DNA from: an uncultured Candidatus Saccharibacteria bacterium | GTDB lineage: Bacteria > Patescibacteriota > Minisyncoccia > UBA11713 > 2-01-FULL-45-33 | Assembly (NCBI GenBank): GCA_964464405.1 | Contig: CAYXFX010000003.1 | Span: forward strand, 6,410-70,409 | DNA: 64,000 nt | Direction of reading: 5' to 3' | Shown: piece after piece, positions 1 through 64,000 of the stretch | Layout: each line of letters begins with the position of its first letter | Position numbering within the stretch: the first letter of the stretch is position 1 | Program-made: the position numbers and the translations under genes | Notes under the pieces: generated by a model | The model's input: only the letters and a program-made list of their open reading frames with translations | What the model was told of the DNA's origin: nothing | Databases searched by the model: none

Positions 1-636
1 TTTGCTTGTCTTTGTTGCCGAGTTTTTGGATTTGATGATTTCGTCTACGATTCCGTATTTTTTTGCCTCTTCCGGATCCATGTAGAAATTGCGGTCGGTG
101 TCGCGCTCAATGTTTGCTAGAGACTGTCCGGTGTGAAGCGCTAAAATTTTATTTATTTTTTCTTTAACGTGCACAATATGCTTTGCGTCTATAGCGATAT
201 CCGAAGCTTGCCCTTCAGTCGCGCTTAAAACTTGATGAATCATGACTTCTGAATTAGGAAGTGCGTACCTTTTTTTTGCTGCGCCTCCAGCGAGCAAAAT
301 TGCGGCGCCTGACGCAGCAAACCCAACACAAAGCGTGGCAACATCCGGCTTAATATGTTGCATTGTGTCGTAAATTGCAAGCGTCGCCGAAACTGAACCG
401 CCAGGCGAATTTATATAAAGCCAAATGTCTTTTTTTTGATCCTGAAGCTCTAAAAAAAGAAGCTGAGCTATAATCGTGTTTGCAACCGGATCTATAATAG
501 GTCCGCCCAAAAAGACAATCCGGTCTTTTAAAAGCCTTGAATAAATATCGTAGGAACGTTCCCCAAACTGCTCTTTTTCAATAACAGTCGGAATTAAATA
601 AGTGTTGTATGCGTCGTCATCCATAATATTTTGCAT
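1..636 (-). CDS. clpP: ATP-dependent Clp protease proteolytic subunit ClpP; C-terminus runs off the 5' edge of the window
   Basis: Reverse-strand translation from ATG (complement of 634-636) gives [47 protein letters not shown]...YINSPGGSV...; classic ClpP motifs and classic tig-clpP gene order. Not in the ORF track because it is truncated by the window edge. Confidence 0.85.
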
Positions 637-646
637 AATATCATTT

Positions 647-1621
647 TTAGCTGTTGTTTTCAAGAAGGTTAAAAACCATTTCATTTTGTAACTGCCCATA
701 AATGTATCCTTCGAGTTCTTTTTTATCTATTTTTTTGAGGTCTTCCGGCCCATAATTTTTTAGGATTTTCTCAATTTCGTTGCTAAGCGCTTCGTCTAAT
801 GGTTTTAGACCCTCTTGTTTTGCGATATTGCTTAAAATTAAACCAAAAATTACGCGGTGTCTTGCGTCCTCTTTCCATGATTTTTTTAAATCTTCCTCGC
901 CTTTAATTTGGTCATTTTTTAAATGCTCTATATATTTGTCTAGGGCGAGGCCGATATCCGAAAGATTTGCTTTAAGTTCAAGAAGCATTTTTTCAAGTTC
1001 CGCCCCTAAAAGAACCTCTGGCATTTCAAAAACATTTAATTCTTTTGAGATGCGCTCCAAAATTTCAATTCTTTTGTTATTTTTTGCCTTTCTTTCCTTT
1101 TCGAGCCGCAAGTTTTCTTTTACTGTGTTTTCGTCTATTTTTATCTCTTTTCCGTTTTCGCTTCTAGCCATTTGATCGCGCACTAAATTTAAAGTCCGCT
1201 CAAGCTCCTCTGCGCTTACCGTAACTTCCTTTTTTTCCGCTAAAGTATCCTTTGCTATTTTTTTGTAGTCTGGAAGTATAATCTCAGGCATTAATGAAAT
1301 TACGATTTTAAGCCCCAAAGGATTATGTTCCGCAAGTTTTGTTATCGAAATTTCTGGGTGGCCGACCGGTTCAAAGCCCGATTCTTTAATTATGTTTGGC
1401 CAATGAGTTTTAAGCGCCGCCTCCGCCGCTTCTTCTAAAATGTGGGCAAGCCCCACTCTCTCTTTTACAATATTTGTCGGGGCCATTCCACGCCTGAAGC
1501 CCGGAAGTTCGAGATTTTTCTGGATATTTTTTACTGCAGCTTCAAAAAAACGGTCGAATTCTTCGGCCGGTATCTCATAAACAATTTCCGCTCGCGAATT
1601 AGGGAGTTTCTTTATTTCCAT
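647..1621 (-). CDS. tig: Trigger factor (short form, 324 aa)
   Basis: N-terminal ribosome-binding signature PGFRRGMAP; sits upstream of clpP as in most bacteria. Confidence 0.8.
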
Positions 1622-1973
1622 GTTTTTGGTCCAATTGCATTTGAATTTTTAATTCTTCCAGATTTCTTTTTCTCCTCGTCAAATCTGTCAGAAAAGCATT
1701 CCGAGCCTCGTTGTTTTCGCTTTTCATCAACTCTCCAAATCTGTCAACGAAGTTTCTCAAATCTTCTTCAGCTATCTCAAGTGTCTTTTCTTTATTTTTT
1801 AGCTCCCGTTCTTCAAGGTCCTTCTGCCCTTCAGGACTTTTAAGAAACGCTAAATATTGCTCTGCCAGATCAGCGTGTTTTTCTTCTGTTTTTTTGGCAT
1901 TCATTTTTGCATGCCCCTCCTTTTCCATGTATTCACTAAAAGACGAATATTTTGCTGGTTTTTCTTCAGCCAT
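1599..1973 (-). CDS. Hypothetical charged/coiled-coil protein (124 aa)
   Basis: Intact ORF overlapping the tig start by 23 nt; Lys/Glu-rich with no recognisable domain. Confidence 0.4.
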   Translation of the reverse strand: MAEEKPAKYSSFSEYMEKEGHAKMNAKKTEEKHADLAEQYLAFLKSPEGQKDLEERELKNKEKTLEIAEEDLRNFVDRFGELMKSENNEARNAFLTDLTRRKRNLEELKIQMQLDQKHGNKETP

Positions 1974-2025
1974 AATTTTTAATCATAGCACATTATCAAA
2001 AAAACAAACCGCAGGTTGGGCGGTT

Positions 2026-2328
2026 TTATTTGATTTTAGGCATCGCAATAAATTTGTAGCATCTTCCGCGATTTACATCCGCGCAATCGGCATATGGCTC
2101 TTCTTTTTCACTTAAAAAACGCGTCTCGCCTCTTCGTAAATCGATTGTGAAATATTTCAACTTTCCATCTGCCGGATCGATTTTCCTTGAAAGCGGGCTT
2201 GCCCCGCATTTTTTCTCCGTCCATGAAGGAATCAAGGGATGGTTTGCGCCATCTCTATAAAATACACAATCTTCACATCGGACTGTTTTGCGTTTTTTTT
2301 GGTCAAATTCTAAAATTTTTGCTGGCAT
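2026..2328 (-). CDS. Hypothetical Cys-containing small protein (100 aa), possible zinc-ribbon
   Basis: CEDCVFY...KKCG...CADVNRGRCY cysteine pattern; same strand as the neighbouring genes. Confidence 0.4.
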   Translation of the reverse strand: MPAKILEFDQKKRKTVRCEDCVFYRDGANHPLIPSWTEKKCGASPLSRKIDPADGKLKYFTIDLRRGETRFLSEKEEPYADCADVNRGRCYKFIAMPKIK

Positions 2329-2339
2329 TTTGCCTCCTT

Positions 2340-2612
2340 TTATTCAAAAGGCGGTTTTTCGTTTGAAGGTTCGTCAATTTTCCAATCCGGCAAAAATTTT
2401 TTTACAATTTCCGGATCGTATGAACCTAATCCTTCCGAGGTTCCGAAAATTCTTTTTTCTTCAAGATCGGCGAAACCACCGCGTGCGTATTCTGTTGGAA
2501 CATCGTAGTTTGACGCGATTGGTCTATGTCCGTCCATTGACCACTCTTTTTCTCCGAAAAATACTCCCATATCGGGATGCACTATAAATTTTACGAATCT
2601 TAGTTTTTTCAT
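2340..2612 (-). CDS. Hypothetical protein (90 aa)
   Basis: ORF only; a copy of the GCGATCGC palindrome motif lies about 110 nt upstream. Confidence 0.35.
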   Translation of the reverse strand: MKKLRFVKFIVHPDMGVFFGEKEWSMDGHRPIASNYDVPTEYARGGFADLEEKRIFGTSEGLGSYDPEIVKKFLPDWKIDEPSNEKPPFE

Positions 2613-2726
2613 ATTAAAATAACTCCTATTCTAATAACAGAGTACTTTTTTAAAAAATTTTTGTAAAGAAGAAAGTTAAAGAAGAAGATTTTAGAAGAGT
2701 GAAAGGGGTGTATGTTGAAAATTCAG

Positions 2727-2758
2727 GCGATCGCCTTTATTTCTGACATTAGATTTTT
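2727..2758. promoter_or_regulatory. Copy 1 of the GCGATCGCCTTTATTTcTGACATtAGATTTTT motif (half-palindrome)
   Basis: About 32-nt match to the motifs at 52757-52800 and 53367-53400. Confidence 0.4.
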
Positions 2759-2788
2759 AAGACCAAATTTTGATGAATTTGTAGAATT

Positions 2789-4819
2789 TTATTTTAAAAA
2801 CGGAATGAGCAAAAGCGCAACAATATTTACCACCTTTATCATCGGATTTATCGCGGGGCCAGCCGTGTCTTTGTATGGGTCACCGACTGTGTCTCCGGTT
2901 ACAGCGGCCTTGTGCGCATCCGATCCTTTCCCGCCGTAATTTCCCTCTTCAATATATTTTTTAGCGTTGTCCCACGCGGCACCTCCTGATGTCATTGAAA
3001 TTGCAAGAAAAAGCCCTGTCACTATTACTCCGACGAGTAAACCTCCTAAAGCTTTTGGCCCCAACCAAAATCCTACGATTATTGTCACCAAAATCGGTAA
3101 AATTGCCGGAATTATCATTTCTCGTAAAGCCGCTTTTGTAACAATGTCTACGGTTGCGGCATAATCCGGCTTGGCAGTGCCTTCCATTATTCCTTTTATT
3201 TCCCGAAATTGCCTGCGCACTTCTTCGACAACGCTCCCAGCGCTTTTTCCAACCGCGCGCATTGCCATTGAGGCAAAAATATACGGGAGCATTCCTCCTA
3301 AGAAAAGGCCTGTAATTACCAATGGGTCCGAAAGCTCGAAAGTAATTTCAAGCCCTTTTGAAGCAAGATCTGCTGCGTAAGCTGCAAAAAGAACCATTGC
3401 CGCAAGCCCTGCTGAAGCGATCGCGTATCCTTTCGTTACAGCTTTTGTTGTATTCCCGACAGCGTCTAAAGGGTCAGTAATATCGCGCACCTCTTTTCCT
3501 AACCCTGCCATTTCCGCAATTCCTCCAGCATTATCAGTAATAGGGCCAAACGAATCTATCGCGACAATTATCCCAGTCATAGACAGCATAGAAACTCCGG
3601 CTACTGCAATTCCGTAAAGCCCGGCAAAATTAAATGCAGTATACGCGCCGACTGAAATTAAAATTGCGGGGAGCGCCGTTGACTCAAGCGACATCGCAAG
3701 CCCCATAATAATATTTGTGCCATGCCCAGAAAGAGAACTTTTTGCGATCGATTTAACGGAACGAAATTTTTTTGAAGTGTAGTATTCAGTAATGAGCACC
3801 ATTCCTAACGTAACAGCAAGACCAATAAGAGATGCCCAGAAATAATTTATAAAATTTCCGGGGATTTTAACAACATTAAATAATCCTTGTGAAGTCGGGT
3901 TTTGAAAATTAACAACTAAATTTTTTACGGCTAAATAAAATCCTCCAGCGGATAAAATTCCCGCCGCTAACAGTCCTTTGTAAAGAGCGAGCATAATGCT
4001 CTCTGGGCCGGACACTCGTACAAAATAAAAGCCGATTATTGAAGCCCAAATGGCTACGCTTCCCAAAAGCAAGGGAAGTAAAATTGCTCCATTTGCTCCC
4101 GTAAAAATCGATGCTCCTAAAATCATTGCGGCAATTAAAGTTACTGCATAAGTTTCAAAAAGGTCGGCCGCCATACCCGCGCAATCTCCGACATTGTCTC
4201 CTACATTGTCTGCAATAACCGCCGGATTTCGAGGATCGTCTTCCGGGATTCCCGCTTCCGTTTTTCCCACAAGATCTGCGCCCACATCAGCCGCTTTCGT
4301 ATAAATTCCGCCTCCCAAGCGTGAAAACACAGATATTAATGAGCCTCCGAATCCCACCCCGACTAGCGCGAAGATATCTCCTGTCCATTTCCAAAATCCT
4401 GCAACAACCAAAAGGCCTAAACCAACAACCAAAAATCCTGTTACTGCCCCTCCTTTAAAGGCAAGTAAAAAAGCCTCTTTAAGCCCCTTCTTTGCCCCCT
4501 CCGTAACGCGTGAATTTGCCATGACTGCCGTCTGCATTCCAAGAAAGGCGGCGAGAGAAGAAGCAATGGCTCCTATGATAAAACCAATCGCGATGTTTAT
4601 GCCAAGCGACAACCAAAGTAAAATTGCGACAACAACTCCGACCAAAAAAACGGATTTAAACTGGCGTTTAATAAAAGCGCGCGAACCTTCGCGTATTGCG
4701 GAAGCGATCTCGCGCATTTTTTCATCGCCGTCGTCTGCTTTTTTGACACTGCGCCTCAAATAAAGCGCAAAAAGTATTGAAACAACTGCAGTTGTAATTG
4801 CAAAATTCTCGATAGTCAT
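2789..4819 (-). CDS. hppA: Membrane-bound H+-translocating pyrophosphatase
   Basis: 676 aa polytopic protein with [55 protein letters not shown], a diagnostic V-PPase motif. Confidence 0.9.
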
Positions 4820-4893
4820 GATTGATTAAATGGTTAAATTATTAAACGGACGAACAATTTTCAAGATAATATAAAATCTTCGTCTTGACACTA

Positions 4894-4922
4894 TTGACAA
4901 ACTAGCTAAAAAGGAGTATAAT
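4894..4922 (+). promoter_or_regulatory. Consensus sigma70-type promoter P1 (TTGACA-N17-TATAAT), extended motif TTGACAAAC..AAAAGGAGTATAAT
   Basis: Perfect -35 and -10 hexamers. The extended motif is shared with promoters at 35865-35892 (+) and 35709-35736 (-). Confidence 0.5.
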
Positions 4923-4926
4923 TAAC

Positions 4927-5095
4927 CTTAGAATAAGTAAATTATTAACTATTTCTTCTGGTAGGGCATGGGAATTCGCCGAAGTGCATTTACGTCTATT
5001 TTTAACATAAAAAGACATGGCACTCACATCCGGCGCCTCTGCCCCACCAGAAGCGATAGTTGATCGAAGTTCGACTTCGATCAAAAATAACGACT
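4927..5095 (+). ncRNA. Candidate small RNA of unknown class, driven by P1, rod-like fold
   Basis: No ORF. Long-range pairing cuucugguagggc(4958-4970)/gccccaccagaag(5042-5054) encloses internal helices (cgccg/cggcg). Ends with the 9-bp palindromic hairpin tgatcgaagttcgacttcgatca (5061-5083). Confidence 0.3.
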
Positions 5096-5112
5096 CCAAG
5101 CCACCCGTCTCC

Positions 5113-5150
5113 ACCCCTTACTAAGGGGGAAGGGGCTGGGGAAAGGGGTC
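5113..5150. repeat. GC-rich palindromic element, copy A (forms the 3' tail of the DUF559 gene)
   Basis: ccccttaCtaagggggaaggggctggggaaaggggtct; 36/37 identical to 5517-5553. Confidence 0.6.
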
Positions 5151-5435
5151 TGTAATTGATTTAATTTTTTCTAAAACACCATCAATCTTTTCAAAAACAC
5201 TTTGATTTAAAACTCGAATTGTTCTAATTCCAAGCGATTTCATAAACCTTTTTCTTTCATTGTCATACAACTTGTTTTCCAGAACTGCGTGTTGTTCACC
5301 GTCTAGTTCAACAACAAGCTTTAATTCTGGACAATAAAAATCAGCAACATATAAAATTTGTTCCGCATTGGTTAAATTGTTCCGTAAAATTCTACGTTTA
5401 TTTATCTGGGATTTTTTATTGAAAATTTTTGTCAT
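5121..5435 (-). CDS. DUF559 / Vsr-fold endonuclease-domain protein (104 aa)
   Basis: LRNNLTNAEQILYVADFYCPELKLVVELDGEQH...ERKRFMKSLGIRTIRVLNQSV matches the DUF559 signature. The C-terminal ...DPFPQPLPP is encoded by the GC-rich repeat. Confidence 0.7.
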   Translation of the reverse strand: MTKIFNKKSQINKRRILRNNLTNAEQILYVADFYCPELKLVVELDGEQHAVLENKLYDNERKRFMKSLGIRTIRVLNQSVFEKIDGVLEKIKSITDPFPQPLPP

Positions 5436-5502
5436 TAGAAATTGTTGAATGGCTACTACAAACTTTAATACCCCTAACCCAATAAAAACAGGCAGCCTGT
5501 TT

Positions 5503-6414
5503 TTATTTCCCCTTCCCCCTTAGTAAGGGGGAAGGGGCTGGGGAAAGGGGTCTCATTTTCCCATGAAACGCCTTGTGCACCTCGTGAAGTTGTTTGTCCG
5601 TAAAGTGAGTATAAATTTGGGTTGTTGAAATATTTGCATGGCCCAACATAGACTGCACGGAGCGAAGGTCGGCGCCATTTTGCAAAAGATCCGTCGCAAA
5701 AGCATGGCGCAGGACATGAGGGGTGACTTTTTTTACGATTCCCGCCTGCACAGCGTATTTTTTTATCATCCGTTGAATCGAGCGGGGAGTCATTGGGAAA
5801 AGAAGATCGTTTTCAATGTCCCCACGCTTTTCTAAATAATTATTTATCGCACTTTTGGCTCTGTCCGAAATAAACACAACGCGGATTTTCCCGCCCTTTC
5901 CGCGCACAGCAAATTCTCCGCTACGCAAGCTTACGTCGTCATTTTTTAAATTTGCAAGCTCCGAAATGCGAAGTCCGGTTGAAAAGAAGAGCTCTAAAAT
6001 TGCGCGGTCTCGAATCGATTTATTAGAGCCGCCTTCGGCGGAAGCCGAAGGAGCAGAAAGCAACCTCTCCAAATCCGCATGATCTAAAAGATCAAGATTC
6101 CTTTCTTTAAGTTTTGCAAGTTCAATTTTTTCGGCATCCAGGGATTCAATATTTTTTTTGGAAAGATATTTAAGAAACATCCTTAGTGCGATCACGTGGT
6201 AATTTTGGGTAGATTTATCTAAATTTGCGCGGTTTAAATGAAGCCTGTACTGCCTTACAAGCTCTTCCGAAATATCGGCAGGGGACTTAATTTTTGAAAA
6301 TTCCAAAAACTTCTTTAAATATCTGTCGTAATTTTCAACCGTCTTTATCGCCCGCCCTTTTTCAATTTCTAAATATTCAAGAAATTCTTTTTTAAGTGTG
6401 TCCAGATTAGCCAT
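5503..6414 (-). CDS. Tyrosine site-specific recombinase, XerC/XerD family
   Basis: C-terminal catalytic region LRHAFATDLLQNGADLRSVQSMLGHANISTTQIYTH. The last ~15 aa (RPLSPAPSPLLRGKGK) are encoded by the GC-rich palindromic element. Confidence 0.85.
   Translation of the reverse strand: MANLDTLKKEFLEYLEIEKGRAIKTVENYDRYLKKFLEFSKIKSPADISEELVRQYRLHLNRANLDKSTQNYHVIALRMFLKYLSKKNIESLDAEKIELAKLKERNLDLLDHADLERLLSAPSASAEGGSNKSIRDRAILELFFSTGLRISELANLKNDDVSLRSGEFAVRGKGGKIRVVFISDRAKSAINNYLEKRGDIENDLLFPMTPRSIQRMIKKYAVQAGIVKKVTPHVLRHAFATDLLQNGADLRSVQSMLGHANISTTQIYTHFTDKQLHEVHKAFHGKMRPLSPAPSPLLRGKGK
5509..5553. repeat. GC-rich palindromic element, copy B (ccccttccccc-ttagtaa-gggggaagggg + ctggggaaaggggtct)
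   Basis: 11 to 14-bp perfect stem; direct repeat of 5113-5150. Confidence 0.6.
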
Positions 6415-6431
6415 AATTTAATTATAAAATA

Positions 6432-6496
6432 TTTTGCGACGTTTTAGAATGTTGCAAAATATTTTAGTTTTTTGCGACGTTTTAGAATGTTGCAAA
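6432..6496. promoter_or_regulatory. Two perfect tandem 28-bp repeats (ttttgcgacgttttagaatgttgcaaaa) with a 9-bp spacer, in the xerC <-> rpsO divergent intergenic region; candidate operator pair
   Basis: Exact duplication. Each unit is an imperfect palindrome (ttttgc...gcaaaa). The second unit overlaps a TTGCAA-N17-GATAAT promoter for rpsO. Confidence 0.45.
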
Positions 6497-6536
6497 ACGT
6501 TTGCGTTTTTTAGATAATAATGATACTATATTTTCT

Positions 6537-6803
6537 ATGCTGAAAACTCCAGTAAAAAAGAAAATAGTTGAAGCACACAAGACCCACGACAAAGACACAG
6601 GGTCCATTGAAGTGCAAATTGCCCTGCTTTCAAAACAAATCGAGGAACTAACGGATCATTTAAAAAAGCACCCAAAAGACAACCACTCCCGCCGCGGACT
6701 TCTTAAAATGGTTGCTAAAAGAAAAAAGTTTTTGGAATATCTTTCTAAGAAAAACAGGCCAAGCTATGATAAATTGATTAAGAAACTCGGGCTTCGCAAA
6801 TAA
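6537..6803 (+). CDS. rpsO: 30S ribosomal protein S15
   Basis: MLKTPVKKKIVEAHKTHDKDTGSIEVQIALLSKQIEELTDHLKKHPKDNHSRRGLLKMV. The ORF-track start at 6501 is an upstream in-frame TTG; ATG at 6537 gives the canonical 88-aa S15. Confidence 0.85.
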   Translation: MLKTPVKKKIVEAHKTHDKDTGSIEVQIALLSKQIEELTDHLKKHPKDNHSRRGLLKMVAKRKKFLEYLSKKNRPSYDKLIKKLGLRK

Positions 6804-6828
6804 GACAAATTTGTTCTAGTATAAATAT

Positions 6829-7335
6829 ATGACAACAGTTAAACATAAAAACCAAAGAATGGCCGTCTTCATTGACGCGCAAAATCTATACCATTCAGCG
6901 AGAAGTTTATTCGGCGGAAGAGTAAATTTTAAAAACTTAATTCAAACTGCCGTAGGTGGCAGGCAATTAATCCGCGCTTTTGGATACGTAATCAGTACAA
7001 AAACGGGTGAGGAGAAGCCGTTTTTTGAAGCTTTAACAAAATTGGGAATCGAAACCCGCGAAAAAGAGCTTCAGGAGTTTTTTGGAGGCGCAAAAAAAGC
7101 CGATTGGGACGTCGGCCTCGCGGTGGATGCAATCCGCACAGCAGAAATTGTAGACACAATCGTTATAGTTTCCGGAGATGGCGACTTTATTCCGCTTGTG
7201 GAATATTTGAAAAACCAAGGAAGGCGCGTTGAAGTCATGGCATTCGGCAGAAGCGCGTCCGGCAAACTTAAAGAAGCTTGCGACGAATTCATTGATTTAG
7301 GCGAGGAGGGCGGAAAATATGTGATAAAGAGATAG
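6829..7335 (+). CDS. NYN (LabA-like, PIN-related) domain protein
   Basis: VFIDAQNLY...DVGLAVDAI...IVSGDGDFIPLV motifs. Confidence 0.7.
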   Translation: MTTVKHKNQRMAVFIDAQNLYHSARSLFGGRVNFKNLIQTAVGGRQLIRAFGYVISTKTGEEKPFFEALTKLGIETREKELQEFFGGAKKADWDVGLAVDAIRTAEIVDTIVIVSGDGDFIPLVEYLKNQGRRVEVMAFGRSASGKLKEACDEFIDLGEEGGKYVIKR

Positions 7336-7502
7336 CTCAATATTTTGACAATAAACTGAAAAAAAGCTAACATGTACTTATTATTAAATAACGAGGTGGT
7401 CTTTGGATAGGTAGTTCACTTGAAAGCTATAGTCCTAGCTTATCGAATGACCTAAAATCTGAAGATCACTCATCCGCCAAATGGCGGAAAAGTAAAAAAA
7501 TT

Positions 7503-9728
7503 ATGCAATCAAAAAAATTTACGACGGAAGTCGGCGACAAAACTTTAACCGCCGAATTTACCGATTTAGCGCACCAAGCAAATGGATCGTGCCTTGTCAC
7601 TTATGGAGGAACCGTGGTTTTAGCAACCGCAGTTCAATCTAAAAACGCGCGCGAAGGAATAGATTTCTTTCCTCTTATGGTTGATTACGAAGAAAAATAT
7701 TACGCGGCAGGAATGATTTTGGGTTCGCGATTTATGAGAAGAGAAGGGAGAGCATCAGACGAAGCAATTTTGGTTTGTCGGCTAATCGACCGAGGCATCC
7801 GCCCGCTTTTTAATCAAAAAACAAGAAACGAAGTGCAAGTCATTGTGCTTGCGCTTACTGTTGACGAAGAAAACGACCCAGACGTTCCCGCAATAATCGC
7901 ATCATCTCTTGCTTTGGGAACTTCAGACATTCCATGGAACGGGCCTTTGGGATCCGTTCGCGTATCTAAAATAGACGGCAAACTTGCCATAAACCCTTCC
8001 TACCTTGAACGCCAAAACGCTGATTTGGATATGGTTATCTGCGGAAAAAACGGAAAAGTCAACATGATTGAAGCGGGAGCAAAAGAAGTTGGGGAAAGCG
8101 ATATGGACGAAGCGTTGGAACTTGCGAGCAAAGAAATAGAAAAGATAATTAAATTCCAAAAAGAGATAATTTCGGAAATCGGAAAGAAAAAAGTTGAAGT
8201 AAAATTAGCTGAAGCTCCGAAGCAGATGGAGGAAATGTTTAAAAAACATATTGCGCGGCGCCTCGAAGACGCAATTTACATAAAAGAAAAATTAAACAGG
8301 TATGAAGCGCTAAACGAGCTTAAAGCCGAGTGGATGGGAGTTTGCGCGGAGCAATTTAAGGAAGTACCGAAAAACATTGTCGATTCTCTTTTTGAAGACA
8401 CGATAAACGATGTCGTACATAAAAACATAATTGAGCAGGAAAAACGGCCCGACGGAAGGGGAGTTAAAGAAATCCGCCCGCTTTTTGCTAAGCACCATAT
8501 TCTACCGCGAACGCACGGCTCGGGAGTTTTTTATAGAGGAGAAACGCATATTCTTTCGGTCGTAACTTTGGGAGCACCTTCAGACGTGCAATTAATCGAA
8601 GGAATGGAAATCCGCACCAAAAAAAGATTCATGCACCATTATAACTTTCCGCCATTTTCAGTAGGCGAAATCAAACCGATGAGAGGCCCTTCGAGGCGCG
8701 ACATAGGCCACGGAGCATTGGGAGAACGCGCGCTTTTTGCAGTCGTTCCCGAATCAAAAGATTTTCCTTACACAATCCGCGTGGTTTCAGAAACGCTTTC
8801 TTCGAACGGTTCCAGCTCCATGGGCTCGGTAACCGCGGCGTCTCTTGCGTTGATGGATGCCGGAGTTCCGATCAAGGGGCCGGTTTCGGGAGCCGCAATG
8901 GGCCTGATGTTGAGCGAAGCGAAATCCGCCTCTGGCGAAATGGAAGATTACCGCTACAAAATTTTAACCGACATACAGGGGCCCGAAGACCATCATGGCG
9001 ACATGGACTTTAAAGTCGCCGGAACCAAAGAAGGAATTACAGCGGTACAAATGGACGTAAAGGTGGACGGCATTCCTCTTAAAATTATGAAAGAAGCGTT
9101 TTTGGACGCCAAAGAAGCGCGATTGAAAATTTTAAAAGTCATCACAGACGAACTTCCTGAACCCAAAAAAGAGTTATCTCCGTATGCTCCGCGAATTCTT
9201 ACAATGAAAATCGACCCGGATAAAATCCGCGATGTTATCGGCCCAGGCGGAAAAATGATTAACGCAATAATTGCCGAAACCGGAGCGGATATTGATATTG
9301 AGCAAGATGGTACAATTTTTATCACCGCACCAAAAGAGGAAGGGCTTAAGGCGGCGGAAGAAAAAATTAAAATGCTTACAAAAGTTTTTGAGATAGGCGA
9401 GTCATTTACGGGAATTGTTACAAGAATTTTTCCGTTCGGAGCAATGGTAGAGTTTGCGCCGAAACAGGAAGGGCTTGTTCATATTTCGGAGCTTGCCCCA
9501 TTCAGAGTAAACCAGGTTACGGATGTGGTTTCCCCTGGGGACGAAGTGCCGGTAAAAATTGTAGGAATAGACGACCAAGGAAGAGTAAACCTCTCAATCA
9601 AGGCGGTAAAGAAACTTGAACTTAAATCAGACGAAGACCGCAAAAACGGCGAAGAAATAGCGCGCAAGCAGGCAAACGAACGCATGCGCCGTGAAAACGG
9701 AAGGGGCGGAAGAGGAGGAAGACGATAA
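7503..9728 (+). CDS. pnp: Polyribonucleotide nucleotidyltransferase (PNPase)
   Basis: 741 aa with two RNase PH domains, KH and S1 domains, and a C-terminal RGG tail. Confidence 0.95.
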   Translation: MQSKKFTTEVGDKTLTAEFTDLAHQANGSCLVTYGGTVVLATAVQSKNAREGIDFFPLMVDYEEKYYAAGMILGSRFMRREGRASDEAILVCRLIDRGIRPLFNQKTRNEVQVIVLALTVDEENDPDVPAIIASSLALGTSDIPWNGPLGSVRVSKIDGKLAINPSYLERQNADLDMVICGKNGKVNMIEAGAKEVGESDMDEALELASKEIEKIIKFQKEIISEIGKKKVEVKLAEAPKQMEEMFKKHIARRLEDAIYIKEKLNRYEALNELKAEWMGVCAEQFKEVPKNIVDSLFEDTINDVVHKNIIEQEKRPDGRGVKEIRPLFAKHHILPRTHGSGVFYRGETHILSVVTLGAPSDVQLIEGMEIRTKKRFMHHYNFPPFSVGEIKPMRGPSRRDIGHGALGERALFAVVPESKDFPYTIRVVSETLSSNGSSSMGSVTAASLALMDAGVPIKGPVSGAAMGLMLSEAKSASGEMEDYRYKILTDIQGPEDHHGDMDFKVAGTKEGITAVQMDVKVDGIPLKIMKEAFLDAKEARLKILKVITDELPEPKKELSPYAPRILTMKIDPDKIRDVIGPGGKMINAIIAETGADIDIEQDGTIFITAPKEEGLKAAEEKIKMLTKVFEIGESFTGIVTRIFPFGAMVEFAPKQEGLVHISELAPFRVNQVTDVVSPGDEVPVKIVGIDDQGRVNLSIKAVKKLELKSDEDRKNGEEIARKQANERMRRENGRGGRGGRR

Positions 9729-9809
9729 AAATTTCAAGAAAAAAATAAATAAGGCAATATTTTTTCCGGCTTTGTTAATATTAACATCAAAAAATGCTAA
9801 AATTAGCAT

Positions 9810-10676
9810 ATGATAGATGATAAAAAGCCTGAATTGCCAAAACTTAGGACATTCAAGTCCGACGCCGAAATTTTTACGAACAAAAAGAAAATTTCTGAAT
9901 TTGATATAAAAAAAACGGCCTATTTAGAACAAAAGGAAGACCGACTTGTACGCTACCGGCCTGGCATTTCCATCTTCATGAAAATCGTAATCGCTGCGGC
10001 CGTAGCTCTAGTTATCGGGGGAGGGGGATATTTCGGATACCGATATTTGCTTAGCAAACCTGCGGTAAAAACTCCGGAAAAAGCAAAACCTCCCGCACAA
10101 ATTGTTAAGGCAGATGACGAAAAAATTATTACATTTAATATCGTAAACCCAGGCACCTTGATTTCATATTTAATTAGCGAAAAAGAAAAAAATTTACGGC
10201 CCGGTTCGATTGTAAATTTTCCGATAGAAGCTGTTGTGGAAACCGGCGAAATTAAATTTATTGACTCTAAAAAAATAGCTGAGGCGCTTTCTTGGAATGC
10301 TCCGTTAAGTTTCATCGAAAATCTCTCGGGAGAATTTAATGCATTAATGATCTACGGAGAGTATTCACATGATTTTTCATTGATAATGAAAGTTAATAAC
10401 TTTGACACCGCCATTTCTTCGCTAATTTCGTGGGAACGAACTATGTGGCCGCCGTGGAAACCGTTTTTTTCTGCAGACGATGTTGAAAACGTCCATAATT
10501 TTACTTTTGTAGACGAAATAATTGAAAATAACGACGCGAGAATTTTTAAAAATAAAGAAACAGGAAAAGTTATTTTAGGATACAGCATTTTTAATAAACA
10601 GTATGTAATTTTCTCAACATCGCGCGAGGGCTTAAAACTAATTCTTTCGCGTCTTGTATCCTTGCCACCCAGATAG
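9810..10676 (+). CDS. Hypothetical membrane-anchored protein (288 aa)
   Basis: Single TM (IVIAAAVALVIGGGGYFGY) plus an extracytoplasmic domain; no recognised family. Confidence 0.45.
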   Translation: MIDDKKPELPKLRTFKSDAEIFTNKKKISEFDIKKTAYLEQKEDRLVRYRPGISIFMKIVIAAAVALVIGGGGYFGYRYLLSKPAVKTPEKAKPPAQIVKADDEKIITFNIVNPGTLISYLISEKEKNLRPGSIVNFPIEAVVETGEIKFIDSKKIAEALSWNAPLSFIENLSGEFNALMIYGEYSHDFSLIMKVNNFDTAISSLISWERTMWPPWKPFFSADDVENVHNFTFVDEIIENNDARIFKNKETGKVILGYSIFNKQYVIFSTSREGLKLILSRLVSLPPR

Positions 10677-10735
10677 TTTCGTGCTATTATATTTACGGAT
10701 AAATTTCCCTAAATTCAAGGAAGGAGAAATTCCCC

Positions 10736-11659
10736 ATGAAAGTTTATGTCGTTCATAAAAACAAAAAGGTTGCAGAATTTTTATGTTCGCTTTTAGAAGA
10801 ATGGGGTTATGACCCGTTGGATCTAGTGAGCTTGATTGTCAGTCCAACTGATAGGCGGTGGGACACGATTGTCACGGTAGACATTTGTAATTATATAAAA
10901 AAAATGGAAAACGACGCGCCGCCAGTAGTTCTTATTGATTTATCAATAAGAGGCAGTACTTGGCTTAGCATGGCGTTAACAGCAATGGTCGCGCAACCAG
11001 CCCAGATTATTTTTATCGCCCACAGAGAAACGGATCCGATCGCTATCAATTTTCATGATCGTATTTACGGAAATATATTGCCTGTGCTTTCGGAGGCGGA
11101 GATTTTTAGCAGCATGGAAATTTTCGCTCTAAAATCTTTGCTCCATGGGGCAAAGAAGACAATAGATATTATCGAGAAAGCAAAAAAAGACTATGTAACA
11201 CGATTGCCGAACGTAGAAGAAACGGACAGGCTTCTCGAGATAATTTTTAGACAAAACAAACAAATGTCCGTAATAATAATTGATATCGATAATTTCAAGT
11301 ACTTAAATGATACGTGCGGCCACGAAGCAGCGGATGAAGTTTTGAGATGGGTTGGGAAAAGAATAAGGAGAGCGGTAAGACCGCAGGATTTGGTTGGAAA
11401 ATATAAGAAGGGCGACGAATTTTTAGTGGCAATCTCTAATTTTTTACCCAAAGAAGAAATTGAGAAAATGACGGAGCGCATAAAAGCCGCTGTTATCCGG
11501 CCAATCAAAGTTAGAAGGAGAAAAGAACCCATCATCGCTGAAATTTCGGCAGGTTACGCAAGCAAAGAAAAAAACAAATCTCTAGGGTCTTTGAAAGAGG
11601 ATGCGGATAAAAACATGCTTCAAGAAAAAGCACTAAAAGGTCACGTGATAGTTATATAA
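10736..11659 (+). CDS. GGDEF-domain protein with degenerate active-site motif (KGDEF) and a REC-like N-terminus
   Basis: IIIDIDNFKYLNDTCGHEAADEVL and KYKKGDEFLVAI match a diguanylate cyclase fold, but GG(D/E)EF is replaced by KGDEF. Confidence 0.6.
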   Translation: MKVYVVHKNKKVAEFLCSLLEEWGYDPLDLVSLIVSPTDRRWDTIVTVDICNYIKKMENDAPPVVLIDLSIRGSTWLSMALTAMVAQPAQIIFIAHRETDPIAINFHDRIYGNILPVLSEAEIFSSMEIFALKSLLHGAKKTIDIIEKAKKDYVTRLPNVEETDRLLEIIFRQNKQMSVIIIDIDNFKYLNDTCGHEAADEVLRWVGKRIRRAVRPQDLVGKYKKGDEFLVAISNFLPKEEIEKMTERIKAAVIRPIKVRRRKEPIIAEISAGYASKEKNKSLGSLKEDADKNMLQEKALKGHVIVI

Positions 11660-11727
11660 TGCCGGCTTTTACGCTGGTGTTTTTTTATTTTTGACTAAAA
11701 AAATTAATAGTGTAAAATTAATAAATT

Positions 11728-12087
11728 ATGCCAATAGACTTAGATTATTTAAAAAAACAATTACTAGACGAGAAGACGAAAATTGAAGGGGAACTTTCTG
11801 TAATCGCCTCTAGAAATCCGGAAGCGCCGGAAGATTGGAATGTAAAATTTCCTGACATGAATGTAGAACAAGCCGACAAAAACGAGGCCGCAGACCAAGA
11901 AGAAGAAATGGAAAACCGCGTAAGCATTGAAGCGGGGCTTGAGGCTCGGCTTCGAGACATAAACGAAGCGCTTCAAAAAATGAACGATGGAAAATATGGA
12001 AAATGCACAATTGGAGGAGAAGAAATAGATGAGGCACGGCTCCGAGCAAACCCCGCCGCAGTAAATTGCATCGAACATTCATCTTAA
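11728..12087 (+). CDS. DksA/TraR-family zinc-finger protein (partially degenerate Cys ligands)
   Basis: C-terminal YGKCTIGGEEIDEARLRANPAAVNCIEH resembles the TraR/DksA motif; acidic coiled-coil N-terminus. Confidence 0.55.
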   Translation: MPIDLDYLKKQLLDEKTKIEGELSVIASRNPEAPEDWNVKFPDMNVEQADKNEAADQEEEMENRVSIEAGLEARLRDINEALQKMNDGKYGKCTIGGEEIDEARLRANPAAVNCIEHSS

Positions 12088-12132
12088 AAAGATTCTATTC
12101 GTATATTAGTACTTATTCGTAATTAGTATTTT

Positions 12133-12717
12133 ATGTTTCAAATAGATAAAAAATTTCCCGATTTCGCGTTAGAAATTTATAATCCAGAAAACAAAGACGT
12201 CGGCAAAATAAAATTAAATGATTTCGCAGGCGGGTGGTTAATTTTGTTTTTTTATCCAGCGGACTTTACTTTTGTATGCCCGACAGAACTTTTGGATATA
12301 AATCGCAAAATAGAAGGCTTTAAAAAACTTAACGCGGAAATTGTTTCTGTTTCAACCGATACAGTTTTCACCCATAAGGCATGGCTTGAAACAGAAGAAC
12401 TTCTAAAAGATATAAAATATAAAATGGCTGCCGACCACAACGGCAAATTTTCACGTGAATTGGGAATATACGACGAAGAAATCGGCATGGCTCAGCGCGC
12501 GGTATTTATTGTGGATCCCGAAGGAATTTTGCGAAGCGCCCAGATTGTAGCGGACGCAATCGGAAGAAACGCTTCCGAAATTTTACGCCAGCTTAAAGCA
12601 TTAGATTTCGTAAAAAATAATCCCGGACATGTCTGCCCCGCAAGCTGGGACGAAGGCGCTCAAACCTTAGAGCCACATGTCTCAAAAGCCGGCAGGGTGT
12701 ATAAAGAATTGAAATAG
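12133..12717 (+). CDS. Peroxiredoxin (AhpC/TSA, typical 2-Cys)
   Basis: FTFVCPTE peroxidatic Cys motif and C-terminal resolving VCP. Confidence 0.85.
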   Translation: MFQIDKKFPDFALEIYNPENKDVGKIKLNDFAGGWLILFFYPADFTFVCPTELLDINRKIEGFKKLNAEIVSVSTDTVFTHKAWLETEELLKDIKYKMAADHNGKFSRELGIYDEEIGMAQRAVFIVDPEGILRSAQIVADAIGRNASEILRQLKALDFVKNNPGHVCPASWDEGAQTLEPHVSKAGRVYKELK

Positions 12718-12783
12718 TTTTATCATATATCAATTTTGGTAAAGGTGTTTACTTTAATGAAGCACCGATGGTAAAGTCTCATC

Positions 12784-14307
12784 ATGGCTATAAAACTGCA
12801 TTCTGCGGAAGTTGTTGGGTTATCTGGCAAAATCATTGACGTAGAAATTGATTTATCTCCCGGGCTTTTTAGTTTCTCTATTGTCGGGCTTGCGGACAAA
12901 GCGGTTGCCGAATCCAAAGAAAGGATTTCGGCCGCGATAAAAAACTTGGGGGCAAAATCCCCGCAGAAAAAAAATCAGCGCGTGGTGGTTGCCTTAGCAC
13001 CCGCAGACTTAAAAAAAGAAGGCCCTGTTTTTGACTTGGCTATTGCGCTTGCATATTTACTCGCCTCAAAACAAACAAAATTTGATCCGAAAGGAAAATT
13101 GTTTTTGGGGGAGTTGGCTTTAGATGGCGCACTCCGCCCAGTAAAAGGAATGTTGGCGCTTGCGGAAGAAGCGCGTCGCGCCGGTTTTAAAGAAATTTTT
13201 GTCCCATTTGGTAATGGGGCCGAAGCGGCACTGATCGACGGAGTAAAAGTTTACGAGGCAAAATCTCTCGAAGACTTAATAGAACATCTGGAAGAAAAAG
13301 TTTTAATTAAAGAAACTCCTAAAACAAAACTCAATTTATTTACGCCAGATTCTCTGCTCGATTTTTCAGATGTAAAAGGCCAGGAATCGGCAAAAAGAGG
13401 ATTGGAAATTGCAGCCGCCGGATCGCATAATGCGCTGATGGTTGGAAGTCCGGGAACCGGGAAAACCATGCTTGCCCGCGCGTTTGCCGGCATTCTTCCT
13501 GCGCTTTCGAAAGAGGAAGCGCTTGAAGTTACAAAAATACATTCAATCGCGGGGGCTTTACATGAAGATAAATCCATACTTTTAGAGCGCCCTTTTAGAA
13601 ACCCGCACCATACGTCTTCCTATGTTTCTTTAATCGGAGGAGGCGCGTTTCCTAAGCCGGGAGAAATTACATTGGCCCACAGAGGAGTGCTTTTTCTGGA
13701 CGAATTTCCCGAGTTTGAAAGAAGAGTGATTGAAGCCCTGCGCCAGCCGTTGGAAGATAAGGTAGTGACAGTTTCGCGAGCAAAGGCAACTCTAAATTTT
13801 CCCGCACAAATCATGATGATACTTGCGATGAACCCATGCCCTTGCGGGAATCTGGGATCCGCTAAAGCTTGCGTTTGCAACTCAAATTCGATAAACAAAT
13901 ACCAAAGAAAAATTTCCGGGCCGATTGTGGATAGAATTGATCTTTGGCTTGGAGTATACGGAATTGACCACAAAAAACTAGAAGATGAATCGATAAGGAC
14001 TGAAACTTCTAAAGAAATAAGAAAAAGAGTGGAACGCGCAAGAGATATACAAAACAAAAGATTTTCCGGCTCGAAATTATTAACAAATTCTGAAATGTCC
14101 GCACGCGATATTAAAAAATATTGCGCGCTAGACAACGAGTCAAAATCGATTTTACAGCAAGCTGCCGCGCGGCTAGATCTTTCGCCCCGAAGCTACCACC
14201 GCGTAATAAAACTCTCGCGAACAATCGCAGACTTAGAAGGTGCACGGGACATAAAAAAAGAGCATCTTTTGGAAGCTCTTCAATATAGACCGAAATCGTT
14301 GATTTAA
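12784..14307 (+). CDS. YifB/ComM-family Mg-chelatase-like AAA+ ATPase
   Basis: Lon-like N-terminal domain (IDVEIDLSPGLFSFSIVGLADKAV), Walker A GSPGTGKT, C-terminal ChlI-like domain. Confidence 0.85.
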   Translation: MAIKLHSAEVVGLSGKIIDVEIDLSPGLFSFSIVGLADKAVAESKERISAAIKNLGAKSPQKKNQRVVVALAPADLKKEGPVFDLAIALAYLLASKQTKFDPKGKLFLGELALDGALRPVKGMLALAEEARRAGFKEIFVPFGNGAEAALIDGVKVYEAKSLEDLIEHLEEKVLIKETPKTKLNLFTPDSLLDFSDVKGQESAKRGLEIAAAGSHNALMVGSPGTGKTMLARAFAGILPALSKEEALEVTKIHSIAGALHEDKSILLERPFRNPHHTSSYVSLIGGGAFPKPGEITLAHRGVLFLDEFPEFERRVIEALRQPLEDKVVTVSRAKATLNFPAQIMMILAMNPCPCGNLGSAKACVCNSNSINKYQRKISGPIVDRIDLWLGVYGIDHKKLEDESIRTETSKEIRKRVERARDIQNKRFSGSKLLTNSEMSARDIKKYCALDNESKSILQQAAARLDLSPRSYHRVIKLSRTIADLEGARDIKKEHLLEALQYRPKSLI

Positions 14308-14324
14308 AAAAATGGACTAGCCTG

Positions 14325-14675
14325 TCAAACAGTGGGCAATCCAGTTCCGCCGGCCACCTCGTGTGCTCTGCCGTGCACATAACTACTGACCACGGAAAAG
14401 GCATTGCGATATTCCGGCGACTGCCAGAGATACTCGTATGCCGCTTCAACAAAAGCTGCTTTTAGATCATTCGAAGTTACAAAAAAGACATCTGGTTTCA
14501 TGTTTGAATACCGACGTTCGCTTGAAAGTACGCTCTTCAGGATCAGCAACTTGCATTGAGCGTCGGTAGAGAAATCCTTTTGTAACCGCTTTTCGTATTC
14601 TTCTTTTTTTTTCGAAAGTTGTGCCAACAAATTTTTGTCACTTTTGTCAATAAAAATGTGCGTGTAAGATGGCAT
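14325..14675 (-). CDS. Hypothetical protein (about 116 aa from internal ATG with AGGGGGG SD), GC-rich
   Basis: The track ORF extends to 14711, but ATG at 14675 has the better RBS. The elevated GC suggests horizontal origin. Confidence 0.4.
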   Translation of the reverse strand: MPSYTHIFIDKSDKNLLAQLSKKKEEYEKRLQKDFSTDAQCKLLILKSVLSSERRYSNMKPDVFFVTSNDLKAAFVEAAYEYLWQSPEYRNAFSVVSSYVHGRAHEVAGGTGLPTV

Positions 14676-14868
14676 ACTAGCCCCCCTTCTTTTTCCATTT
14701 ACTGTCGTCAATTATGTGCCACGCCACTCCTCCTGCTTTTTGATATGTTTACCGGTCAACCCCCGTGTGAAAAAATATTATCTATGGTAACTATACATCT
14801 TTAAATTGTCTTTGTCAAATCACAGTCATTGTGTCCTTCTCCCGGGGTTTTTTTGATATAATGAACGC

Positions 14869-15843
14869 ATGAACACCAAATATGTTACCGGCTTAATTTT
14901 AGTAGCCATAGGCGGGGCTACAGTTTGGTTTTATTTAAACGACCTTCAGTTTCAATCAGCCGAAAAACAACAGCCATCCGAAGACGATCAAATTTTAACA
15001 ATTGCCGAACCGTTCGGGAAAAACCCGATGTTTGGTCCGCTATACGAATCTGCGGATAAGGAATATGGCACTTTAATAAGATTTTTGGCCTCAAAACTGG
15101 AAAGTTACGGCATTAAAGAAGGAAAATTTATTGCAGTAGAAAATTCGTATGAAGCAAGCTTGTTGCTTAGGCAAGGAAAACTAGATATTTACGTAGACAG
15201 TCCATTTCCGGCATACATTGTCGCGAAACTTACGGGAGCAGAACCTTTAGTAAACAGATGGAAAAGGGGGCAAGAAAAATATCACAGCAATATTTTTGTA
15301 AAAAAAAGTAGTGCCATTAAAACACTTGACGATCTGAAAGGCAAAATGATGGTTTTTGACAAACCGGACTCTACTTCAGCATATTTTCTCCCGAAAGCTG
15401 AACTTATTAAGCGTGGATACAAAATGACACAAAAATCAGGACCGAGAGATTCGACGTCCTTAGACGAAATAGGATATTATTTCGCCGGAAGTGATGTAAA
15501 AGCAATGGAAGATATGCAAAATGGAGTTGCGGCTGCGAGCGCGCAAAATGACGCCGATTTTAAAACTTTAGCAGGAGATCAGGCAGGAGATTACCGGTTT
15601 ATTTTTTCAACAGTCGATGTATTTCGACATGTTTTAGTTTTACGCCCGGGCATTGATCCTAAGTTAAAAGAAACAATTAAACAAATCTTGCTTGACATGG
15701 ATAAAGATCCTGAAGGCCAAAAGGTGCTTAATGATCACAAAAAAACCAAAAAATTCGAGGAATTTAAGCCAAGCGTTGCTGAAGCCTTTAGGGGCATAGC
15801 GGAGCTTTCTTCACTCGTCGAAAAAGAAATTATCGGACAATAG
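14869..15843 (+). CDS. PhnD/SsuA-like ABC-type substrate-binding protein (membrane anchored)
   Basis: N-terminal TM/signal peptide; periplasmic-binding-protein type 2 fold signatures (KLDIYVDSPFPAYIV...MVFDKPDSTSAYFLP). Confidence 0.55.
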   Translation: MNTKYVTGLILVAIGGATVWFYLNDLQFQSAEKQQPSEDDQILTIAEPFGKNPMFGPLYESADKEYGTLIRFLASKLESYGIKEGKFIAVENSYEASLLLRQGKLDIYVDSPFPAYIVAKLTGAEPLVNRWKRGQEKYHSNIFVKKSSAIKTLDDLKGKMMVFDKPDSTSAYFLPKAELIKRGYKMTQKSGPRDSTSLDEIGYYFAGSDVKAMEDMQNGVAAASAQNDADFKTLAGDQAGDYRFIFSTVDVFRHVLVLRPGIDPKLKETIKQILLDMDKDPEGQKVLNDHKKTKKFEEFKPSVAEAFRGIAELSSLVEKEIIGQ

Positions 15844-15852
15844 TCTGCCCAA

Positions 15853-16767
15853 TTGTTTTCAAACTTTTTTACAAATCTCTCCATCCGAAACAAACTTCTT
15901 TTCGGATTTTCGATCGTTGTTTTATTTTTTCTTTTTTTTGCCGGATACTTTTTAAGGTCAGTAAATAATCTAAACAAAACCTTTGACGATCTGGAGCGTC
16001 AATATAAAATTCTTAGCGCCTTGTCGATTCTTCAACTAAGCAACAACAAATTTGCCAACAACGCCAAAGCTTATATTTTAACGAATGACAAAAAATGGGA
16101 AGATGCTTATGACGAAGCGCTGATCCAGTATGATTTGGCTTTAAATGAATTTTATGCAATTGAAACAAATGGCGAAATTCAGTCTCAAGTTAAAAGATTT
16201 GCGTTTCTTATTTCGCAACTTAAAGGCACCGAACTCTTGATTCTTTCTAAAGTCAGGAGCGGCGAGACTGAAAATGCGAAATCTCTTTTTGACTTAAATT
16301 ATGAACAACGGCAAAATGAAGCCTCGCGGCTTATTTTAGATACAGTTGAAGACAAATTTAGCGACGTTACTTCGAAATTCAATTCCGGGCATAACATTGT
16401 AAAAAAAGCGAGAAACACCCTGCTAACTTTGTTTGCGGTAGCAACGGTTGGACTGCTGCTATTATCCTTTTGGATTTCTTCATTCATTTCCGAGCCCATT
16501 AAAGAATTGGCTGAAACAATCAAAAAAATAGCAGACGGAGATTTAAAGATTCGTGCAAGAGTTTCCTCAAAAGACGAGGTAGGCATTCTTGCATCCGATC
16601 TAAACGAAATGACAAAACGCATGGAAAAATCATATCAAGATTTGGAAGAAAAAGTCCGAATTCGCACGAAAGATCTGGAAGATAAAGTAACGGAGCTTGA
16701 AAATCTAAGGGAAACAATGATAAAAACCGTAGAAACTCTGGAAAAAATAAAAGAAAAAGATCAGTGA
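15853..16767 (+). CDS. HAMP-domain signalling protein (sensor-like, no kinase domain)
   Basis: TM - periplasmic domain - TM - HAMP (PIKELAETIKKIADGDLKIRARVSSKDEVGILASDLNEMTKRME) - coiled coil. Confidence 0.6.
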   Translation: MFSNFFTNLSIRNKLLFGFSIVVLFFLFFAGYFLRSVNNLNKTFDDLERQYKILSALSILQLSNNKFANNAKAYILTNDKKWEDAYDEALIQYDLALNEFYAIETNGEIQSQVKRFAFLISQLKGTELLILSKVRSGETENAKSLFDLNYEQRQNEASRLILDTVEDKFSDVTSKFNSGHNIVKKARNTLLTLFAVATVGLLLLSFWISSFISEPIKELAETIKKIADGDLKIRARVSSKDEVGILASDLNEMTKRMEKSYQDLEEKVRIRTKDLEDKVTELENLRETMIKTVETLEKIKEKDQ

Positions 16768-16787
16768 TCGAAGTTCGACTTCAATCA
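16765..16787. terminator. Palindromic hairpin tgatcgaagttcgacttcaatca between convergent genes (repeat-family member)
   Basis: Near-identical to 5061-5083; lies between the HAMP gene stop and the M23 peptidase stop. Confidence 0.4.
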
Positions 16788-16800
16788 GTACTGATTTCAG

Positions 16801-17799
16801 CTAGAACGGATTCTTTGCTCCTCTTACCTCAAAATGAACATGGCACCCGCTTGAGTTGCCTGTGCTTCCGATAGCCCCGACCACCGCCCCTTGGCTAACA
16901 ATTTGCCCTGGCACAACATAAACAGAGCTCATGTGAGAATATAATGTTTGTGTCCCGTTAGGATGGATTATGACAATATATTTTCCGTACCCTCCGTTCC
17001 AGCCCGTGCTTCTTGCAATAAGTACAGTACCCGCAGCAGAAGCAAAAATCTGTGTTCCACAGCTGTCTGCTAGATCAACTCCGTTAAAACCATGGATGCC
17101 TTGCGTTTTTCTGCCTGCCAAAATTGGCCTTATATAATAACCGATAATTTCCGGTCCTCCTCCGCCCCTATAAACATTTTTCGTTCCTGAAGATTTGGGT
17201 GGTGCGCTTGGGATCTCAATTTCGGCATCGGGAATAATTATTGTAGAACCAACTTCCAAAAATCCATCTTGTAAAAGTCCGTTGAAGGTCATAATTTCTT
17301 CGGCATCGCTTTTGAATTTTTTTGCTAATGATTTCACAGTATCTCCCTTTTTTACCTCATACTGTATTCCAGATATCGGCAAAATTACAAGAACATCTCC
17401 CGTTTTGATAAGCGCGCCCTTTTTCAAATTGTTCGCCCAATAAATTGTATTTACATTTATTCCAAACATGTCCGCGATTTTGGATAAATTATCTCCCCCT
17501 CGCACAGTATACGTCGTAATTTGGTCCAGCTTATAAAGATCCGATTCAGCCACACTTCCCAAGGGCCCTACAACCGGCATAAGAGCTGATCCGTCAACAT
17601 AATTAATTTGAGGCCCCCCGGTGCCATTAAGGTCGAGCGCTTGCGGCGCATTTAATAAAGGGACATTCTGGGAATTATAAGGAACTTCCTCTTTTCCACC
17701 CCCAAAAAAGTTTTCTAAAAAAGAAAGAAGCCCCGCATGAGCCTCTTTTGTAAAAGCATTCAAAATAAACACGACGAAAAGAAGCCCGCACACGGGCAA
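16801..17799 (-). CDS. LysM-domain M23 family metallopeptidase
   Basis: Two LysM repeats (YTVRGGDNLSKIADMFGINVNTIYWAN) and a C-terminal M23 HxxxD/HxH region (HPNGTQTLYSHMS...GNSSGCHVHFEV). Confidence 0.8.
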   Translation of the reverse strand: MPVCGLLFVVFILNAFTKEAHAGLLSFLENFFGGGKEEVPYNSQNVPLLNAPQALDLNGTGGPQINYVDGSALMPVVGPLGSVAESDLYKLDQITTYTVRGGDNLSKIADMFGINVNTIYWANNLKKGALIKTGDVLVILPISGIQYEVKKGDTVKSLAKKFKSDAEEIMTFNGLLQDGFLEVGSTIIIPDAEIEIPSAPPKSSGTKNVYRGGGGPEIIGYYIRPILAGRKTQGIHGFNGVDLADSCGTQIFASAAGTVLIARSTGWNGGYGKYIVIIHPNGTQTLYSHMSSVYVVPGQIVSQGAVVGAIGSTGNSSGCHVHFEVRGAKNPF

Positions 17800-18023
17800 A
17801 AGCGCTTTTTTATAGTTTTGAATATTTAAAATAGTGTTTAAAACTGACTAAAATTCTAAGTAAAAATTCATCTCATGTTGGATAAAAAGTCCATATTTTA
17901 AGCCATTTTTTATCCATTTGCTCCAAATTCGACCAGTACCAACAGACTAACAAATTTCGGAGAAAGGAGCAACCGAGATATCCACTTCTGTGCAAAACAT
18001 GTGGAATCCATTATCATACCCCT

Positions 18024-19925
18024 ATGTTGGATAAAAATCCCTTAAACCCCGCGCAAAAAGAAGCTGTTATTACAACTGAAGGGCCTATTTTGGTTATTGC
18101 TGGGGCAGGAGCAGGCAAAACAAAAGTAATTACAGAAAGAATCAAACATTTAATTGAAAAAGGTGTAGATCCGGGATCGATTATCGCTGTAACATTCACA
18201 AACAAAGCAGCTGGAGAAATGAAAGAAAGACTTCGTCTTTCAATTTCTGATTTTCAAGTTTCAATTTGCAATTATCCATTTATAGGCACCTTCCATTCGC
18301 TCGGGCTTTTGCTGATTAAAGAAAATCTTAAAGCGCTTGGCATAGGAAAAAATTTTTCGATTTTAGACGAAGATGATTCATTAAAGTTAGTAAAAGACTG
18401 CGAGCTTGAATTAAATATCGACCCCAAACAATTTGATCCCGGCAGAATCCGCGGACAAATTTCGAAATTAAAAAATAAAATGATGGGGCCAAACGAATTT
18501 ACCGCGGATGATACAGGATTTTTCGGACAAATTTTAGGAAACATCTGGAATTTATACGAAACCAAAAAACAAGCGCAAGATTTTTTAGATTTTGATGACC
18601 TTTTGCTTTTTCCGACCAAACTTTTAGAAAAAGACAAAAAAATTTTGGAGCGCTACCAAAACCGCTGGAAATACATCCATATAGATGAATATCAGGACAC
18701 GAACGACGTCCAATACGCGCTTTCCAAACTGCTTGCGAGTTTTTATAAAAATATTATGGTTGTGGGAGACATTGACCAAGCAATCTATTCATGGAGAGGA
18801 GCTGACTTCAGAAATATTCTTTATTTTAAAGAAGACTATCCGCAGGCAAAAGTTGTAACGCTTGAAGAAAACTACCGCTCGACAAATATTATTTTAGAGG
18901 CGGCAAATTCTGTTATTTTAAAAAACAAAGAACGCCTCCCAAAAAATTTGTGGACAAAAAAAACAGGCAGTGAAAAAATTAAAATAGTTTTCGGAGAAGA
19001 TGAAAAAAAAGAAGCGGAACTCATTGCTTCCGAAATAAAAAATTTGATAAAAAACGGAGATTCGTACGGAGATATTGCGGTACTTTACCGAACGAACGCG
19101 CAGTCGCGCGCAATAGAAGAAGGTTTTTTAAGTATGGGCTTGCCTCACAAAATAATCGGCGGAACGCGTTTTTATGACCGCAAGGAAATCAAAGACATGC
19201 TCGCGTATCTTAAGCTCATTTACAATCCGAAGGATATTATTTCAAAAAAAAGAATTTTAAACATTCCTCCGCGCGGCATCGGCAAAACTCTTTCGTTAAA
19301 AATTTTAGGCGGAATAGAACTAAAAGAAAGCGAGAAATTAAAGAACGAAGAATTTGAGCGTGTTATTTCTTATCTAAAAGAAGAAGCAGAAAAAAATGAA
19401 ATTTCAGCGCTTGTAAAAATCTTAATAAATAAAATTGGTTATAAAAAATTCATAAATGACGGGACCGAAAAAGGAACGGAGAGGTGGCAAAACGTTGAGG
19501 AGCTTTTGACCGTTGCTAAAAGCCTTCGAACGCTTGAAGAATTTTTGGAGCATGTTTCTCTTTTTTCTGTTGACGACCATTATAACAACGAAGGAAACTC
19601 GAAAAATAAGAGAGTAAGTTTAATGACCATGCACTCGGCAAAAGGGCTTGAATTCGAAGCTGTTTTTGTTGCGGGGCTAGAAGAGGGGCTTTTTCCGCAC
19701 ACGTTATCGCTCGAGCCGGGAGATTTAGAGGAAGAGCGCAGACTTTATTATGTTGCGATCACCCGCGCAAAAAAACATTTATATTTGACGCTCGCTTCGC
19801 GCCGGATGATTTTCGGCGAACGCACCGCAAACATTCCTTCAAGATTTTTACAGGAGATACCCAAGCATTTGGTTGAATTTAAAAATTATCCCGAAGAGTA
19901 CGAAGAAAATATTATAGTTGAATAA
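18024..19925 (+). CDS. UvrD/PcrA-type ATP-dependent DNA helicase
   Basis: Walker A AGAGAGKTKVITERI and helicase motifs throughout (633 aa). Confidence 0.85.
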   Translation: MLDKNPLNPAQKEAVITTEGPILVIAGAGAGKTKVITERIKHLIEKGVDPGSIIAVTFTNKAAGEMKERLRLSISDFQVSICNYPFIGTFHSLGLLLIKENLKALGIGKNFSILDEDDSLKLVKDCELELNIDPKQFDPGRIRGQISKLKNKMMGPNEFTADDTGFFGQILGNIWNLYETKKQAQDFLDFDDLLLFPTKLLEKDKKILERYQNRWKYIHIDEYQDTNDVQYALSKLLASFYKNIMVVGDIDQAIYSWRGADFRNILYFKEDYPQAKVVTLEENYRSTNIILEAANSVILKNKERLPKNLWTKKTGSEKIKIVFGEDEKKEAELIASEIKNLIKNGDSYGDIAVLYRTNAQSRAIEEGFLSMGLPHKIIGGTRFYDRKEIKDMLAYLKLIYNPKDIISKKRILNIPPRGIGKTLSLKILGGIELKESEKLKNEEFERVISYLKEEAEKNEISALVKILINKIGYKKFINDGTEKGTERWQNVEELLTVAKSLRTLEEFLEHVSLFSVDDHYNNEGNSKNKRVSLMTMHSAKGLEFEAVFVAGLEEGLFPHTLSLEPGDLEEERRLYYVAITRAKKHLYLTLASRRMIFGERTANIPSRFLQEIPKHLVEFKNYPEEYEENIIVE

Positions 19926-19936
19926 TAACTAAAATT

Positions 19937-20680
19937 ATGAGAAGAAAAAAATTTTTGGGACAAAATTTTTTAAATAAGAAAAAGATTTTGGAAGAAATGG
20001 CGCGCGTAGCAAAACTTTCAAAAAAAGATGTTGTGCTTGAAGTCGGAGCGGGACTGGGTTCGCTTACAAAAATTTTGGCCGCACGAGCAAAAAAAGTGAT
20101 TGCCGTAGAAAAAGATCGCGAACTAATTCCTTTTTTGAAAGAAAAATTCAGTAAAGAAAAACATGTTGAAATTATCGAGGGTGACATTTTAAAATTTGAA
20201 AATTTTAAATTGAAAATTGGAAATTTTAAACTAGTCGCCAACATCCCTTACTACATCACTGGAAACTTTTTGCGAAAGTTTTTATCCGATAATAAACTCC
20301 GCCCTCAAGAGATGGTAATTATGATTCAAAAAGAAGTCGCGGATAGAATTTTGGCTCGCGATAAAAAAGAATCGCTCCTTTCAATTTCCGTTAAAGCTTA
20401 CGGGAAACCGGAGTTTGTCCGAAAAATATCGCGCGGAAATTTTTCTCCGCCGCCAAAAGTTGATTCGGCAATTATAAAAATATCCGGAGTTTCGAATAAA
20501 TGGTTTTTTAAAAATAAAATAAACGAAGAAAAGTTTTTTGAAATTTTGCGCCTCGCTTTCCAAAAAAAAAGAAAAATGCTCCGCGCATCGATCGGCAAAA
20601 TTATTTCCCTTCCCGAAAAGTTTACAACAAAGCGACCCGAAAAACTTTCACTTGACGACTGGGGTGAAATTTTGAAATAA
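19937..20680 (+). CDS. rsmA: 16S rRNA (adenine1518/1519-N6)-dimethyltransferase
   Basis: FLGQNFL...VLEVGAGLGSLT...ANIPYYIT motifs (KsgA). Confidence 0.85.
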   Translation: MRRKKFLGQNFLNKKKILEEMARVAKLSKKDVVLEVGAGLGSLTKILAARAKKVIAVEKDRELIPFLKEKFSKEKHVEIIEGDILKFENFKLKIGNFKLVANIPYYITGNFLRKFLSDNKLRPQEMVIMIQKEVADRILARDKKESLLSISVKAYGKPEFVRKISRGNFSPPPKVDSAIIKISGVSNKWFFKNKINEEKFFEILRLAFQKKRKMLRASIGKIISLPEKFTTKRPEKLSLDDWGEILK

Positions 20681-20702
20681 AGAAAACCGCACTCGCGTGC
20701 GG

Positions 20703-21017
20703 TCATACATTAACTTTAGTTTTTTTCTTAACTATCCATATTTCATATATGGAAGCTACTAAAGATACAACGACCAGATCGTAGTTATTAACTTTGGCTC
20801 CGAGCTTTAAAAAACCCGCGAGGATTAATGCCGATGCTAATATGACTATCCCCCGAAACAACGAAACGTTTTTCACAAACTGCCCTTCATAAACACAAAT
20901 TACCAAAGTCACAAAAGCAAACAGGTCGGCTAACTCTCCTCGATTGGTTGCTGCACTAAAAATTGTTGCAACCAAAAACGACCCAAACACAATACCTATC
21001 ATTCGCGCTGCAAACAT
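20703..21017 (-). CDS. Hypothetical small membrane protein (104 aa)
   Basis: Three predicted TM helices. Confidence 0.4.
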   Translation of the reverse strand: MFAARMIGIVFGSFLVATIFSAATNRGELADLFAFVTLVICVYEGQFVKNVSLFRGIVILASALILAGFLKLGAKVNNYDLVVVSLVASIYEIWIVKKKTKVNV

Positions 21018-21112
21018 TATAATCTCCCTTCTTTATTTTCTACTTCAAGAATAACACATTACAGTGAAAAAATCAAGTAACTTTGAGCTTTAATTCGGGA
21101 TACAATATACAA

Positions 21113-21859
21113 ATGAAGCAAAAAGGGAGCAAAAAAGCATTGATTTTGTTGTTTTTTATAACTTTTTCTCTTTTTTACCCTTTTCTTGAAGCAAAAGCCG
21201 CGACCAAGGTTTATGAATATACCAGGGGATTCGGAGGTAAAATTACAAAAATTCAGGCCTGCTCGGTACCCCCCGGATTTGTTATTCACGTAGGACCGCC
21301 CACACCCGGGAAGTTCTTCTTAAATCCGGCGACAAGTTCAATTCATCCATACGGCGTAATTATGCCGGGAGTTTGGGTTTTAGGTAATGCGGCGCCCACT
21401 CCCATGACTTGTTCGGAGGGTAATCCCAAAGGAATCGGTGGATTCGGCGCTTTGGGAGGACTTGCCGGTTCAACCGGTTCACTGTTTTCTGCTTCGACAA
21501 GACTTAACGAATTCGACGAAATTTCAGGCATAACGATAAGCGGTCCTTTGGGAGGTTTGAGATTAGAGGGACAATTAGGCGAAACTTTGGGCGGAATTTC
21601 AAATTCTCTAGGAGGAATAAGCGACTCAATAGGTAATATAACCAGTTCTTTAGGAAATATAGGAAGCGCTTTTTCTATTGTCGGCTCATTAATGAGCGGG
21701 GATTTTGTGGGAGCAGCTTTAAGCGTTATAACTTTTTTTGACCCGACTGGACTTACATCTTTAGCAAAACTTTTTGTATCTTTTCTCGATGACCCACCAT
21801 CTTTGGGCTCTGCGTATCCGATAATACACATAGGAACAAGCCTTTATCCTGCCCGCTAG
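21113..21859 (+). CDS. Secreted Gly/Ser-rich repeat protein (hypothetical)
   Basis: Signal peptide; LGGISNSLGGISDSIGNITSSLGNIG repeats. The track start at 21083 is TTG; ATG at 21113 is preferred. Confidence 0.45.
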   Translation: MKQKGSKKALILLFFITFSLFYPFLEAKAATKVYEYTRGFGGKITKIQACSVPPGFVIHVGPPTPGKFFLNPATSSIHPYGVIMPGVWVLGNAAPTPMTCSEGNPKGIGGFGALGGLAGSTGSLFSASTRLNEFDEISGITISGPLGGLRLEGQLGETLGGISNSLGGISDSIGNITSSLGNIGSAFSIVGSLMSGDFVGAALSVITFFDPTGLTSLAKLFVSFLDDPPSLGSAYPIIHIGTSLYPAR

Positions 21860-21938
21860 CTTTAATTTTATTTAACTTTATACACAGAGCTTCGAAGCCG
21901 AGCTTTGAAGCTCTTCGTGGTATAATTAAGAAGGAAAA

Positions 21939-22976
21939 ATGGGCTACGCACCGTCAAAAAATTTCATAGCCCTTGTTTCTGCTACACTTGTCATTCTCTT
22001 TGTGGGGTTTTTCATAACGCGTGTTGTGCTTCCTGAAAAAAAAGCGAAAAAAGAACGCCTTGCGTCCGCTCTAAATGCGATTCAAAAACCCGAGGCCGGG
22101 TTTTTGGAAGCTTACGAAGATGCTAACCGCGACACAGACGGCGACGGCCTTAAGGATTGGGAAGAAATCTTGTGGAAATCCGATCCGCATAAGCCAGACA
22201 CCGACGAAGACGGCACAACAGACAAAGAAGAAACCAAAGAAAACCGAAGTCCTGTTGTTGCCGGCAAAAAAAATTCGGACGGATCTTGGAGCGACGCGGT
22301 AAAGTCAGCAGAAGTTCCGGAAAAAACTTCAACTTCAACACCCAAAACACTTACGGAACGTATTGCGCGCCAATTTGCGGTTGAATATTTGACCACCGAA
22401 GGGGTAGCCGGCGGAAACATAAATAATTTTCAAAAAGAATCAATTACCGAATCCCTAGTAGAGTCGCTAAGCAAAGACGCGCTTCTTTACAAAGACAAAT
22501 ACGCAACCAAAGATATAAAAATTTTAGATGGCGCGTCTCCCGACACAAAAAAGGAATATTTAAATAAAATCGGGGAAACACTTAAAAAAAATCTAAAGGG
22601 AACTGAGCGTTCCGAAATGGAAATTTTAAACGAAGCTATTTCCATGGGAAAATACGATAGTCTTTCAAAATTAGATGACTATATTTCAGCTTACAAAAAA
22701 AGTTTAGAATTTTTAAAAAATTTAAATTCACCTAAAGAATACGCGTATTTCCATCTTGAGCTTATGAATATTTTGGAAAACACGATAAATGCGGACAACT
22801 TTATAAAAACAACCAGCAGCGATCCCGCGCGCGGGCTTGTGGGGCTTTATATTTATTCAAATCAAATAAGCCGCCTCGCAAATTTTTATAAATCAATTGA
22901 GCGGCAAATCAGAATTGATAATTTATCATTTAAGCCGAACGATGGCGGATATTATTTTGCAAATTCCGGGTTATGA
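21939..22976 (+). CDS. Membrane-anchored protein with D-x-D-x-D calcium-binding-like repeats (hypothetical)
   Basis: N-terminal TM; DTDGDGLKDWEE...DTDEDGTTDKEE. Confidence 0.45.
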   Translation: MGYAPSKNFIALVSATLVILFVGFFITRVVLPEKKAKKERLASALNAIQKPEAGFLEAYEDANRDTDGDGLKDWEEILWKSDPHKPDTDEDGTTDKEETKENRSPVVAGKKNSDGSWSDAVKSAEVPEKTSTSTPKTLTERIARQFAVEYLTTEGVAGGNINNFQKESITESLVESLSKDALLYKDKYATKDIKILDGASPDTKKEYLNKIGETLKKNLKGTERSEMEILNEAISMGKYDSLSKLDDYISAYKKSLEFLKNLNSPKEYAYFHLELMNILENTINADNFIKTTSSDPARGLVGLYIYSNQISRLANFYKSIERQIRIDNLSFKPNDGGYYFANSGL

Positions 22977-24439
22977 AAATATTTAATCTAAAATCAATTA
23001 CAGCTTTTTTGATTGCTTTTATTTTGAGTACAAATATTTTTCTTCCGAATATTGTTTTTGCCGAAACAGAAGTTTCGCCCGACGAGCTGATGGATCCGTT
23101 TGCCGGGCAAGATCTTTCCGGAGGCGCGGGAGATTCGGGGTTAGGAAGCATTCCGGGAATCGGAGGGCTTTTAAGCGGAGCGCTTCGCACAAATCTGGTT
23201 CCTATCAGCATGCAGCAAGATATCCCGGGGACAGCGCGCGACATCGCAAATAAAATTGCGTGGGGAATTGCAAAAATGATGATACACCAATTAACCCAAC
23301 AGATAGTGCAGCTCATCCGGACTGGAGGGCAGGGCGGCGGAGCTTTGTTTGTACAAGATTGGCAAGGCTTTTTGCTTGATGCGGCGGACCAGGCAAGCGG
23401 GGTTTTTTTGCAAGAACTTAATTTAACACAACTCTGCCAGCCATTCGGGATAAAACTGCGCTTGCTTTTCGCGGATGATAGTGCGCGCCTTCCTTTACAA
23501 AGAAGGCTTTCGTGCACCGTTTCAACAGTCGCAAGAAATATTCAGGGATTTCTTGACGATTTTAATAATGGAGGGTGGGCGAGGTGGTTTGAAATCACGC
23601 AAGTTCCGCAAAATAATTTTTATGGCGCATATTTAATTGCATTGGATGACAAGTTAACCCGTGAAGCAAATGCGGTCGCAGCCGCGCGAAACGAGGCAAT
23701 TTCAGCAAATGGATTTATCGGAGTAAAAGAATGTGAACCAACAGTTGAAACAGAACCGGGAGATGCGCCCATCGGAGAAGTTTGTAAAATTGTAAGTCCG
23801 GGAAAATATTTGGAAAATCGTTTAGCTGAAGCGACCACCGATGATATTCGTCAACTAGGACTCGCTGATTCATTTAATGAAATTTTAATCGCTGCTTTTC
23901 AATCCTTAATAAACAACCTCTTCTTCTCGCAAGGCGGGCTTGCAAGCTCAAATATCAGATCTTCCACCATCAGAAATCAGCTGCAAGAAGACTTGTTTAC
24001 CGTAAAACAAAGTGGGCTACAGCTTTCGGGAATTGATTCTGCGATAGCCGCAACAAAAGCAATTATAAACAAAAAACAAAACTCGCTCGCGAAAATCAAT
24101 GAAGCGCTAGACGCACTAGGAAATTTAAAAACATGCCTACAAGACGGCGGAAAAACATTGGCTTCGGCAAATACAGATATCAATTCCGCCACAACCGTTA
24201 AAACATCGCTTGAAAACGACTTGCTTGACCAAAATATTCTTTTAATAAATTTAGAAGACGACAAATTTGATATGACAAACGCGTCCACTGTCGCAACCCT
24301 TAACGACGCGCTTTCAAAAGCGTATGAAAATGTATCCGAGGTCGGATCATACGCAATAGCAGCCGCAGAAAACAGCCAAATTACAACCATTCGCACAAAA
24401 GCGGTTTCGGATTTAACATCATGTGAAAATTCAAACTAA
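22973..24439 (+). CDS. Secreted hypothetical protein (488 aa)
   Basis: Signal peptide MKIFNLKSITAFLIAFILSTNIFLPNIVFA; translationally coupled (ATGA overlap) to its neighbours. Confidence 0.45.
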   Translation: MKIFNLKSITAFLIAFILSTNIFLPNIVFAETEVSPDELMDPFAGQDLSGGAGDSGLGSIPGIGGLLSGALRTNLVPISMQQDIPGTARDIANKIAWGIAKMMIHQLTQQIVQLIRTGGQGGGALFVQDWQGFLLDAADQASGVFLQELNLTQLCQPFGIKLRLLFADDSARLPLQRRLSCTVSTVARNIQGFLDDFNNGGWARWFEITQVPQNNFYGAYLIALDDKLTREANAVAAARNEAISANGFIGVKECEPTVETEPGDAPIGEVCKIVSPGKYLENRLAEATTDDIRQLGLADSFNEILIAAFQSLINNLFFSQGGLASSNIRSSTIRNQLQEDLFTVKQSGLQLSGIDSAIAATKAIINKKQNSLAKINEALDALGNLKTCLQDGGKTLASANTDINSATTVKTSLENDLLDQNILLINLEDDKFDMTNASTVATLNDALSKAYENVSEVGSYAIAAAENSQITTIRTKAVSDLTSCENSN

Positions 24440-27400
24440 AATGAATTTCTTCAAAAATAAAAATTTAAAAATTATTTTATTAAGCGCTTTGGTTTTGGCG
24501 CTCTTAATTAATTTTGGCTTTAACGTTCCAAACGCGGAAGCGGCCGGCACAAAATTTGGGAGCCAGCTGAAAACAAACCTGCAATCCGGCTTTAAATCTC
24601 TGGGAAGCGACATTGCAAGCGCGTCTGTTTATATTGCGGTAATTTATGTTGTTTTATTTGTTATACTCCAAGTGCTTTTATGGTTTTTTGACGCAGCTTC
24701 TCAATTAATAAATGCCGCCTTCGCGTTTGCAACTCGTCCGGAATGGTACAACAACGAAGCGGTTACGGCGGCTTGGACGATAATTCGGAATTTTGCCAAT
24801 ATCTGGTTTATTTTTCTTTTGCTTTTCGTAGCAATTGCAACCATTTTGCGTGTCCAGCGCTACCAGGCCAAAGAAATGGTGCTATGGATAATTATAATGG
24901 CAATTTTAATTAATTTCAGTTTGCCTATTACTAAAATTATTATAGACGTTTCAAATATTTTAACTTTTCAATTTGTTAAAACTATGGGGGTTTTGATAAC
25001 GAACGAAAAAACAAATGGAAGGGTTTATGACATTGCAGGAACAATTGAAAATAGTGTGGGAGTCAGAAGATTAATCAATGATACCGAATCTGATTATGCA
25101 GTTCCGGGGTTGGAACAAGAAAAAGTGCAATCACCCGAAAAAACGCAACAAAATACTCAGGGTTTTGTACCAGTCAATCAAGGAGAAGCCAATACTTTTT
25201 CTATTTTACCGCACGCAAAAGCGGTTATTGATCCGATTTCTATCGGCATCGGCGTGCTTGTATGGATCGGTCTCAATGTTGTCGCCCCAGCTGCCCTCGG
25301 ATGGGTCGCGTATCAAATCGGTTTTGCCGGAGTGATTCTCAATCCGATAATTAACTTATTGATCAGCAACATTCTCATCGGATTTGCGGTTTATGTAATA
25401 ATTTCTTTGGCAATATTTTTATTAATAAGGACTGTAGCGCTTATGTTTTTGGTGGCCACTTCGCCTGCCGGATTTTTACTTTCAGCTTTTCCGGGTTTTT
25501 CAACTTATTCCAGCAAATGGTGGAGTGCTTTATTAAATCAAGCATTCTTCGCGCCCGCGGTAGCGTTTCTTTTGTGGCTTAGTCTTTCCTTAACCAGCCA
25601 AATACAAATGAATTTAAATCAGCAGGGCCTGACAAATTCCATAATTGATCTTCGAAATGGAAGAATTATATTTTTTGTTTTAACAATAATTTTGCTCTAT
25701 ATGTCGCTGCGCGTTGCAAGAGATATGGGGGCTTACGGAGCAGAAACAGCAATAGGTTTGGGGAAGAAAATTAAAGATTTTGCACTCGGCGGAGTAAAAG
25801 GATTCGCAAAAAGCACGTTTGTCGCGCCAATTGGAAAATCTTTGGAAAAAACCGGCGTTGCCGATCAGCTTGGGCGAATTCCTGTTGTTGGGCCAGTTTT
25901 AGGACGGCAAGCAAATAAAGGAGTTGATTGGTTAAAAACGCGCGGTGCAGCGGATAAAATCGCGCAGGAAGAAGCCAATCTTGGAATGAAACTGCCGGAA
26001 TCTCAAAGAGCGGGATATTTTGGGCGCCTTAATCTGGCCGGGAAAGAAGCATTGCTTCGCAAAATGAGTCCGGACGAGCGCGCCAGATTTATGGAAAATT
26101 TGGAAAAAACTAACCCGAGACAAAAGAAAATAGCGGAAGGAATTATGGGTTCTGCGTTGTTTAGACCGGGAGAACGCGCGCAGTTTGATATTGCGACATA
26201 TAAGCGCATGACCTCACAGCAACAATACGAAAACTTTGATAAATTAAGCGAAGAAGCGCAAAGCGATTTCCTGCACGGAATGGATGCTTCAAAACAAGCT
26301 GAATTTAAAGAAAAATTAAACGCGGACGGCAAAAGAAAACTAAATGATCTTATTGCCTCTCCAAGGTTTTCTCAAAAAGAAAAACAGGATTTCAAAATTG
26401 CAGAAATTATGCAACAAACGGAAGAAGAAAAGCACATCAAATTTGCTTCGGAGCTTAATGACGCAGACAAAGAGACGATGCTTCGCAAAATGTCAGACGA
26501 TCAAAAGACAAAATTCCTCGCGGGTTACAGAAAAACTCCGCCTGCGCAACTTTCTCCACAACAACTCGCGAATTGGAATTCAGCAGATGCAACAGCCCAT
26601 AACATAATTAGCACTAAATTCACTGATTCTGAAAAAAGAACATTCGAGGAAGCTGAGGACAAGCAGTGGATTAAAGATAATTCGAGCAACTTTTCTGCTA
26701 ACTTCATTAACCTTACAAACCCCGTAAAAGAACGCATTTTCAAAACAGCTTCGGACTATCAAAAGGCAGAGCTTGCATTTAAGTTGAGGGACTCCGGAAA
26801 CGAAAACGCAATTAGAGATCTGTCAAACAAACTAACTCCGGAAGAAAAAGACAAATTCTACAAAGAAAACGCAAATTATGTAGCCCGCCAAAAAGTTGCG
26901 GACATCGAAAGAATTGCGCCCAAACTCGAAAACGAAGAACTAGATTATTTTGTTCGCAGCGCTGACATTTTCAAAGTTTCCGAACTGCTAAACACGACAC
27001 AAAATAACATTGTTCTAGGGAAAATAGGAACAAGCATACGCAGACAGGGCTCGGGCCAAAAACTTGCGGGCTCCGTCCGACCAAATATTTATGTCGAGGA
27101 GATCAAAGGAATTGCGCGGCTCGATCCAACTGGAAATATTTCTGATAACTATAAAACAGAGCTTAAAAAACATTACGCAACTTCTGATCCAAAAGTTTTA
27201 CGAAACCTGCTTACTCCGGAGATAATTAAACAGCCGGAAATTTTTGATGATCTTTTAATTGCTGGTTCTCTTAAAAATTTTGCTGATATAACCACGGATT
27301 CTTTGCGCGCCGCGGCAGTAAAAGAAAAAATTGACGAACAAATCCATAACGCACATGCTGCAAATCATCTGCAACAAACCATCCAAAAAATAAATACTGA

Positions 27401-27683
27401 TCCACAACTATCAAGAGAGTATAATAATTTAATAAACAACTATTTAGCCACCGCTGGAGGCATTCCCGGTGCACAGGCGCTTGCACAAACCACAGCAATT
27501 AACGAGATGTTGAACACAAATACGCGCGCTCGCGCTGAAGCTTTAGCTGAAATTCTGGAAAGTAAGACAAATACACAAACAGCACAACAAATCAGAGACC
27601 AGCTTAGCCAGCCGGGCGCGCCGAACCGGCCGTTTCTAGAAAGATTATTAAAAGGTGAGCCTCCAAAAGGCAAATTAAAATAA
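24423..27683 (+). CDS. TrbL/VirB6-like polytopic membrane protein with a 600-aa repetitive hydrophilic C-terminal extension
   Basis: Signal peptide, then 6 or more TM helices in the first 450 aa in a VirB6-like arrangement; C-terminus has repeated LRKMSxDxxxxF-type units. Confidence 0.5.
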   Translation: MKIQTKMNFFKNKNLKIILLSALVLALLINFGFNVPNAEAAGTKFGSQLKTNLQSGFKSLGSDIASASVYIAVIYVVLFVILQVLLWFFDAASQLINAAFAFATRPEWYNNEAVTAAWTIIRNFANIWFIFLLLFVAIATILRVQRYQAKEMVLWIIIMAILINFSLPITKIIIDVSNILTFQFVKTMGVLITNEKTNGRVYDIAGTIENSVGVRRLINDTESDYAVPGLEQEKVQSPEKTQQNTQGFVPVNQGEANTFSILPHAKAVIDPISIGIGVLVWIGLNVVAPAALGWVAYQIGFAGVILNPIINLLISNILIGFAVYVIISLAIFLLIRTVALMFLVATSPAGFLLSAFPGFSTYSSKWWSALLNQAFFAPAVAFLLWLSLSLTSQIQMNLNQQGLTNSIIDLRNGRIIFFVLTIILLYMSLRVARDMGAYGAETAIGLGKKIKDFALGGVKGFAKSTFVAPIGKSLEKTGVADQLGRIPVVGPVLGRQANKGVDWLKTRGAADKIAQEEANLGMKLPESQRAGYFGRLNLAGKEALLRKMSPDERARFMENLEKTNPRQKKIAEGIMGSALFRPGERAQFDIATYKRMTSQQQYENFDKLSEEAQSDFLHGMDASKQAEFKEKLNADGKRKLNDLIASPRFSQKEKQDFKIAEIMQQTEEEKHIKFASELNDADKETMLRKMSDDQKTKFLAGYRKTPPAQLSPQQLANWNSADATAHNIISTKFTDSEKRTFEEAEDKQWIKDNSSNFSANFINLTNPVKERIFKTASDYQKAELAFKLRDSGNENAIRDLSNKLTPEEKDKFYKENANYVARQKVADIERIAPKLENEELDYFVRSADIFKVSELLNTTQNNIVLGKIGTSIRRQGSGQKLAGSVRPNIYVEEIKGIARLDPTGNISDNYKTELKKHYATSDPKVLRNLLTPEIIKQPEIFDDLLIAGSLKNFADITTDSLRAAAVKEKIDEQIHNAHAANHLQQTIQKINTDPQLSREYNNLINNYLATAGGIPGAQALAQTTAINEMLNTNTRARAEALAEILESKTNTQTAQQIRDQLSQPGAPNRPFLERLLKGEPPKGKLK

Positions 27684-27685
27684 AT

Positions 27686-28639
27686 ATGGACGACCAAAAA
27701 CAAAAAGACATATTAGAAACTTACGCGAATTTGCCAGCTGATTTGCAAAACGCACTTTTCGCGCCGCAAACTACGTCCGCAATACGAGAAATTGGAAAAA
27801 AGCACGAACTTACTTTAGATAAAGTCGGAGTTTTGGGAGATGAAACCGGGGCTGTAATGATGGGGCTTGCTCCGCTTAACGAATTTATTAAAAATCTTTC
27901 CATAAAACTCGAGGTGGACCGCACGAAAGCGCGTTCGATTGCAGAAGATATAAACGCGCAGATTTTTAAACCTGTTAGAGAATCATTAAAACAAGTTCAC
28001 CACGTTGTTTCTACAACAGAACCGACTCAAGGCGCCTCTAAGGAAATACCCCCTCCTACTCCCCCTTATAAAGTGGGAGATAATCAGTTTTCCCCTCCTT
28101 TACAAGGAGGGGCCGGGGAGGTAATAACGACCAAACCAGAGGAAAAACTTGAAAGAGAAGTCGTTCCAAAAAGCGAAACCAAAAAAATTCCCCCGCTTCC
28201 CAAAGAAATGATTGACGGGCTTAAATCTAAAATTCCCTCATTTATTGGGGGCAGTTCAGACTCTCCGAAAACCGTAACTTTTGAGCAATCAACAGTTGGT
28301 GGAGAAATTAAAAAACCCGAGCCTCCTGAAAATTTGCCTGTAGAAATTGTTTCCCCGCCGGCCTCCTTGAAGTCCGACTTCAAATCCCAAAAGAAGTCGG
28401 ACTTCATCCCAGCCGGCGAACCAACAATTTTTGCCAAAAAACTGCCGGAGGAGGAACCTTTGGTAATAAAGCCCATGCCCAACCGATTCGGCATGAGCGC
28501 CGCAGAGCCTTCCCAAACTGCTTCGCTGCAATCAGAGTTAGAAAAAGAATTAGGCGGCTCCATCCGTAGAGGAACAGCATCTCCGGACATTCCGCGCCCA
28601 CCCAAAAAAAACGATCCGTATAGAGAACCGATCGAGTAA
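27686..28639 (+). CDS. Pro-rich hypothetical protein carrying in-frame palindromic repeat insertions
   Basis: Conserved-looking N-terminal domain, then a low-complexity Pro-rich region that includes the GC-rich elements (28047-28121) and the KSDF palindromes (28369-28405). Confidence 0.5.
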   Translation: MDDQKQKDILETYANLPADLQNALFAPQTTSAIREIGKKHELTLDKVGVLGDETGAVMMGLAPLNEFIKNLSIKLEVDRTKARSIAEDINAQIFKPVRESLKQVHHVVSTTEPTQGASKEIPPPTPPYKVGDNQFSPPLQGGAGEVITTKPEEKLEREVVPKSETKKIPPLPKEMIDGLKSKIPSFIGGSSDSPKTVTFEQSTVGGEIKKPEPPENLPVEIVSPPASLKSDFKSQKKSDFIPAGEPTIFAKKLPEEEPLVIKPMPNRFGMSAAEPSQTASLQSELEKELGGSIRRGTASPDIPRPPKKNDPYREPIE

Positions 28640-28653
28640 ATTAGCATCGCATT

Positions 28654-29097
28654 ATGCAATACCAAGTACCACAATTTATAGAAGTAGAAGATAAAATTTT
28701 CGGGCCGTTAACCGGAAAACAATTTTTCTATATCTTAGGCGGAGGAGCTATTATATTCATTATGTACATTTACCTGCAGCTTTGGGTTGTTATTCTTTTT
28801 GGCATACCTGTCGCTGGCCTTACTGCCTCTTTAGCGTTTTTAAAAATCAACGGAATGCCTTTTATAAAAGTTTTAAATAATGCAGTCGGATACGCAGTTT
28901 CGTCCCGGCTTTACCTTTGGAAAAAAAGTACAAAACTATCGGCGTCCCTGAAATTTGAAACTAAATCTGGCGAGAAGTCGGACTTTTTGCCAGCCAACAT
29001 CCCAACAACCATTCCCGAAGCTGCTCCAAAACTTACAGAAAACAAATTACAAGATTTAGCATGGTCGCTCGACATTAAGCAGCAAATTAAACGTTAG
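28654..29097 (+). CDS. PrgI-family / VirB3-like small membrane protein
   Basis: MQYQVPQFIEVEDKIFGPLTGKQFFYILGG + 2 TM, typical of PrgI-like proteins that precede VirB4 in Gram-positive-type T4SS. Confidence 0.5.
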   Translation: MQYQVPQFIEVEDKIFGPLTGKQFFYILGGGAIIFIMYIYLQLWVVILFGIPVAGLTASLAFLKINGMPFIKVLNNAVGYAVSSRLYLWKKSTKLSASLKFETKSGEKSDFLPANIPTTIPEAAPKLTENKLQDLAWSLDIKQQIKR

Positions 29098-29110
29098 CCA
29101 TTTAACCATT

Positions 29111-29761
29111 ATGGTCCAAGCGCAACCCACACAAAATATATTAAAAATAGAAGAAATAAGAGACGGGGTCTTAATTTTAAAAGACGGATCTTACCGCGCG
29201 ATTTTAATGGCATCGTCCTTGAATTTCGCGTTAAAAAGTACGGAAGAACAGAATGCAATTATTTACCAGTATCAAAATTTTTTAAACTCACTCGACTTTT
29301 CCGTTCAATTCTTTATTGAATCAAGAAATTTAAATATTGAGCCCTATATCGAAACCTTAAAAGAAACGGAATCAAAACAGACAAACGACCTTTTAAAAAT
29401 TCAAATTACTGAATACATAGATTTCGTCCGCACTTTCGTACGCGCTGCGAATATTGTATCAAAAAGTTTCTTTGTTGTGGTTCCTTTTTCTCCGCCCTTA
29501 TTTAATACGCCGCAGGAGGGATTAAAAAATGTTTTCGGCGGATTTTTCGGAAAAAATAAAAATGTAGATGCAAATAAATTAGATCAGGAAAAGTTTGAAG
29601 AATATAAAACGCAGCTTTGGCAAAGGGTGGACAACGTAATTCAAGGGCTTGTTAGAATGGGAGTAAAAACCGTTCCATTAAATACGGAGGAAATAATAGA
29701 ATTGTTCTACGGATTATATAATCCTGGAGAGCTAGAAAAAGGAAAGCCACCTATGGCGTAA
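29111..29761 (+). CDS. VirB4-like ATPase, N-terminal fragment (216 aa); terminated by in-frame TAA-TGA
   Basis: ILKIEEIRDGVLILKDGSYRAILMASSLNFALKSTEEQNAIIYQYQNFLNSLDF resembles the extreme N-terminal region of Gram-positive-type VirB4 (TrsE/PrgJ-like). Same reading frame as the downstream ORF. Confidence 0.45.
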   Translation: MVQAQPTQNILKIEEIRDGVLILKDGSYRAILMASSLNFALKSTEEQNAIIYQYQNFLNSLDFSVQFFIESRNLNIEPYIETLKETESKQTNDLLKIQITEYIDFVRTFVRAANIVSKSFFVVVPFSPPLFNTPQEGLKNVFGGFFGKNKNVDANKLDQEKFEEYKTQLWQRVDNVIQGLVRMGVKTVPLNTEEIIELFYGLYNPGELEKGKPPMA

Positions 29762-29803
29762 TGAGTCACTAAACATAAAACATTAAATACAAAGATAAAA
29801 AAT

Positions 29804-31618
29804 ATGCTTGGATTTGGAAAAAAAGAAAAAGAACCAGAGTTAACGCCAGTTTTCCCAGAGGAAATTTACCGCGCGGGCGTGCTAGATTTAAAAGACGTTA
29901 TTGCGCCTTCGGCTCTTGAGATTACTTCGAATTTCGTGCGTTTAGGAGAAAAACTCGCGCGCACTATGTTTGTTTTTGCTTTTCCAAGATTTCTTTCATC
30001 TAACTGGTTTGCACCGATAATAAACTTAGACAAAGTTATGGACGTATCTATGTATATACATCCCGTAGACACATCCATGGTTTTAAAACGCCTCGAAAGG
30101 AAAGTTGCGGAAGTGCAATCGCAAATTACTGTGCGCCAAGATAAAGGCCTTGTAAGAGATCCTGTGCTAGACACCGCTTATCAAGATTTGGAATCTTTGA
30201 GAGATCGGCTTCAGCAGGCACAGGAAAAACTTTTCAGCTTTGGTCTTTATATAACTGTTTACGGAAACACGAACGAGGAACTCGATAAATTGGAGAAAGA
30301 AATCAAATCAATGCTTGAATCGCGCCTTGTTTACGTAAAACCGGCGCTCTTCCAGCAAAAAGAGGGGATAGATTCTGTTTTTCCGATGCTTGATGACGTC
30401 ATAAAAATTAATAGTTACTTAAATTCATCTCCCGTATCCAGCGTTTTTCCGTTCGTATCTTTCGACCTTACTTCAAATAAGGGAATACTTTATGGAATTA
30501 ACGCGCATAATAATTCTTTGGTTTTGTTTGATCGTTTTAGTTTGGAAAATTATAATTCCGTGATTTTTGCCAAAGCCGGCGCGGGAAAATCCTATGCAAC
30601 AAAGCTGGAAATTATGAGGTCTTTGATGTTTGATACGGAAGTAATAGTAATTGATCCTGAGCGAGAATACGAATATCTAGCAGAAGCAGTTGGCGGAAGA
30701 TATTTTAATATTTCGCTTTCCTCAAAGCACCACATAAATCCATTCGATCTACCTATGCCTAGAGAAGACGAATCTCCGTCAGATGTTTTGCGGTCGCATA
30801 TCATCAACCTTGTTGGCCTCTTTAGAATCATGCTCGGAGGAATTTCTCCAGAAGAAGATGCAATTATTGATCGCGCAATAACCGAAACATATGCTTCGCG
30901 TGACATAACTCCGGATAGCGATTTCTCTAAAGCCGTTCCTCCGATTCTTTCAGATTTAGAACTTGTGCTTGCAAATATGGAGGGAGGAGAATCTCTCGCG
31001 CAAAGACTTAGGAAATTTACGCAAGGAACATGGGCTGGATTTATAAACCAGCCGACAAATGTCGATATCAACCAAAAATTTATTGTATTTTCGGTACGAG
31101 ATATGGAAGATGATCTTCGGCCGGTTGCAATGTACATTATTATACATTTCATATGGAGCGCAATCCGCGCAGAAATTAAAAAAAGGATTCTTGTTGTGGA
31201 CGAGGCGTGGTGGATTATGAAAAATGAAGACGGAGCATCTTTTCTTTTCGGTATCGCAAAACGAGCAAGAAAATATTATTTAGGCCTTACAACAATTACG
31301 CAGGATGTTTCGGACTTTTTAAATTCGCCTTACGGTAAACCGCTAATCACGAACTCCTCAATACAGATGCTTTTGCGCCAAGCTCCGGCAAGTATTGATA
31401 TTTTAAAAGAAACTTTTAATTTAACTGACGAAGAAAAATTTTTACTTTTAGAATCAGATGTGGGAGAGGGAATATTCTTTGCCGGCTTAAAACATGTGGC
31501 AATAAAAATTTTAGCTTCCTACACAGAAGATCAAATAATTACTTCTGATCCGGCGCAGCTTTTGGCAATTAAAAAAGCAAAAGCTCAATTTTTAGCAGAA
31601 CCAAAAAACGTAATGTAA
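29804..31618 (+). CDS. VirB4/TrbE/CagE-family type IV secretion ATPase (604-aa segment)
   Basis: IAPSALEITSNFVRLGEKLARTMFVFAFPR (VirB4 DUF87-like region), Walker A AKAGAGKSYATKLE, Walker B ILVVDEAWW. Confidence 0.8.
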   Translation: MLGFGKKEKEPELTPVFPEEIYRAGVLDLKDVIAPSALEITSNFVRLGEKLARTMFVFAFPRFLSSNWFAPIINLDKVMDVSMYIHPVDTSMVLKRLERKVAEVQSQITVRQDKGLVRDPVLDTAYQDLESLRDRLQQAQEKLFSFGLYITVYGNTNEELDKLEKEIKSMLESRLVYVKPALFQQKEGIDSVFPMLDDVIKINSYLNSSPVSSVFPFVSFDLTSNKGILYGINAHNNSLVLFDRFSLENYNSVIFAKAGAGKSYATKLEIMRSLMFDTEVIVIDPEREYEYLAEAVGGRYFNISLSSKHHINPFDLPMPREDESPSDVLRSHIINLVGLFRIMLGGISPEEDAIIDRAITETYASRDITPDSDFSKAVPPILSDLELVLANMEGGESLAQRLRKFTQGTWAGFINQPTNVDINQKFIVFSVRDMEDDLRPVAMYIIIHFIWSAIRAEIKKRILVVDEAWWIMKNEDGASFLFGIAKRARKYYLGLTTITQDVSDFLNSPYGKPLITNSSIQMLLRQAPASIDILKETFNLTDEEKFLLLESDVGEGIFFAGLKHVAIKILASYTEDQIITSDPAQLLAIKKAKAQFLAEPKNVM

Positions 31619-31660
31619 CCACCTCTTCCACCCCTTTACGAAAAGGGGTTTGGGAGAGGC
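31619..31660. repeat. Diverged copy of the GC-rich palindromic element immediately after the VirB4 stop
   Basis: ccacctcttccacccctttacgaaaaggggtttgggagagg would read PPLPPLYEKGFGRG in the VirB4 frame. Confidence 0.4.
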
Positions 31661-31696
31661 AATAACAATGATAAAATTAGATTAAGATAAATAATA

Positions 31697-32677
31697 ATGA
31701 ACGGTTTAAGTAAAATATTAATAGTCAGTTCGTTACTGCTAATCGCATTCTATGCAGAAGCTCTTACAATTTCAACCGATAATTTGGTGTTGTCTCCTTC
31801 TCCCGCATATCCCAAAGCGAATTCTGAATTTATTATAAAAGCAAAAACATTTTCTTTTGACGCAACTCGCGCGCGTTTTACGTGGTATCTTGATGGTAAA
31901 AAAATCGACGAAGGAACAGGGTTAACCGAACAAACATTTGTGGCAAGAAAGCTTGGATCAAAAATGAATATCCGCGCGGCAGTCCTATCCGCAGATGGGG
32001 AATATTTTGAGGACAGCATCACGATTTCGGTTTCCGATATAGATTTAATTATTTCTCCGCTTACATATACTCCTCCTTTTTATAGAGGCGCGCCCCTAGC
32101 TTCTCCCGGAAGTGTGGTTGAAATTATCGCGATCCCGCATTTATATTCTGGCTCTGCAAGAATTAATCCCCAAAGTTTGATTTACGAATGGTCGTTAAAT
32201 AATAAACCAGTTCAAAATCAATCCGGGGGAGGTAAAAACATACTTTCACTTAAATTAGCGGACGTTTCAAATAGTGAACAAGTTGTTACCTTAAAAGCGA
32301 GCACTGTTTCCGGAAACACGTCTGTTGAAAGAAATGTGCGCGTTAGAACATACCAGCCAGAAATACTTTTTTACGAAACAAATTCCGTAACCGGCAAAAA
32401 AGTAAAAGCTTCATCTTTTTTTAATTTTACTCCAGCAAGCTCTTTTTCAATATTAGCCGAGCCATTTTATATGGCTTTGGAATCTCTTTTAAAATCAAAA
32501 TTCACATGGTTTGTAAACGGAAATATTTTTTCGGAAAACGCAAAAAACCCGTTGGTGTTAGATTTAACTGCTCCACCGGATTCGGAATCACAAACAAATT
32601 TTTCTTTAAAAATCGAAGATGTAGGCACTCTTTTTCAAAGAGTAAGCGGAATTTTAACGGTTAGAATAACAAAATGA
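31697..32677 (+). CDS. Secreted hypothetical protein (326 aa), beta-rich
   Basis: Signal peptide; no recognised domain. Confidence 0.45.
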   Translation: MNGLSKILIVSSLLLIAFYAEALTISTDNLVLSPSPAYPKANSEFIIKAKTFSFDATRARFTWYLDGKKIDEGTGLTEQTFVARKLGSKMNIRAAVLSADGEYFEDSITISVSDIDLIISPLTYTPPFYRGAPLASPGSVVEIIAIPHLYSGSARINPQSLIYEWSLNNKPVQNQSGGGKNILSLKLADVSNSEQVVTLKASTVSGNTSVERNVRVRTYQPEILFYETNSVTGKKVKASSFFNFTPASSFSILAEPFYMALESLLKSKFTWFVNGNIFSENAKNPLVLDLTAPPDSESQTNFSLKIEDVGTLFQRVSGILTVRITK

Positions 32678-33492
32678 ACATTTTAAAAAATTTTAAAAAA
32701 AACACAAGGGGAAGAGGTGGGGGGAAGTCGCTCCAATATGTTTTCGGAGTTCTCGTTATTTTTATGCTTCTTATAACCATATCTAGCCCCACACTCGCCG
32801 CTGAAGATAATGCGACTTACAAACTAATACAGCCGCTTCCGGGAACTCCGGGAAGCGGAGGACCAATAACGGATGTGGGGGGAGATATGCCTTTTGCGCA
32901 ATATATGCAGCGTATCATTCCTTTTATTCTGGCATTTGCAGCGCTTTTAGCTTTGGTGCAAATTGTGGTAGGTGGTTTCGAATATGGGCTTTCCGCAATA
33001 CCGGGCATAAAAGTTGAAGGGAAAGATAGGATAACTAGCGCGCTTTGGGGACTTGGGCTTGCGTTAATTTCTTGGCTGATACTCCGCACAATCAATCCGG
33101 ATTTGGTAAATTTGAAATTTTTTGTACCACGCCCAGTTGGTTTATCGTCACAATCGTCCCCGCCCACACAATCTACAAAAACAAACGATTTACAGCAAAG
33201 TGGCGCCGTAGAAGTAACAAATCCGAACAGCCGTGGTCCGATTTGCCCACCAGGATCAGATAAAACTTGTGATAGAAACCAGAAGTGCGCACTTAATATG
33301 AATGGTACGAATTATGTGTGTGTAAATACAAATGCAGCACAGTCTGCCGACTCAAAAACTGCATTTTTTTGTTCAGCAAACACAAATATTTGTGCATCTT
33401 TTGGAGGAACAATCGCCCCCGGCCTCGCAAATTGTGGAAAATGTAACTCTGGTTATATTTGCTGTGAAAGAAAAGAGTCTATACCAAAATAA
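32674..33492 (+). CDS. Membrane protein (3 TM) with C-terminal Cys-rich extracellular domain; candidate T4SS pilin-like component
   Basis: TM helices then 14 Cys in the last 90 aa (CPPGSDKTCDRNQKCALN...CGKCNSGYICCERK). The N-terminus (NTRGRGGGKS) resembles a partial GC-rich element. Confidence 0.4.
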   Translation: MNILKNFKKNTRGRGGGKSLQYVFGVLVIFMLLITISSPTLAAEDNATYKLIQPLPGTPGSGGPITDVGGDMPFAQYMQRIIPFILAFAALLALVQIVVGGFEYGLSAIPGIKVEGKDRITSALWGLGLALISWLILRTINPDLVNLKFFVPRPVGLSSQSSPPTQSTKTNDLQQSGAVEVTNPNSRGPICPPGSDKTCDRNQKCALNMNGTNYVCVNTNAAQSADSKTAFFCSANTNICASFGGTIAPGLANCGKCNSGYICCERKESIPK

Positions 33493-33495
33493 AAC

Positions 33496-34725
33496 ATGCA
33501 AAATTTATTAACAAAAAAGAATTTAATAATCGCAGTTGTATCAATTTTAATTATTGTTGGTATTATCATTTTCTTTGCCAGAAAAAATGGTGATAACGAA
33601 AATTCAAATAGTGGAGGATTTTTTGGACTCTTTCCAGCAAGCGAAGAGCCGTCTGTAACCGCACCGTCCGAAACACCCGCCTCGTCGGCGGGCGAGTCGG
33701 ATGTTTCCGCATCCGGAGTTTCCCAAACCCAATCCACATCGACCCCTCCGATCGGAACAATGTTTAGAATTACTGACAATGCTGTTTCTTCACTGGTCGG
33801 GACAAAATCCGGAAACATAAGATATCACAAAAATACACCTGAAAATATCGGGCATTTGTTTGAAAGAAGCGCCGAAGGAAAATCGGAAGAAAAACGTCTT
33901 TCAAATTTCACCATTCCGCAGATTACGAAAGTCGTCTGGTCGCCAGACGCAACGCGCGCTTTGATATTTTATAATTTGGACGGAGAAATAAGAAAAATTT
34001 TGATTGATTACAGATCAACATCAACCCCCAAAACCAATTTCCTTCCGGATGGAATTTTGGACGCCGCATTTTCTCCTGATTCAAAATCTATTGCTTATAT
34101 AAATAGCGAAAATGGTGTTTTTATTGCGACTTCAGATTTTAAATCTCCCAAGAAAATAACGAATAGCGAGGTTTCTAACCCGGAAATCAGCTGGCCTTCA
34201 CCAAATTTTTTATCTTTGAAAACAAAATCTTCGTACGCTTCGCGCGGATATTTATACAAAATGGATATTCGCACAGAAACTCTCGAAAAAATTGCGGAAG
34301 GGTTGGGATTAGATGCCGTTTGGTCCGGTGACGGTTTGGGAGTTTTATATTCGACAGTAAATAGCGCGGGAGAAATGCAAAATTTAATCTACTTAAATAC
34401 AAAAACCGGCGAGAAAAAAGAAATTTTAATTAAGACAGTGGCGGAAAAATGTGCCTTTTTAAATTCGATCAAAACTGTAGCTTACTGCGGCGTCCCCAAG
34501 CTGGATTCCAACGTACTTTCTCAAAAATATCCTGATTCTTGGTGGCAAGGCAGAACTTCTTTTATAGACGATTTTTGGTTATTTGACGTGGCGACAAATC
34601 AATTAGCAAGCTTTATTGCGACTTCATTTGATGTTATTAATCCTAAGCTGATGAGCGACGACTCGTATCTAATTTTTCAGGATAAAATTTCCGGATCATT
34701 ATGGAGTTTGAAACTTAAAATATAA
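33496..34725 (+). CDS. Membrane-anchored TolB-like beta-propeller protein
   Basis: N-terminal TM; repeated WSPD/FSPD PD40-like motifs (VVWSPDATRALIFYN, AAFSPDSKSIAYINS). Confidence 0.5.
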   Translation: MQNLLTKKNLIIAVVSILIIVGIIIFFARKNGDNENSNSGGFFGLFPASEEPSVTAPSETPASSAGESDVSASGVSQTQSTSTPPIGTMFRITDNAVSSLVGTKSGNIRYHKNTPENIGHLFERSAEGKSEEKRLSNFTIPQITKVVWSPDATRALIFYNLDGEIRKILIDYRSTSTPKTNFLPDGILDAAFSPDSKSIAYINSENGVFIATSDFKSPKKITNSEVSNPEISWPSPNFLSLKTKSSYASRGYLYKMDIRTETLEKIAEGLGLDAVWSGDGLGVLYSTVNSAGEMQNLIYLNTKTGEKKEILIKTVAEKCAFLNSIKTVAYCGVPKLDSNVLSQKYPDSWWQGRTSFIDDFWLFDVATNQLASFIATSFDVINPKLMSDDSYLIFQDKISGSLWSLKLKI

Positions 34726-34751
34726 ACACGATAATATTAGTATCGCATATT

Positions 34752-35525
34752 ATGTTTGACGAACTTAAAAAAATTGGATTATCAGAAAACGAGGCGCGTG
34801 TTTATTGCGCACTTCTTGAGTTAGGATCAGCAACTGCGCAAGAAGTTGCGAAAAAAGCCGATGTTAAACGCGCTACGACTTATGTTCAATTGGATTCTCT
34901 TATGAAAATAGGCTTGGTAACATCTTTTGAAAAAACCCCCGAAAGAAAAAATGGAGCAGGTAAGACATACTTCCGCGCGGAAGATCCATCATATTTAGAA
35001 AAAATTGTCGAGCGCGAAAAGAAAACAGCAGAAGACCGCGAAAAGGTTTTGAGAGAAATACTTCCGGCGCTAGAAAAAGTGTTTTTATCTTCTGGCGAGC
35101 GCCCTCGCGTAAGATTTTTTGAAGGAGTGGAAGGCCTCCGCACAATGCAGGATGAGTTTTTGAAGTCAAAATCGAAAGAAGCAGTTGGCTTTTCTTCGGC
35201 TGATGACATTTTAAGAATTTTTCCTTCGCATCCTTCCGAATATTCTCCGAGGCGGGTAAAAAGCAGGATACATTCTAAAGTGATCTATACAAGCTCTAAA
35301 GGAAAAATTCTTAAAGAAGTAGACCAAGAAATGATGCGCGAGGCTCGTTTCGTGCCGGAAGCTAAATTTCCTTTTACATGCGATGTTGTCATTTATGATA
35401 ATAAAGTCGCAATTTCTGCTTTAAGTAAAAAACCAATGGGCGTAATAGTTGAAAGTGAAGAAATAACTGAATCATTCCGTTCAATGTTTGCGCTTGCTTG
35501 GGAAGCTGCTGAAAAATATCAATAA
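34752..35525 (+). CDS. TrmB-family HTH transcriptional regulator
   Basis: MFDELKKIGLSENEARVYCALLELGSATAQEVAKKADVKRATTYVQLDSLMKIGLV wHTH plus a TrmB C-terminal domain. Confidence 0.65.
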   Translation: MFDELKKIGLSENEARVYCALLELGSATAQEVAKKADVKRATTYVQLDSLMKIGLVTSFEKTPERKNGAGKTYFRAEDPSYLEKIVEREKKTAEDREKVLREILPALEKVFLSSGERPRVRFFEGVEGLRTMQDEFLKSKSKEAVGFSSADDILRIFPSHPSEYSPRRVKSRIHSKVIYTSSKGKILKEVDQEMMREARFVPEAKFPFTCDVVIYDNKVAISALSKKPMGVIVESEEITESFRSMFALAWEAAEKYQ

Positions 35526-35526
35526 A

Positions 35527-35703
35527 AAAGCCGGGGGCGTTCGACGGCCCCCGTAAGGAGAAAAAAATAAAAATTTTTTTCTTTCTTTTTTTATTTTTTC
35601 ACATTAATTCCCGCCATAATATGGCGGAAAAAAACACATCAACCTCCCAGGTTTAGAACAACATCCGACCACCTCCTTTCTGATAATCCGCACCTCATAT
35701 CCC
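35527..35703 (-). ncRNA. Candidate small RNA (about 175 nt) with its own consensus promoter and an intrinsic terminator
   Basis: Promoter P3 on the minus strand (tgtcaa 35731-35736 / attata 35709-35714 in plus coordinates). Internal hairpin ccgccauauuauggcgg. Terminator cgggggccgucgaacgcccccg followed by UUUUUU (35553-35525). No ORF. Confidence 0.35.
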
Positions 35704-35864
35704 ATCTAATTATACTCCTTTTATATGTTTTGTCAAATTATTTGGGCAGAATTGAATTACATGCTTAATTACGAACTGCCGCGCTTCAACAACATTTCAT
35801 AAAGAAAAAAACGGCTTAAAATAAAGCGCTTTTGTGAACTTTTACACAAAAGAGCCATAAACGC

Positions 35865-35892
35865 TTGACAAACTTCTACAAAGGAGTATAAT
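35865..35892 (+). promoter_or_regulatory. Consensus promoter P2 (TTGACAAAC..AAAGGAGTATAAT), divergent from P3
   Basis: TTGACA-N16-TATAAT with the same extended motif as P1 and P3. Confidence 0.5.
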
Positions 35893-35903
35893 GCTATTTA
35901 GTT

Positions 35904-36590
35904 AAGTTGAAATAACGACTTAACCGAAAGGGGTGGTATGGAATATGGGCAAAAACTAAAATAATAGCCCGAACCACAACCACTTCAAGGTTTCGCCCTT
36001 TAGGCGGACAAGTTTGATAAAAAAGTCATGGGTGGTTCCTCTCATCCCGCCGAAAGGCAGGCAAGCTAGAGAGGAGACTAGGGGATAATGTGACCCCTCG
36101 CCTCCTCTTTAAAGAGGAACAAGATATGCGAGATATTCTCGCAGCGCTCAAGGGCGCTAGGTTAATCGCTAAAACCTACGCCGCGGAGCAAAGGATAGCC
36201 CACTATCTTTTGCCGAACGGTCAGGTTGCGGAGGTTACCCGGCGGGTTAGGCCCAAAGAGCGCAAAAATATCCTGGTAGCCCGTCCCAGGTTGCGCTAAA
36301 TAGCGCGTAAAAATGAAGGCTTGCGGGTTTGTGTGTTCCTGCATAGGTGAGCCAGAAATCATCTAAAAATTAGAACACTCCTCGGGGCGGCGGTTAGCCC
36401 TGATAGGAAGTCAACGCACTTCCGACTTCCATCAAAATTCATTTTAATGCTAAAAATTAAAACGGATTTTAATGGGAGTAGGTGAGCCTGAGTGCTTTGC
36501 ACAAGCGGAAGCTAAGAGTTGTCTGCAAGGTGATTAACTCCGGGCTTACGTAATCGTCCACCCACCGCTCTCTTAGCCCTTTTCAAAATA
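35904..36590 (+). ncRNA. GC-rich, densely structured non-coding region; candidate stable RNA(s), possibly including RNase P RNA (P4-like strands AGCCCG at 36283-36288 and ACUCCGGGCUUA at 36540-36551)
   Basis: GC content far above flanks. Chain of hairpins including a GAAA tetraloop (gccGAAAggc). 3' motif aACUCCGGGCUUA resembles the RNase P CR-V ACAGAANCCGGCUUA; AUAGGUGAGCCAGAAAUC resembles AUAGGGCAGG..GCCAGGUAAC. rnpA is 2 kb away. ORFs in the track here look spurious. Confidence 0.3.
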
Positions 36591-36611
36591 AAAAAAATTT
36601 AAGGAGGAAAA

Positions 36612-36848
36612 ATGTTAAATCAGAAGCTTAGTTTGGTGTTGGCAGGTTTGTTGTCAATTTGGTTTCTTTGTTTGGGGCTTGCGATCCTCACCCGCCAGCA
36701 CAGTTGGTTTCTTCGTTTTTCTCGCCGCCAGGCAGCCAGACCATTTCGCTGGATCTGGCGCCACTGGCATACGCAGATTACCTGGGCGCTCATCGGTGCA
36801 GGCGTCCTCCTCTATTATCTCGTTTCCACCAACCGCATTGCTCCTTGA
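36612..36848 (+). CDS. Small two-TM membrane protein (78 aa) with strong SD (AAGGAGG) and a downstream terminator; GC-rich
   Basis: AAGGAGG 7 nt upstream of ATG; hydrophobic-RW rich-hydrophobic architecture; intrinsic terminator at 36950-36983. Confidence 0.35.
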   Translation: MLNQKLSLVLAGLLSIWFLCLGLAILTRQHSWFLRFSRRQAARPFRWIWRHWHTQITWALIGAGVLLYYLVSTNRIAP

Positions 36849-36949
36849 AGCAATGCCCCTACCAAAGTTTTGTATGCAATCAGTGTTCTATAAGTACGCT
36901 CATATTAATAAAAAATTTTGGTAGGATTAAAAAAGGTTATGACCGCAAC

Positions 36950-36983
36950 CGCGCCAAGCAACAGCTTCGGCGCGATATTTTTT
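36950..36983 (+). terminator. Rho-independent terminator (cgcgccaagc-aaca-gcttcggcgcg + TATTTTTT)
   Basis: 10-bp GC-rich stem with a tetraloop, then a T-run. Confidence 0.5.
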
Positions 36984-37092
36984 AAATAAATCGAGATGTT
37001 GATTTTTCACAAAAAACAAGTTAAGCTCTTGTAGGTAAAAAAGAGAAAAGGAGAATAAGACGTTTAAAAAACTAAATAATCAGCTCGAAAAA

Positions 37093-37407
37093 GTGGGTAT
37101 GATTCTAAATCATATTTTTGATGATATTTGCGGTGTAGAGCATAAAGAACAGGTCGGCCAAAAAGAAAACTTCTATCAATATGTGTCTTTTAGTATTATT
37201 TTTTTGTATTCATCGATATGCATAGCCTCAACAATAGTTTTGTTCTGTATTCCGATTTTTAGGTTAAAGACGAATTCCTCAATACAAAATTTTTACTTCG
37301 ACAACATGTACTGGATAATCCCATTGACGATGCCGACCGGATGGATTATCTCAAAACAACTTAACGCAAAACTTTGGGCTTTTATAAAAACAAAATACAA
37401 ATCCTAA
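37093..37407 (+). CDS. Hypothetical membrane protein (104 aa)
   Basis: ORF followed by terminator aatctcgcc-aaa-ggcgagatt + ATTTTTT (37405-37432). Confidence 0.35.
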   Translation: MGMILNHIFDDICGVEHKEQVGQKENFYQYVSFSIIFLYSSICIASTIVLFCIPIFRLKTNSSIQNFYFDNMYWIIPLTMPTGWIISKQLNAKLWAFIKTKYKS

Positions 37408-37450
37408 TCTCGCCAAAGGCGAGATTATTTTTAAAAAAAATACTTTATTT

Positions 37451-37921
37451 CTATAAATTCAGCGGTTTAATTACGACTCGGCGGCCCATTCCTTCTCCCG
37501 TGCTTTCGGTAGAAATGTCGGGATATTCTTGGAGAACCGTGTGTACGATTCTTCGCTCGTATGCATTCATCGGGCGCATTTCGATCGGCTTTTTAAAATA
37601 TCGTACGCGCTGGGCATGCATGCGCGCCATATCTTTAATCTCCTCCACATGTTTTTTGTGGTAATCGTTTACGTCAATTAAAAATCTTATGTCTGTTTCT
37701 CCATATTTTTTTTCGACAATTCGGCGCACAACATGATTAAGCGCCGCTAAATTCTGTCCGCCTTCCCCAATCAAAAGCGGCGCTTCGTCTGATTTAAGAA
37801 TAAACCAGCTCTCTTCCGCACCCTCCTGAAATTCCAACGAGCTTAAAACGCCGAGTTTATTTAATATTTCGGATATCGTATTTCTTACAAATTCTACTTT
37901 TTCTTGTGTGTTTTCTGCCAT
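37451..37921 (-). CDS. Jag/KhpB-like R3H domain RNA-binding protein
   Basis: KH-like and R3H region (ERRIVHTVLQEYPDISTESTGEG); canonical rpmH-rnpA-yidC-jag cluster. Confidence 0.75.
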   Translation of the reverse strand: MAENTQEKVEFVRNTISEILNKLGVLSSLEFQEGAEESWFILKSDEAPLLIGEGGQNLAALNHVVRRIVEKKYGETDIRFLIDVNDYHKKHVEEIKDMARMHAQRVRYFKKPIEMRPMNAYERRIVHTVLQEYPDISTESTGEGMGRRVVIKPLNL

Positions 37922-37941
37922 TTAGAAGCAGATGTGTGAGT

Positions 37942-38643
37942 TTAAACCTTTCTCCGCACCATCGCTTCGTGAATAATAGCAAAAATATTCATTGATGTCC
38001 AATAAAGTGAAACTGCAGCTGGTAGTTTAAATCCTAAAAAGAAGATCATAACGGGAAAAACATACATCATCTGTTTCTGCATCATAACCGCCATGTCTGC
38101 TTTCTTTTTTACATCTCCCGCAGGTTGCACGGTCGCAAGTCTAATTTGCAAAAATTGGGATATCGCCGCAATAGCCGCAAGCCCAATACTTGCCTCTGTT
38201 AATGAGATAAAACCTAAAAACACTAGATTAATATTTTCCGGAATACTCAAAAAATAATAAACTTCTTGCGCTTTAAAAGGAATCCCGTTTATAAACACAC
38301 GATACATCGCAAAAAGAATGGGCAACTGGATTATCAACATAAAAAAACCGGAAAACGGGTTTATTCCGTGTATCTTATAGAGCTCCATTAGTGCGCGCGC
38401 TTGCTCGTTTTTGTCCTTTTTCTCTTCGTTTATTTTTTTAATTTGCGGCTCAATTTCTTTCATTATTTTTTGTGTACGCAACATCTTGTGCGTCATCGGA
38501 AATGTTAATATCTTTATTAACACTGTAAGTAAAATTACAGCCAGCCCCAAATCGTGCCCCGGAAGAAATGTAGTCAAAACCAATAGACCGTTTAGAATCG
38601 GTCTATAAAAAACCTGTGTATAGATTAAGCTAATAAATGACAT
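37942..38643 (-). CDS. yidC: Membrane protein insertase YidC (short form)
   Basis: Conserved YidC/Oxa1 core TMs (LIKILTFPMTHKMLRTQKIMKEIEPQIKKI...YKIHGINPFSG). Confidence 0.85.
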   Translation of the reverse strand: MSFISLIYTQVFYRPILNGLLVLTTFLPGHDLGLAVILLTVLIKILTFPMTHKMLRTQKIMKEIEPQIKKINEEKKDKNEQARALMELYKIHGINPFSGFFMLIIQLPILFAMYRVFINGIPFKAQEVYYFLSIPENINLVFLGFISLTEASIGLAAIAAISQFLQIRLATVQPAGDVKKKADMAVMMQKQMMYVFPVMIFFLGFKLPAAVSLYWTSMNIFAIIHEAMVRRKV

Positions 38644-38968
38644 TTAGTAGATTTAGTATATCATTTTTTAAATCTTTAAAGGAAGGAGGTGGCGACTTTT
38701 CGATTTTCATAAAAAAAACAATTTTCATTCCTGATTTAATGTCTCCAATTTTTCCCCGCACAATTTCGCTCATTTGGCGCCTAAGTTTGTTTCTCAAAAC
38801 TGCACCGCCTCGTTTTTTCGAAACACTTGCGATAAAAGCAAATTTTTTTTCTTTTGTCTCAGCAGAGCAAAAACGCATAATAACATATTTACCGCGCAAA
38901 AACCTAGATCTCTTCTTAAAAAAATGATCTAGTTCCTTTCTATTTAACCGGAATTCTTTTTTTAGCAC
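38630..38968 (-). CDS. rnpA: Ribonuclease P protein component
   Basis: FAFIASVSKKRGGAVLRNKLRRQMSEIVR (RNR motif region). The start is GTG (complement of 38966-38968), 2 nt after the rpmH stop. Confidence 0.8.
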   Translation of the reverse strand: MLKKEFRLNRKELDHFFKKRSRFLRGKYVIMRFCSAETKEKKFAFIASVSKKRGGAVLRNKLRRQMSEIVRGKIGDIKSGMKIVFFMKIEKSPPPSFKDLKNDILNLLNVIY

Positions 38969-38970
38969 AC

Positions 38971-39105
38971 TTATATTACAATTTTACGCCTACCCTTACT
39001 TCTTCTCCTTGAAAGCACATTTCTGCCAGTTTTGGATCTCATTCTTTTTAAAAAACCGTGTGTGCGCGATCTCTTCTTTTTTTTGGGTTGGTATGTTTGC
39101 GACAT
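38971..39105 (-). CDS. rpmH: 50S ribosomal protein L34 (44 aa)
   Basis: Reverse translation gives [44 protein letters not shown]. Not in the ORF track because it is under 60 aa. Confidence 0.8.
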
Positions 39106-39213
39106 ATAAGGATTCTACAATGTTTTTTTTATTTTGCAATATTCACAACGGGTCCACAACATATTAACATTAAAACTAAATACATGTTTAGAAAATAGAT
39201 TTATAGTTATCAT
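39106..39213. other. rpmH-dnaA intergenic region (oriC-associated)
   Basis: Divergent transcription switch (jag-yidC-rnpA-rpmH leftward, dnaA-dnaN rightward); AT-rich with partial DnaA-box-like 9-mers (ttcacaacg, gtccacaac). Confidence 0.4.
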
Positions 39214-40575
39214 ATGATGATTAATGACGAATTGTGGAAAAAGGCGTTGGGAGGAATAGAAACTGAAATTTCAAGAGCTAATTTTTTAACTTGGTTTAAA
39301 AACACGCACATAATAGAACACTCTGAAAACACAATTACGATTGGGGTTCCATCAAATTTTGTTAAAGAGTGGTTGGAAAATAAATACCATAAATACATTT
39401 TGAAATCCTTAAGAAATATCTCTCCTGATATTAGAGTTATAAATTATACTATTGCTTCAGAAAACTTAAAAATTGATCAAAAATTAAAAATTCAGAAAGA
39501 ATCACCTCCTCCACCAGAAGAACAGCTCGAATTTAAAGATTTCAATCTCGACCCAAACACCAACCTAAATCCCAGATATACATTAGAAACATTCATTGTG
39601 GGCCCTTTTAATGAGCTTGCCTACGCAGCGGCGCTCGAAGTAATAAAAAACCTCGGCAAGGCCCTAAATCCTTTATTTATTTACGGAGGAGTTGGGTTGG
39701 GAAAAACCCATTTACTTCAAGCAATAGGAAACACTATTCATATAAAAGACCCTAGAAAGCGCGTTTACTACATTACATCTGAAAAATTCAGTAACGAAAT
39801 TGTATCATCAATTCAAAACCACAATATTCACAACTTTAAAGAAAAATACCGTGATTATGACTTACTAATTATTGATGATGTACAGTTTTTCGGTGGAAAG
39901 GTTAAAACTCAAGAAGAGTTTTTTTACACATTTAACACTTTGTACGAATCTGGGAAACAAGTCGTATTTTCTTCCGATAGGCCGCCGAAATCAATTCCTG
40001 ACATAGAAGAGCGGTTGCGCTCACGTCTGGAAGCAGGAGCTTATATTGATATTTCAGAACCAGAATACGAAACAAGACTTGCGATATTAAAATCAAAAAC
40101 ACTCGAAAAAAAACTTGATATTTCCGAAAAGGTGTTAGAAGTAATAGCTTCTGTTGTCCAAAAAAATATCAGGGAGTTGGAAGGTGCTTTAAATACCATA
40201 CACATGCAGTCCGTTTATCATAATAGGATTCTTACTCCTGATGAAGCAAAGGTAATACTAAGTAAAAATACACGCCCAAAAATAAATATAACACCTGCAC
40301 AAATTATTAAAAATGTCGCTGAATTTTATGATATTCCGGAACGCATGATGTTCGAGCGAACACGCAAAACCGAAATCGTAAAACCGCGACAAATAGCTAT
40401 GTTTTTAATTAGAGAAGATCTTGGCGGCTCATATCCTTTTATTGGACAAAAGTTTAATGGAATGGACCATACAACAGCAATCCATGCTTATGAAAAAATA
40501 ATTAATGATTTAAAAAAGAATTCAACACTTGAGGAAGAGTTGAGGAGTATTAGGGAAAAATATCAGGTTAAATAA
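39214..40575 (+). CDS. dnaA: Chromosomal replication initiator DnaA
   Basis: AAA+ Walker A GGVGLGKTHLLQAIGN; C-terminal DNA-binding domain (RQIAMFLIREDLGGSYPFIGQKFNGMDHTTAIHAYEKI). Confidence 0.95.
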   Translation: MMINDELWKKALGGIETEISRANFLTWFKNTHIIEHSENTITIGVPSNFVKEWLENKYHKYILKSLRNISPDIRVINYTIASENLKIDQKLKIQKESPPPPEEQLEFKDFNLDPNTNLNPRYTLETFIVGPFNELAYAAALEVIKNLGKALNPLFIYGGVGLGKTHLLQAIGNTIHIKDPRKRVYYITSEKFSNEIVSSIQNHNIHNFKEKYRDYDLLIIDDVQFFGGKVKTQEEFFYTFNTLYESGKQVVFSSDRPPKSIPDIEERLRSRLEAGAYIDISEPEYETRLAILKSKTLEKKLDISEKVLEVIASVVQKNIRELEGALNTIHMQSVYHNRILTPDEAKVILSKNTRPKINITPAQIIKNVAEFYDIPERMMFERTRKTEIVKPRQIAMFLIREDLGGSYPFIGQKFNGMDHTTAIHAYEKIINDLKKNSTLEEELRSIREKYQVK

Positions 40576-40719
40576 TTATCCACTGTATAATCACAATATA
40601 ATAAATAAAAGATATTAAAATTTTCATTTAAAAATAAATAAAAATTTTAATATCCACATATTAACAAAATTAGTAATAATAATTTTTTATTCAAATATAA
40701 ATTAAATTAATAAACAAAA
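40576..40719. other. Candidate oriC: very AT-rich dnaA-dnaN spacer with DnaA boxes
   Basis: TTATCCACT at 40577-40585 and ATATCCACA at 40652-40660 (consensus TTATCCACA); DUE-like A/T tracts. Confidence 0.45.
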
Positions 40720-41820
40720 ATGAAAATTATTTGTGCCAATCAAAATATTAAAGAAATTCTTTCCATTGCAGAAAGAAATGTTTCAAAAAATCAAACTCTT
40801 CCTATTTTAAATTCTGTTTTTCTTAATGCCGAAGATGGAAAATTACAAGTAAGAGCGACAAATTTAGAAACCGCAATTGAAGCGAATGTTTTCTGTACTG
40901 TAAAAGAAAAAGGATCTTTAGTAATTCCAGCAAAGATTTTATATACTTATCTATCAAATATTAACGATGAACAAATTACACTGCAAAGCCAAAAAAGTAA
41001 TTTATTCATAAAAACAAATAATTCTGAAACAGTAATTAGGGGGATGTCTGTAGATGAATTTCCATTATTTCCGAAAATTGATGTGATAAACTCTTTTTCG
41101 ATGCCATGCGATCTTTTAAAAGAATCATTATCACAAGTTGTAAGTGCGTCTAGCCAATCAGAAATTAAACCAGAACTTGCTAGTGTTTTGTTTAAAATTT
41201 TTAAAAATTCAGTTAAATTTGCAGCAACCGATTCTTTTAGGTTGGCTGAAAAAACTATAGTTTCTAAGACAATCAACTCCGATAAACAATATAATTTTTT
41301 AGTACCACAAAAATCTGTACATGAAATTTTGAGGATTTTAGTTAATAATGAAATTATAAATGTTGGTTTTGGTAAAAATCAAATGATACTTGAAACCAAA
41401 CAACTAAAATTTATTTCACGTCTTACAGACGGCGTATTTCCGGACTATGAACAAATTATTCCTAAAACTTTCAAAACAGACGTTTTAATTACCCATAATT
41501 CAATTTTAAAAAATTTAAAAATAGCTAGTATTTTCGTCGGCAAATTAAACGAAATTAATCTAAATTTTGAGCCACATAAAAAATTAGTTTTAATTTCCGC
41601 ATCACATCCGGAAGCGGGCGAACATTCTTCCGAAGTCAGTGCGAATATTGAAGGAGAAGAAGTAAATATAAAATTTAATTATAAATATTTACTAGACGGT
41701 ATTTCACAGATAAACAGCGAGTATATTTCTTTTAATTTAAACGGCAGCGATTCCCCTCTTTTAATAAAAGGAAAAGGAGACTCATCTTTTATTTATTTAG
41801 CGATGCCGATGAGAGTTTAA
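40720..41820 (+). CDS. dnaN: DNA polymerase III beta sliding clamp
   Basis: 366 aa, three-domain clamp architecture; follows dnaA. Confidence 0.9.
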   Translation: MKIICANQNIKEILSIAERNVSKNQTLPILNSVFLNAEDGKLQVRATNLETAIEANVFCTVKEKGSLVIPAKILYTYLSNINDEQITLQSQKSNLFIKTNNSETVIRGMSVDEFPLFPKIDVINSFSMPCDLLKESLSQVVSASSQSEIKPELASVLFKIFKNSVKFAATDSFRLAEKTIVSKTINSDKQYNFLVPQKSVHEILRILVNNEIINVGFGKNQMILETKQLKFISRLTDGVFPDYEQIIPKTFKTDVLITHNSILKNLKIASIFVGKLNEINLNFEPHKKLVLISASHPEAGEHSSEVSANIEGEEVNIKFNYKYLLDGISQINSEYISFNLNGSDSPLLIKGKGDSSFIYLAMPMRV

Positions 41821-44312
41821 TTAGTAATATTTAAATTAATTTTTGTTTCCGTTTTATTTTCAGCTTCGTCATATATTTTAATTTTTATTTCAGCACTACT
41901 GGTATTAATAAAATCTAAATTTAATCTATACTGAAAAGGATTTGAAGTAACAGATCCTAAAAATTTTTCATTAACAAAAAAATCAATTTGTTTTATATTA
42001 TAAGAACTTTCTATTATGGGCTCGATGATTATATCATCCTTTTTACTGTAAGATGTTTTTTCTGGTAAAATTTTAATTTCTGTTTTAGAAAAAAAAGAAT
42101 TATAAATAGTGTCGTCGTATGAGTTTGGAATAGAATTTACGTTTTGGTCTATGTATCCACGCGAATATGCCCATTCTCTTACAGAATGCTCCCAGTTTTT
42201 AAATTGTGAGTCAGATGAAGGATTAAACGGAGGTTCACCTAAAGGATCATCTTTTTTTAACCAGTAAAGAATCGTATGTATGGCTGCAATAACACGCTCT
42301 TCTTTAAAATTTTGCGGAGTGTCTTCGCGCGCTAATTTTCCTGAATTTTTGTTTATAATATAAGAAATTCCACCTCTCCATTCTCCTTTAAGAACAGGTT
42401 TGTTGGCCGGAAAGTTATCCGGCGTAATAAAGTCTTCAGACGGTGTTTTTGTTAAAGCAAATTCCATTAACTCGTGCCACATCGGAGCAACAATAAATCC
42501 TGCGACCCTTTTTTCCATCGGGGTGTTGTCGTTATTTCCAGACCAAGCCCCGATTGCTATATTGGGCGTATATCCAATAACCCACGCGTCTCTATAATTA
42601 TTGGTGGTTCCTGTTTTTGCCGCAACTTTTTTACCTGAGAAAACAAGAGCTTCTCCAAATGAAGGTCCGCGAGCGTTATTGTCCGATAATATATCGCTAA
42701 TTGTGCGCGCAGTGTTTTTATCAACGACTTCAGATGATTTTGTTTCAGAAGTAAATAAAAGTTTTCCCGAAGAATCTTTAATTTCTAAAATATCCCTACT
42801 CGGGTTTTTTATTCCTTCGTTTGCAAAAACACCATACGCTGAAGTTAGTTCAAGAAGCGACACTTCTCCTCCTCCAAGCACTAAAGTAAGGCCATATCGA
42901 TCAGGTTCGTTAAGAGAGGTTATGCCGAAATCACGGGCTGTTCTTAAAGAATCATCCAACCCTGTTAAATAAAGAAGTTTAACAGAGGGAACGTTAAGTG
43001 ATTGCGCTAGGGCCTCTCTTAGTGAAACGGGGCCTCTAAATTTTTCATCATAATTTTGCGGGTGGTAGCATTTGTCAGGATCAAATCCGGCAGGAGCGTT
43101 TCCATTAGGCATGCACGATGGATTAAATTCAGTAAATAAATCAAAAAGAACAGTTTCGGGAGTATACCCTTTTTTAAGTGCGGTTGCGTATACAAACGGC
43201 TTAAAAGAAGAACCGGGCTGCCGCTTCGCTGTTGTGATGTTAAAATTCCCGTCTCTTTTTTGGTCAAAATAATCACGCGATCCGACCATGGCCAAAATAT
43301 CTCCGGTTTTTGGATCTGTTATCACAATTCCAGCATTTTTTGCATTGAAATTTTTTTCATTATTATCTCCGTATTTTTTTATAACTTCTTCTGATTTTTG
43401 TTGTAGATCGACGTCGAGCGTTGTTATAACATTAAGCCCACTTCTGGCGATCAAGTCTTCTCCATATTGGCTGTTTAATTTATCTAAAACCTCCATAACA
43501 AAATGAGGGGCAATGATTCCCTGCCTTTTTTGCGGCAAAAAGGAAACTTTTTCTTTTTTTGATTCCTCATATTCTTTTTCCGACAAAAAACCAAGGTCCA
43601 TCATTCTTTTTAAAGTAAATTCGGCTCGTTTATCGAGAGAGTCTTTATGTTTTCCGTACGGAGAATAGAAACTCGGCGCCTTAGGAAGAGACGCAAGATA
43701 TGCCGATTCTGGAATATTAAGTTCATTTGCGTGTTTTCCAAAAAAAGTAATGGCGGCCGATTCTACTCCATAAGCATTTTGTCCGTAAGGGATTTGGTTT
43801 AAATAGAGATCTAATATTTTATCTTTTGAGTATTTTTGTTCAATTTTGATTGTTAAAATTACTTCTTTGATTTTACGTTTGATTGTTTTTTCCGGCCCTA
43901 AAAGTGTGTTTTTTACAAGCTGTTGCGTAATAGTGGAGCCGCCCTGCTCTAAATTTATTTTTATAATATTTATCAAAAGCGACCGAAGAATTGAAAGCGG
44001 ACGAATTCCGTAGTGTTGATAAAAAGTGTCGTCTTCTAAAGCAATTGTTGCGTTTTTAATAGACCTAGGAATTTGATCAAATGTTATAACCGTCCTTTTT
44101 TCTTCTCCATGGACGTCATATAAAACAATTTTTCCGGTTCGATCGTAAATTTTTGTTGATTCGGCTCTTTTTATTTCATTCGCGTTTGCAATGTCTGGAA
44201 TTTTAGTAAAATAAACCGCAAGTACCAAAAAAACCATGCTTAAAACGGCGAGTGCCAAGATAGATAAAAAAAATTTCCAAATTATTTTTTTTCTTTTAAG
44301 CATTTTCTTCAC
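41817..44312 (-). CDS. Class A penicillin-binding protein (PBP1A-type transglycosylase/transpeptidase) with a C-terminal extension
   Basis: GT51 motifs EDDTFYQHYGI, GGSTITQQLVKN; transpeptidase SxxK (GSSFKPF), SxN, KTG (KTGTT). Confidence 0.85.
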   Translation of the reverse strand: MKKMLKRKKIIWKFFLSILALAVLSMVFLVLAVYFTKIPDIANANEIKRAESTKIYDRTGKIVLYDVHGEEKRTVITFDQIPRSIKNATIALEDDTFYQHYGIRPLSILRSLLINIIKINLEQGGSTITQQLVKNTLLGPEKTIKRKIKEVILTIKIEQKYSKDKILDLYLNQIPYGQNAYGVESAAITFFGKHANELNIPESAYLASLPKAPSFYSPYGKHKDSLDKRAEFTLKRMMDLGFLSEKEYEESKKEKVSFLPQKRQGIIAPHFVMEVLDKLNSQYGEDLIARSGLNVITTLDVDLQQKSEEVIKKYGDNNEKNFNAKNAGIVITDPKTGDILAMVGSRDYFDQKRDGNFNITTAKRQPGSSFKPFVYATALKKGYTPETVLFDLFTEFNPSCMPNGNAPAGFDPDKCYHPQNYDEKFRGPVSLREALAQSLNVPSVKLLYLTGLDDSLRTARDFGITSLNEPDRYGLTLVLGGGEVSLLELTSAYGVFANEGIKNPSRDILEIKDSSGKLLFTSETKSSEVVDKNTARTISDILSDNNARGPSFGEALVFSGKKVAAKTGTTNNYRDAWVIGYTPNIAIGAWSGNNDNTPMEKRVAGFIVAPMWHELMEFALTKTPSEDFITPDNFPANKPVLKGEWRGGISYIINKNSGKLAREDTPQNFKEERVIAAIHTILYWLKKDDPLGEPPFNPSSDSQFKNWEHSVREWAYSRGYIDQNVNSIPNSYDDTIYNSFFSKTEIKILPEKTSYSKKDDIIIEPIIESSYNIKQIDFFVNEKFLGSVTSNPFQYRLNLDFINTSSAEIKIKIYDEAENKTETKINLNITN

Positions 44313-44341
44313 CGGTTTATTATAGCCGGTTTCTAACTTTT

Positions 44342-45538
44342 ATGCTATATTATAAAGATTCTATGAATATAGACAATAAAAAAATACAGGAGGTTTTGGA
44401 GAGGAATGTAGAGCAAATTATCACAAAAGAGGAATTATTAAAAAAGATGAGCTCTGGAAAACAACTTCGTATTAAACACGGGGTTGATGTTACAAGCCCG
44501 ATGCTACATTTGGGACACGCCGTTAACTATTGGAAAATGAGGGAATTTCAGGAGATGGGACACAAAATTATTTTTTTAATCGGCGATTTTACAACGACCA
44601 TCGGCGACCCTACCGGAAAATCAAAAACACGCCCAGAGATAAATGAAGTAGAAATTAAAAAAAACGCAAAAGATTATTTGCGCCAGGCTGCGAAAATTTT
44701 AATAAACAAACCAAAATTACTCGAAGTTCGGAGAAATTCTGAGTGGTTCGGCAAAATGAAACTCGGCGGATTTCTCTCGCTTTTAAAGAAAATTACACAT
44801 TCTCGGCTAATGGAACGAGATATGTTCCAGGATAGGATTAAAAAACAAGAAGATATTTACATGCACGAAACGATGTACCCGATTCTGCAGGCTTATGATT
44901 CTGTCATGCTGAAGTCTGACCTGACCATTATCGGTTCAGACCAGCTTTTTAATGAGCTTATCGGAAGAAAATATCAGGAAATTTTCGGACAGAATCCTCA
45001 GTCGATTATCACCACATCAATAACGCCCGGCTTGGACGGAGGAAAAAAAATGTCAAAATCTTTAGGAAATTTTGTGGCCATTGCAGATTCTCCAGAAAAT
45101 CAATTCGGAAAAATAATGACGCTACTTGACGAATTGATCCAGATTTATTTTTTGGTTTACACAAAACTATCATTAGAGGAAATCGAAAACATAAAAAAAG
45201 AAAAGCCGTTCGAAGCCAAAAAAAAGTTGGCTTTCGAAATTGTAAAAATATACCACGGAGTTGATAGTGCAACAAAAGCTAAAAATAATTTTGAAAAGAA
45301 CTTTTCGAAAAGAGAAATTAACGAAGATAACTTAAAGATATATAAAGTTCAAAAAGGAGAAAAATGGGCCGACTTTTTAGTAAAAGAAAATTTTGTAAAA
45401 TCAAAAACTGAAGCGAAACGGTTATTAAGTGGTGGCGGAGTAGAACAAAAAAATAAAAAAATTAGTCAAAATATTGAAATAACTTCTGGTATCGCAAAAA
45501 TAGGAAAATATAAATTTGTAAAAATTGATATTTTATAA
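44342..45538 (+). CDS. tyrS: Tyrosine--tRNA ligase
   Basis: HLGH and KMSKS class I motifs; C-terminal S4-like domain. The true start may be the ATG at 44366. Confidence 0.9.
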   Translation: MLYYKDSMNIDNKKIQEVLERNVEQIITKEELLKKMSSGKQLRIKHGVDVTSPMLHLGHAVNYWKMREFQEMGHKIIFLIGDFTTTIGDPTGKSKTRPEINEVEIKKNAKDYLRQAAKILINKPKLLEVRRNSEWFGKMKLGGFLSLLKKITHSRLMERDMFQDRIKKQEDIYMHETMYPILQAYDSVMLKSDLTIIGSDQLFNELIGRKYQEIFGQNPQSIITTSITPGLDGGKKMSKSLGNFVAIADSPENQFGKIMTLLDELIQIYFLVYTKLSLEEIENIKKEKPFEAKKKLAFEIVKIYHGVDSATKAKNNFEKNFSKREINEDNLKIYKVQKGEKWADFLVKENFVKSKTEAKRLLSGGGVEQKNKKISQNIEITSGIAKIGKYKFVKIDIL

Positions 45539-45542
45539 AAAA

Positions 45543-45566
45543 TTGCCCCAGTGGGGCAATTTTTTA
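45543..45566. terminator. Hairpin ttgcccca-gt-ggggcaa followed by TTTTTT (convergent gene pair)
   Basis: 8-bp stem plus T-run, directly after the tyrS stop. Confidence 0.5.
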
Positions 45567-45728
45567 CTCGTCTAGTTCTTTTTCTGCTTCACTTACTTTC
45601 CAATCTTTTTCCTCTTCGCCTTCCCCCTCTTCTTCTCCGAGTCCATCAACTAAATCTCCATCATCGCTATCTCCTCCGCCAACAGGTTCTGCGTCATCTA
45701 ATAATAAATTATCATCAAAATTTACCAT
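45564..45728 (-). CDS. Possible small highly acidic protein (54 aa)
   Basis: ORF MVNFDDNLLLDDAEPVGGGDSDDGDLVDGLGEEEGEGEEEKDWKVSEAEKELDE downstream of ruvC on the same strand; below the ORF-track size cut-off. Confidence 0.25.
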   Translation of the reverse strand: MVNFDDNLLLDDAEPVGGGDSDDGDLVDGLGEEEGEGEEEKDWKVSEAEKELDE

Positions 45729-45831
45729 AGTATGTCTCAATCGACCTATTATTATTAATATTCCTTTCCAATTTAAAAGAGATTTCAGGCTCTGGCAAAT
45801 CTGGTTGTGGATAAGTTATGGATAACGTTGA

Positions 45832-46302
45832 TTATTCGCGGCTTACAAGGGCAGTAAGCGCAATGGCTATAGCGTCTGTTTCGTCGTCTAAAAGCTTATT
45901 TTTAGGCATTTTTAACAAAATTTTGACCATAGACGCGACAGCTTCTTTATTTGCCTTACCATATCCACATACCGCTGTTTTTACCTCTAAAGGAGCATAC
46001 TCTTTTATCTTTAAGGAGTGCATTTCTGCGACAGAAAGTATTATGCCACGAACCTCGCCGATTACAAGGGCGGTTTTTACGTTTTTTGCAAATAAAAGCT
46101 TTTCGATAGAAATTGTGTGAGGATGTGATTTTTTAATTATATTATCCAAAAATATGAAAATTTCAAAAAGCCTTTTACTTTTTGAAATTTTTGTAGAGGT
46201 TTTTTTTACTCCCGAATCAATTTTTTCGATATGGTTTTCGTTTTTTTTTAAAATAGCCCAACCCAGCCGCTCAATGCCGGGATCAATTCCTAGAACAATC
46301 AT
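45832..46302 (-). CDS. ruvC: Holliday junction resolvase RuvC
   Basis: MIVLGIDPGIERLGWAIL... catalytic DxG(D/E) core. Confidence 0.85.
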   Translation of the reverse strand: MIVLGIDPGIERLGWAILKKNENHIEKIDSGVKKTSTKISKSKRLFEIFIFLDNIIKKSHPHTISIEKLLFAKNVKTALVIGEVRGIILSVAEMHSLKIKEYAPLEVKTAVCGYGKANKEAVASMVKILLKMPKNKLLDDETDAIAIALTALVSRE

Positions 46303-46832
46303 ATAGAGTTAGAATAAACATCCAGCACATCGTCCTGATTATCTAATGCGTCCAGAAGAGATTCAAATTTTTTTGAATCTTCTTCGGATAGTTGTGTCGG
46401 AAACTTTGGATTAAATTCTTTTCCTATTTTGTCGAATGCCCACATTGCGCTTCCTTCCACGCCCAGCTTCCCTTCGTGTTCTGCAAGTATGTGTTTTATT
46501 TCGTTTGTTGTGCGGTTTGAACTGTCTGTAACTGCGGTAATAATTAAGGCCGATCCTCCTGGCCCATATGCTTCGTAGAGAACTTCTTTTAACTCGTTGC
46601 CGTCTTTCGAGGCGGCTTTATCAATCGCGCGCGCAATATTATCACTTGGCATGTTTGCTTTTCTGGCCTCTTCTATCGCCGAAGCAAGTTTTGAATTTGT
46701 TTTAGGGTCGTTTCCGAGCTCTTTTACCACAACTGTTATTGCACGCGAAAGTTTGGAGAAAATTTTCCCCTTCTTTGCGTCAGTTGCTGCTTTTTTATAT
46801 TTAATTTGCGCCCACTTGCTATGTCCGCTCAT
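46299..46832 (-). CDS. YebC/PmpR-family protein (short, 177 aa)
   Basis: MSGHSKWAQIKYKKAATDAKKGKIFSKLSRAITVVVKE hallmark N-terminus; ruvC-yebC linkage. Confidence 0.8.
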   Translation of the reverse strand: MSGHSKWAQIKYKKAATDAKKGKIFSKLSRAITVVVKELGNDPKTNSKLASAIEEARKANMPSDNIARAIDKAASKDGNELKEVLYEAYGPGGSALIITAVTDSSNRTTNEIKHILAEHEGKLGVEGSAMWAFDKIGKEFNPKFPTQLSEEDSKKFESLLDALDNQDDVLDVYSNSI

Positions 46833-47325
46833 TTTTTTCTAAAATTGTATTTTGTAAAATCAGATCTTTTGCCTCATTAAGCCGCGGCACTTGTTTTATA
46901 TGAAATGATTTTTCTCCGGCTGTTTGGATAATTATATTGCCATATCCTAGAAGTGTCGGAAGCATTCCAGGCATCTCGATTGTCACGTCTTGCACGCGTT
47001 CCAGAGCAAATTCCGAAATTTCTCTATAAAATAAACCTTTTTGTTCAACATCGACTATTCTCTCGTTTGTTATGATCCACATATCCAAATGATAGTCGGC
47101 CCAAAAAATAAAAAGAATTAATACGAGAATCATTAAATAAACAACAAAAGAAAATGCAAATATAGGCAAATAATAATCTAAGTCAATCGGAATGGTTGTT
47201 AAAAAAGAAAACAACAATAACGGAAAAATTAAAAAAATCAGCCCAAGAAAAAATTTTAAAAACATCACAATCCAGTGTCTATGCAAAACCATCAAAATTT
47301 TTTCATTTCGGTTTAAATTAATCAT
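46819..47325 (-). CDS. Bacterial PH-domain (bPH_2/YdbT-like) membrane protein
   Basis: Two TM, then IVDVEQKGLFYREISEFALERVQDVTIE...IIIQTAGEKSFHIKQV. Confidence 0.55.
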   Translation of the reverse strand: MINLNRNEKILMVLHRHWIVMFLKFFLGLIFLIFPLLLFSFLTTIPIDLDYYLPIFAFSFVVYLMILVLILFIFWADYHLDMWIITNERIVDVEQKGLFYREISEFALERVQDVTIEMPGMLPTLLGYGNIIIQTAGEKSFHIKQVPRLNEAKDLILQNTILEKNERT

Positions 47326-47525
47326 ATTACAGTTGGAATGCTTAAAAACAAAATTAAGGATAATATGTTTAATAAAAACATGACTGCAAGAAAAATTCTC
47401 GGAACCCAGTTTATAAAGTCATGTGGAAGACTATATTCTTTTAAATGCCAAAATGCGGAAAACGTAAAAAACCAATAAACCACCAAAAATACAGCATAAA
47501 TGGATAAAGAAATAAGAAAAACCAT
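47322..47525 (-). CDS. Small membrane protein (67 aa, 2 TM)
   Basis: Hydrophobic ORF overlapping neighbours by 4 nt. Confidence 0.35.
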   Translation of the reverse strand: MVFLISLSIYAVFLVVYWFFTFSAFWHLKEYSLPHDFINWVPRIFLAVMFLLNILSLILFLSIPTVI

Positions 47526-47533
47526 AATTTATA

Positions 47534-48556
47534 TTATATCAACTTTTGTTGATTGGGAGCAGTAAGCCCTAAATGTTCATAAGCGCGGGCGGTTGCGATG
47601 CGGCCGCGGGGAGTGCGGTCCAAAAATCCTAATTGCATGAGAAAGGGTTCATAAACTTCTTCTATTGTGTCTTCTTCTTCCATGATGGAAGCCGCGATTG
47701 TTTGAATACCTACAGGACCGCCGGAAAAATTTTTAATTATTATTTCTAAAATTTTTCTATCCAAAGCCTCAAGCCCCAATTTATCAATTTCTAAAAGATC
47801 CAGCGCATCACTTGCGAACGCCGTAGTAATTACGTTAAATCCTTTTACTTCAGCGAAGTCTCTAGCGCGCTTTAATAATCTATTCGCTATTCTCGGGGTC
47901 CGGCGTGCGCGCGACGCAATTATGGGAATCGCATCTTTTTCTATGTTGATTCCCAAAATTTTTGCGCTGCGCTCAATTATTCGCTCAATATCGCTTTGGG
48001 AATAGTAATCTAGCCGGAAAGTTCCTCCGGAAAATCTTGATCTGAAAGGAGAAGAAAGAAGCGCAAGCCTGGTTGTTGCCGAAACTATGGTAAAGGAAGG
48101 AAGTTCCAATTGTATCACTCTGGCTGAAGGCCCCTTTCCGATGATAATATCGAGAGAACGATTTTCCATTGCGGGATAAAGCACTTCCTCGATCACCTTA
48201 TTTAATCGGTGCACTTCATCGATAAATAAAATATCTCCCGGAGAAAGATTGGTAAGAATCGATGCAAGATCTCCCACCTTTTCAATTGCCGGCCCGGATG
48301 TTATTTTAATCTGGGCGTTAGTTTCTTTGGCAATAATATGCGCAAGTGTGGTTTTGCCTAAACCAGCTGGGCCGCATAAAAGCAAATGTTCAATTGGTTC
48401 TTTTCTTTTCTTTGCGGCCTCTATTAGTATGCGCAGATTCTTTTTTATATTTTCTTGGCCGATGTACTCATTAAAAGATTGCGGGCGCAAAGCTAAATCG
48501 AGCGATTTATCTTCACTTCTTTTTTTAGGAGCAAGATTCATATTTCTTTCATCCAT
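47534..48556 (-). CDS. ruvB: Holliday junction branch migration ATPase RuvB
   Basis: LLCGPAGLGKTTLAHIIA Walker A, sensor motifs and C-terminal winged helix. Confidence 0.95.
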   Translation of the reverse strand: MDERNMNLAPKKRSEDKSLDLALRPQSFNEYIGQENIKKNLRILIEAAKKRKEPIEHLLLCGPAGLGKTTLAHIIAKETNAQIKITSGPAIEKVGDLASILTNLSPGDILFIDEVHRLNKVIEEVLYPAMENRSLDIIIGKGPSARVIQLELPSFTIVSATTRLALLSSPFRSRFSGGTFRLDYYSQSDIERIIERSAKILGINIEKDAIPIIASRARRTPRIANRLLKRARDFAEVKGFNVITTAFASDALDLLEIDKLGLEALDRKILEIIIKNFSGGPVGIQTIAASIMEEEDTIEEVYEPFLMQLGFLDRTPRGRIATARAYEHLGLTAPNQQKLI

Positions 48557-48610
48557 TTGACATCTGTTGACATTATAATAATAATTTGATATAATTCAGA
48601 AAAATAATTC

Positions 48611-48770
48611 TGAAGAGTAGCCTCTAGGCGATAATCCCGGATACCGGGATAGCTGGTTTTATCTTAGCCTCGGATAGCTTGGTTTTCCCGCTTGCGGGAA
48701 GCTACTCGGCTAATCCTCGGAGAAAATCTAAGCTCTATCTACCCATGGAAGAGCAATCGCCTGGAGACTA
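48611..48770. other. Structured element closed by an 18-bp long-range stem (gagtagcctctaggcgat / atcgcctggagactactc), between pilB and ruvB; candidate ncRNA or cis-regulatory RNA
   Basis: Inverted repeats 48611-48628 and 48753-48770 enclose about 125 nt with GC hairpins (cccggataccggg, tcccgcttgcggga). GC-rich relative to flanks; no ORF. Confidence 0.3.
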
Positions 48771-48785
48771 CTCGGCAGAAAACAA

Positions 48786-50459
48786 CTAAACCGAAACGAC
48801 TCTATTTAATTCTTCAAAGGACGTAATTCCGCCCAAAACTTTTAATATTCCGTCTTGATATAAAGTTAACATCTGCTGCATGCGCGCCATTTCGTTAATA
48901 TCAGCTTCGGCTGGGTTTTTAAGAATTAGGCGTTCAACTTTATCGTCGATTAAAAAGAGTTCAAAAATTCCAATTCTTCCTTTAAATCCCGTGAAATTAC
49001 ACGCCTCGCATTCTCCACTACTCCATAACTTAAATTTTTTTGTGACGATGTTTTTTTTAAATTTTTCGGGAATATTTTTTAGTATTTTTTCTATCTGCTC
49101 GCGCTCTTTTTCATCCGGCTCGTATTCTTTTTTACAATTTTTACAAAGTCTTCTGACTAGTCTTTGCGCAATTACAGAATTAATGGCCGGAGCGATAATG
49201 TTTGTTTTTACTCCCAAGTCAATTAATCTTGGAATGGTTCCGGCGGCGTTGTTGGTGTGCAGAGTTGAGAATACAAGGTGTCCGGTGAGTGCTGCGTGCA
49301 TTGCTGTTTCAGCGGTTTCAAGGTCTCTTATCTCGCCTACTAAAATTATGTCTGGATCTTGGCGTAAAATTGATTTTAAGCCGTTAGAAAAATCATATGT
49401 TTTAGATTGGTCTACTTGTGTCTGAGTTACATAAGGAAGGTGATATTCAATCGGGTCTTCGATTGTTACTACCTTTACTTCAACGGACGCAACTTTTTTT
49501 AAAAAAGCATAAAGAGTCGTTGTTTTTCCGGATCCTGTAGGGCCAGTTGTTAAAATCATTCCGTTGGGCCGCGAAAGCTCCTTTTCGATTGTTTCTTTTA
49601 ATTCGTGATGAATGCCTAAATTTTCAAATGTTATTGCGATTGTTTTTGGGAGCAGAATTCTTGTCACTACGGATTCTCCGTAGGGGCCAGGGAGAATCGA
49701 GGTTCTTACTTCTATATCTTCCGTGTTAATTCTTATTGTAAATCTTCCGTCCTGGGGGCGGTCATGAACATTTAATTTGACTTCGGAGACAAGTTTTATG
49801 CGCGAAAGAATCAGTAAAAAAAGCTCTTTTGAAATATCCGATATTTCCTGCAGAACTCCGTCAATTCTGAACCTTATTTTTGCGCCGTCTTCTACGGGTT
49901 CCAAATGTATATCCGAAGCTTCTGCTTCGAGTGCGCCAGCCAAAAGTAATTCCAAAGATTCAGATGCCTTCCTCGATACTTTATCTTGAGATAAAGCTCG
50001 CATCTCTTCTTTAAAAGCTTTTAATGATTTTATTTTTTGCCCGAATGTTTCGATTTTGGATTGATTGATGTTTACAAGTCCAGATTTAATTTCTTCAAAG
50101 CGCGGTATTTCTTTGTATTTTATAAAAGCGCGTTCAATACTGGTTGGAGAAACAAGAAAAAGCTGGATTTCGTAATTTTTCCTTTTAAGATTATCTAAAA
50201 TTTCAGAAACTTCAGGTCTGTCCGGGTTTGTAACTGCGATTTGTAATTTTTTACCAACACTTTGTATCACTGCCAAAGATGCAGATTTAGCTTCTTGCTC
50301 CGGAATTATTTTTAGGGAGTCAATGTCAATGGTCATTAAAGAAAGGTCTAAATATTGAAGGCCGTGCTTTTGGGCCAACGTCTGCGCAAGCTCTTCTTCT
50401 TCTTTTTTTCTTAAGAAGTCAATTGTGCTTCGGGTTTTACTGTTCTCCCCTTGTTTCAT
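48786..50459 (-). CDS. GspE/PilB-family type II/IV secretion / type IV pilus assembly ATPase
   Basis: Walker A GPTGSGKTTTLYA, VTIEDPIEY, Asp/His boxes, C-terminal Zn tetracysteine (CKNC...CEAC). Confidence 0.85.
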   Translation of the reverse strand: MKQGENSKTRSTIDFLRKKEEEELAQTLAQKHGLQYLDLSLMTIDIDSLKIIPEQEAKSASLAVIQSVGKKLQIAVTNPDRPEVSEILDNLKRKNYEIQLFLVSPTSIERAFIKYKEIPRFEEIKSGLVNINQSKIETFGQKIKSLKAFKEEMRALSQDKVSRKASESLELLLAGALEAEASDIHLEPVEDGAKIRFRIDGVLQEISDISKELFLLILSRIKLVSEVKLNVHDRPQDGRFTIRINTEDIEVRTSILPGPYGESVVTRILLPKTIAITFENLGIHHELKETIEKELSRPNGMILTTGPTGSGKTTTLYAFLKKVASVEVKVVTIEDPIEYHLPYVTQTQVDQSKTYDFSNGLKSILRQDPDIILVGEIRDLETAETAMHAALTGHLVFSTLHTNNAAGTIPRLIDLGVKTNIIAPAINSVIAQRLVRRLCKNCKKEYEPDEKEREQIEKILKNIPEKFKKNIVTKKFKLWSSGECEACNFTGFKGRIGIFELFLIDDKVERLILKNPAEADINEMARMQQMLTLYQDGILKVLGGITSFEELNRVVSV

Positions 50460-50501
50460 TCTTTTATTTTAGCTCTTTACAGGAAGTTCTACAAAGAAAA
50501 A

Positions 50502-51587
50502 TTATTGTAAAAGAACTTTCTTTAAAACGGATCTAATTTTAAGCTCGGCTTCCGAAAAAGTTTTAAATCCGTTTACAAAAATATAGGCGGAAGCGATTTC
50601 TGCTCCCAAAAGCTCGGCCGCGCGCTCTGTTGAGGAACGGTTTTTTGACGAAATAATGGCCGAAATTTCTTCCGGTTTTTTTTCAACCAAAAAAGCGGTA
50701 AATTCTCTCTGTGGTTTAATGTTTTCAAGTTCGCGAAGAAGCAAAAAAGAAGAGTTATCCGCGGTTTCATTTGAGGACTCAAAGTCTTTTTTAGATAAAA
50801 ATGACCAAAATGTTTTTAATTCCGGCTCAAATTCGCTGCGTAAAAGCGCGCGTCCAAGCAATTTTTCAAACAACAATCCTTTCAGTGTTTCAAAAGCACC
50901 ATTGATTTTTTGTTGGTCCGCGCCAAGTTTTAACAGGTTTGTTTTTATAACGGACAGTTCCTCATTTGTTTCTCCTAACTTTTTTTCTTCCAAGGAAAAA
51001 AGCGCCCAAAACGGGGTTGCGAATTCATCAGGTATTTTGCCGAAAAAAGTTACAACCATGTCGTATGTTTTTAAAGCGATTCCATTCGGCCGGTCGGAGA
51101 ACCGCACCACATCTTTGTGCGGTGTTTCGGCTAAAATTTCATCCGTTTCCTTTTCGGGAGTATCAACGAGCATCAAAAGATCAACTGCCGCTTTTTCTTT
51201 TACAATTTCTATATTTTCTGTCTTTATTTCGCCGTTTCCGCGCAAAATGAGCTTTAAAATATCGCCCTCCTTTTCATATTTTAACTCTTCGACCGGCAAA
51301 TTTTTGGTATCGAGTTTAATCAAGACGTTTTCGGGGAGTTTTGTGTTTTCTTCTTTAAAAAACACTTTCAAAAAATCAGAAATTTTTGTATTTCCGTCAA
51401 ATTCGAGGTTTGATTTTTTCCCGAGCTTTAAAAAAGAAGCATGCAAAATTTTTGCGACAAGAGTTTTTCCGATATCGTGGTTTTCCCCGATTCTTATCGC
51501 AATGGTTTCGGTTTCGTCCAAAGTATTTTTAAATTTTTGCATTGCTTCGATCATAAATTTATCATTTGGTACATATATTCGTAGCAC
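50502..51587 (-). CDS. Hypothetical protein (361 aa) upstream of pilB in the same operon
   Basis: Intact ORF; no recognisable domain. Confidence 0.4.
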   Translation of the reverse strand: MLRIYVPNDKFMIEAMQKFKNTLDETETIAIRIGENHDIGKTLVAKILHASFLKLGKKSNLEFDGNTKISDFLKVFFKEENTKLPENVLIKLDTKNLPVEELKYEKEGDILKLILRGNGEIKTENIEIVKEKAAVDLLMLVDTPEKETDEILAETPHKDVVRFSDRPNGIALKTYDMVVTFFGKIPDEFATPFWALFSLEEKKLGETNEELSVIKTNLLKLGADQQKINGAFETLKGLLFEKLLGRALLRSEFEPELKTFWSFLSKKDFESSNETADNSSFLLLRELENIKPQREFTAFLVEKKPEEISAIISSKNRSSTERAAELLGAEIASAYIFVNGFKTFSEAELKIRSVLKKVLLQ

Positions 51588-51658
51588 ATAGGTCGATTTT
51601 TATACAATGATGCCCGAAATGTGGATAAGTCTCGTGAAAATTTCTCGGGAGAAAAAGG

Positions 51659-51687
51659 TTGACTTTTCTTCGTTTTGGGTGTAGAAT
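51659..51687 (+). promoter_or_regulatory. Promoter TTGACT-N17-TAGAAT
   Basis: Good -35/-10 spacing upstream of a leader ORF and of 51746..52654. Confidence 0.45.
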
Positions 51688-51745
51688 AAAAGGAGGTTAA
51701 CAATGTCAAAAAAACAAGGCAAAAAAGGAAGGAAAGGAGAAGAAG

Positions 51746-52654
51746 ATGAAAATTAAATCGTTTTTGTTGCTGTGTTTGACTGTTTGGTTTTTTCCGTTCG
51801 GACCGGAGCTGGTCGAGGCGGATGGAGCGAGGTTTTTTAATCAGTCTCGAGTAGTTTCAAATGGGCCTCCGAGCCCACAGACTCCACCGCAGGATTTTCC
51901 GCGGATGGATTCGACGGGACGAGGTTGTTTTATCGCCCGTGACTGCGGGCGGTTGTATGGTTTTGAGGAAATTCCAACACCGGGCGGAGGGGTTGATGTG
52001 CGTCCACCTCCCTCCCTTTACGGGAGACCGCCGACGGTTTATGAAACCGGAAGCTACTCTTACTCCTCCGGCGGATCTTACTATACCGGAGGTAGTGGTG
52101 GAGGTTTCCCGGTTGTCGTTGTTGGCGACTTTTTGGGCATCGGCAGCTTTTTCCGGGCTGTTGGATGTATTTTCGGCTGCGGCCAAAACGTAGTAGCCGG
52201 ACAACCACCCCCGGAAGTCCGGGAACGGATTATTGAACGGGTGGTTGAGCGGGAGTCGGAAAGGCGTGTTGAGCCACCACCAGCTGTTCAGCCGCCCCCT
52301 CCAGTATCGGTTCCCGCGTTGTCGCAAGTCGAAGCACGAAGGCCGACTGCTTCGTTGGTTGCACCAGATGGTGCAAGCGATGATGTATTTAACTCCGTTC
52401 GGTCGCGCCTTTCATCAAAGTACGATTTTGATGAAGGGCGTGTGGTGGATTTCCGATTCACTTTGAAAGAAAAAAAGGTCGGTGATCCAACGCTCGTGAT
52501 CGATGTCAGTCGGTTAGAGCTCGGGACCGGCAGAGAGGTGACTGGTCGCGGCATCGCGCAATATAGAGCGCGAAAGGATGTGGTCGATCAGGCGTCGCTT
52601 CTTAGGGCAATTGAAATGGCGTCCGAAGTGGCCACAAAAAATTTCTTGCAATAA
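51746..52654 (+). CDS. Secreted Gly/Pro-rich protein (302 aa), GC-rich gene, possible lipoprotein-like C-terminal domain
   Basis: Signal peptide MKIKSFLLLCLTVWFFPFGP; markedly higher GC than the genome; SD AGGAG 6 nt upstream. Confidence 0.5.
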   Translation: MKIKSFLLLCLTVWFFPFGPELVEADGARFFNQSRVVSNGPPSPQTPPQDFPRMDSTGRGCFIARDCGRLYGFEEIPTPGGGVDVRPPPSLYGRPPTVYETGSYSYSSGGSYYTGGSGGGFPVVVVGDFLGIGSFFRAVGCIFGCGQNVVAGQPPPEVRERIIERVVERESERRVEPPPAVQPPPPVSVPALSQVEARRPTASLVAPDGASDDVFNSVRSRLSSKYDFDEGRVVDFRFTLKEKKVGDPTLVIDVSRLELGTGREVTGRGIAQYRARKDVVDQASLLRAIEMASEVATKNFLQ

Positions 52655-52665
52655 TTTCAGTTTTT

Positions 52666-52699
52666 AGGGACATCCAGCGCGGTGTCCCTTTCTTTTTTT
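52666..52699 (+). terminator. Rho-independent terminator (agggaca-tccagcgcgg-tgtccct + TTTCTTTTTTT)
   Basis: 7-bp stem plus T-run immediately after the stop. Confidence 0.55.
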
Positions 52700-52756
52700 A
52701 ACCCATTCTTTTTACCCACTTTATTATTTTTTTATTCACATTTTTTCAATGTTCGA

Positions 52757-52780
52757 AATAAAAGCGATCGCCTTTATTTT
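52757..52780. promoter_or_regulatory. 24-bp palindrome AAATAAAAGCGATCGCCTTTATTT overlapping the -35 (TTGACA 52780-52785) of the regulator gene; candidate operator
   Basis: 23/24 self-complementary. The same palindrome occurs at 53367-53390, and a half-site at 2727-2758. Confidence 0.5.
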
Positions 52781-52814
52781 TGACATAAGATTTTTGGGTT
52801 GATAAAGTTAAGTA

Positions 52815-53366
52815 ATGGCTAGATATAGCATAGTAAAAGAAAAAATTTTATTACTTTTGTTGGGAGGAGCAGCTTTACTGTTGGCATATAACCCCAAAAA
52901 ACAACTTAGAGTAATCGAACAAATTTCTAAAGAGTGGAAAAAAATTAACAGAAGAAAACTTTATTACTTTATAAATCAATTTAAATATGAAAGGCTTGTA
53001 GATTTTAGAGAAAACAAAGACGGAACAATAAAAATGGTTTTAAACGATGATGGCAAAAAAAGGGCCTTAGTTTATAGCTTAGATCAGTTGGAACTTAAAA
53101 AAGAACGGGTTTGGGATAAAAAGTGGCGCATTGTAATATTTGATATACCCGAAAAGAAAAAAAGAGGCAGAGAAGCACTAAGGTTGAAACTGAAGGAGTT
53201 GGGGTTTAAGGAATTACAGAAAAGTATTTTTGCTTTTCCATATAAATGTAAGGATGAAATAGATTTTGTAGTCGAAGTGTTTGAGTTGAGGCAATACGTG
53301 AGGTTTATTGAAACTTCAAATCTTTTCCACGACGCAGATTTAAGACTTCATTTCAATCTTGTCTAA
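52815..53366 (+). CDS. PaaX-like transcriptional regulator (N-terminal wHTH + W-x2-W-R-hhhF-DIPE middle domain), short form
   Basis: KEKILLLLLGGAALL...; WDKKWRIVIFDIPEKKKRGREALRLKLKELGFKELQKSIFAFP resembles the PaaX middle domain. Confidence 0.45.
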   Translation: MARYSIVKEKILLLLLGGAALLLAYNPKKQLRVIEQISKEWKKINRRKLYYFINQFKYERLVDFRENKDGTIKMVLNDDGKKRALVYSLDQLELKKERVWDKKWRIVIFDIPEKKKRGREALRLKLKELGFKELQKSIFAFPYKCKDEIDFVVEVFELRQYVRFIETSNLFHDADLRLHFNLV

Positions 53367-53390
53367 AATAAAAGCGATCGCATTTATTTT
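53367..53390. promoter_or_regulatory. Second copy of the 24-bp GCGATCGC-centred palindrome, 1 nt after the regulator stop and upstream of tsaE
   Basis: AAATAAAAGCGATCGCATTTATTT (23/24 self-complementary), followed by TTGGAC...TATAAT promoter-like hexamers. Confidence 0.5.
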
Positions 53391-53449
53391 GGACATCAAC
53401 AAAAGTTTCTTAAAATATAAAAAGTATAATTTGTAAAAAATATAAGAAA

Positions 53450-53932
53450 ATGAAAATTACGACAAAAAGTGGTAAAGAAACAAAAAAATTTGGCGCAAAA
53501 ATTGCAAAAGAAATTTTAAAAGAAAAAAAATGGGGGAAAGCTGTTGTTGTAAGTTTGGAGGGTGATCTTGGCGCTGGCAAAACAACCTTTACACAGGGAT
53601 TTGCAGAGGGTTTGGGTATCCACGAAAAAATCCAAAGCCCGACTTTTGTGATTTTAAAAGTGTATTCAATTACCCCTCCCAGCCCTCCCCTTGTAAAGGG
53701 GAGGAGTTCCAAAAAAATCGGGAGGTTTTCAAAATTAATCCATGTCGACGCTTACCGCTTGCGATCAAAAGATTTTAAAGCGCTTAATTGGGAAGATTTT
53801 ATTCGCGATGAAAAAAATATAATTTTAGTCGAGTGGGGAAATAAAATAAAAAAAATCTTACCGAAAAATTCGATAAGAATAAAATTCGAACACGGAAAAA
53901 ATTTTAACCAGCGCATGATAAAAATCATTTAA
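53450..53932 (+). CDS. tsaE: tRNA threonylcarbamoyladenosine biosynthesis protein TsaE, carrying an in-frame palindromic-element insertion
   Basis: P-loop GDLGAGKTTFTQG, SPTF...DAYRL. The region between them is about 17 aa longer than in E. coli YjeE and is encoded by the GC-rich palindrome (ITPPSPPLVKGRSS). Confidence 0.75.
   Translation: MKITTKSGKETKKFGAKIAKEILKEKKWGKAVVVSLEGDLGAGKTTFTQGFAEGLGIHEKIQSPTFVILKVYSITPPSPPLVKGRSSKKIGRFSKLIHVDAYRLRSKDFKALNWEDFIRDEKNIILVEWGNKIKKILPKNSIRIKFEHGKNFNQRMIKII
53672..53706. repeat. GC-rich palindromic element inside tsaE (acccctcccagccctcccc-ttgtaa-aggggaggag)
   Basis: 9-bp perfect stem cctcccctt/aaggggagg; about 80% identical to the reverse complement of 5509-5553. 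Confidence 0.55.
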
Positions 53933-53949
53933 TAAGTTAAAATATAAGT

Positions 53950-56547
53950 ATGAAAACACTTGTTTTACTTGATGCACATGCGCTGATTCACAGAGCTTAC
54001 CACGCGCTGCCGAAGTTTACTTCCAAAAAAACAGGAGAGCCGACAGGGGCGCTTTATGGGCTTTCTTCTATGCTTTTAAGGGCTCTAAAAGATTTAAAGC
54101 CGGATTATATCGTGGCGGCTTTCGATAGGCCTGAACAGACTTTTAGGCACGCCGCGTATGAGCAATATAAAGCAAAGCGGCCTGATGCCGACGACGAATT
54201 AATTCAACAACTAATAAGATCGCTCTATGTTGTCGAAGCATTTGGTATTCCGATTTTCAGCGCCGCAGGTTTTGAAGCTGATGATGTTCTAGGGACAATA
54301 GTAGAACAAGTAAAAAAAACAAAAGATTTAAAAATCATTATTGTTTCAGGAGATATGGACGTTCTTCAGCTTGTAGAAAACGACAGGGTTGTTGTTTTTA
54401 CAATGAGAAAAGGTATAGACGATGTGGTGATTTATAACGAAGAAAAAGTAAAAGAAAGATTTGGTTTTACTCCGGAATTGCTGCCCGATTTTAAAGGATT
54501 AAAAGGAGATCCGTCCGATAATATTACGGGAGTGAAAGGAATAGGCGAAAAAACCGCGACGGATCTCATAAAAAATTTTGGGACACTCGAGAGTTTGTAT
54601 CAAAAAATAGACAAAAAGAGCGATATTAAAGACGGAATGATAAAAGAAAGAATTTTAGAGTTGTTAAAAACTCATAAAGAAAATGCTTTTTTTTCAAAAA
54701 CTTTGGCAACAATAAGGCGCGACGTTCCGATTAAGTTTATGATTCCCGAAGAAACATTTCAAATTAATAAAGAAAACTTAAGAAAAATTTTTGACGAGCT
54801 TGGTTTTGACAGTTTGGTAAAAAGAATTTCATCAGAAAACAGCGATGTGTTGATGGCGTCCGCGCCCGTTTCTGAGAAGTTGCGGGCCGATTCTTCAGCC
54901 GGCACACTTCCATTTAATTTCGGAATAAAAGAAATAAAAAGCGTGGAAGACGATAAAAACTTTTGGGTGAGCATAAAAAAGTCCAACGAATTATTTTTTC
55001 TTTTTCAAAACAGTAATTATTTAATTTCGGACAAGTCCGAATCCTGGTCGTTTAGAGAAGAATTTTTTAAAAAAGCAAAAAAAGAGTGGGCGGAGGTTTT
55101 TCAAGAAAAAATTATAGTTTCTGAAGATTTTAAAAAGTTATCTAAATCGCTCTTGAAATTTTCAATCGCACTTCCTAAAATTTTTTTTGACGTCTCGGTG
55201 TCTTCATGGGTTGCTGAAAGTAATTTTAAAAAAACCACTATCGAAAATCTAGACCAACTTATTTCTTTATATCAAAAATTGCTTTTGGAAATTAAAGAAA
55301 AAAAACTCGAACGCGTGCTATATGAAATAGAATTTCCAATCATTCCGATTCTTGCGCAGATGGAGACGCGCGGAATAGGAATTGATAAAAAATTTCTATT
55401 AAAATATAAAAAAGAAATTTCGAAGCGCATTTCGGAGTTTGAAAAAGAGATTTATAAAATCGCTGGCTGTACTTTTAATATAAATTCTTCGGCGCAAGTC
55501 AGCGAGGTTGTTTTTAAAAAATTAAACATAAAAGGGCGCGGAAAAACCAAAACAGGCCGGTTTTCCACGCGCGAATCGGAACTTGTCAAATTAAAAAATG
55601 AATCTCCCATCGCTGCTTTAATACTTGAGTACCGCGAAATGGCAAAGCTTCTGACTACTTATGTAAATCCGTTTTTGGAGCTTTCCAAAATAAGTTCTAA
55701 AGTTCACACAACTTTTAATCAAACTGGAACTGTTACTGGGCGCCTTTCTTCGGATTCTCCGAATTTGCAAAATATTCCTTTTAGAAGCGAGTTTGGCGCA
55801 CGGATAAGAAATGCGTTTATCGTTTCCTCGGGGTTTACTTTTGTTTCTTTTGATTACTCCCAAATCGAGCTTAAAATTTTGGCGGCGCTTTCGAAAGACA
55901 AAAAAATGATAGAAGCGTTTCAAAATGATGTTGATATCCACCGTTTTACAGCCGCGAACATTTATAATGTTCCATTGGAAAATGTGACACAACTTATGAG
56001 AAACCGCGCGAAAGTTATAAACTTCGGGATTATTTACGGAATGGGAGTAAGGAAGCTCGCCGAAAACACCGGAATGAGCAGCGAAAATGCACAAAAATTT
56101 TATAAAGAATATTTTGAGACATTTCCGCAAATTAAGGGGTATATGGATCGGATAAAAAATGATGTTAAAAAATTAGGATATGTCGAAACTTTTTTCGGAA
56201 GGCGCAGATATTTTAATTTAAGCGAAATAAGGAACAGATTTTATGAGTCTGAAATGGAAAGAATGGCGGCAAACGCCGTTATTCAGGGAACCGACGCAGA
56301 TATTGTTAAATTAGCAATGTCTAAAGTTTATAAAGCATTTTCCGGGCAGGAAGCTTATTTATTGCTTCAAATACATGATGAATTGTTGTACGAAATTAGA
56401 GATGATATAATAAAAACAGTTGTTCCAAAAATAAAGCAGATAATGGAGTCAATTTGTGACTCGCCTAATATAAAGGAGCGTTTTTTAGTTCCATTGTCGG
56501 TGGACGTTAAAATAGGAAAACGCTGGGGTTCATTAAAAAAAATATGA
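53950..56547 (+). CDS. polA: DNA polymerase I
   Basis: 5'-3' exonuclease domain plus polymerase motifs A/B/C (DYSQIELKILAALS, RRxAKxxNFGxxYG, HDE). Confidence 0.9.
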   Translation: MKTLVLLDAHALIHRAYHALPKFTSKKTGEPTGALYGLSSMLLRALKDLKPDYIVAAFDRPEQTFRHAAYEQYKAKRPDADDELIQQLIRSLYVVEAFGIPIFSAAGFEADDVLGTIVEQVKKTKDLKIIIVSGDMDVLQLVENDRVVVFTMRKGIDDVVIYNEEKVKERFGFTPELLPDFKGLKGDPSDNITGVKGIGEKTATDLIKNFGTLESLYQKIDKKSDIKDGMIKERILELLKTHKENAFFSKTLATIRRDVPIKFMIPEETFQINKENLRKIFDELGFDSLVKRISSENSDVLMASAPVSEKLRADSSAGTLPFNFGIKEIKSVEDDKNFWVSIKKSNELFFLFQNSNYLISDKSESWSFREEFFKKAKKEWAEVFQEKIIVSEDFKKLSKSLLKFSIALPKIFFDVSVSSWVAESNFKKTTIENLDQLISLYQKLLLEIKEKKLERVLYEIEFPIIPILAQMETRGIGIDKKFLLKYKKEISKRISEFEKEIYKIAGCTFNINSSAQVSEVVFKKLNIKGRGKTKTGRFSTRESELVKLKNESPIAALILEYREMAKLLTTYVNPFLELSKISSKVHTTFNQTGTVTGRLSSDSPNLQNIPFRSEFGARIRNAFIVSSGFTFVSFDYSQIELKILAALSKDKKMIEAFQNDVDIHRFTAANIYNVPLENVTQLMRNRAKVINFGIIYGMGVRKLAENTGMSSENAQKFYKEYFETFPQIKGYMDRIKNDVKKLGYVETFFGRRRYFNLSEIRNRFYESEMERMAANAVIQGTDADIVKLAMSKVYKAFSGQEAYLLLQIHDELLYEIRDDIIKTVVPKIKQIMESICDSPNIKERFLVPLSVDVKIGKRWGSLKKI

Positions 56548-57551
56548 GCGGAAACAAATACGTTTTAATAGTAATTATCGCGTTGGTAATTTTGGGCGGA
56601 GTTTTTTTATATCCTTCCTTTTTTAATAAAAAAGAGGCGGTGCCCGAGCCGAAAAGAATTTCAATGTTGACGGCTTCCGATTTGCAGCTTTCGACAATCG
56701 ACGGGCTTAGGCTCGGATTTAAAGATCTGGGGTTAAAAGAAGGAGTAGATTTTGTTTTGGAACTTAGAAATCCCAAGGGAGATCGAGATGTTACTGCTAC
56801 AATGGCAAGAGAAATTATATCGAAAAAGCCCGATGTGATCGTAAGTATTTCAACAAGCGCAACAAGCGCAATACAAGAAGCCAACAAAGAAGCTAAGATT
56901 CCAACTGTTGCTATTGACGTTGGAAATTTCAAACAGCTCAATATCGAAAATATTCAGCGTCCGGGCGGATTTATAACGGGCGTTGTCGTAGATAATGTCG
57001 GTGTGGCGCCGAAAAGAATGGAAATGTTAAAAAAACTTTTACCGAATCTTAAGACGATTGGCGTAATCGCCAATCCCAAGCACGTAAGTTATAACGAAAT
57101 AATAGATGCGCACAACATGGGAGGGGAGAAGCTTGGAATAAAATCCGTTTATTATCACGCTACAAAAAAAGAAGAAATTGCGTCTATGCTTGAGAAAATT
57201 ACAAAAGAGAAGCCCGATGCAATTATGACGACATCGGAGGCTGTTATTTCCGGAAATGCGGAAACTATTGCATCGGCTTTGAGAAAATCAAAAATTCCAT
57301 CTTTGGACTTTAATATAGAAAGAGGCGTCGGATCCGGATATCTCATGGTATACGGCGTAGCCAGGTTTGATGTCGGAAAGCAAAGCGCTCGCATGGTTGC
57401 AAAAGTTCTACAGGGAGAAAAACCCGGAAATATTCCTGTGGAATTCGCTTCTCCGAGTTCTTTTGAAATAAACAACACGCTTGCGAAAGAAATAAACATA
57501 AAAATTCCTGAAGCTCTGCTTTTACAGGCAACCAAAGTTTATAATGAATAA
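56544..57551 (+). CDS. ABC-type substrate-binding-like protein (PF04392-like), membrane anchored
   Basis: N-terminal TM; periplasmic-binding fold; paralogue of the next gene; associated with the downstream two-component system. Confidence 0.55.
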   Translation: MSGNKYVLIVIIALVILGGVFLYPSFFNKKEAVPEPKRISMLTASDLQLSTIDGLRLGFKDLGLKEGVDFVLELRNPKGDRDVTATMAREIISKKPDVIVSISTSATSAIQEANKEAKIPTVAIDVGNFKQLNIENIQRPGGFITGVVVDNVGVAPKRMEMLKKLLPNLKTIGVIANPKHVSYNEIIDAHNMGGEKLGIKSVYYHATKKEEIASMLEKITKEKPDAIMTTSEAVISGNAETIASALRKSKIPSLDFNIERGVGSGYLMVYGVARFDVGKQSARMVAKVLQGEKPGNIPVEFASPSSFEINNTLAKEINIKIPEALLLQATKVYNE

Positions 57552-57564
57552 AAGTATATAGTTT

Positions 57565-58572
57565 ATGGACGACAAATTAAGAAAATATATTTTGAGTGCG
57601 CTTATTTTGATACTTATCGTAAGTGTTGTTTTTATTTATAAAGACAAATTTTTTACAGAAGGAGAAAAAATTTTTAAAATCGGCATAATTGTTGACCAAG
57701 ATGTCCAAATTCCAAATGCCGAAGGATTTAAAAACAAAATGGCGGAACTCGGGTATATAGAAGGAAAAAATATTGCTTATATTTTTAAAAATCCGCAATC
57801 AAAACAAGATTTGCGCGATAAATATTTGGAAGAAATCATAAATTCGAAGCCGGATTTAATTGTTGCCGCTTCAACTATTATTGCAACCAACTTAAAAAAG
57901 AAAAATCTTGACACCCCGGTTATTTTTATGGACGTAGGCACCCTTTCCGGAGTTATCGAAAATCCGCTTGTGCCCGAAAGCAATATAACAGGAGTGTACG
58001 GGGGGTTCGTGGATTTTACTGGCAAGAGACTAGAGCTTCTTAAAACAATAGAACCAAACATCAAAAAAGTAATTATTTCGCCCGAAAAAAATTTTCCGAG
58101 CTACAAAGATTTTATGGGTTCACTAAAAGAAGCATCTGGCCGGTTAAATATTGAAGTTGTAGAAATTCCTACAAACGATGCCAAAGATTTTATTAGCAGG
58201 CTTCCGGAAATTGTAAATAAAAAAAATGGAGACGCCTTTCTTTATTTTACTGGGCCGAATAATACACCTGTAGATCAGTTAGATAAAAAAAAGATTGTAG
58301 ACCAACTAATTAAAGAAAAATTGCCTGCAATAAATCACAACATGGAAGTCGGAGCAAATATCGGAGTGCTTGCAAGTTACGGAAATTATCGTTCCGAGAT
58401 TGGCGAAGAAGCAGCATTGTTGGCAGATCAAATTATAAAAGGAGCTCTGGTTAAAAATGTGCCCGTTGTCCTGATTAAAACTCTTTCTTTGGAACTAAAC
58501 TTAAAGACTGCTCAAAAAATCGGTGTTTCCATATCAAAACCAATTTTAGACAGGGCAAATAAGATTTACTAA
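57565..58572 (+). CDS. ABC-type substrate-binding-like protein, paralogue
   Basis: Same length (335 aa) and architecture as 56544..57551. Confidence 0.55.
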   Translation: MDDKLRKYILSALILILIVSVVFIYKDKFFTEGEKIFKIGIIVDQDVQIPNAEGFKNKMAELGYIEGKNIAYIFKNPQSKQDLRDKYLEEIINSKPDLIVAASTIIATNLKKKNLDTPVIFMDVGTLSGVIENPLVPESNITGVYGGFVDFTGKRLELLKTIEPNIKKVIISPEKNFPSYKDFMGSLKEASGRLNIEVVEIPTNDAKDFISRLPEIVNKKNGDAFLYFTGPNNTPVDQLDKKKIVDQLIKEKLPAINHNMEVGANIGVLASYGNYRSEIGEEAALLADQIIKGALVKNVPVVLIKTLSLELNLKTAQKIGVSISKPILDRANKIY

Positions 58573-58576
58573 TCTA

Positions 58577-60664
58577 ATGCGCAAAGGCCTTGGACTTTTT
58601 TCATCTGAACGGAGATCCCAACTTTGGGTTTTGGGGGTGGTTGCTGTCTTTACCTTGGTTGCTGCAAATATGGCGTGGCTTTTTCCTACGTTAGATGAGC
58701 TTGAAACAAACGCTTATTTTCTTGAGCGTGCTGTAGCAGTTGATGCGTTTAACCAACTGTCCTCTTTTTTTACAAGTCGAGAACGCGCTCTTTTGGCCGG
58801 AGCCGACCTTATTAACCAAAATCCTAAAATTTTTAACGACATTGTTTCGCGCTTGTTGAAAGAAAACCCTTCAATTGAGTCGCTTTCTGTCATCGATGTT
58901 TCCGGAAAGGAAATATTTAAAAACCATCGTTTTTTGTTGACAACGAAATCCGATTTAAGAAACAAATCTGACGAAGAATTGTTTAGAACGATTCAAAGAA
59001 AAGAAATATACAGAAGTTCGGTCGTTGTTTCCGGAGTTTCTGAGCCAATAATTACAATTGCCGTGCCGCTTGATTCATCAACGGGGTTTTCAGGCATTGT
59101 TGCGGAAATAAACCTTAAATTTTTGTTAGATGTGGTGCGAAACACGAAAATCGGGGAAGAAGGAATTTCTTATGTAGTGGACAAGGATGGATATATAATT
59201 GCTCACCCCAATTCTTCTTTAGTTTTTGGTAGAACAAACGCTCTGGACAGGAAATTAATCGCACGCGCTTTAGCCGGAGAAGAGGTTGATACTAGAAATG
59301 AAGAGTTTTCTTATCGCAATGAAAAAGGTGAAGACGTTTTTGCTATGGCATTGCCGTTTGAATTGACGGAATGGGCAATTATTGTAGAAAATTCGAAATC
59401 AACTGTTTTTGCTCCATCTCAAAGAATATTAAACGTTGCTATTATATCTTTTGGTCTGGAAATTTTACTGATAATACTTTTAATTTGGAACTACTTTAGT
59501 TTAGTCAGTACCGCCCAACTTTTTTATGATGAGAGAAACCAAAGAGAAGCAATTCTTAATAATTTGGGAGATGGAGTGTTGGAGTATAACGAAAATTCGA
59601 TGATTGTCCTTATGAATCCTAAAGCAGAAGAACTTCTTGGCGTTAAATTTAACGAAATTACTGGGATAAAAATAACACCGGAATTTACAAAAATACAGCC
59701 ACGTGCACAGGCGCTGGTGGAACTTTTATATCCTGCTTTGGCTCCTTTTACTTCGAGCGCAAAGGAAATGCATGGTACGAGATCAAAAATCATGGAACTG
59801 CACACGTCAAAACCGGAGCTCAAACTTTCCGTGACAATCACGCAGGTTATGGACCAAACCGGTGCAACTAGGGGCTTTTTGAAAATTATTCATGATATTT
59901 CGCGCGAGCAGCTGATTTCTCGCATTAAATCGGAATTTGTGTCGATCGCCGCACATCAGCTGCGCACGCCACTTTCCGCTCTTAAATGGACATTAAAATT
60001 AATTTTAGAAGGAGATGTGGGGCCACTAACTAAGGAACAGCGGGATTTTCTTGAAAAAGGATATATCACAAATGAAAGAATGATTAAATTAGTAAATGAT
60101 TTGTTAAATGCCGCACGAATAGAGGAAGGAAGATTTGGGTATGATTTGAAAGACTTTGACTTGGAAAGCCTTTTAAAAACTATTATTTCAAATTACAGTA
60201 CAAACGCTTTAAGTAAGTCAATTAACCTTACTTTTGAAAATAAAACAAAAAATTTACCGCAAATTTTCGCTGATCCGGAAAAAATCACTTTAGTTGTGAC
60301 CAATCTTTTGGACAACGCCTTTAAATATACGCCTAAAAACGGAAATATTTCACTTGTGCTGGACAAGCAGAATAATTTCGCAGTCGTAAGCATCAAAGAT
60401 AATGGGGTAGGAATCCCTGAAACTGAAAAAAAGAGGGTGTTTACGAAGTTTTTTAGGGCTTCTAACGTGCTTAAAATGGATACAGAGGGCACGGGACTGG
60501 GCTTATTTATTGTTCGCAATATTTTAAAAAGGCACGGTGGAAACATAACTTTTTCTTCAAAACTTGGAGAAGGTACCACTTTCTCTTTGACACTGCCTTT
60601 AAATAAGGAATATGTCCCCAAAACCGAGAGTCCACAGCTTGAGGAGTTTTTAGAAACAATCTAA
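58577..60664 (+). CDS. Sensor histidine kinase (TM - dCache-like - TM - PAS - HisKA - HATPase)
   Basis: H-box SIAAHQLRTPLSAL, N-box LDNAFKYT, G-boxes DNGVGIP and GTGLGL. Confidence 0.8.
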   Translation: MRKGLGLFSSERRSQLWVLGVVAVFTLVAANMAWLFPTLDELETNAYFLERAVAVDAFNQLSSFFTSRERALLAGADLINQNPKIFNDIVSRLLKENPSIESLSVIDVSGKEIFKNHRFLLTTKSDLRNKSDEELFRTIQRKEIYRSSVVVSGVSEPIITIAVPLDSSTGFSGIVAEINLKFLLDVVRNTKIGEEGISYVVDKDGYIIAHPNSSLVFGRTNALDRKLIARALAGEEVDTRNEEFSYRNEKGEDVFAMALPFELTEWAIIVENSKSTVFAPSQRILNVAIISFGLEILLIILLIWNYFSLVSTAQLFYDERNQREAILNNLGDGVLEYNENSMIVLMNPKAEELLGVKFNEITGIKITPEFTKIQPRAQALVELLYPALAPFTSSAKEMHGTRSKIMELHTSKPELKLSVTITQVMDQTGATRGFLKIIHDISREQLISRIKSEFVSIAAHQLRTPLSALKWTLKLILEGDVGPLTKEQRDFLEKGYITNERMIKLVNDLLNAARIEEGRFGYDLKDFDLESLLKTIISNYSTNALSKSINLTFENKTKNLPQIFADPEKITLVVTNLLDNAFKYTPKNGNISLVLDKQNNFAVVSIKDNGVGIPETEKKRVFTKFFRASNVLKMDTEGTGLGLFIVRNILKRHGGNITFSSKLGEGTTFSLTLPLNKEYVPKTESPQLEEFLETI

Positions 60665-60673
60665 ACTAAAGAT

Positions 60674-61471
60674 ATGAGCGACCATAAAATATTAATAATC
60701 GAAGACGAGCCTGTTCATTTAAACGTAATGAAGGCCAAATTAGAACATGAGGGGTATTTAATAAGTGTGGCCACAGATGGCGAGGAAGGGTACAAGGCAA
60801 TTAAAGAAACAAATCCTGATTTGGTGCTGCTTGATATAATTTTACCGAAACTTAACGGCTTCGATGTATTAGAAAAGGTAAGAAGCGAGGGTTTTACGGC
60901 CCCGATAATAGTAGTTTCTAATTCCGGCCAACCAGTTGAAGTAGATAGAGCGTTAAAATTAGGTGCTAACGATTATCTTGTTAAAGCAGAATTTAATCCC
61001 TCGGATGTTTTGGAAAAAGTTGAAAAATTTGTAAATAAACCACAAAGAGATAAATCAGCGGCTTTAAAAACGGAAACCGCTGGTTCGAATAAAAAGACGG
61101 CCATTTTAGTTGTTGAAGACGATAAATTTTTAAGAGATTTAATTGTACAAAAATTAAATAAAGAAGGTTTTTTTGCTACGGAGGCGATAGACGGAGAAGA
61201 GGGCTTAAAAAATGCAAAAGAAAAGAAACCCGACTTAATTCTTCTTGATTTAATTTTACCTGGCGTGGATGGTTTTGAGGTGCTTCGCCGCTTAAAAGCA
61301 GATTCTCAAACACAAGCCATTCCGGTAATTGTGCTTTCAAATTTGGGCCAGAAAGAAGACATGGATCGTGCAATTGCGTCCGGCGCAGAGGAATTTATGG
61401 TAAAGGCACATTTCACTCCGGGGGAAATCATTTCAAAAATTAAAGAAATACTAAACAAAAAATATTTTTAA
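60674..61471 (+). CDS. Response regulator with two tandem receiver domains, no output domain
   Basis: Two REC units (ILIIEDE...DLVLLDIILPKLNGFDVL and ILVVEDD...DLILLDLILPGVDGFEVL). Confidence 0.75.
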   Translation: MSDHKILIIEDEPVHLNVMKAKLEHEGYLISVATDGEEGYKAIKETNPDLVLLDIILPKLNGFDVLEKVRSEGFTAPIIVVSNSGQPVEVDRALKLGANDYLVKAEFNPSDVLEKVEKFVNKPQRDKSAALKTETAGSNKKTAILVVEDDKFLRDLIVQKLNKEGFFATEAIDGEEGLKNAKEKKPDLILLDLILPGVDGFEVLRRLKADSQTQAIPVIVLSNLGQKEDMDRAIASGAEEFMVKAHFTPGEIISKIKEILNKKYF

Positions 61472-61472
61472 A

Positions 61473-62426
61473 ATGAAAAAAATAATAATTTTGCTTTTAA
61501 TTATAGCCGCTGTAGCTGCAGGATATTTTTATTGGCTGGATATTAACAAGATTGAAACTATTAAAATAAGCTCTGCAAACGCTGAAAACATGAAGCTTCT
61601 TTTTGCTGTAATGCAGGACAAAGGAATGACAGATAAGAATAAAATAAAATTAGATGTCGTTTATTCGGATCCTGCTGAAGCGGAAAGAAAAATGGTAGAT
61701 CGGTCCAACGGCGTTGAGGTTTCTGTTTTTAATCCGATAGCATTGGCAGCGACAAATCAACAAAAAAGGATAAATCTGAGAGCGTTTGTTGGGGTTCACA
61801 ACTCCTACCACGCTATTTTAGTAAAAAAAGATTCTACCTATAAAAAGTTGGAAGATCTTAAAGGGGCAAAAATCGCGATACGCCCCAAAGTAAGCGCTGC
61901 ATATAGTGCTTTTTCGGTAGGAATGCAAACGGCTGGTTTAAATTTAGAAAAAGATTTTAAACTGACGTTCGGATCCATTCCGCAAAATGTAGCTTCTCTT
62001 AAAAACGGAGAAGTGGATGCCACATTCTTAAATATATTTGAAACATCAAAATTATTAGCCGCCGGGCAGTATCGGGAGATCAACGATTTGGATCAAAAAT
62101 GGTTCGATGAAATGAAGTTCCCAATGCCGTTTGTGGATTTCGCGGCGCACGAAGATTGGATAAAGGAAAATCCTAAGAAAGTTAAGAGGCTAAAAATGAC
62201 AACATTGGAAGCGTTGGAATACATTCACAATAGTCCCAATCTTGCTTACGAATATAAGGATTTGCTTGGGTTAAAAACTGATGAGGAAATAAAGCTTGTA
62301 AAAAACCGCATCGATGGGAGCTATCCTACGGCATGGAATCCGGACATCCGGGAGCGAGTTTTGGAAAAAGCATTTAATCTCGGGTTTTTAAAAGAACTTC
62401 CGAAAGAAAAACTTTTTCTTGATTAA
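61473..62426 (+). CDS. Periplasmic substrate-binding-like protein (NMT1/SsuA-like), membrane anchored
   Basis: N-terminal TM; PBP type 2-like sequence features. Confidence 0.4.
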   Translation: MKKIIILLLIIAAVAAGYFYWLDINKIETIKISSANAENMKLLFAVMQDKGMTDKNKIKLDVVYSDPAEAERKMVDRSNGVEVSVFNPIALAATNQQKRINLRAFVGVHNSYHAILVKKDSTYKKLEDLKGAKIAIRPKVSAAYSAFSVGMQTAGLNLEKDFKLTFGSIPQNVASLKNGEVDATFLNIFETSKLLAAGQYREINDLDQKWFDEMKFPMPFVDFAAHEDWIKENPKKVKRLKMTTLEALEYIHNSPNLAYEYKDLLGLKTDEEIKLVKNRIDGSYPTAWNPDIRERVLEKAFNLGFLKELPKEKLFLD

Positions 62427-62437
62427 AAAATAAGTTT

Positions 62438-63355
62438 ATGACTTTTCTTATTTTAGGCGACAATTCATATCTCGCCTTGCATAAAATTTCAGAAATTCGC
62501 GCTTCTTTTTTTAAAAAAAATAAAGAAGCTTTTTTGGATTATGAGGTAGACGAAAATGTAAATCTGGAAGAGATCCGGACTTTATTTAAACAAAAAAGCT
62601 TGCTTTCCCCAAAAAAACTGGTTATAGCAAAAAACGTATTAAATAAATACCCGGATTTACTCGTCTTCTTAGAAAAAGAAAAAGAACTTTTAAATTCTCA
62701 AGATGATTTTTTTGTTTTTTGGGAAGCGGATTTATCCGAAAACCAAAAAGCATTAGGTTTTTTTAAAAGGAACGCCGCACGAATACAAGAAGTAAAATTT
62801 AAAGACGCAGCAAATTTATCCAAATGGGTTGAAAAAAAATCAAAGGAACTCGGAATTTCTTTTTCTAAAGAAGAGCGCGATAACCTCGTGTCGCTTTTCG
62901 GAAATGCCGGGGAATGGTCGCTTGAAAATGAATTAGAAAAAATATCACTTAGTTCCGCCAGCACTGAAAAAATAAATTCAGGCTCGGAGGCAGTCTCTCC
63001 CTCCAGATTTTCCAGCAATGAATCTGCCGTTTTTAATTACGCTGATAAAATTTTTTATAATAACTTTTCACGCGCGGCGCTGGTTTATAAGAGCGCTCTT
63101 TTAGAAGGCGTTGATTCTATGCGCCTTTTTTACACGATTTGTTGGAAATTAAAAAATATAATTATGGTAAAAAGGGGAGAGGCACACACTTTGAGTCCGT
63201 ATGTCGCCAAAAAAACCGAAGCCGAGGCAAAAAACTTTTCCGAAAAAAAGATAACGGATGCTTATTGGAGTGCAATTGAAACGGAGTCTTTATTAAAAAG
63301 AGACGCAAAAAAAATAGACGAAAATATTGAAAAATTCCTATTTTCTTTTAACTAG
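62438..63355 (+). CDS. Probable DNA polymerase III delta subunit
   Basis: N-terminal LILGDNSYLA...; size and architecture typical of HolA; precedes rpsT as in many bacteria. Confidence 0.45.
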   Translation: MTFLILGDNSYLALHKISEIRASFFKKNKEAFLDYEVDENVNLEEIRTLFKQKSLLSPKKLVIAKNVLNKYPDLLVFLEKEKELLNSQDDFFVFWEADLSENQKALGFFKRNAARIQEVKFKDAANLSKWVEKKSKELGISFSKEERDNLVSLFGNAGEWSLENELEKISLSSASTEKINSGSEAVSPSRFSSNESAVFNYADKIFYNNFSRAALVYKSALLEGVDSMRLFYTICWKLKNIIMVKRGEAHTLSPYVAKKTEAEAKNFSEKKITDAYWSAIETESLLKRDAKKIDENIEKFLFSFN

Positions 63356-63568
63356 TTGTGATTTGAGCCGCGCAGCTTTATTCTTTGCAATTATTCCCTT
63401 TTTTGCGGATTTGTCGATAATTTTGTAAGCGGCGCTCAGAGTTTCTTGAGTTTTTGACGTCGCAGCTTTTTTAATTGCTTGATGCAGCCGATCTTTCCAT
63501 TCACGGTTGTGCTCCCTTCTTTTTAAAGACTGGCGCAATGCTTTTTTTGCCGAACTTGTTATTGGCAT
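63338..63568 (-). CDS. rpsT: 30S ribosomal protein S20
   Basis: MPITSSAKKALRQSLKRREHNREWKDRLHQAIKK... Confidence 0.85.
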   Translation of the reverse strand: MPITSSAKKALRQSLKRREHNREWKDRLHQAIKKAATSKTQETLSAAYKIIDKSAKKGIIAKNKAARLKSQLVKRK

Positions 63569-63610
63569 AAAAACAGTATAGAGCAGATTTTTTTTATTGT
63601 AAAGACATTA

Positions 63611-64000
63611 TTATTTTTTTATTGAATTTATAAAATCTCTGATTTCTGCTGCTTTCTCAAAATCAAGCACCCGCGCCGCTTCTAGCATTTCTTCTTCGAG
63701 CTCTTCTTTTAATTTTTCGCGGGACATTTCTTTAGAAATTTTTGTAATATCAAAATATTTTTTCTTCTTTTCTCCTTCTCTGGCGAAAATTGATTCGTTT
63801 ATTTCCCTTTTAATCGGCGAGGGACGGACGTTATTTTTCTTATTAAAGTTTTCCTGCGTTTTCCTTCTTCTTTCGGTTTCCGATATCGCGCTCCTCATAG
63901 ATTCCGTTATTTTATCTGCATACATTAAAACTGTTCCATCCGTGTGCCGCGCGGCTCTGCCGATCGTTTGAATTAATGTTTGTTCGTTTCTTAAAAACCC
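63611..64000 (-). CDS. uvrB: Excinuclease ABC subunit B, C-terminal part (gene continues past the 3' edge of the window)
   Basis: Upstream in-frame translation LIQTIGRAARHTDGTVLMYADKITESMRSAISETERRR plus a C-terminal UVR domain (EEEMLEAARVLDFEKAAEIRDFI). Confidence 0.8.
   Translation of the reverse strand, partial: GFLRNEQTLIQTIGRAARHTDGTVLMYADKITESMRSAISETERRRKTQENFNKKNNVRPSPIKREINESIFAREGEKKKKYFDITKISKEMSREKLKEELEEEMLEAARVLDFEKAAEIRDFINSIKK

Follow-up and report, generated by a model that had tools for sequence, protein, structure and literature searches.

What do three near-identical, full-consensus promoters transcribe when each faces sequence with no evident protein gene, and do they form a promoter class set aside for stable RNAs? 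The question is raised by sites P1, P2 and P3, which lie within a 64,000-nucleotide stretch of DNA (hereafter the window). The stretch carrying them is ordinary chromosomal DNA of a CPR/Parcubacteria bacterium, Candidatus Giovannonibacteria. CPR bacteria have tiny genomes and as yet no genetics, and their regulatory and structural RNAs are nearly uncharted. P1 is flanked on one side by hppA (2789-4819, minus strand) and on the other by a DUF559 gene and then an xerC-like recombinase gene (5121-6414, minus strand), the latter a conserved housekeeping gene, beyond which come rpsO, a NYN-domain gene and pnp. This junction is a rearranged one: next to hppA, some relatives have NusA and others xerC. 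P2 and P3 are flanked by a TrmB-family HTH gene (34752-35525, plus strand; Pfam PF01978) and a gene for a 78-aa membrane protein (orf78), in the replication-origin region with jag, yidC, rnpA and dnaA nearby. The TrmB-family gene is the syntenic anchor of the pair of RNAs described below (RNA-C behind P3, RNA-A behind P2); 396 of its homologues were found, and 80 loci were fetched for comparison.

P1 (TTGACAAACTAGCTAAAAAGGAGTATAAT, 4894-4922, plus strand) consists of a -35 TTGACA at 4894-4899, a 17-nt spacer in which AAAGGAG occupies 4910-4916, and a -10 TATAAT at 4917-4922; a second TTGACA lies near it at 4885-4890. P2 (TTGACAAACTTCTACAAAGGAGTATAAT, 35865-35892, plus strand) has its -35 at 35865-35870 and its -10 at 35887-35892, and P3 (TTGACAAAACATATAAAAGGAGTATAAT, 35736-35709, minus strand) has its -35 at 35736-35731 and its -10 at 35714-35709, both with a 16-nt spacer. 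All three sites were found where the first-pass annotation had placed them, and their letters were confirmed. The hexamers match the sigma-70-type consensus at 12 of 12 positions at each site, with spacers of 17, 16 and 16 nt. Ten or more further positions, AAAGGAG among them, had been claimed to be shared, and this held: the exact 13-mer AAAGGAGTATAAT, common to P1, P2 and P3, was observed three times against 0.007 expected from base composition. P2 and P3, said to be divergent and 130 bp apart, are separated by 128 bp between their -35 hexamers. Throughout the 64-kb window, perfect TTGACA-N15-19-TATAAT was observed four times against 0.04 expected, and only five sites lie within one mismatch of consensus with a 16-18-nt spacer, namely P1, P2, P3, a fourth perfect promoter at 48567-48595 (plus strand), missing from the first-pass annotation and lacking AAAGGAG, and a TATAGT site at 14818 (minus strand).

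Consensus sigma-70/SigA promoters can carry an extended -10 element, TGn in E. coli and TRTG at -16 in B. subtilis. P1-P3 are similar to these in their perfect hexamers, 16-17-nt spacer and conserved bases directly upstream of the -10. However, GGAG (or GWG) is set directly against TATAAT with no single spacer base, unlike in TGn promoters, and a scan of P1-P3 for TG before the -10 found none, the bases there being GGAG-TATAAT. The promoters of rRNA and tRNA genes are near-consensus and under stringent or growth-rate control. P1-P3 resemble them in having near-consensus hexamers on RNA genes, here probably highly expressed ones, but differ in that none of them is followed in the window by an rRNA or tRNA gene, that their discriminators (TAACCT, GCTATT and TAGATG) are not GC-rich, and that the tRNA genes of relatives use other promoters. 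Promoters of the relatives add a G-rich discriminator, TATAAT-GGGGG; in other bacteria, G-rich discriminators stabilise open complexes.

The sequences behind the three promoters had been described as structured and free of ORFs, and both descriptions were borne out. Fold z-scores against dinucleotide shuffles were -6.6 for the P1 RNA, -8.7 for the whole P2 region and -2.35 for the P3 RNA. The mechanical ORFs of these regions (an antisense ORF of 70 aa at P1, one of 69 aa at 36090-36299 in the P2 region and one of 33 aa at P3) are not conserved in relatives; with tblastn no protein conservation was found for ORFs in the three regions, though the nucleotide sequences are conserved. The statement that none of the sites precedes an ORF stands with two exceptions: the P3 RNA carries a three-codon mini-ORF with Shine-Dalgarno sequence (SD) and AUG (35664-35653), and P2 is not separated by any terminator from a real 78-aa gene, which begins at 36612, 720 nt further on. 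The mutual identity of P1-P3 ends at the promoter, and the sequences downstream are unrelated to each other.

Which RNAs might these be? RNase P RNA, SRP RNA, 6S RNA and tmRNA had been expected, and the covariance scans were negative for all of them. Rfam 15 at the gathering threshold gave no match in the whole window, ARAGORN found neither tRNA nor tmRNA there, and at E ≤ 10 the three downstream regions gave no credible match, with RF00010, RF00011, RF00169, RF01854, RF00013 and RF00023 included. As rnpA is present in the window, the RNase P RNA must lie outside it. The same Rfam threshold and ARAGORN applied to 28 related loci detected only tRNAs, and only in the relatives. Rfam models of OLE, ROOL, GOLLD, HEARO and raiA matched neither the window region nor any of 20 related loci, and in the literature on CPR ncRNAs and promoters no description of RNA-A, RNA-C or the P1 RNA was found. 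The fourth perfect promoter likewise faces ORF-free structured sequence, a region of about 185 nt that has no Rfam match and folds with a z-score of -6.5. The TATAGT site at 14818 precedes a 116-aa ORF by way of a leader of about 115 nt. All four perfect promoters of the window thus face ORF-free structured sequence, so that promoter mining does find RNA genes in the window. Rfam and ARAGORN draw a blank over 64 kb, yet four perfect promoters point to four predicted structured, ORF-free transcripts, and perfect consensus promoters facing ORF-free sequence may serve as a cheap finder of CPR ncRNAs.

Might a mobile or repetitive element simply have left several copies here, or might AT-rich DNA match by chance, in either case without function? 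The position of P1 at a rearranged junction, with hppA beside NusA or xerC, would fit such an origin. However, the three sites are alike only as far as the promoter extends, each has separate orthologues ahead of a conserved RNA, and the chance expectation is 0.007. Orthologous conservation effectively refutes this explanation, which is given a negligible probability. The proposal that the sites are promoters of ncRNAs was upheld, each being found at an orthologous position elsewhere, ahead of conserved, covarying, non-protein-coding sequence. P1-P3 are probably housekeeping (sigma-70/SigA-type) promoters of maximal strength, each driving a separate, abundant, lineage-specific ncRNA of Giovannonibacteria and related Parcubacteria. 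Genome comparison shows all three RNAs and their promoters to be conserved, with covariation support for two, RNA-A and the P1 RNA; these two display the general marks of a structured ncRNA, since their base pairs change in a compensatory way and none of their ORFs is conserved. For all three, high abundance, start sites and 3' ends are predicted from sequence; in the orthologues, conserved RNA sequence sets in immediately behind the promoter, which lends indirect support to starts 5-9 nt past the -10.

The P1 RNA is predicted to span about 160 nt (4930-5090, plus strand), its putative 5' end lying 7-8 nt past the -10. It contains a rod-like hairpin at 4955-5053, an imperfect rod of about 110 nt, with two invariant motifs, GAAGUGCAU at 4981-4989 and CAUGGCACUCACAU at 5016-5029; across the family the invariant motifs read GAAGUGCAU and CAU(A/G)GCACUCACA. 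The putative 3' end is formed by a hairpin with a UUCG loop (5061-5084) that is terminator-like but without a U tract; this hairpin recurs at 16765-16787, between convergent genes. Homologues of the P1 RNA were found in the xerC neighbourhood of four related loci (L329, L330, L332 and L333), each divergent from a tRNA gene. A single-sequence nhmmer query gave E-values of 1e-8 to 2e-4, and the family profile, which was built from those same sequences, 1e-24 to 1e-34. The promoters of the family read TTGACAAGT...AAAAGGAGTATAAT in L332 and L333, with TATACT instead at the end in L329 and L330. In the alifold structure, 7 of 27 pairs are changed on both sides, that is, compensatorily, in a family of only four distinct sequences. 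The RNA is absent beside hppA in relatives L205-L208, and no exact match was obtained in viral contigs. At the P1-equivalent position of another locus, L331, the same promoter type precedes a 65-aa ORF.

In its imperfect rod, invariant internal-loop sequences and strong promoter, the P1 RNA is similar to 4.5S/SRP RNA and 6S RNA. Unlike these, it has neither a GNRA apical loop nor a large central bubble, and it gives no Rfam match at E ≤ 10, SRP and 6S models included. Parcubacteria have been reported to be without ffh and ffs (PMC4508563), so a substitute role for RNA-A or the P1 RNA is conceivable.

RNA-A, behind P2, has a conserved 5' core at 35900-36120 (plus strand), which was delimited with nhmmer, alignments A2-A5, covariance models R1 and R2, and covariation. 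Its anatomy is shared with the relatives. A 4-8-bp hairpin directly follows the start (H0, 35900-35924), and a 7-8-bp helix, H2 (35930-35937 paired with 35979-35986), closes hairpin H3 (35939-35977), the 16-nt loop of which holds AAUAAU (35960-35965). Next come the single-stranded AAGUUUGAUA (36010-36019) and the invariant CAUGGGUGG (36027-36035), given in the shared anatomy as ACAUGGGU(A/G)G, a single-stranded ACAUGGGURG. Finally, a GGGAGACC-type purine-rich strand is paired into one or two hairpins, the P4 hairpins (36037-36120). The conserved core measures about 170-230 nt, and the RNA is up to about 700 nt long in this genome, where the P2 transcript has a variable 3' extension of about 470 nt (36121-36590) that is strongly folded and lineage-variable. 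Within the extension, at about 36418-36478, lies a hairpin module, CCAUCAAA...UUUGAUGGG, common to L127, L146, L140 and L143.

A plus-strand consensus promoter was found 300-500 bp past the TrmB stop in nearly all 80 loci, with conserved RNA after it, and most of the 80 also carry a divergent minus-strand consensus promoter. The orthologous P2-type promoters read TTGACAAAT...TAATAGGAGTATAAT and variants in nearly all TrmB-homologue loci. The helices of the RNA-A 5' domain were set by hand and tested via covariance-model alignment, in which R1 found 13 distinct loci. Paired cells made up 83.5%, whereas shuffling gave 67% and sliding the partners gave 23-46%; 18 of the 23 pairs of the 5' domain are changed on both sides, and none of 500 shuffles reached any observed measure. 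Covariation extends to the P4 helix. Run on raw MAFFT alignments, RNAalifold recovered the structure only in part. An outer helix, H1, pairing AAGUUUGAUA with the 5' region, was left out of the model, as no register suited every sequence. The RNA-A of the window itself scores only E = 0.14 against R1, owing to insertions, and E = 2e-27 in nhmmer, where it is one of the seven sequences of the profile; its placement in the family rests on nhmmer, synteny and shared motifs. Eight "cluster 2" RNAs (L154, L159, L160, L164, L165, L175, L187 and L203) share position and the motifs GGUAUCG and UAGAUAAU with RNA-A; model R2 did not detect them, and they are left uncounted as members. AAAGUCC-like insertions in L141 and L143 prompted the idea that RNA-A is RNase P RNA, which was rejected for lack of any Rfam signal.

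Is RNA-A an RNA in its own right, or a leader? With no internal sigma-70-like promoter and no terminator found between P2 and orf78 (36612-36848), the P2 transcript could be a long leader in this genome. The P2 region would then be a structured 5' leader of about 710 nt regulating orf78 in cis, in the manner of a riboswitch or attenuator, and it fits this idea that orf78 has a strong SD and is a real gene with a homologue in L155. In L155, however, that homologue is 1.3 kb away, beyond a second promoter. Model R2 detected a shorter form of RNA-A, of about 170-200 nt, exactly at the promoter in L149, L150, L153 and L155, and another consensus promoter comes directly after the short forms, which indicates that the core is a unit on its own; including these four, a consensus promoter follows the core after 170-330 nt in six relatives (L133, L149, L150, L153, L155 and L130). 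In L132, L127 and L140 the core is followed on the same strand by a tRNA gene (Pro, Tyr and Tyr, respectively) without a good promoter of its own, and elsewhere by kilobases of ORF-poor sequence. Given such varied downstream content, the RNA-A core is conserved whatever follows, and regulation of orf78 in cis is considered unlikely. For RNA-A as a free-standing RNA, RNase P, the rnpA gene of which is present, may generate the 3' end in those loci with a tRNA behind the core.

OLE, ROOL, GOLLD and raiA are large or ornate bacterial ncRNAs whose function is unexplained (PMC12286853, PMC10861870). RNA-A is comparable to them in being long, strongly structured, covarying, free-standing and sometimes located beside a tRNA gene. 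It differs from them in having no Rfam match at E ≤ 10, in a core of only about 170-230 nt, and in its occurrence in Parcubacteria, always adjoining a TrmB-like gene.

The P3 RNA, RNA-C, of about 177 nt (35525-35702, minus strand), has a promoter, SD, mini-ORF and terminator, and abuts the stop codon of the TrmB-like gene (35525). Its SD, AAAGGAGGUG (35679-35670), is a perfect one of 9-10 nt; an AUG at 35664-35662 opens the mini-ORF, which encodes MLF and stops at 35655-35653. An intrinsic terminator (35553-35532 plus a U run) lies against the TrmB-like stop codon, and the RNA contains the hairpin CCGCCAUAUUAUGGCGG. A minus-strand consensus promoter was found 130-370 nt past the TrmB-like stop in about 35 distinct related loci. 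There, AAGGAGGUG(A) occurs 24-70 nt from the -10 and is followed after 5-9 nt by AUG or GUG; AAGGAGGUG with a start codon is present in about 20 distinct loci, 17 of which have an ORF of 3-5 codons. The peptides vary (MLF, MVW, MGW, MLW, MRGV, MRGA, MFTG and others). As the length of the mini-ORF is kept and the peptide is not, selection appears to act on ribosome loading and rapid termination rather than on the product. After the mini-ORF comes a U-rich stretch with a small covarying hairpin, GGGC...GCCC in relatives and CCGCC...GGCGG in the window.

Ribosomes bound to a strong SD close to the 5' end act as a barrier to RNase J1 in Bacillus and so stabilise the RNA (PMC5737220, PMC3997798), and the STAB-SD of cryIIIA is a 5' stabiliser (PMC4113751). 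RNA-C shows the sequence hallmark of a STAB-SD, a strong 5'-proximal SD without a normal gene, followed in this case by a 3-5-codon ORF and a terminator. Like the STAB-SD and hbs mRNA, it has a very strong SD near the 5' end that does not serve a normal protein; unlike in these, a conserved start codon opening an ORF of 3-5 codons comes after the SD, and the body is non-coding RNA. The exceptionally strong SD and mini-ORF of RNA-C probably load a ribosome or 30S subunit and may thereby shield the RNA from 5' exonuclease, by analogy with STAB-SD; alternatively, the 5' end might titrate 30S subunits.

Could RNA-C instead be a translated regulatory mini-gene, in which the 3-5-codon ORF controls the terminator and antisense read-through into the TrmB-like gene, or from which a functional tri- or tetrapeptide is made? 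Minigenes such as phage lambda bar and the E-peptide encoded in 23S rRNA are defined by toxicity or resistance effects. RNA-C shares with them an SD, an AUG, a few codons (2-5 there) and a stop, and differs in being chromosomal and conserved and in having both a consensus promoter and a terminator of its own. Conservation of the SD, its spacing, the start codon and the extreme shortness of the ORF is consistent with a mini-gene, as is the convergence of RNA-C with the abutting plus-strand TrmB-like gene in every locus. However, the peptide itself is not conserved (MLF, MVW, MRGV and MFTG are examples), 100-250 nt of variable sequence separate the mini-ORF from the terminator, and no consistent alternative antiterminator pairing was seen. 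A mini-gene of either kind is held to be improbable.

The promoters themselves are of a known kind, canonical sigma-70-type with a non-TGn extension; what is new is the three or four CPR RNA families. At least three, and probably at least four, undescribed and very highly expressed ncRNA families may be present in Giovannonibacteria and related Parcubacteria: a large structured RNA linked to TrmB, an RNA with an exceptionally strong SD and mini-ORF that engages ribosomes yet yields no protein, and a rod-like RNA accompanied by a tRNA gene. It is a tentative suggestion that these make up a CPR-specific core RNA set, some members of which might replace missing universal RNPs (e.g., SRP RNA) or tune a small ribosome pool, and that their shared promoter signature can be mined. 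As new RNA families they could be curated in the manner of Rfam, studied structurally and looked for in metatranscriptomes. The chief interest lies in the mini-ORF RNA with its conserved, putatively ribosome-loading 5' end and in the TrmB-linked structured RNA.

Is this promoter type, then, reserved for RNA genes? The first-pass annotation had proposed a dedicated stable-RNA promoter class, and this proposal failed, as the same extended motif was found ahead of ordinary protein genes in CPR, Firmicutes and phage contigs. A pattern search of other genomes gave at least 240 matches, mostly in Clostridia or phage contigs and unlike the window beyond the promoter. These matches give no measure of how far the motif exceeds chance at real promoters. 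Among the matches listed, 65 of 111 evaluable ones have, within 250 nt, an SD and an ORF of 60 aa or more, AAAGGAG is used as a ribosome-binding site in 8, and the identical 27-29-nt pattern is frequent in phage contigs. CPR protein genes with the motif include a MraZ-like gene, a 91-aa ORF of Giovannonibacteria and a 283-aa gene in L072 that resembles Band_7/SPFH only weakly (E = 4e-4, short of the Pfam cut-off). The motif stands upstream of many protein genes across other genomes, which comes close to the refuting condition set in the first-pass annotation, but not in the window and close relatives. No known stable RNA lies downstream of any of the sites. The tRNA promoters of relatives differ from it, reading TTGTCA-N17/18-TGCTA(T/A)AAT, with a TGn extended -10 and without AAAGGAG; the tRNA genes there depart from the consensus hexamers at 1-4 positions and/or carry a TGn -10, and TGn is present at some RNA-C promoters of relatives as well. 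Genome-wide mining for ncRNAs, as had been recommended, is therefore workable in the window, where RNA genes were found, but elsewhere the motif alone does not mark an RNA gene, and the AAAGGAG extension by itself should be treated with the same caution.

In our reading, the association with RNA genes reflects expression level and not a separate recognition system. TTGACAA, an A-rich spacer and GGAG at TATAAT would be the optimal promoter context of the lineage, selected for high output, and the shared extra bases would not be a recognition code for a special class of RNA genes. A dedicated regulon, with the ncRNA genes under the common control of a specific factor that recognises AAAGGAG at the -10 in combination with TTGACAA (be it a variant sigma factor, the TrmB-like protein encoded next door or some other regulator), is considered doubtful, though it has evidence on its side. 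The block is exactly common to three unrelated RNA families in this genome and recurs at the orthologous promoters of all three in several species, where (A/T)AGGAGTATAAT is kept, a persistence not obviously explained by strength alone; the tRNA promoters of the same relatives have TGCTAWAAT instead. Against such a regulon, the same 27-29-nt pattern stands, among the matches listed, ahead of genes with SD and ORF in CPR, Firmicutes and phage; in L331 the motif at the P1-equivalent site is followed by a 65-aa ORF; more distant orthologues of RNA-A and RNA-C have GTGTATAAT, TGCTATAAT or AATATAAT in place of the block; and the fourth ncRNA promoter of the window, at 48567, is without it.

Conserved TGTCA/TGACA motifs and palindromes also flank the P2-type -35 and, with the TrmB-like regulator adjacent, leave room for a specific factor. 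In the relatives, TGTCA lies 9-10 nt upstream of the -35, giving the palindrome TTGTCAA-N6-TTGACAA, and AAATAAGGCTAAA is conserved in the inter-promoter region. The TrmB-like regulator may act on the divergent P2/P3 pair. In the window, the region between P3 and P2 (35737-35864) carries an inverted repeat, CTTTTGTG-N8-CACAAAAG, at 35830-35853.

A fourth perfect promoter, TTGACA-N17-TATAAT, is located at 48567-48595 (+) in the window, lacks the AAAGGAG block and is divergent from ruvB (region 48567-48795, +). Downstream of it lies an ORF-free, multi-branched RNA of ~185 nt (48602-48785, +) with a 17-bp closing stem and a fold z of -6.5. This RNA contains CUACUCGGC twice, has a convergent neighbour encoding a PilB-like ATPase, and was found to have no match in Rfam. 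Only one protein gene within the window is served by a near-perfect promoter: in the region 14674-14818, a near-consensus TTGACA...TATAGT promoter (14818-14790, -) is followed by a ~115-nt leader and a 116-aa ORF, for which no Pfam match was found.

The ~160-nt P1 RNA ends at its 3' side in a UUCG-loop hairpin, GATCGAAG-TTCG-ACTTCGATC (5061-5084), a second copy of which lies between two convergent genes at 16764-16787. Neither copy carries a U tract, and the hairpin may act as a terminator or an RNA-stabilising element that is specific to the lineage. In L329, L332 and L333, the P1-family RNA is divergent from a tRNA gene, with the -35 elements overlapping back-to-back. RNA-A, the structured RNA transcribed from P2, has tRNA-Pro or tRNA-Tyr downstream of it on its own strand, each lacking a separate promoter, in L132 (3372-3879, -), L127 (5180-6115) and L140 (5078-6654). 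Both tRNA neighbours are lost in the window.

The region between the divergent promoters of RNA-A and RNA-C (the ~177-nt RNA transcribed from P3) contains conserved motifs in the relatives L127, L134, L140, L150, L155, L159 and L165. TGTCA is observed 9-10 nt upstream of the -35 element, giving TTGTCAA-N6-TTGACAA, together with TGACA/TGTCA repeats and AAATAAGGCTAAA. The window differs in having, in place of these motifs, an inverted repeat, CTTTTGTG-N8-CACAAAAG, at 35830-35853. The inter-promoter motifs could be operator sites, perhaps bound by the adjacent TrmB-like protein.

ORF-poor stretches of 2-3.7 kb are found downstream of the TrmB homologue in L140 (4780-8497), L143 (2496-5630), L155, L159 and L165, where Rfam detected only tRNAs; each of these stretches looks like an island made up of several RNA modules that lack annotation. 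Upstream of the TrmB homologue, the more distant relatives L172, L177, L180, L182, L192, L197 and L198 contain an extra consensus promoter, TTGACAAAATAAATAAAGTAGAATATAAT, leading into a separate conserved RNA that starts at its 5' end with AUGAAACAGUGGCAGAAC. Another consensus promoter, TTGACAGAT...GG(T)G(G/A)TATAAT, is located on the + strand 3' of a short RNA-A in L133 (5548), L162 (1366) and L149 (1793), and leads into a long hairpin leader with the sequence GGTTGAAAT. This leader, after which a Shine-Dalgarno sequence and AUG come in L149, is possibly cis-regulatory.

The order of genes around hppA varies among close relatives, NusA-hppA versus hppA adjoining xerC-DUF559 (from a comparison of window 2789-6414 with L205-L208 and L329-L333), and the P1 locus therefore lies at a rearrangement junction. 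The position of the DUF559 copies is also variable, adjoining pnp in L331 and L332. Elsewhere in the window, G+C falls to 0.28 within 40001-42000, around the dnaA-dnaN intergenic region and dnaN, with rnpA, yidC and jag adjoining, consistent with a replication origin.

Follow-up and report, generated by a model that had tools for sequence, protein, structure and literature searches.

Type IV secretion systems (T4SSs) of Patescibacteria were described from 2023 to 2025, as set out in the passages of PMC12102498 and PMC10633639 considered here. For Paceibacteria, those passages of Quinonero-Coronel et al. 2025 (PMC12102498) report the same gene set, absence of a relaxase, and dnaA/ksgA neighbourhood as the locus presented below, with the T4CP homologues surveyed in Patescibacteria mostly distant from virB4. 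The genes SEML1_0006-0019 of Southlakia epibionticum constitute an essential T4SS locus (PMC10633639), and epibiotic growth of a saccharibacterium has been shown to need T4SS and pilin genes, with comEC dispensable (PMC10633639; PMC12857230).

The locus studied here lies in a 64-kb window, meaning the whole stretch of DNA analysed. Its gene set, its lack of a relaxase, and its dnaA/ksgA site agree with PMC12102498 and PMC10633639, as far as the passages considered extend, and it is thus a typical member of a known system, not something new. We consider it most likely to be a chromosomal T4SS of the Patescibacteria clade, related to MPF-FATA systems, from Candidatus Giovannonibacteria (Paceibacteria), serving contact or exchange with a host rather than conjugation.

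Organisation and conservation of the cluster

As originally predicted, the cluster is tightly packed and co-directional on the plus strand, spanning window positions 21083-35525. It comprises 12 genes rather than the fourteen first proposed, as the spacing leaves no space for extra genes. Coupling by ATGA overlap, predicted as a general feature, is found at the g2/g3 and g9/g10 junctions, with the remaining genes separated by 2-42 nt or sharing a 17-nt overlap, apart from two exceptions at 78-79 nt. The genes, with the basis of each description, are as follows.

21083-21859, plus strand: g1, secreted protein rich in Gly and Ser (258 aa when read from a TTG, with an ATG 10 codons further on as the likely start)
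21939-22976, plus strand: g2, bitopic membrane protein, first gene of the conserved block (Pfam TSP3_bac)
22973-24439, plus strand: g3, conserved secreted or anchored protein, 488 aa (homologues in 45 loci)
24423-27683, plus strand: g4, extended VirB6/TrbL-like polytopic membrane protein (orthologs, TM-domain profile)
27686-28639, plus strand: g5, Pro-rich protein without a TM segment (alignment, DPYRE motif)
28654-29097, plus strand: g6, PrgI/VirB3-family small membrane protein (Pfam PrgI PF12666)
29111-29761, plus strand: g7, TrsD-like, the VirB4 N-terminal domain as its own gene (NCBIfam)
29804-31618, plus strand: g8, VirB4 ATPase, central and C-terminal domains (NCBIfam conju_CD1110)
31697-32677, plus strand: g9, three tandem Ig-like beta-sandwich domains behind an anchoring N-terminal helix (AF2 model)
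32674-33492, plus strand: g10, VirB2-like T4SS pilin (orthologs against Pfam PF18895)
33496-34725, plus strand: g11, TM-anchored TolB-like beta-propeller, last gene of the conserved block (ortholog profile)
34752-35525, plus strand: g12, TrmB-family transcription regulator (Pfam TrmB)

The cluster was compared with 80 related loci, with orthologs called gene by gene, and family scans against Pfam and NCBIfam were judged against the family cut-offs. The conserved unit consists of the ten genes g2 to g11 (21939-34725), all intact, with the order uvrD-ksgA-g2...g11 kept on a single strand across related loci. This block order is common to dozens of Paceibacteria/Parcubacteria genomes, where the flanks are always uvrD-ksgA and yidC-dnaA-dnaN; downstream of g11, yidC is found in 47 related loci, dnaA in 42, and dnaN in 39. 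The dnaA of the window lies at 39214-40575, and the G+C of the cluster (0.38-0.42) is in keeping with that of its flanks.

By the same comparison, g1 and g12 fall outside the conserved block. The g1 protein has a single N-terminal hydrophobic segment, is rich in Gly (15%) and Ser (12%), and has no match in Pfam or NCBIfam; it is matched over its full length (96% coverage) in the closest relative (L001) only, with a match in L054 covering 23%. Between g1 and g2 lies a 79-nt spacer, in which a hairpin and a TGGTATAAT box are found. An equivalent of g12 occurs at the same place in L001 only, with g11 followed directly by jag/yidC in other loci. The original prediction had a TolB-like propeller and a TrmB regulator closing the cluster; both identities stand, the latter through Pfam TrmB (2.2e-17), and it is the membership of TrmB in the conserved block that does not.

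The secretion core

The predicted PrgI/VirB3-like protein is encoded by g6, which matches PF12666 well above its cut-off (E = 5.4e-10; 40.1 bits, cut-off 27) and lies directly upstream of g7 in 74 of the 80 loci. VirB4 is divided between g7 and g8. The former aligns with model positions 2-110 of the NCBIfam CD1110-type VirB4 (1.9e-9), and with TrsD/TraD (NF041427) under the cut-off (4.8e-7), and the latter with positions 185-733 of the 752 in conju_CD1110 (1.1e-111; 374 bits, cut-off 325), as well as with the Pfam families TraG P-loop, AAA_10, and DUF87. The g8 translation retains intact Walker A (GAGKS) and Walker B (VVDE) motifs. A TAA TGA double stop and 12 further codons precede the ATG of g8. 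All 78 of 78 related loci likewise keep the counterparts of the two genes as separate ORFs, and 53 of them place the two in different frames, so that a VirB4 in two genes is a conserved design and not a broken gene; the split itself had been correctly predicted. Of 544 confirmed relatives, the best 80, which come from Patescibacteria genomes, are 70-86% identical to g8, and on sequence grounds g8 is assigned to the MPF-FATA-related Patescibacteria VirB4 clade.

Neither a relaxase nor a VirD4/coupling protein is found in the cluster or among window ORFs of at least 300 aa, in line with the original prediction. That prediction also held that there is no integrase, which is correct for the surroundings of the cluster, however the window does contain one integrase-family gene, a XerC/D-like recombinase at 5503-6414, 15 kb away. 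A coupling protein could sit elsewhere in the genome, outside the 64 kb. Assignment as a conjugative MPF-FATA T4SS or ICE was rejected, with no relaxase or VirD4/TcpA among those window ORFs and no integrase adjoining the cluster.

The same absences would follow if the cluster descended from an integrative conjugative element and had, by decay or domestication, shed the relaxase, coupling protein, and integrase, and its VirB4, TrsD, and PrgI proteins are indeed closest to conjugation proteins of monoderm elements, with published phylogeny suggesting an ancient transfer from monoderms. However, the ten genes are intact and resemble their flanks in G+C, the XerC/D-like gene is distant, and the same ksgA-yidC/dnaA position is held in dozens of species with VirB4 conserved at the level given above. 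Any origin in such an element is older than the radiation of the class, hence the cluster is not a recent remnant, and we judge this explanation very improbable.

A further explanation is inward uptake of DNA, nucleic acid, or nucleotides, as in the H. pylori ComB T4SS or archaeal Ced system, which would feed a nucleotide-auxotrophic cell; uptake has been proposed for the Saccharibacteria T4SS (PMC11665869). The lack of a relaxase and T4CP among window ORFs of at least 300 aa is compatible with this, as is a weak similarity of VirB4 to CedB (6.3e-12) and CedD. However, these matches reach 44.9 bits against a cut-off of 700 for CedB and 20.1 bits against 600 for CedD, with the conjugative CD1110 type the best family; among the other cluster proteins, no ComB or Ced family is matched in Pfam or NCBIfam, libraries without ComB-specific subunit models, and the sequence holds no sign of transport direction. 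Uptake is a variant of the host contact or exchange explanation, not a separate identity, and appears improbable as its specific form.

The g4 protein had been predicted to be TrbL/VirB6-like, and this is supported indirectly, by its orthologs and a profile match. Hydropathy indicates a signal-like segment and about 7 TM helices within aa 17-432, followed by a hydrophilic C-terminal extension of ~640 aa, rich in Ala, Lys, Leu, and Glu, which is present in every g4 ortholog at a length of 142-714 aa. Pfam TrbL is matched by 13 of 53 orthologs (best 8.6e-8), but not by the window's own g4 at E<=1, and a profile of the TM domain has a sole match in the PDB, TrwI, the VirB6 of R388 (E = 0.0067). 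Sequence similarity thus points to a VirB6-like protein by way of relatives. The extension includes an MgtE_N-like stretch (Pfam, aa 593-635). It had been described as some 600 aa of LRKMSxDxxxxF-type repeats; this motif occurs only twice (aa 545 and aa 687), and no repeats emerge from self-BLAST, so the C-terminus is not built from them. A looser helical motif is seen 5 times, where 0.74 occurrences would be expected by shuffling.

What had been predicted as a 3-TM protein with a 14-Cys domain, g10, is instead a signal peptide, a two-helix pilin core ending in LILRTINPDLV, and a C-terminal tail of 130 aa that contains 10 Cys. Of its orthologs, 41 of 47 match Pfam T4SS_pilin (PF18895) and 3 match TrbC/VirB2, with the window's g10 itself under the PF18895 cut-off (E = 0.042, aa 84-139). 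As with g4, the assignment therefore depends on orthologs. Pilin tails are hypervariable, with almost nothing shared from one species to another; they span 7-346 aa, and among 38 of them only 14 similar pairs are found; the tail of g10 is nearly an orphan, with one relative in 1.84 billion representatives, also a pilin. Pilin C-terminal modules elsewhere include a HExxH protease-like domain (L004), and NlpC/P60, CHAP, or amidase domains in others.

With five of the ten conserved genes lacking a T4SS family match, the cluster might be taken for an unrelated locus of surface proteins, with VirB4 as its sole T4SS gene. The HMM searches argue otherwise, as they place PrgI/VirB3 over its Pfam cut-off, recover a TrsD-like VirB4 N-terminal domain, and give VirB6 signals through orthologs and TrwI, alongside VirB2-like signals in orthologs; VirB4 does not stand by itself, and such a locus is scarcely credible. 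These signals, together with the dnaA-side position, support the originally predicted chromosomal, non-conjugative T4SS of the kind proposed for episymbiotic CPR. The claim of unusual components was overstated, with both the split VirB4 and the pilin being standard for the clade.

Accessory proteins and a possible mechanism

The only modestly new material lies in the accessory proteins g2, g3, g5, g9, and g11, and in the variable pilin tails. The g2 protein, seen in 33 of 80 loci with the same order and strand in those inspected, consists of a TM segment (aa 9-27), an acidic, predicted calcium-binding TSP3 repeat (TSP3_bac: 2.7e-6; 27.6 bits, cut-off 25), and a C-terminal domain of ~200 aa, with PDB matches of its ortholog profile confined to the calcium-binding repeats of Bap and lanmodulin. 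In g3, a conserved core between roughly aa 100 and 330, where certain Cys, Trp, and Gly positions are invariant, precedes a C-terminal helical bundle. Its homologues number only 24, mostly unnamed metagenome proteins, with the four of named source being three Candidatus Giovannonibacteria hypotheticals and one unassigned hypothetical; Pfam Ig-like domains are present in one homologue and absent from the others. The AF2 model of g3 is poor (pLDDT 58, confident at aa 340-488 only), and no meaningful PDB match was obtained by sequence or fold.

The predicted Pro-rich protein is g5 (12% Pro). Its conserved N-terminal domain of ~100 aa is followed by a Pro-rich linker that varies, and the C-terminus carries the peptide DPYRE(P)I, which does not vary, with D310, Y312, and E314 invariant in the alignment; g5 has no Pfam or PDB match. 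DPYRE lies inside g5 in all 41 loci with a called g5. Six-frame translations of the 80 loci contain 20 further occurrences, all on the plus strand and nearly always followed by a stop within a few codons, and in the cross-checked loci L020, L021, and L078 these sites are just upstream of prgI.

The AF2 model of g9 (94 sequences; pLDDT 93, pTM 0.81) is matched by Foldseek in the PDB to generic Ig-domain arrays only (NCAM, SGBP-B, SiiE, SbsB, and PrgB Ig domains; TM 0.2-0.3). The protein is seen in 72 loci, and none of its 97 homologues carries a functional name, the few of named source being CPR/Patescibacteria hypotheticals. The TolB-like propeller anticipated for g11 is borne out by its ortholog profile, which matches 12 TolB structures (best E = 2.6e-9), with weak PD40 or DPPIV_N matches in a few orthologs; g11 has a TM segment at aa 10-28 and is seen in 53 loci, followed by jag/yidC/dnaA. 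A true TolB, which would add an N-terminal TolA-binding domain to the propeller and belong to a tol-pal operon, was considered and rejected. The match is confined to the propeller blades (profile positions 186-312), g11 is anchored by its TM segment, and tol and pal genes are absent, so that g11 is TolB-like in fold only. VirB8-like and VirB1-like families are not matched by g2, g3, or g5 in family scans or the PDB, the g3 model being a poor one. A LysM-M23 peptidase is encoded 3.3 kb upstream of the cluster.

If the machine resembles solved T4SSs, that of R388 for example, VirB4 and TrsD would dock on PrgI and VirB6 at the cytoplasmic membrane, and ATP hydrolysis would pull pilin from the membrane into a short fibre or conduit at the surface. 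The pilin tail, placed after the second helix, would for that reason face outward, and its differences between species would suit a contact or host-specificity module; a bulky tail might also block pilin polymerisation. The predicted calcium-binding g2, together with g3, the three-Ig g9, and the TolB-like g11, would probably form a scaffold across the wall, taking the part of VirB8 and VirB1, and docking sites that stand in for the coupling protein may be offered by the cytoplasmic g5, with its DPYRE peptide, and by the tail of VirB6. We tentatively suggest, as a possibility rather than an expectation, that in the Paceibacteria T4SS the lineage-specific g2, g3, g5, g9, and g11 replace VirB8, VirB1, and the coupling protein, with a single pilin displaying interchangeable C-terminal modules. 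If so, these modules, including the orphan 10-Cys knot here, would be determinants of host specificity or wall breaching.

Comparison with known systems

The nearest relative is the Patescibacteria-clade T4SS (PMC12102498, in the passages considered; SEML1_0006-0019 of Southlakia epibionticum, Wang et al. 2023, PMC10633639), which shares VirB4 with an adjacent TrsD, PrgI/VirB3, VirB6, and a PF18895 pilin. According to the same passages, it also lacks a relaxase and a nearby T4CP and, in Paceibacteria, occupies a ksgA, rnpA, dnaA, and dnaN neighbourhood. One difference is that the window block contains no recognised hydrolase gene. Saccharimonadia T4SSs carry divergent pilin arrays, whereas the 64-kb window holds one pilin gene. 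The five accessory proteins, variable pilin tails, and DPYRE peptide do not appear in those passages of PMC12102498.

Monoderm MPF-FATA T4SSs (TrsC-TrsD-TrsE of pGO1/pSK41, PrgH-PrgI-PrgJ of pCF10, and CD1110 of C. difficile CTn2) have a PrgI-family member in common with the cluster and, like it, are without an outer-membrane core. C. difficile CTn2 CD1110 supplies the best VirB4 family for g8, and pGO1 similarly places a separate TrsD-like gene ahead of VirB4. In contrast to these systems, the window cluster lacks a relaxase and coupling protein, shows no VirB8-like (PrgL) or VirB1-like hydrolase match in family scans, possesses a VirB2-like pilin, which they do not, and is chromosomal, vertically inherited, and beside the origin.

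The extended VirB6 of Rickettsiales (RvhB6, reviewed in PMC12857230) resembles g4 in joining a polytopic core to a large hydrophilic C-terminal domain, however the extensions share no sequence similarity, and that of g4 varies from species to species in a single copy per locus. The R388 Trw system is diderm and conjugative, with VirB7/9/10, VirB8, VirB5, VirB11, and VirD4, none of which is found in the window; its TrwI/VirB6 (PDB 7o3v) is the only solved structure matching the g4 membrane-domain profile, and R388 Trw is the model followed here for the mechanism, both of the inner-membrane complex of VirB3, VirB4, and VirB6 and of pilin extraction.

Gene order and chromosomal setting

The plus strand at 21083-35525 carries 12 ORFs (g1-g12), not the 14 genes of the original prediction, with the NCBI locus tags running from HYS99_00590 (g3) to HYS99_00560 (g9), placed by exact protein matches, implying an equal gene count between these two. 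The same tags assign the source to a Candidatus Giovannonibacteria genome.

Genes of the cluster (coordinates in the window)
21083-21859, +, g1
21939-22976, +, g2, transmembrane (TM) helix and TSP3 repeat
22973-24439, +, g3 (HYS99_00590)
24423-27683, +, g4, VirB6/TrbL-like
27686-28639, +, g5, DPYRE peptide protein
28654-29097, +, g6, PrgI/VirB3
29111-29761, +, g7, TrsD-like
29804-31618, +, g8, VirB4
31697-32677, +, g9 (HYS99_00560), three Ig-like domains
32674-33492, +, g10, VirB2-like pilin
33496-34725, +, g11, TolB-like
34752-35525, +, g12, TrmB

The tight co-directional packing and ATGA coupling first described across this region are borne out, with ATGA overlaps at the g2/g3 and g9/g10 junctions and, at the remaining junctions, mostly short overlaps or gaps of 2-42 nt. 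Longer gaps precede g2 (79 nt) and g9 (78 nt), and both contain hairpins. Scanning of the window proteins gave no Pfam or NCBIfam match for g1, g3, or g5.

The cluster is preceded by uvrD and ksgA and followed by jag, yidC, dnaA, and dnaN. A synteny comparison, proposed with the original prediction and run here over 80 related loci (the best 80 of 544 VirB4 relatives), reveals a shared order, with uvrD-ksgA-g2...g11 recurring on one strand in related Patescibacteria loci, mostly labelled as Parcubacteria or Paceibacteria lineages, and yidC, dnaA, and dnaN found downstream of g11 in 47, 42, and 39 loci respectively. Among these loci g1 and g12 occupy an equivalent position only in the closest relative, and the conserved unit is therefore the ten-gene block g2-g11. 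The distance from g11 to jag/yidC in related loci is ~0.4-1.5 kb, so that g12 and the 1.9 kb between it and jag (35526-37450) look like an insertion. This interval shows no convincing ORF, tRNA, or Rfam match, and holds two perfect sigma-70 consensus promoters, at 35736 (-) and 35865 (+). Rfam and tRNA scans of the whole window were empty, and a promoter/terminator scan gave 46 promoter-like sites where 30.6 were expected, which is close to background.

The cluster was predicted to lack a relaxase and VirD4, and this holds for the whole 64 kb, where neither a coupling protein nor a relaxase is present among ORFs of at least 300 aa. The only recombinase in the window is a XerC/D-like gene (5503-6414). 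An origin as the remnant of an integrative and conjugative element is rejected on the uniform G+C across the cluster region, the conserved gene order, and the fixed yidC/dnaA neighbourhood. Further downstream, G+C falls to 0.28 in the 2-kb bin at 40001-42000, which covers the end of dnaA, dnaN, and the spacer between them, and is compatible with a candidate AT-rich replication origin element.

Elsewhere in the window, a PilB-type type IV pilus assembly ATPase (48786-50459, -; T2SSE, 3.4e-116) adjoins RuvB (47534-48556). This reduced genome also carries signalling genes at 10736-11659, 15853-16767, and 58577-60664, for a GGDEF diguanylate cyclase, a HAMP-domain protein, and a Cache-PAS histidine kinase, with several ABC substrate-binding proteins on their flanks.

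VirB4, PrgI, and the extended VirB6

The ATPase g8 is a CD1110 (MPF-FATA) type VirB4 scoring above the NCBIfam cut-off and covering positions 185-733 of the 752 in the model. The product of g7 aligns with positions 2-110 of this model and gives a weaker match to TrsD/TraD (NCBIfam). Between them, g7 and g8 supply a complete VirB4. The split noted originally is real in that two ORFs are present, sharing a frame in the window and separated by a TAA TGA double stop and 12 further codons, but it is not a disruption. Equivalents of g7 and g8 are separate ORFs in 78/78 related loci, and lie in different frames in 53, which rules out a pseudogene and identifies the split as normal, conserved architecture. 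The pair matches TrsD plus VirB4, the commonest association reported in Patescibacteria in a recent survey (PMC12102498).

The T4SS reading was originally made to depend on a VirB3 or VirB6 signal, and both are present. The product of g6 belongs to the PrgI/VirB3 family, with a score exceeding the Pfam cut-off. Whilst the window g4 protein itself has no Pfam TrbL match, TrbL is matched by 13/53 g4 orthologs, and TrwI, the VirB6 protein of R388, is the single PDB entry matched at E<=10 by a profile of the g4 membrane domain (E=0.0067). Hydropathy places a signal-like segment and ~7 TM helices within aa 17-432 of g4, followed by a hydrophilic tail of ~640 aa. A C-terminal extension, of 142-714 aa, is found in every ortholog, and g4 is thus an "extended VirB6". 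The LRKMSxDxxxxF motif said to build this C-terminus does occur twice, and a looser helical motif is over-represented, with 5 copies where 0.74 would be expected, but self-BLAST shows no repeats, and a repeat-built C-terminus is unsupported by tandem-repeat and self-BLAST searches.

The pilin tail and accessory proteins

The Cys-rich protein g10 is a VirB2-like T4SS pilin, with 41 of 47 orthologs matching Pfam T4SS_pilin (PF18895), three matching TrbC/VirB2, and the window protein giving a sub-threshold Pfam pilin match across its two-helix core; a PDB profile search with the pilin was uninformative. It is the only pilin gene in the window. The core closes with a conserved LILxTINPxLV motif, beyond which the ortholog tails vary in length between 7 and 346 aa and contain 0-12 Cys. 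The window tail is Cys-rich as predicted, but with 10 Cys and not 14.

Similarity among 38 pilin tails is limited to 14 pairs, and the window tail resembles none of this set, even those of genomes sharing 86% identity in VirB4. A word-indexed homologue search with the tail (33100-33489) returned nothing, missing even the source protein, whilst an exhaustive search of 1.84 billion representative proteins recovered the source protein and one other; word-indexed negatives on such short, low-complexity queries are therefore unreliable. The sole relative is also a pilin, with two to three copies of the same CPPG...C...C...YVC module as the window tail. Some ortholog tails bear enzyme-like modules (NlpC/P60, CHAP, Amidase_5, and He_PIG, each in single orthologs of the g10 alignment A1), and in the pilin of related locus L004 (L004:9628-10980) Cys-rich modules precede a domain bearing a HEMAH zinc-protease motif. 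Such tails may be what has been described as "VirB1 homologues" close to virB4 in Paceibacteria. As the one part of the locus changing freely, the pilin tail is a reasonable place to seek host-specificity determinants.

Nothing in the ten-gene block was recognisable as VirB8-like or VirB1-like. A LysM + M23 peptidase (16801-17799, -), 3.3 kb upstream of the cluster, is a candidate substitute for VirB1 as wall-remodelling partner; five related loci (L028, L037, L049, L051, and L063) have a homologue on the same strand close to their upstream end.

Among the accessory proteins, the AF2 model of g9 (pLDDT 93) comprises an N-terminal helix and three Ig-like domains, for which Foldseek returned generic Ig arrays only. 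The g11 ortholog profile matches TolB propellers (best E=2.6e-9), and g11 is anchored by a TM helix. A TM helix is also present in g2, with a TSP3 calcium-binding repeat to which its PDB profile matches are confined. PDB profile searches with g3 and g5 were uninformative, and AF2 with 24 sequences failed on the conserved core of g3 (pLDDT 58), the Foldseek matches of that model being coiled-coil noise. The g5 protein lacks a TM segment, and its conserved N-terminal domain is joined by a Pro-rich linker to an invariant C-terminal DPYRE(P)I peptide (28613-28636), which resembles a docking motif. Six-frame translations of the 80 related loci contain 61 DPYRE occurrences. Of these, 41 fall within the g5 ORF as called; the remaining 20 are all on the plus strand, nearly all of them closing an ORF, and where cross-checked (L020, L021, and L078) they sit a short way upstream of prgI.

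Comparison with the published Patescibacteria T4SS

By analogy, VirB4/TrsD, PrgI, and VirB6 would form a membrane complex that extracts the pilin, with the variable pilin tail facing outward and the accessory envelope proteins acting as a scaffold. In the one species tested, a Saccharibacterium, epibiotic growth requires the T4SS and its pilins (Wang et al. 2023, PMC10633639). Effector delivery or uptake has been put forward for Patescibacteria T4SS, whose function is otherwise described as completely unknown (PMC11665869).

The original observation was largely right, its errors being of counting and interpretation, and the reading as a chromosomal T4SS-like cluster without relaxase or VirD4, serving a purpose other than conjugation, is supported. 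In the description of this system by Quinonero-Coronel et al. 2025 (PMC12102498), the Patescibacteria VirB4 clade is monophyletic and related to MPF-FATA, TrsD, PrgI/VirB3, VirB6, and VirB2-like pilins lie near virB4, relaxases are very few, T4CP genes are usually far from virB4, and the Paceibacteria virB4 neighbours are dnaA, dnaN, ksgA, rnpA, and rpmH. In a 2025 review such systems count as a recognised type of T4SS (PMC12857230). What the locus adds is modest, namely the fixed ten-gene block, rigidly retained beside the replication origin across Paceibacteria and with half of its conserved proteins uncharacterised, the variable and sometimes enzyme-bearing pilin tails, the DPYRE peptide protein, and the three-Ig and TolB-like accessories. 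The locus is a typical member of the published Patescibacteria T4SS, and not a new kind of system.

Follow-up and report, generated by a model that had tools for sequence, protein, structure and literature searches.

TrsD has been described as "the most abundant T4SS component" of Patescibacteria, with 2,272 homologues reported in this phylum, of which 1,664 are associated with virB4 (Quiñonero-Coronel et al. 2025, PMC12102498). The same study reports remote homology of TrsD to the N-terminal portion of VirB4, an essential TrsD homologue in Ca. Southlakia epibionticum ML1, and Gracilibacteria homologues that do not adjoin virB4. Guglielmini et al. 2014 do not use the name "TrsD" in their main text. 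A similar pairing is found in the staphylococcal MPF-FATA systems of the pGO1 subclass, in which TrsD and TrsE of pGO1, or TraD and TraE of pSK41-type plasmids, place a ~225-aa protein immediately upstream of a short VirB4; on one staphylococcal plasmid, an unnamed gene encoding 225 aa occupies the traD position and traE (672 aa) comes next. Plasmids of Clostridium, Bacillales, and Sulfobacillus show the order PrgI, TraC-like protein (215 to 318 aa), and VirB4 (606 to 636 aa), and examples of the split include the "TraC family protein" and ATPase of C. botulinum pRSJ20_1 as well as genes of Pontibacillus, Geobacillus, Sulfobacillus pY0017, and Halobacillus. In contrast, the VirB4 of the PrgJ (pCF10-type; NCBIfam CD1110) class is one polypeptide of 796 to 818 aa.

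The locus analyzed here lies within a 64-kb stretch of DNA, hereafter the window, and matches the Patescibacteria arrangement (Table 1). As in the systems described in PMC12102498, including the Southlakia locus (Wang et al. 2023, cited there), a TrsD homologue from the same phylum adjoins virB4, PrgI/VirB3 lies alongside, and the genes are positioned near the replication origin, with dnaA ~4.5 kb past the end of the gene cluster and ~7.6 kb downstream of ORF2. We found no substantive difference from those systems, and the locus represents a further instance, from Giovannonibacteria, of a two-gene VirB4 arrangement that is conserved in Patescibacteria, already published, and not new. Very probably, it encodes the normal two-gene VirB4 energising ATPase of a Patescibacteria (monoderm, MPF-FATA-like) T4SS. 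Comparison with the staphylococcal pGO1/pSK41-type systems shows the same layout but only remote sequence similarity; those are plasmid conjugation machines, whereas the present T4SS is chromosomal, belongs to an ultra-small bacterium, and probably does not serve conjugation.

Table 1. Features of the two-gene VirB4 locus (window coordinates).
Feature	Position	Strand	Basis or details
PrgI-family (VirB3-like) small membrane protein	28654..29097	+	Pfam PF12666 PrgI
ORF1, TrsD/TraC-like protein	29111..29761	+	216 aa, ATG to TAA
ORF1 conserved C-terminal tail YNPGELEKGKPP	29717..29752	+	near-invariant columns, predicted disordered
Tandem stop codons TAA TGA ending ORF1	29759..29764	+	read from sequence
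A-rich intergenic spacer, 42 nt	29762..29803	+	sequence reading, folding, promoter/terminator scan
ORF2, VirB4 ATPase core	29804..31618	+	604 aa, ATG to stop
Walker A, GAGKSY (ORF2 residues 259-264)	30578..30595	+	string search of translation
Walker B, LVVDEAW (ORF2 residues 463-469)	31190..31210	+	string search of translation

A sequence-only reading of the window had described a VirB4-like ATPase in two ORFs, and its coordinates, the lengths of 216 and 604 aa, the common frame (both starts are 2 mod 3), and the TAA-TGA followed by 13 codons were all read in the sequence. The peptides it quoted are likewise present, at residues 10 to 47 of ORF1 (ILKIEEIRDG...) and at residues 33 to 40 (IAPSALEI) and 52 to 62 (ARTMFVFAFPR) of ORF2. 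Its proposal that both ORFs resemble VirB4 was borne out by the 752-position CD1110-family VirB4 model of NCBIfam (NF045971), which establishes the homology of each piece. Residues 27 to 566 of ORF2 match positions 185 to 733 of this model (E 1.1e-111; 374.4 bits, curated cutoff 325), and residues 8 to 114 of ORF1 match positions 2 to 110 (E 1.9e-9). ORF2 contains what remains of the N-terminal domain together with the P-loop ATPase domain, and its Pfam matches all exceed the gathering cutoff (P-loop_TraG, 85.3 bits; AAA_10, 40.4 bits; DUF87, 29.1 bits). The VirB4_CagE and TraC-F-type models are matched by ORF2 from about position 230 to 270 onwards. Judged from its sequence, ORF2 is a VirB4 family T4SS ATPase with putative ATP hydrolysis, hexamer formation, and association with the membrane translocon.

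ORF1 is also matched by positions 103 to 212 of the Mbov_0397 VirB4 model of NCBIfam (E 7.4e-9) and by the TrsD/TraD family model NF041427, a narrower, staphylococcal TrsD model with a curated cutoff of 200, to which the 29.8 bits scored here (E 4.8e-7) do not come close. We took the family name from precomputed annotations, in which Pfam PF26593 "TraC-like" (related to TrsD/TraD) is assigned to a protein identical to ORF1 and to all of its best 120 homologues; a scan using a Pfam copy older than PF26593 gave no match for ORF1. With its own stop codon and 216 aa, ORF1 falls within the stand-alone length class of the TrsD/TraC-like family, ~200 to 300 aa. The earlier reading had held that a stand-alone family unrelated to VirB4 and never fused to it would speak against its proposal. 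ORF1 does have a stand-alone family of its own, but that family is homologous to the VirB4 N terminus and is occasionally fused to VirB4.

Structural comparison points in the same direction. The AlphaFold model of ORF1 has a pLDDT of 73.6, and its best 13 Foldseek matches in the PDB are all R388 T4SS entries containing TrwK/VirB4 (7O41, 7O42, 7O43, 8RTB, and 8RTD), with probabilities of up to 0.99, E 2.6e-3, and modest TM-scores of 0.38 to 0.46, normalised to the query. A profile of the ORF1 family gave no matches to PDB sequences even at E 10, so the link to TrwK/VirB4 in the PDB is a purely fold-based one. The R388 protein differs in being a single chain from a diderm host, with VirB8 and VirB10 as partners and 10 to 13% sequence identity. 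At the present locus, VirB8 and VirB10 partners were not identified, and the neighbouring genes of the cluster (1086, 317, 326, 272, and 409 aa) had weak or no matches in the NCBIfam and Pfam scans.

The sequence-only reading had also suggested alignment to full-length VirB4 as a check on colinearity, and together ORF1 and ORF2 do prove colinear with fused proteins of 796, 797, and 818 aa. Residues 27 to 561 of ORF2 align with residues 228 to 772 of the 818-aa L. paracasei VirB4 and with residues 222 to 772 of the 796-aa E. faecalis PrgJ-like VirB4, and the N-terminal extension that precedes the ORF2-like part of the fused VirB4s is ~220 aa, the size of ORF1. The counterpart of ORF1 in the single-chain protein is its first ~215 residues. 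A natural fusion of 797 aa occurs in a related MAG, in which residues 4 to 214 align with ORF1 (43% identity) and the alignment with ORF2 begins at residue 225 (58% identity); a single TraC_F_IV match extends across the junction of this protein (27.2 bits, just below the cutoff of 28.1). In terms of sequence, then, the two polypeptides of this locus are colinear with the one polypeptide of Gram-positive single-chain VirB4. The ORF1-family HMM had no match to the S. aureus TraD-position protein or to the N terminus of E. faecalis PrgJ, and its match to the N terminus of the fused L. paracasei VirB4 was weak (E 0.29, with Z deliberately set as high as 1e6). Consequently, the tie between ORF1 and these three proteins comes from the NCBIfam models, the colinearity, and the length arithmetic.

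Because the sequence comes from a metagenome-assembled genome, the stop codons could a priori be spurious, products of faulty assembly or sequencing, and such an error was one of four possibilities that the sequence-only reading listed. An identical ORF1 protein, however, recurs in assemblies of a Candidatus Giovannonibacteria genome, six in all and independent of one another: five from different sequencing runs and one from NCBI. In four of the six (NCBI GCA_016176325.1 and three runs) both genes, of 216 and 604 aa, are complete and spaced as here; the remaining two, from two further runs, have shorter contigs that end inside ORF2. The end of ORF1 and the spacing to ORF2 are called alike in these independent assemblies, which makes it very unlikely that the stop at 29759-29764 is missing, and relatives have a stop at the homologous place. 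We regard an error of this kind as scarcely credible. A canonical single-chain VirB4 of ~800 aa was likewise considered for this locus and ruled out by the tandem stops at 29759-29764, which are repeated in assemblies and conserved in relatives.

The split itself is widespread. Homologues of ORF1 fall into 7309 clusters, of which the top 120 are all 197 to 233 aa in length. Among 20 homologues with 59 to 77% identity, 62 columns are invariant and the C-terminal end is shared. We surveyed species-representative genomes of Patescibacteria, 79 of which could be assessed for the split or fused state; the two genes are separate in every one of them, with the VirB4 gene downstream in 79/79 loci. The ORF1-like proteins of these genomes measure 202 to 272 aa and the ORF2-like proteins 597 to 678 aa, and in 79 of 80 related loci tblastn places a PrgI-like match immediately upstream, in the same orientation. 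Whether the clusters of relatives are also split had been proposed as a check, and the answer is uniform. Fused forms of the PrgJ-like type (796 to 818 aa) are rare in Patescibacteria, being present in 1 of the 150 best representatives. Outside the phylum, the TraC-like proteins of Firmicutes share 24 to 33% tblastn identity with ORF1, the better ones over >90% of its length. Unlike the genes analyzed here, those of the Firmicutes mobile elements overlap by 11 to 14 nt and are in different frames (three loci examined).

These data also bear on recent pseudogenisation, in which a nonsense mutation would have broken a formerly single virB4. Such an event would fit the summed length of ~820 aa, which a canonical VirB4 also has, and the common frame of the ORFs. 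Thousands of stand-alone ORF1 homologues, strongly conserved to a common C-terminal end, and the split in all assessable related species nevertheless lead us to reject it; the split also recurs on distant Firmicutes plasmids, and a homologue is reported to be essential in Southlakia (PMC12102498). A recently broken gene therefore has next to no chance of being the explanation.

The remaining possibility on the earlier list was programmed stop-codon read-through, by which some ribosomes would pass the TAA-TGA and 13 further codons and thereby produce a VirB4 fusion protein of ~834 aa with the junction peptide …GKPPMA-X-X-VTKHKTLNTKIKNMLGF…. The TAA (29759-29761) and TGA (29762-29764) are followed by 13 sense codons before the ATG at 29804, and these contain no ATG, GTG, or TTG and no further stop; along with the common frame and the natural fusion in one related MAG, this speaks for such a mechanism. 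The frame relation and stop context, however, are not conserved in the 79 relatives: the second gene is in frame with the first in 15, at +1 in 37, and at +2 in 27. Spacers range from -29 to +496 nt (median 5 nt), including overlaps such as ATGA, and in one relative (L043) a whole 133-aa ORF is inserted between the TraC-like and VirB4 genes. A tandem stop strengthens termination, no stimulatory RNA structure was found at the junction downstream of the ORF1 stop (MFE -12.4 kcal/mol; shuffled sequences average -10.05; z-score -0.85), and the ATG of ORF2 sits at a position homologous to the starts of its relatives. Nonconserved frame and spacing, the inserted gene, the tandem stop, and the lack of RNA structure lead us to reject read-through, which we consider highly improbable. 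Since only 15 of 79 relatives share it, the common frame of ORF1 and ORF2 is attributed to chance, and the description of a gene "split by" an in-frame TAA-TGA was misleading for what are two ordinary genes lying side by side. Thus, the split is conserved whereas the frame relation is not, and of the four possibilities listed from the sequence, the authentic two-piece VirB4 stands and the other three fall on the frames, the split in 79/79 relatives, and the six assemblies. The 42-nt spacer yielded no Shine-Dalgarno motif and no promoter-like or terminator-like site.

A different question is whether ORF1 still belongs to the ATPase. It might instead be an accessory T4SS protein (e.g., an assembly factor or regulator) that descends from the VirB4 N terminus. 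The Gracilibacteria homologues that stand away from virB4 (PMC12102498) would fit this, as would the extra N- or C-terminal extensions in about one-third of the ORF1-family representatives (261 to 452 aa in total) and a 349-aa "PrgI family protein" of Embleya, which contains a TrsD-like domain fused to PrgI and not to the ATPase. The representatives with 90- to 230-aa N-terminal extensions showed no PrgI match by phmmer with the window's PrgI or by Pfam. Against an accessory role, nearly all loci keep the order PrgI, TrsD-like, VirB4, and the spacers are so short (median, 5 nt) as to suggest coupled expression; fusions to VirB4 occur in both Patescibacteria and Firmicutes; and the segment absent from ORF2 is exactly what ORF1 supplies. 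We consider a purely accessory ORF1 improbable.

The two-gene VirB4 would operate as part of a conserved, co-oriented module that begins with the gene for PrgI, a VirB3-like membrane anchor (PF12666; E 5.4e-10; 40.1 bits, cutoff 27), and continues with the TrsD/TraC-like protein and the VirB4 core. VirB3-VirB4 fusions and the actinobacterial PrgI and TrsD-like fusions of Embleya show that VirB3, VirB4-N, and VirB4-core form a module that exists in several fusion and fission states; unlike in those fusions, all three parts are separate genes here. In R388, VirB3 connects the central VirB4 hexamer to the membrane, whereas the other six of the twelve VirB4 copies lack this link. At the present locus, ORF1 and ORF2 would each be translated alone, ORF1 terminating at the tandem stop. 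By analogy with the R388 structure, the two polypeptides may assemble non-covalently into a VirB4-like unit in which the small piece helps to connect the ATPase with PrgI and with the membrane. The columns for ORF1 residues 200 to 214 are nearly invariant in the 20 homologues, and residues 201 to 216 have a pLDDT of 31 to 39 in the AlphaFold model, making the tail YNPGELEKGKPP a possible docking peptide. More speculatively, and with little expectation that it will hold, the detached piece could be a separately dosed adaptor that joins PrgI to a subset of VirB4 protomers through docking of this tail, such that fission would set stoichiometry in the T4SSs of monoderms and Patescibacteria.

Where adjacent in-frame TraC-like and VirB4 genes occur in Patescibacteria or in many Firmicutes elements, annotators should avoid calling a pseudogene, frameshift, or recoding event, and the small gene is better named a TrsD/TraC-like VirB4 N-terminal homologue than a "hypothetical protein." As Patescibacteria T4SSs are reportedly essential to the epibiotic life style, the locus is a legitimate, though not new, target for structural work on two-chain VirB4 assembly. 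The ORF1-like genes of the 79 relatives end in TAA (59), TAG (13), or TGA (7). Across the genes of the 64-kb window the Shine-Dalgarno motif is near-absent, and TGA terminates 4 of the 41 large ORFs, in agreement with the statement of the sequence-only reading that this codon is used as a stop elsewhere.

The sequence-only reading had described a VirB4-like ATPase of the type IV secretion system (T4SS) divided by an in-frame TAA-TGA, and both coordinates and sequence confirm two in-frame ORFs separated by these stops (see table). Because both start coordinates equal 2 modulo 3, ORF1 (a TrsD/TraC-like protein) and ORF2 (the ATPase core) share one frame, and the 13 sense codons between the tandem stop and the ORF2 ATG include no ATG, GTG or TTG. 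The peptides quoted in that reading and the Walker A and B motifs were found in the translations. TGA is also a stop elsewhere in the window, as had been stated: the 41 large ORFs end in TAA (30), TAG (7) or TGA (4), and since TGA terminates four of them, the standard code applies. The GC content of the window is 38.6%.

Coordinates of the features discussed (window positions unless another sequence is named)
Feature	Position	Strand	Remarks
1086-aa gene	24423-27683		upstream of PrgI, operon-like run; hydrophobic N-terminal half (by eye), long charged C-terminal half
317-aa gene	27686-28639		directly upstream of PrgI, operon-like run with 1086-aa gene
PrgI-family, VirB3-like protein	28654-29097		directly upstream of ORF1
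ORF1	29111-29761	+	216 aa
ORF1 C-terminal tail YNPGELEKGKPP	29717-29752		residues 203-214; nearly invariant across homologues; predicted disordered in monomer model
Tandem stop ending ORF1	TAA 29759-29761, then TGA 29762-29764	+	read from sequence
ORF2	29804-31618	+	604 aa
Walker A GAGKSY	30578-30595	+	within ORF2
Walker B LVVDEAW	31190-31210	+	within ORF2
326-aa gene	31697-32677		downstream of virB4; weak Ig-like/BiPBP_C matches
272-aa gene	32674-33492		downstream of virB4; weak T4SS_pilin match (E 0.042), Cys-rich C terminus
409-aa gene	33496-34725		downstream of virB4; weak TolB-like beta-propeller matches
dnaA	39214-40575
dnaN	40720-41820
Inserted 133-aa ORF, intact	L043 4179-4580		JBBTWL010000085.1
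Degenerate 84-aa remnant of inserted gene	L067 ~4295-4549		JBBTSQ010000032.1
349-aa 'PrgI family protein'	L091 3614-4663		Embleya sp. NBC_00896 plasmid, NZ_CP108778.1; TrsD-like domain at residues 137-234
P0176 fusion gene	L096 544-2937		GCA_964615945.1, CAZTUR010000004.1; single contig

ORF2 is unambiguously a VirB4-family ATPase. It scores above the gathering thresholds of Pfam P-loop_TraG, AAA_10 and DUF87 and reaches 374.4 bits (cutoff 325) against the NCBIfam model 'VirB4-like conjugal transfer ATPase, CD1110 family', covering only model positions 185-733 of 752; its matches to TraC-F-type and VirB4_CagE models begin only at about position 228-267. ORF1 had zero matches in a local copy of Pfam, and a database protein identical to it carries the precomputed Pfam annotation PF26593 'TraC-like'. 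ORF1 also has three NCBIfam matches: to CD1110 VirB4 at the start of the model (positions 2-110; E 1.9e-9), to Mbov_0397 VirB4 at positions 103-212 of 894 (E 7.4e-9) and to the stand-alone 'TrsD/TraD family conjugative transfer protein' (E 4.8e-7). From a 20-sequence alignment, AlphaFold2 modelled ORF1 with a pLDDT of 73.6; when this model was compared with the PDB by Foldseek, each of the top 13 matches was an R388 T4SS entry with TrwK/VirB4 (query-normalised TM-score 0.38-0.46, E from 2.6e-3, probability up to 0.99). The two VirB4 models and the structural matches agree with the proposed likeness of ORF1 to the extreme N terminus of VirB4.

Enterococcal and lactobacillal conjugative plasmids encode VirB4 right after PrgI as one fused protein (796 or 818 aa). 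ORF2 residues 27-561 align to residues 222-772 of the 796-aa protein and 228-772 of the 818-aa protein, whose N-terminal extension of ~220 aa beyond the alignment is the size of ORF1. A related MAG encodes an apparently natural TraC-like+VirB4 fusion (P0176, 797 aa) after PrgI and near dnaA; no other such fusion occurs in the best 150 ORF1-family representatives at 50% identity. ORF1 residues 3-210 align to P0176 residues 4-214 (43% identity) and ORF2 from residue 24 onwards aligns from P0176 residue 225 (58% identity), with a linker of ~10 residues in place of the stops together with the ORF1 tail before them and the initial ~23 ORF2 residues. The one Pfam TraC_F_IV match of P0176 (residues 169-394; 27.2 bits, just under the cutoff of 28.1) crosses the junction, and the split therefore lies inside Pfam's N-terminal domain of F-type TraC/VirB4. 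The suggestion that the two ORFs sum to one VirB4 was correct, as they are colinear both with the 796- and 818-aa Firmicutes proteins and with P0176. ORF1 and ORF2 are two genes, each with its own start and stop, whose products jointly cover a VirB4.

An assembly error could in principle have created the stops. NCBI lists a 216-aa protein identical to ORF1 (hypothetical protein HYS99_00570, Candidatus Giovannonibacteria bacterium), which is encoded in GCA_016176325.1 as well as on independently assembled contigs of five different sequencing runs. Four of these six contigs continue with a complete 604-aa gene at the same 42-nt distance; the remaining two break off inside ORF2. Recurrence of the pair in independent assemblies excludes an assembly error for practical purposes. 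The split might also reflect recent pseudogenisation, which is excluded by a conserved stand-alone ORF1 family and by the organization of related loci. ORF1 homologues (E <= 1e-3) form 7309 clusters at the 90% identity level, and every one of the top 120, which reach down to ~60% identity, has a length of 197-233 aa. When 20 homologues (59-77% identity) are aligned, 62 columns are invariant and the proteins terminate at one conserved tail, ...LYNPGELEKGKPP. At the 50% level there are 2321 representatives, the best 150 of which comprise 98 of at most 260 aa, 51 of 261-452 aa and one of VirB4 length. A one-genome-per-species scan yielded >574 loci with ORF1 homologues; downstream analysis covered the 80 best, one of which had no downstream sequence. 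In all 79 others, as the sequence-only reading had proposed checking, the cluster is split: an ORF1 homologue (202-272 aa) stops and an ORF2 homologue follows (597-678 aa, median 606). Of the 80, 79 have a PrgI-like gene upstream.

Programmed read-through, the explanation to which a shared frame lends itself, fares poorly in the same 79 loci. Relative to the first gene, the second keeps the frame in just 15 and is shifted by +1 in 37 and by +2 in 27; spacers range from overlaps (ATGA, 4 loci) to 496 nt with a median of 5 nt, 14 loci having 1-nt spacers (TAAtATG and similar). The ORF1 homologues end in TAA (59), TAG (13) or TGA (7). Two related Patescibacteria genomes have an insertion here: at locus L043, a complete 133-aa ORF, presumably a four-helix-bundle protein of the 23S rRNA intervening-sequence type, sits between the TrsD-like gene and virB4, and L067 retains a remnant of the inserted gene; the spacers are 442 and 496 nt, respectively. 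In the window, the predicted fold of the junction RNA is no more stable than that of shuffled sequences (z-score -0.85). Given the variable frames, spacers and stops, the inserted gene and the lack of an RNA fold, the frame shared by ORF1 and ORF2 is coincidental. Read-through is not a conserved feature of the junction, and the tandem stop argues for efficient ORF1 termination. A scan found no promoter-like or terminator-like site between the two ORFs, which are probably co-transcribed. ORF2 has no upstream Shine-Dalgarno motif, which is normal here because almost no window gene has one. Within 20 nt upstream of the 41 large ORFs, leaders are A/T-rich and a recognisable Shine-Dalgarno is almost absent, GGAGG-like stretches at 10736 and 51746 being the exceptions. 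Thus, of the four options originally considered, read-through, pseudogenisation and assembly error are rejected on frames, conservation and independent assemblies, and an authentic two-piece VirB4 is supported.

The same module is found outside Patescibacteria. A tblastn search of plasmids with ORF1 returned 37 records. Among the loci inspected, a small TraC-like gene and a VirB4/ATPase gene are paired in C. botulinum pRSJ20_1 (261 aa, 'TraC family protein', and 620 aa), a Pontibacillus plasmid (274 and 621 aa, the latter 'CD1110 family VirB4'), Geobacillus pGspE55-1 (318 and 636 aa), Sulfobacillus pY0017 (231 and 606 aa) and a Halobacillus plasmid (215 and 622 aa). In the C. botulinum, Pontibacillus and Geobacillus pairs, the two genes are in different frames and share 11-14 nt. 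Immediately before traE (672 aa) of a pSK41-type S. aureus plasmid lies a 225-aa gene, unnamed in its record, at the TraD/TrsD position of pSK41/pGO1 systems. On an Embleya (Actinomycetota) plasmid, however, the TrsD-like domain is fused behind PrgI, apart from the ATPase; an XF1762-family gene follows the PrgI-family gene, and then a 643-aa ATPase very similar to ORF2 (E 3e-101). This protein is a third fusion state, and together with the split plasmid genes and fused VirB4s it means that the VirB3-like/VirB4-N/VirB4-core module has several fission and fusion states. VirB3 and VirB4 themselves are sometimes fused (recent review). In some ORF1-family representatives, 90-230 additional N-terminal residues precede the TrsD-like domain (P0227, P0231 and P0262, 364-367 aa; P0267, 452 aa; P0153, P0232, P0254 and P0259, 306-334 aa). 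Neither phmmer with the window PrgI nor Pfam found a PrgI domain in the extended representatives; still, PrgI (147 aa) and ORF1 (216 aa) add up to a length of ~364 aa, which hints at PrgI+TrsD fusions in Patescibacteria.

The two-gene arrangement is already known. Quiñonero-Coronel et al. 2025 (PMC12102498) report 2,272 TrsD homologues across 2,221 assemblies (1,664 homologues are VirB4-associated), with TrsD restricted within MPF-FATA systems to the pGO1 subclass; they list the TrsD homologue of Ca. Southlakia epibionticum ML1 as essential and remark that Patescibacteria T4SS loci are often near the replication origin. Consistent with that remark, dnaA and dnaN lie ~4.5 kb past the end of the window's T4SS cluster, which likely adjoins the origin. 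Given the published TrsD-virB4 association and origin-near loci, the window pair is an instance of this arrangement.

We infer that the ORF1 and ORF2 products join non-covalently into the ATPase energising the T4SS. In the R388 structure, VirB3 links the central VirB4 hexamer to the inner membrane (recent review). The small TrsD-like protein may bridge PrgI and the ATPase, as suggested by the gene order PrgI, TrsD-like, VirB4 core and by the fact that TrsD is found fused to PrgI as well as to VirB4. The ORF1 tail, at pLDDT 31-39 in the AlphaFold2 model, is a candidate docking peptide; conservation combined with predicted disorder is what one expects where a peptide becomes folded upon partner binding.

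No family assignment was obtained for the 1086-aa and 317-aa genes upstream, the sole match of the former being a marginal MgtE_N. By position, the 1086-aa gene is at the place expected for a VirB6-like channel protein. The 326-, 272- and 409-aa products downstream may be T4SS surface components.
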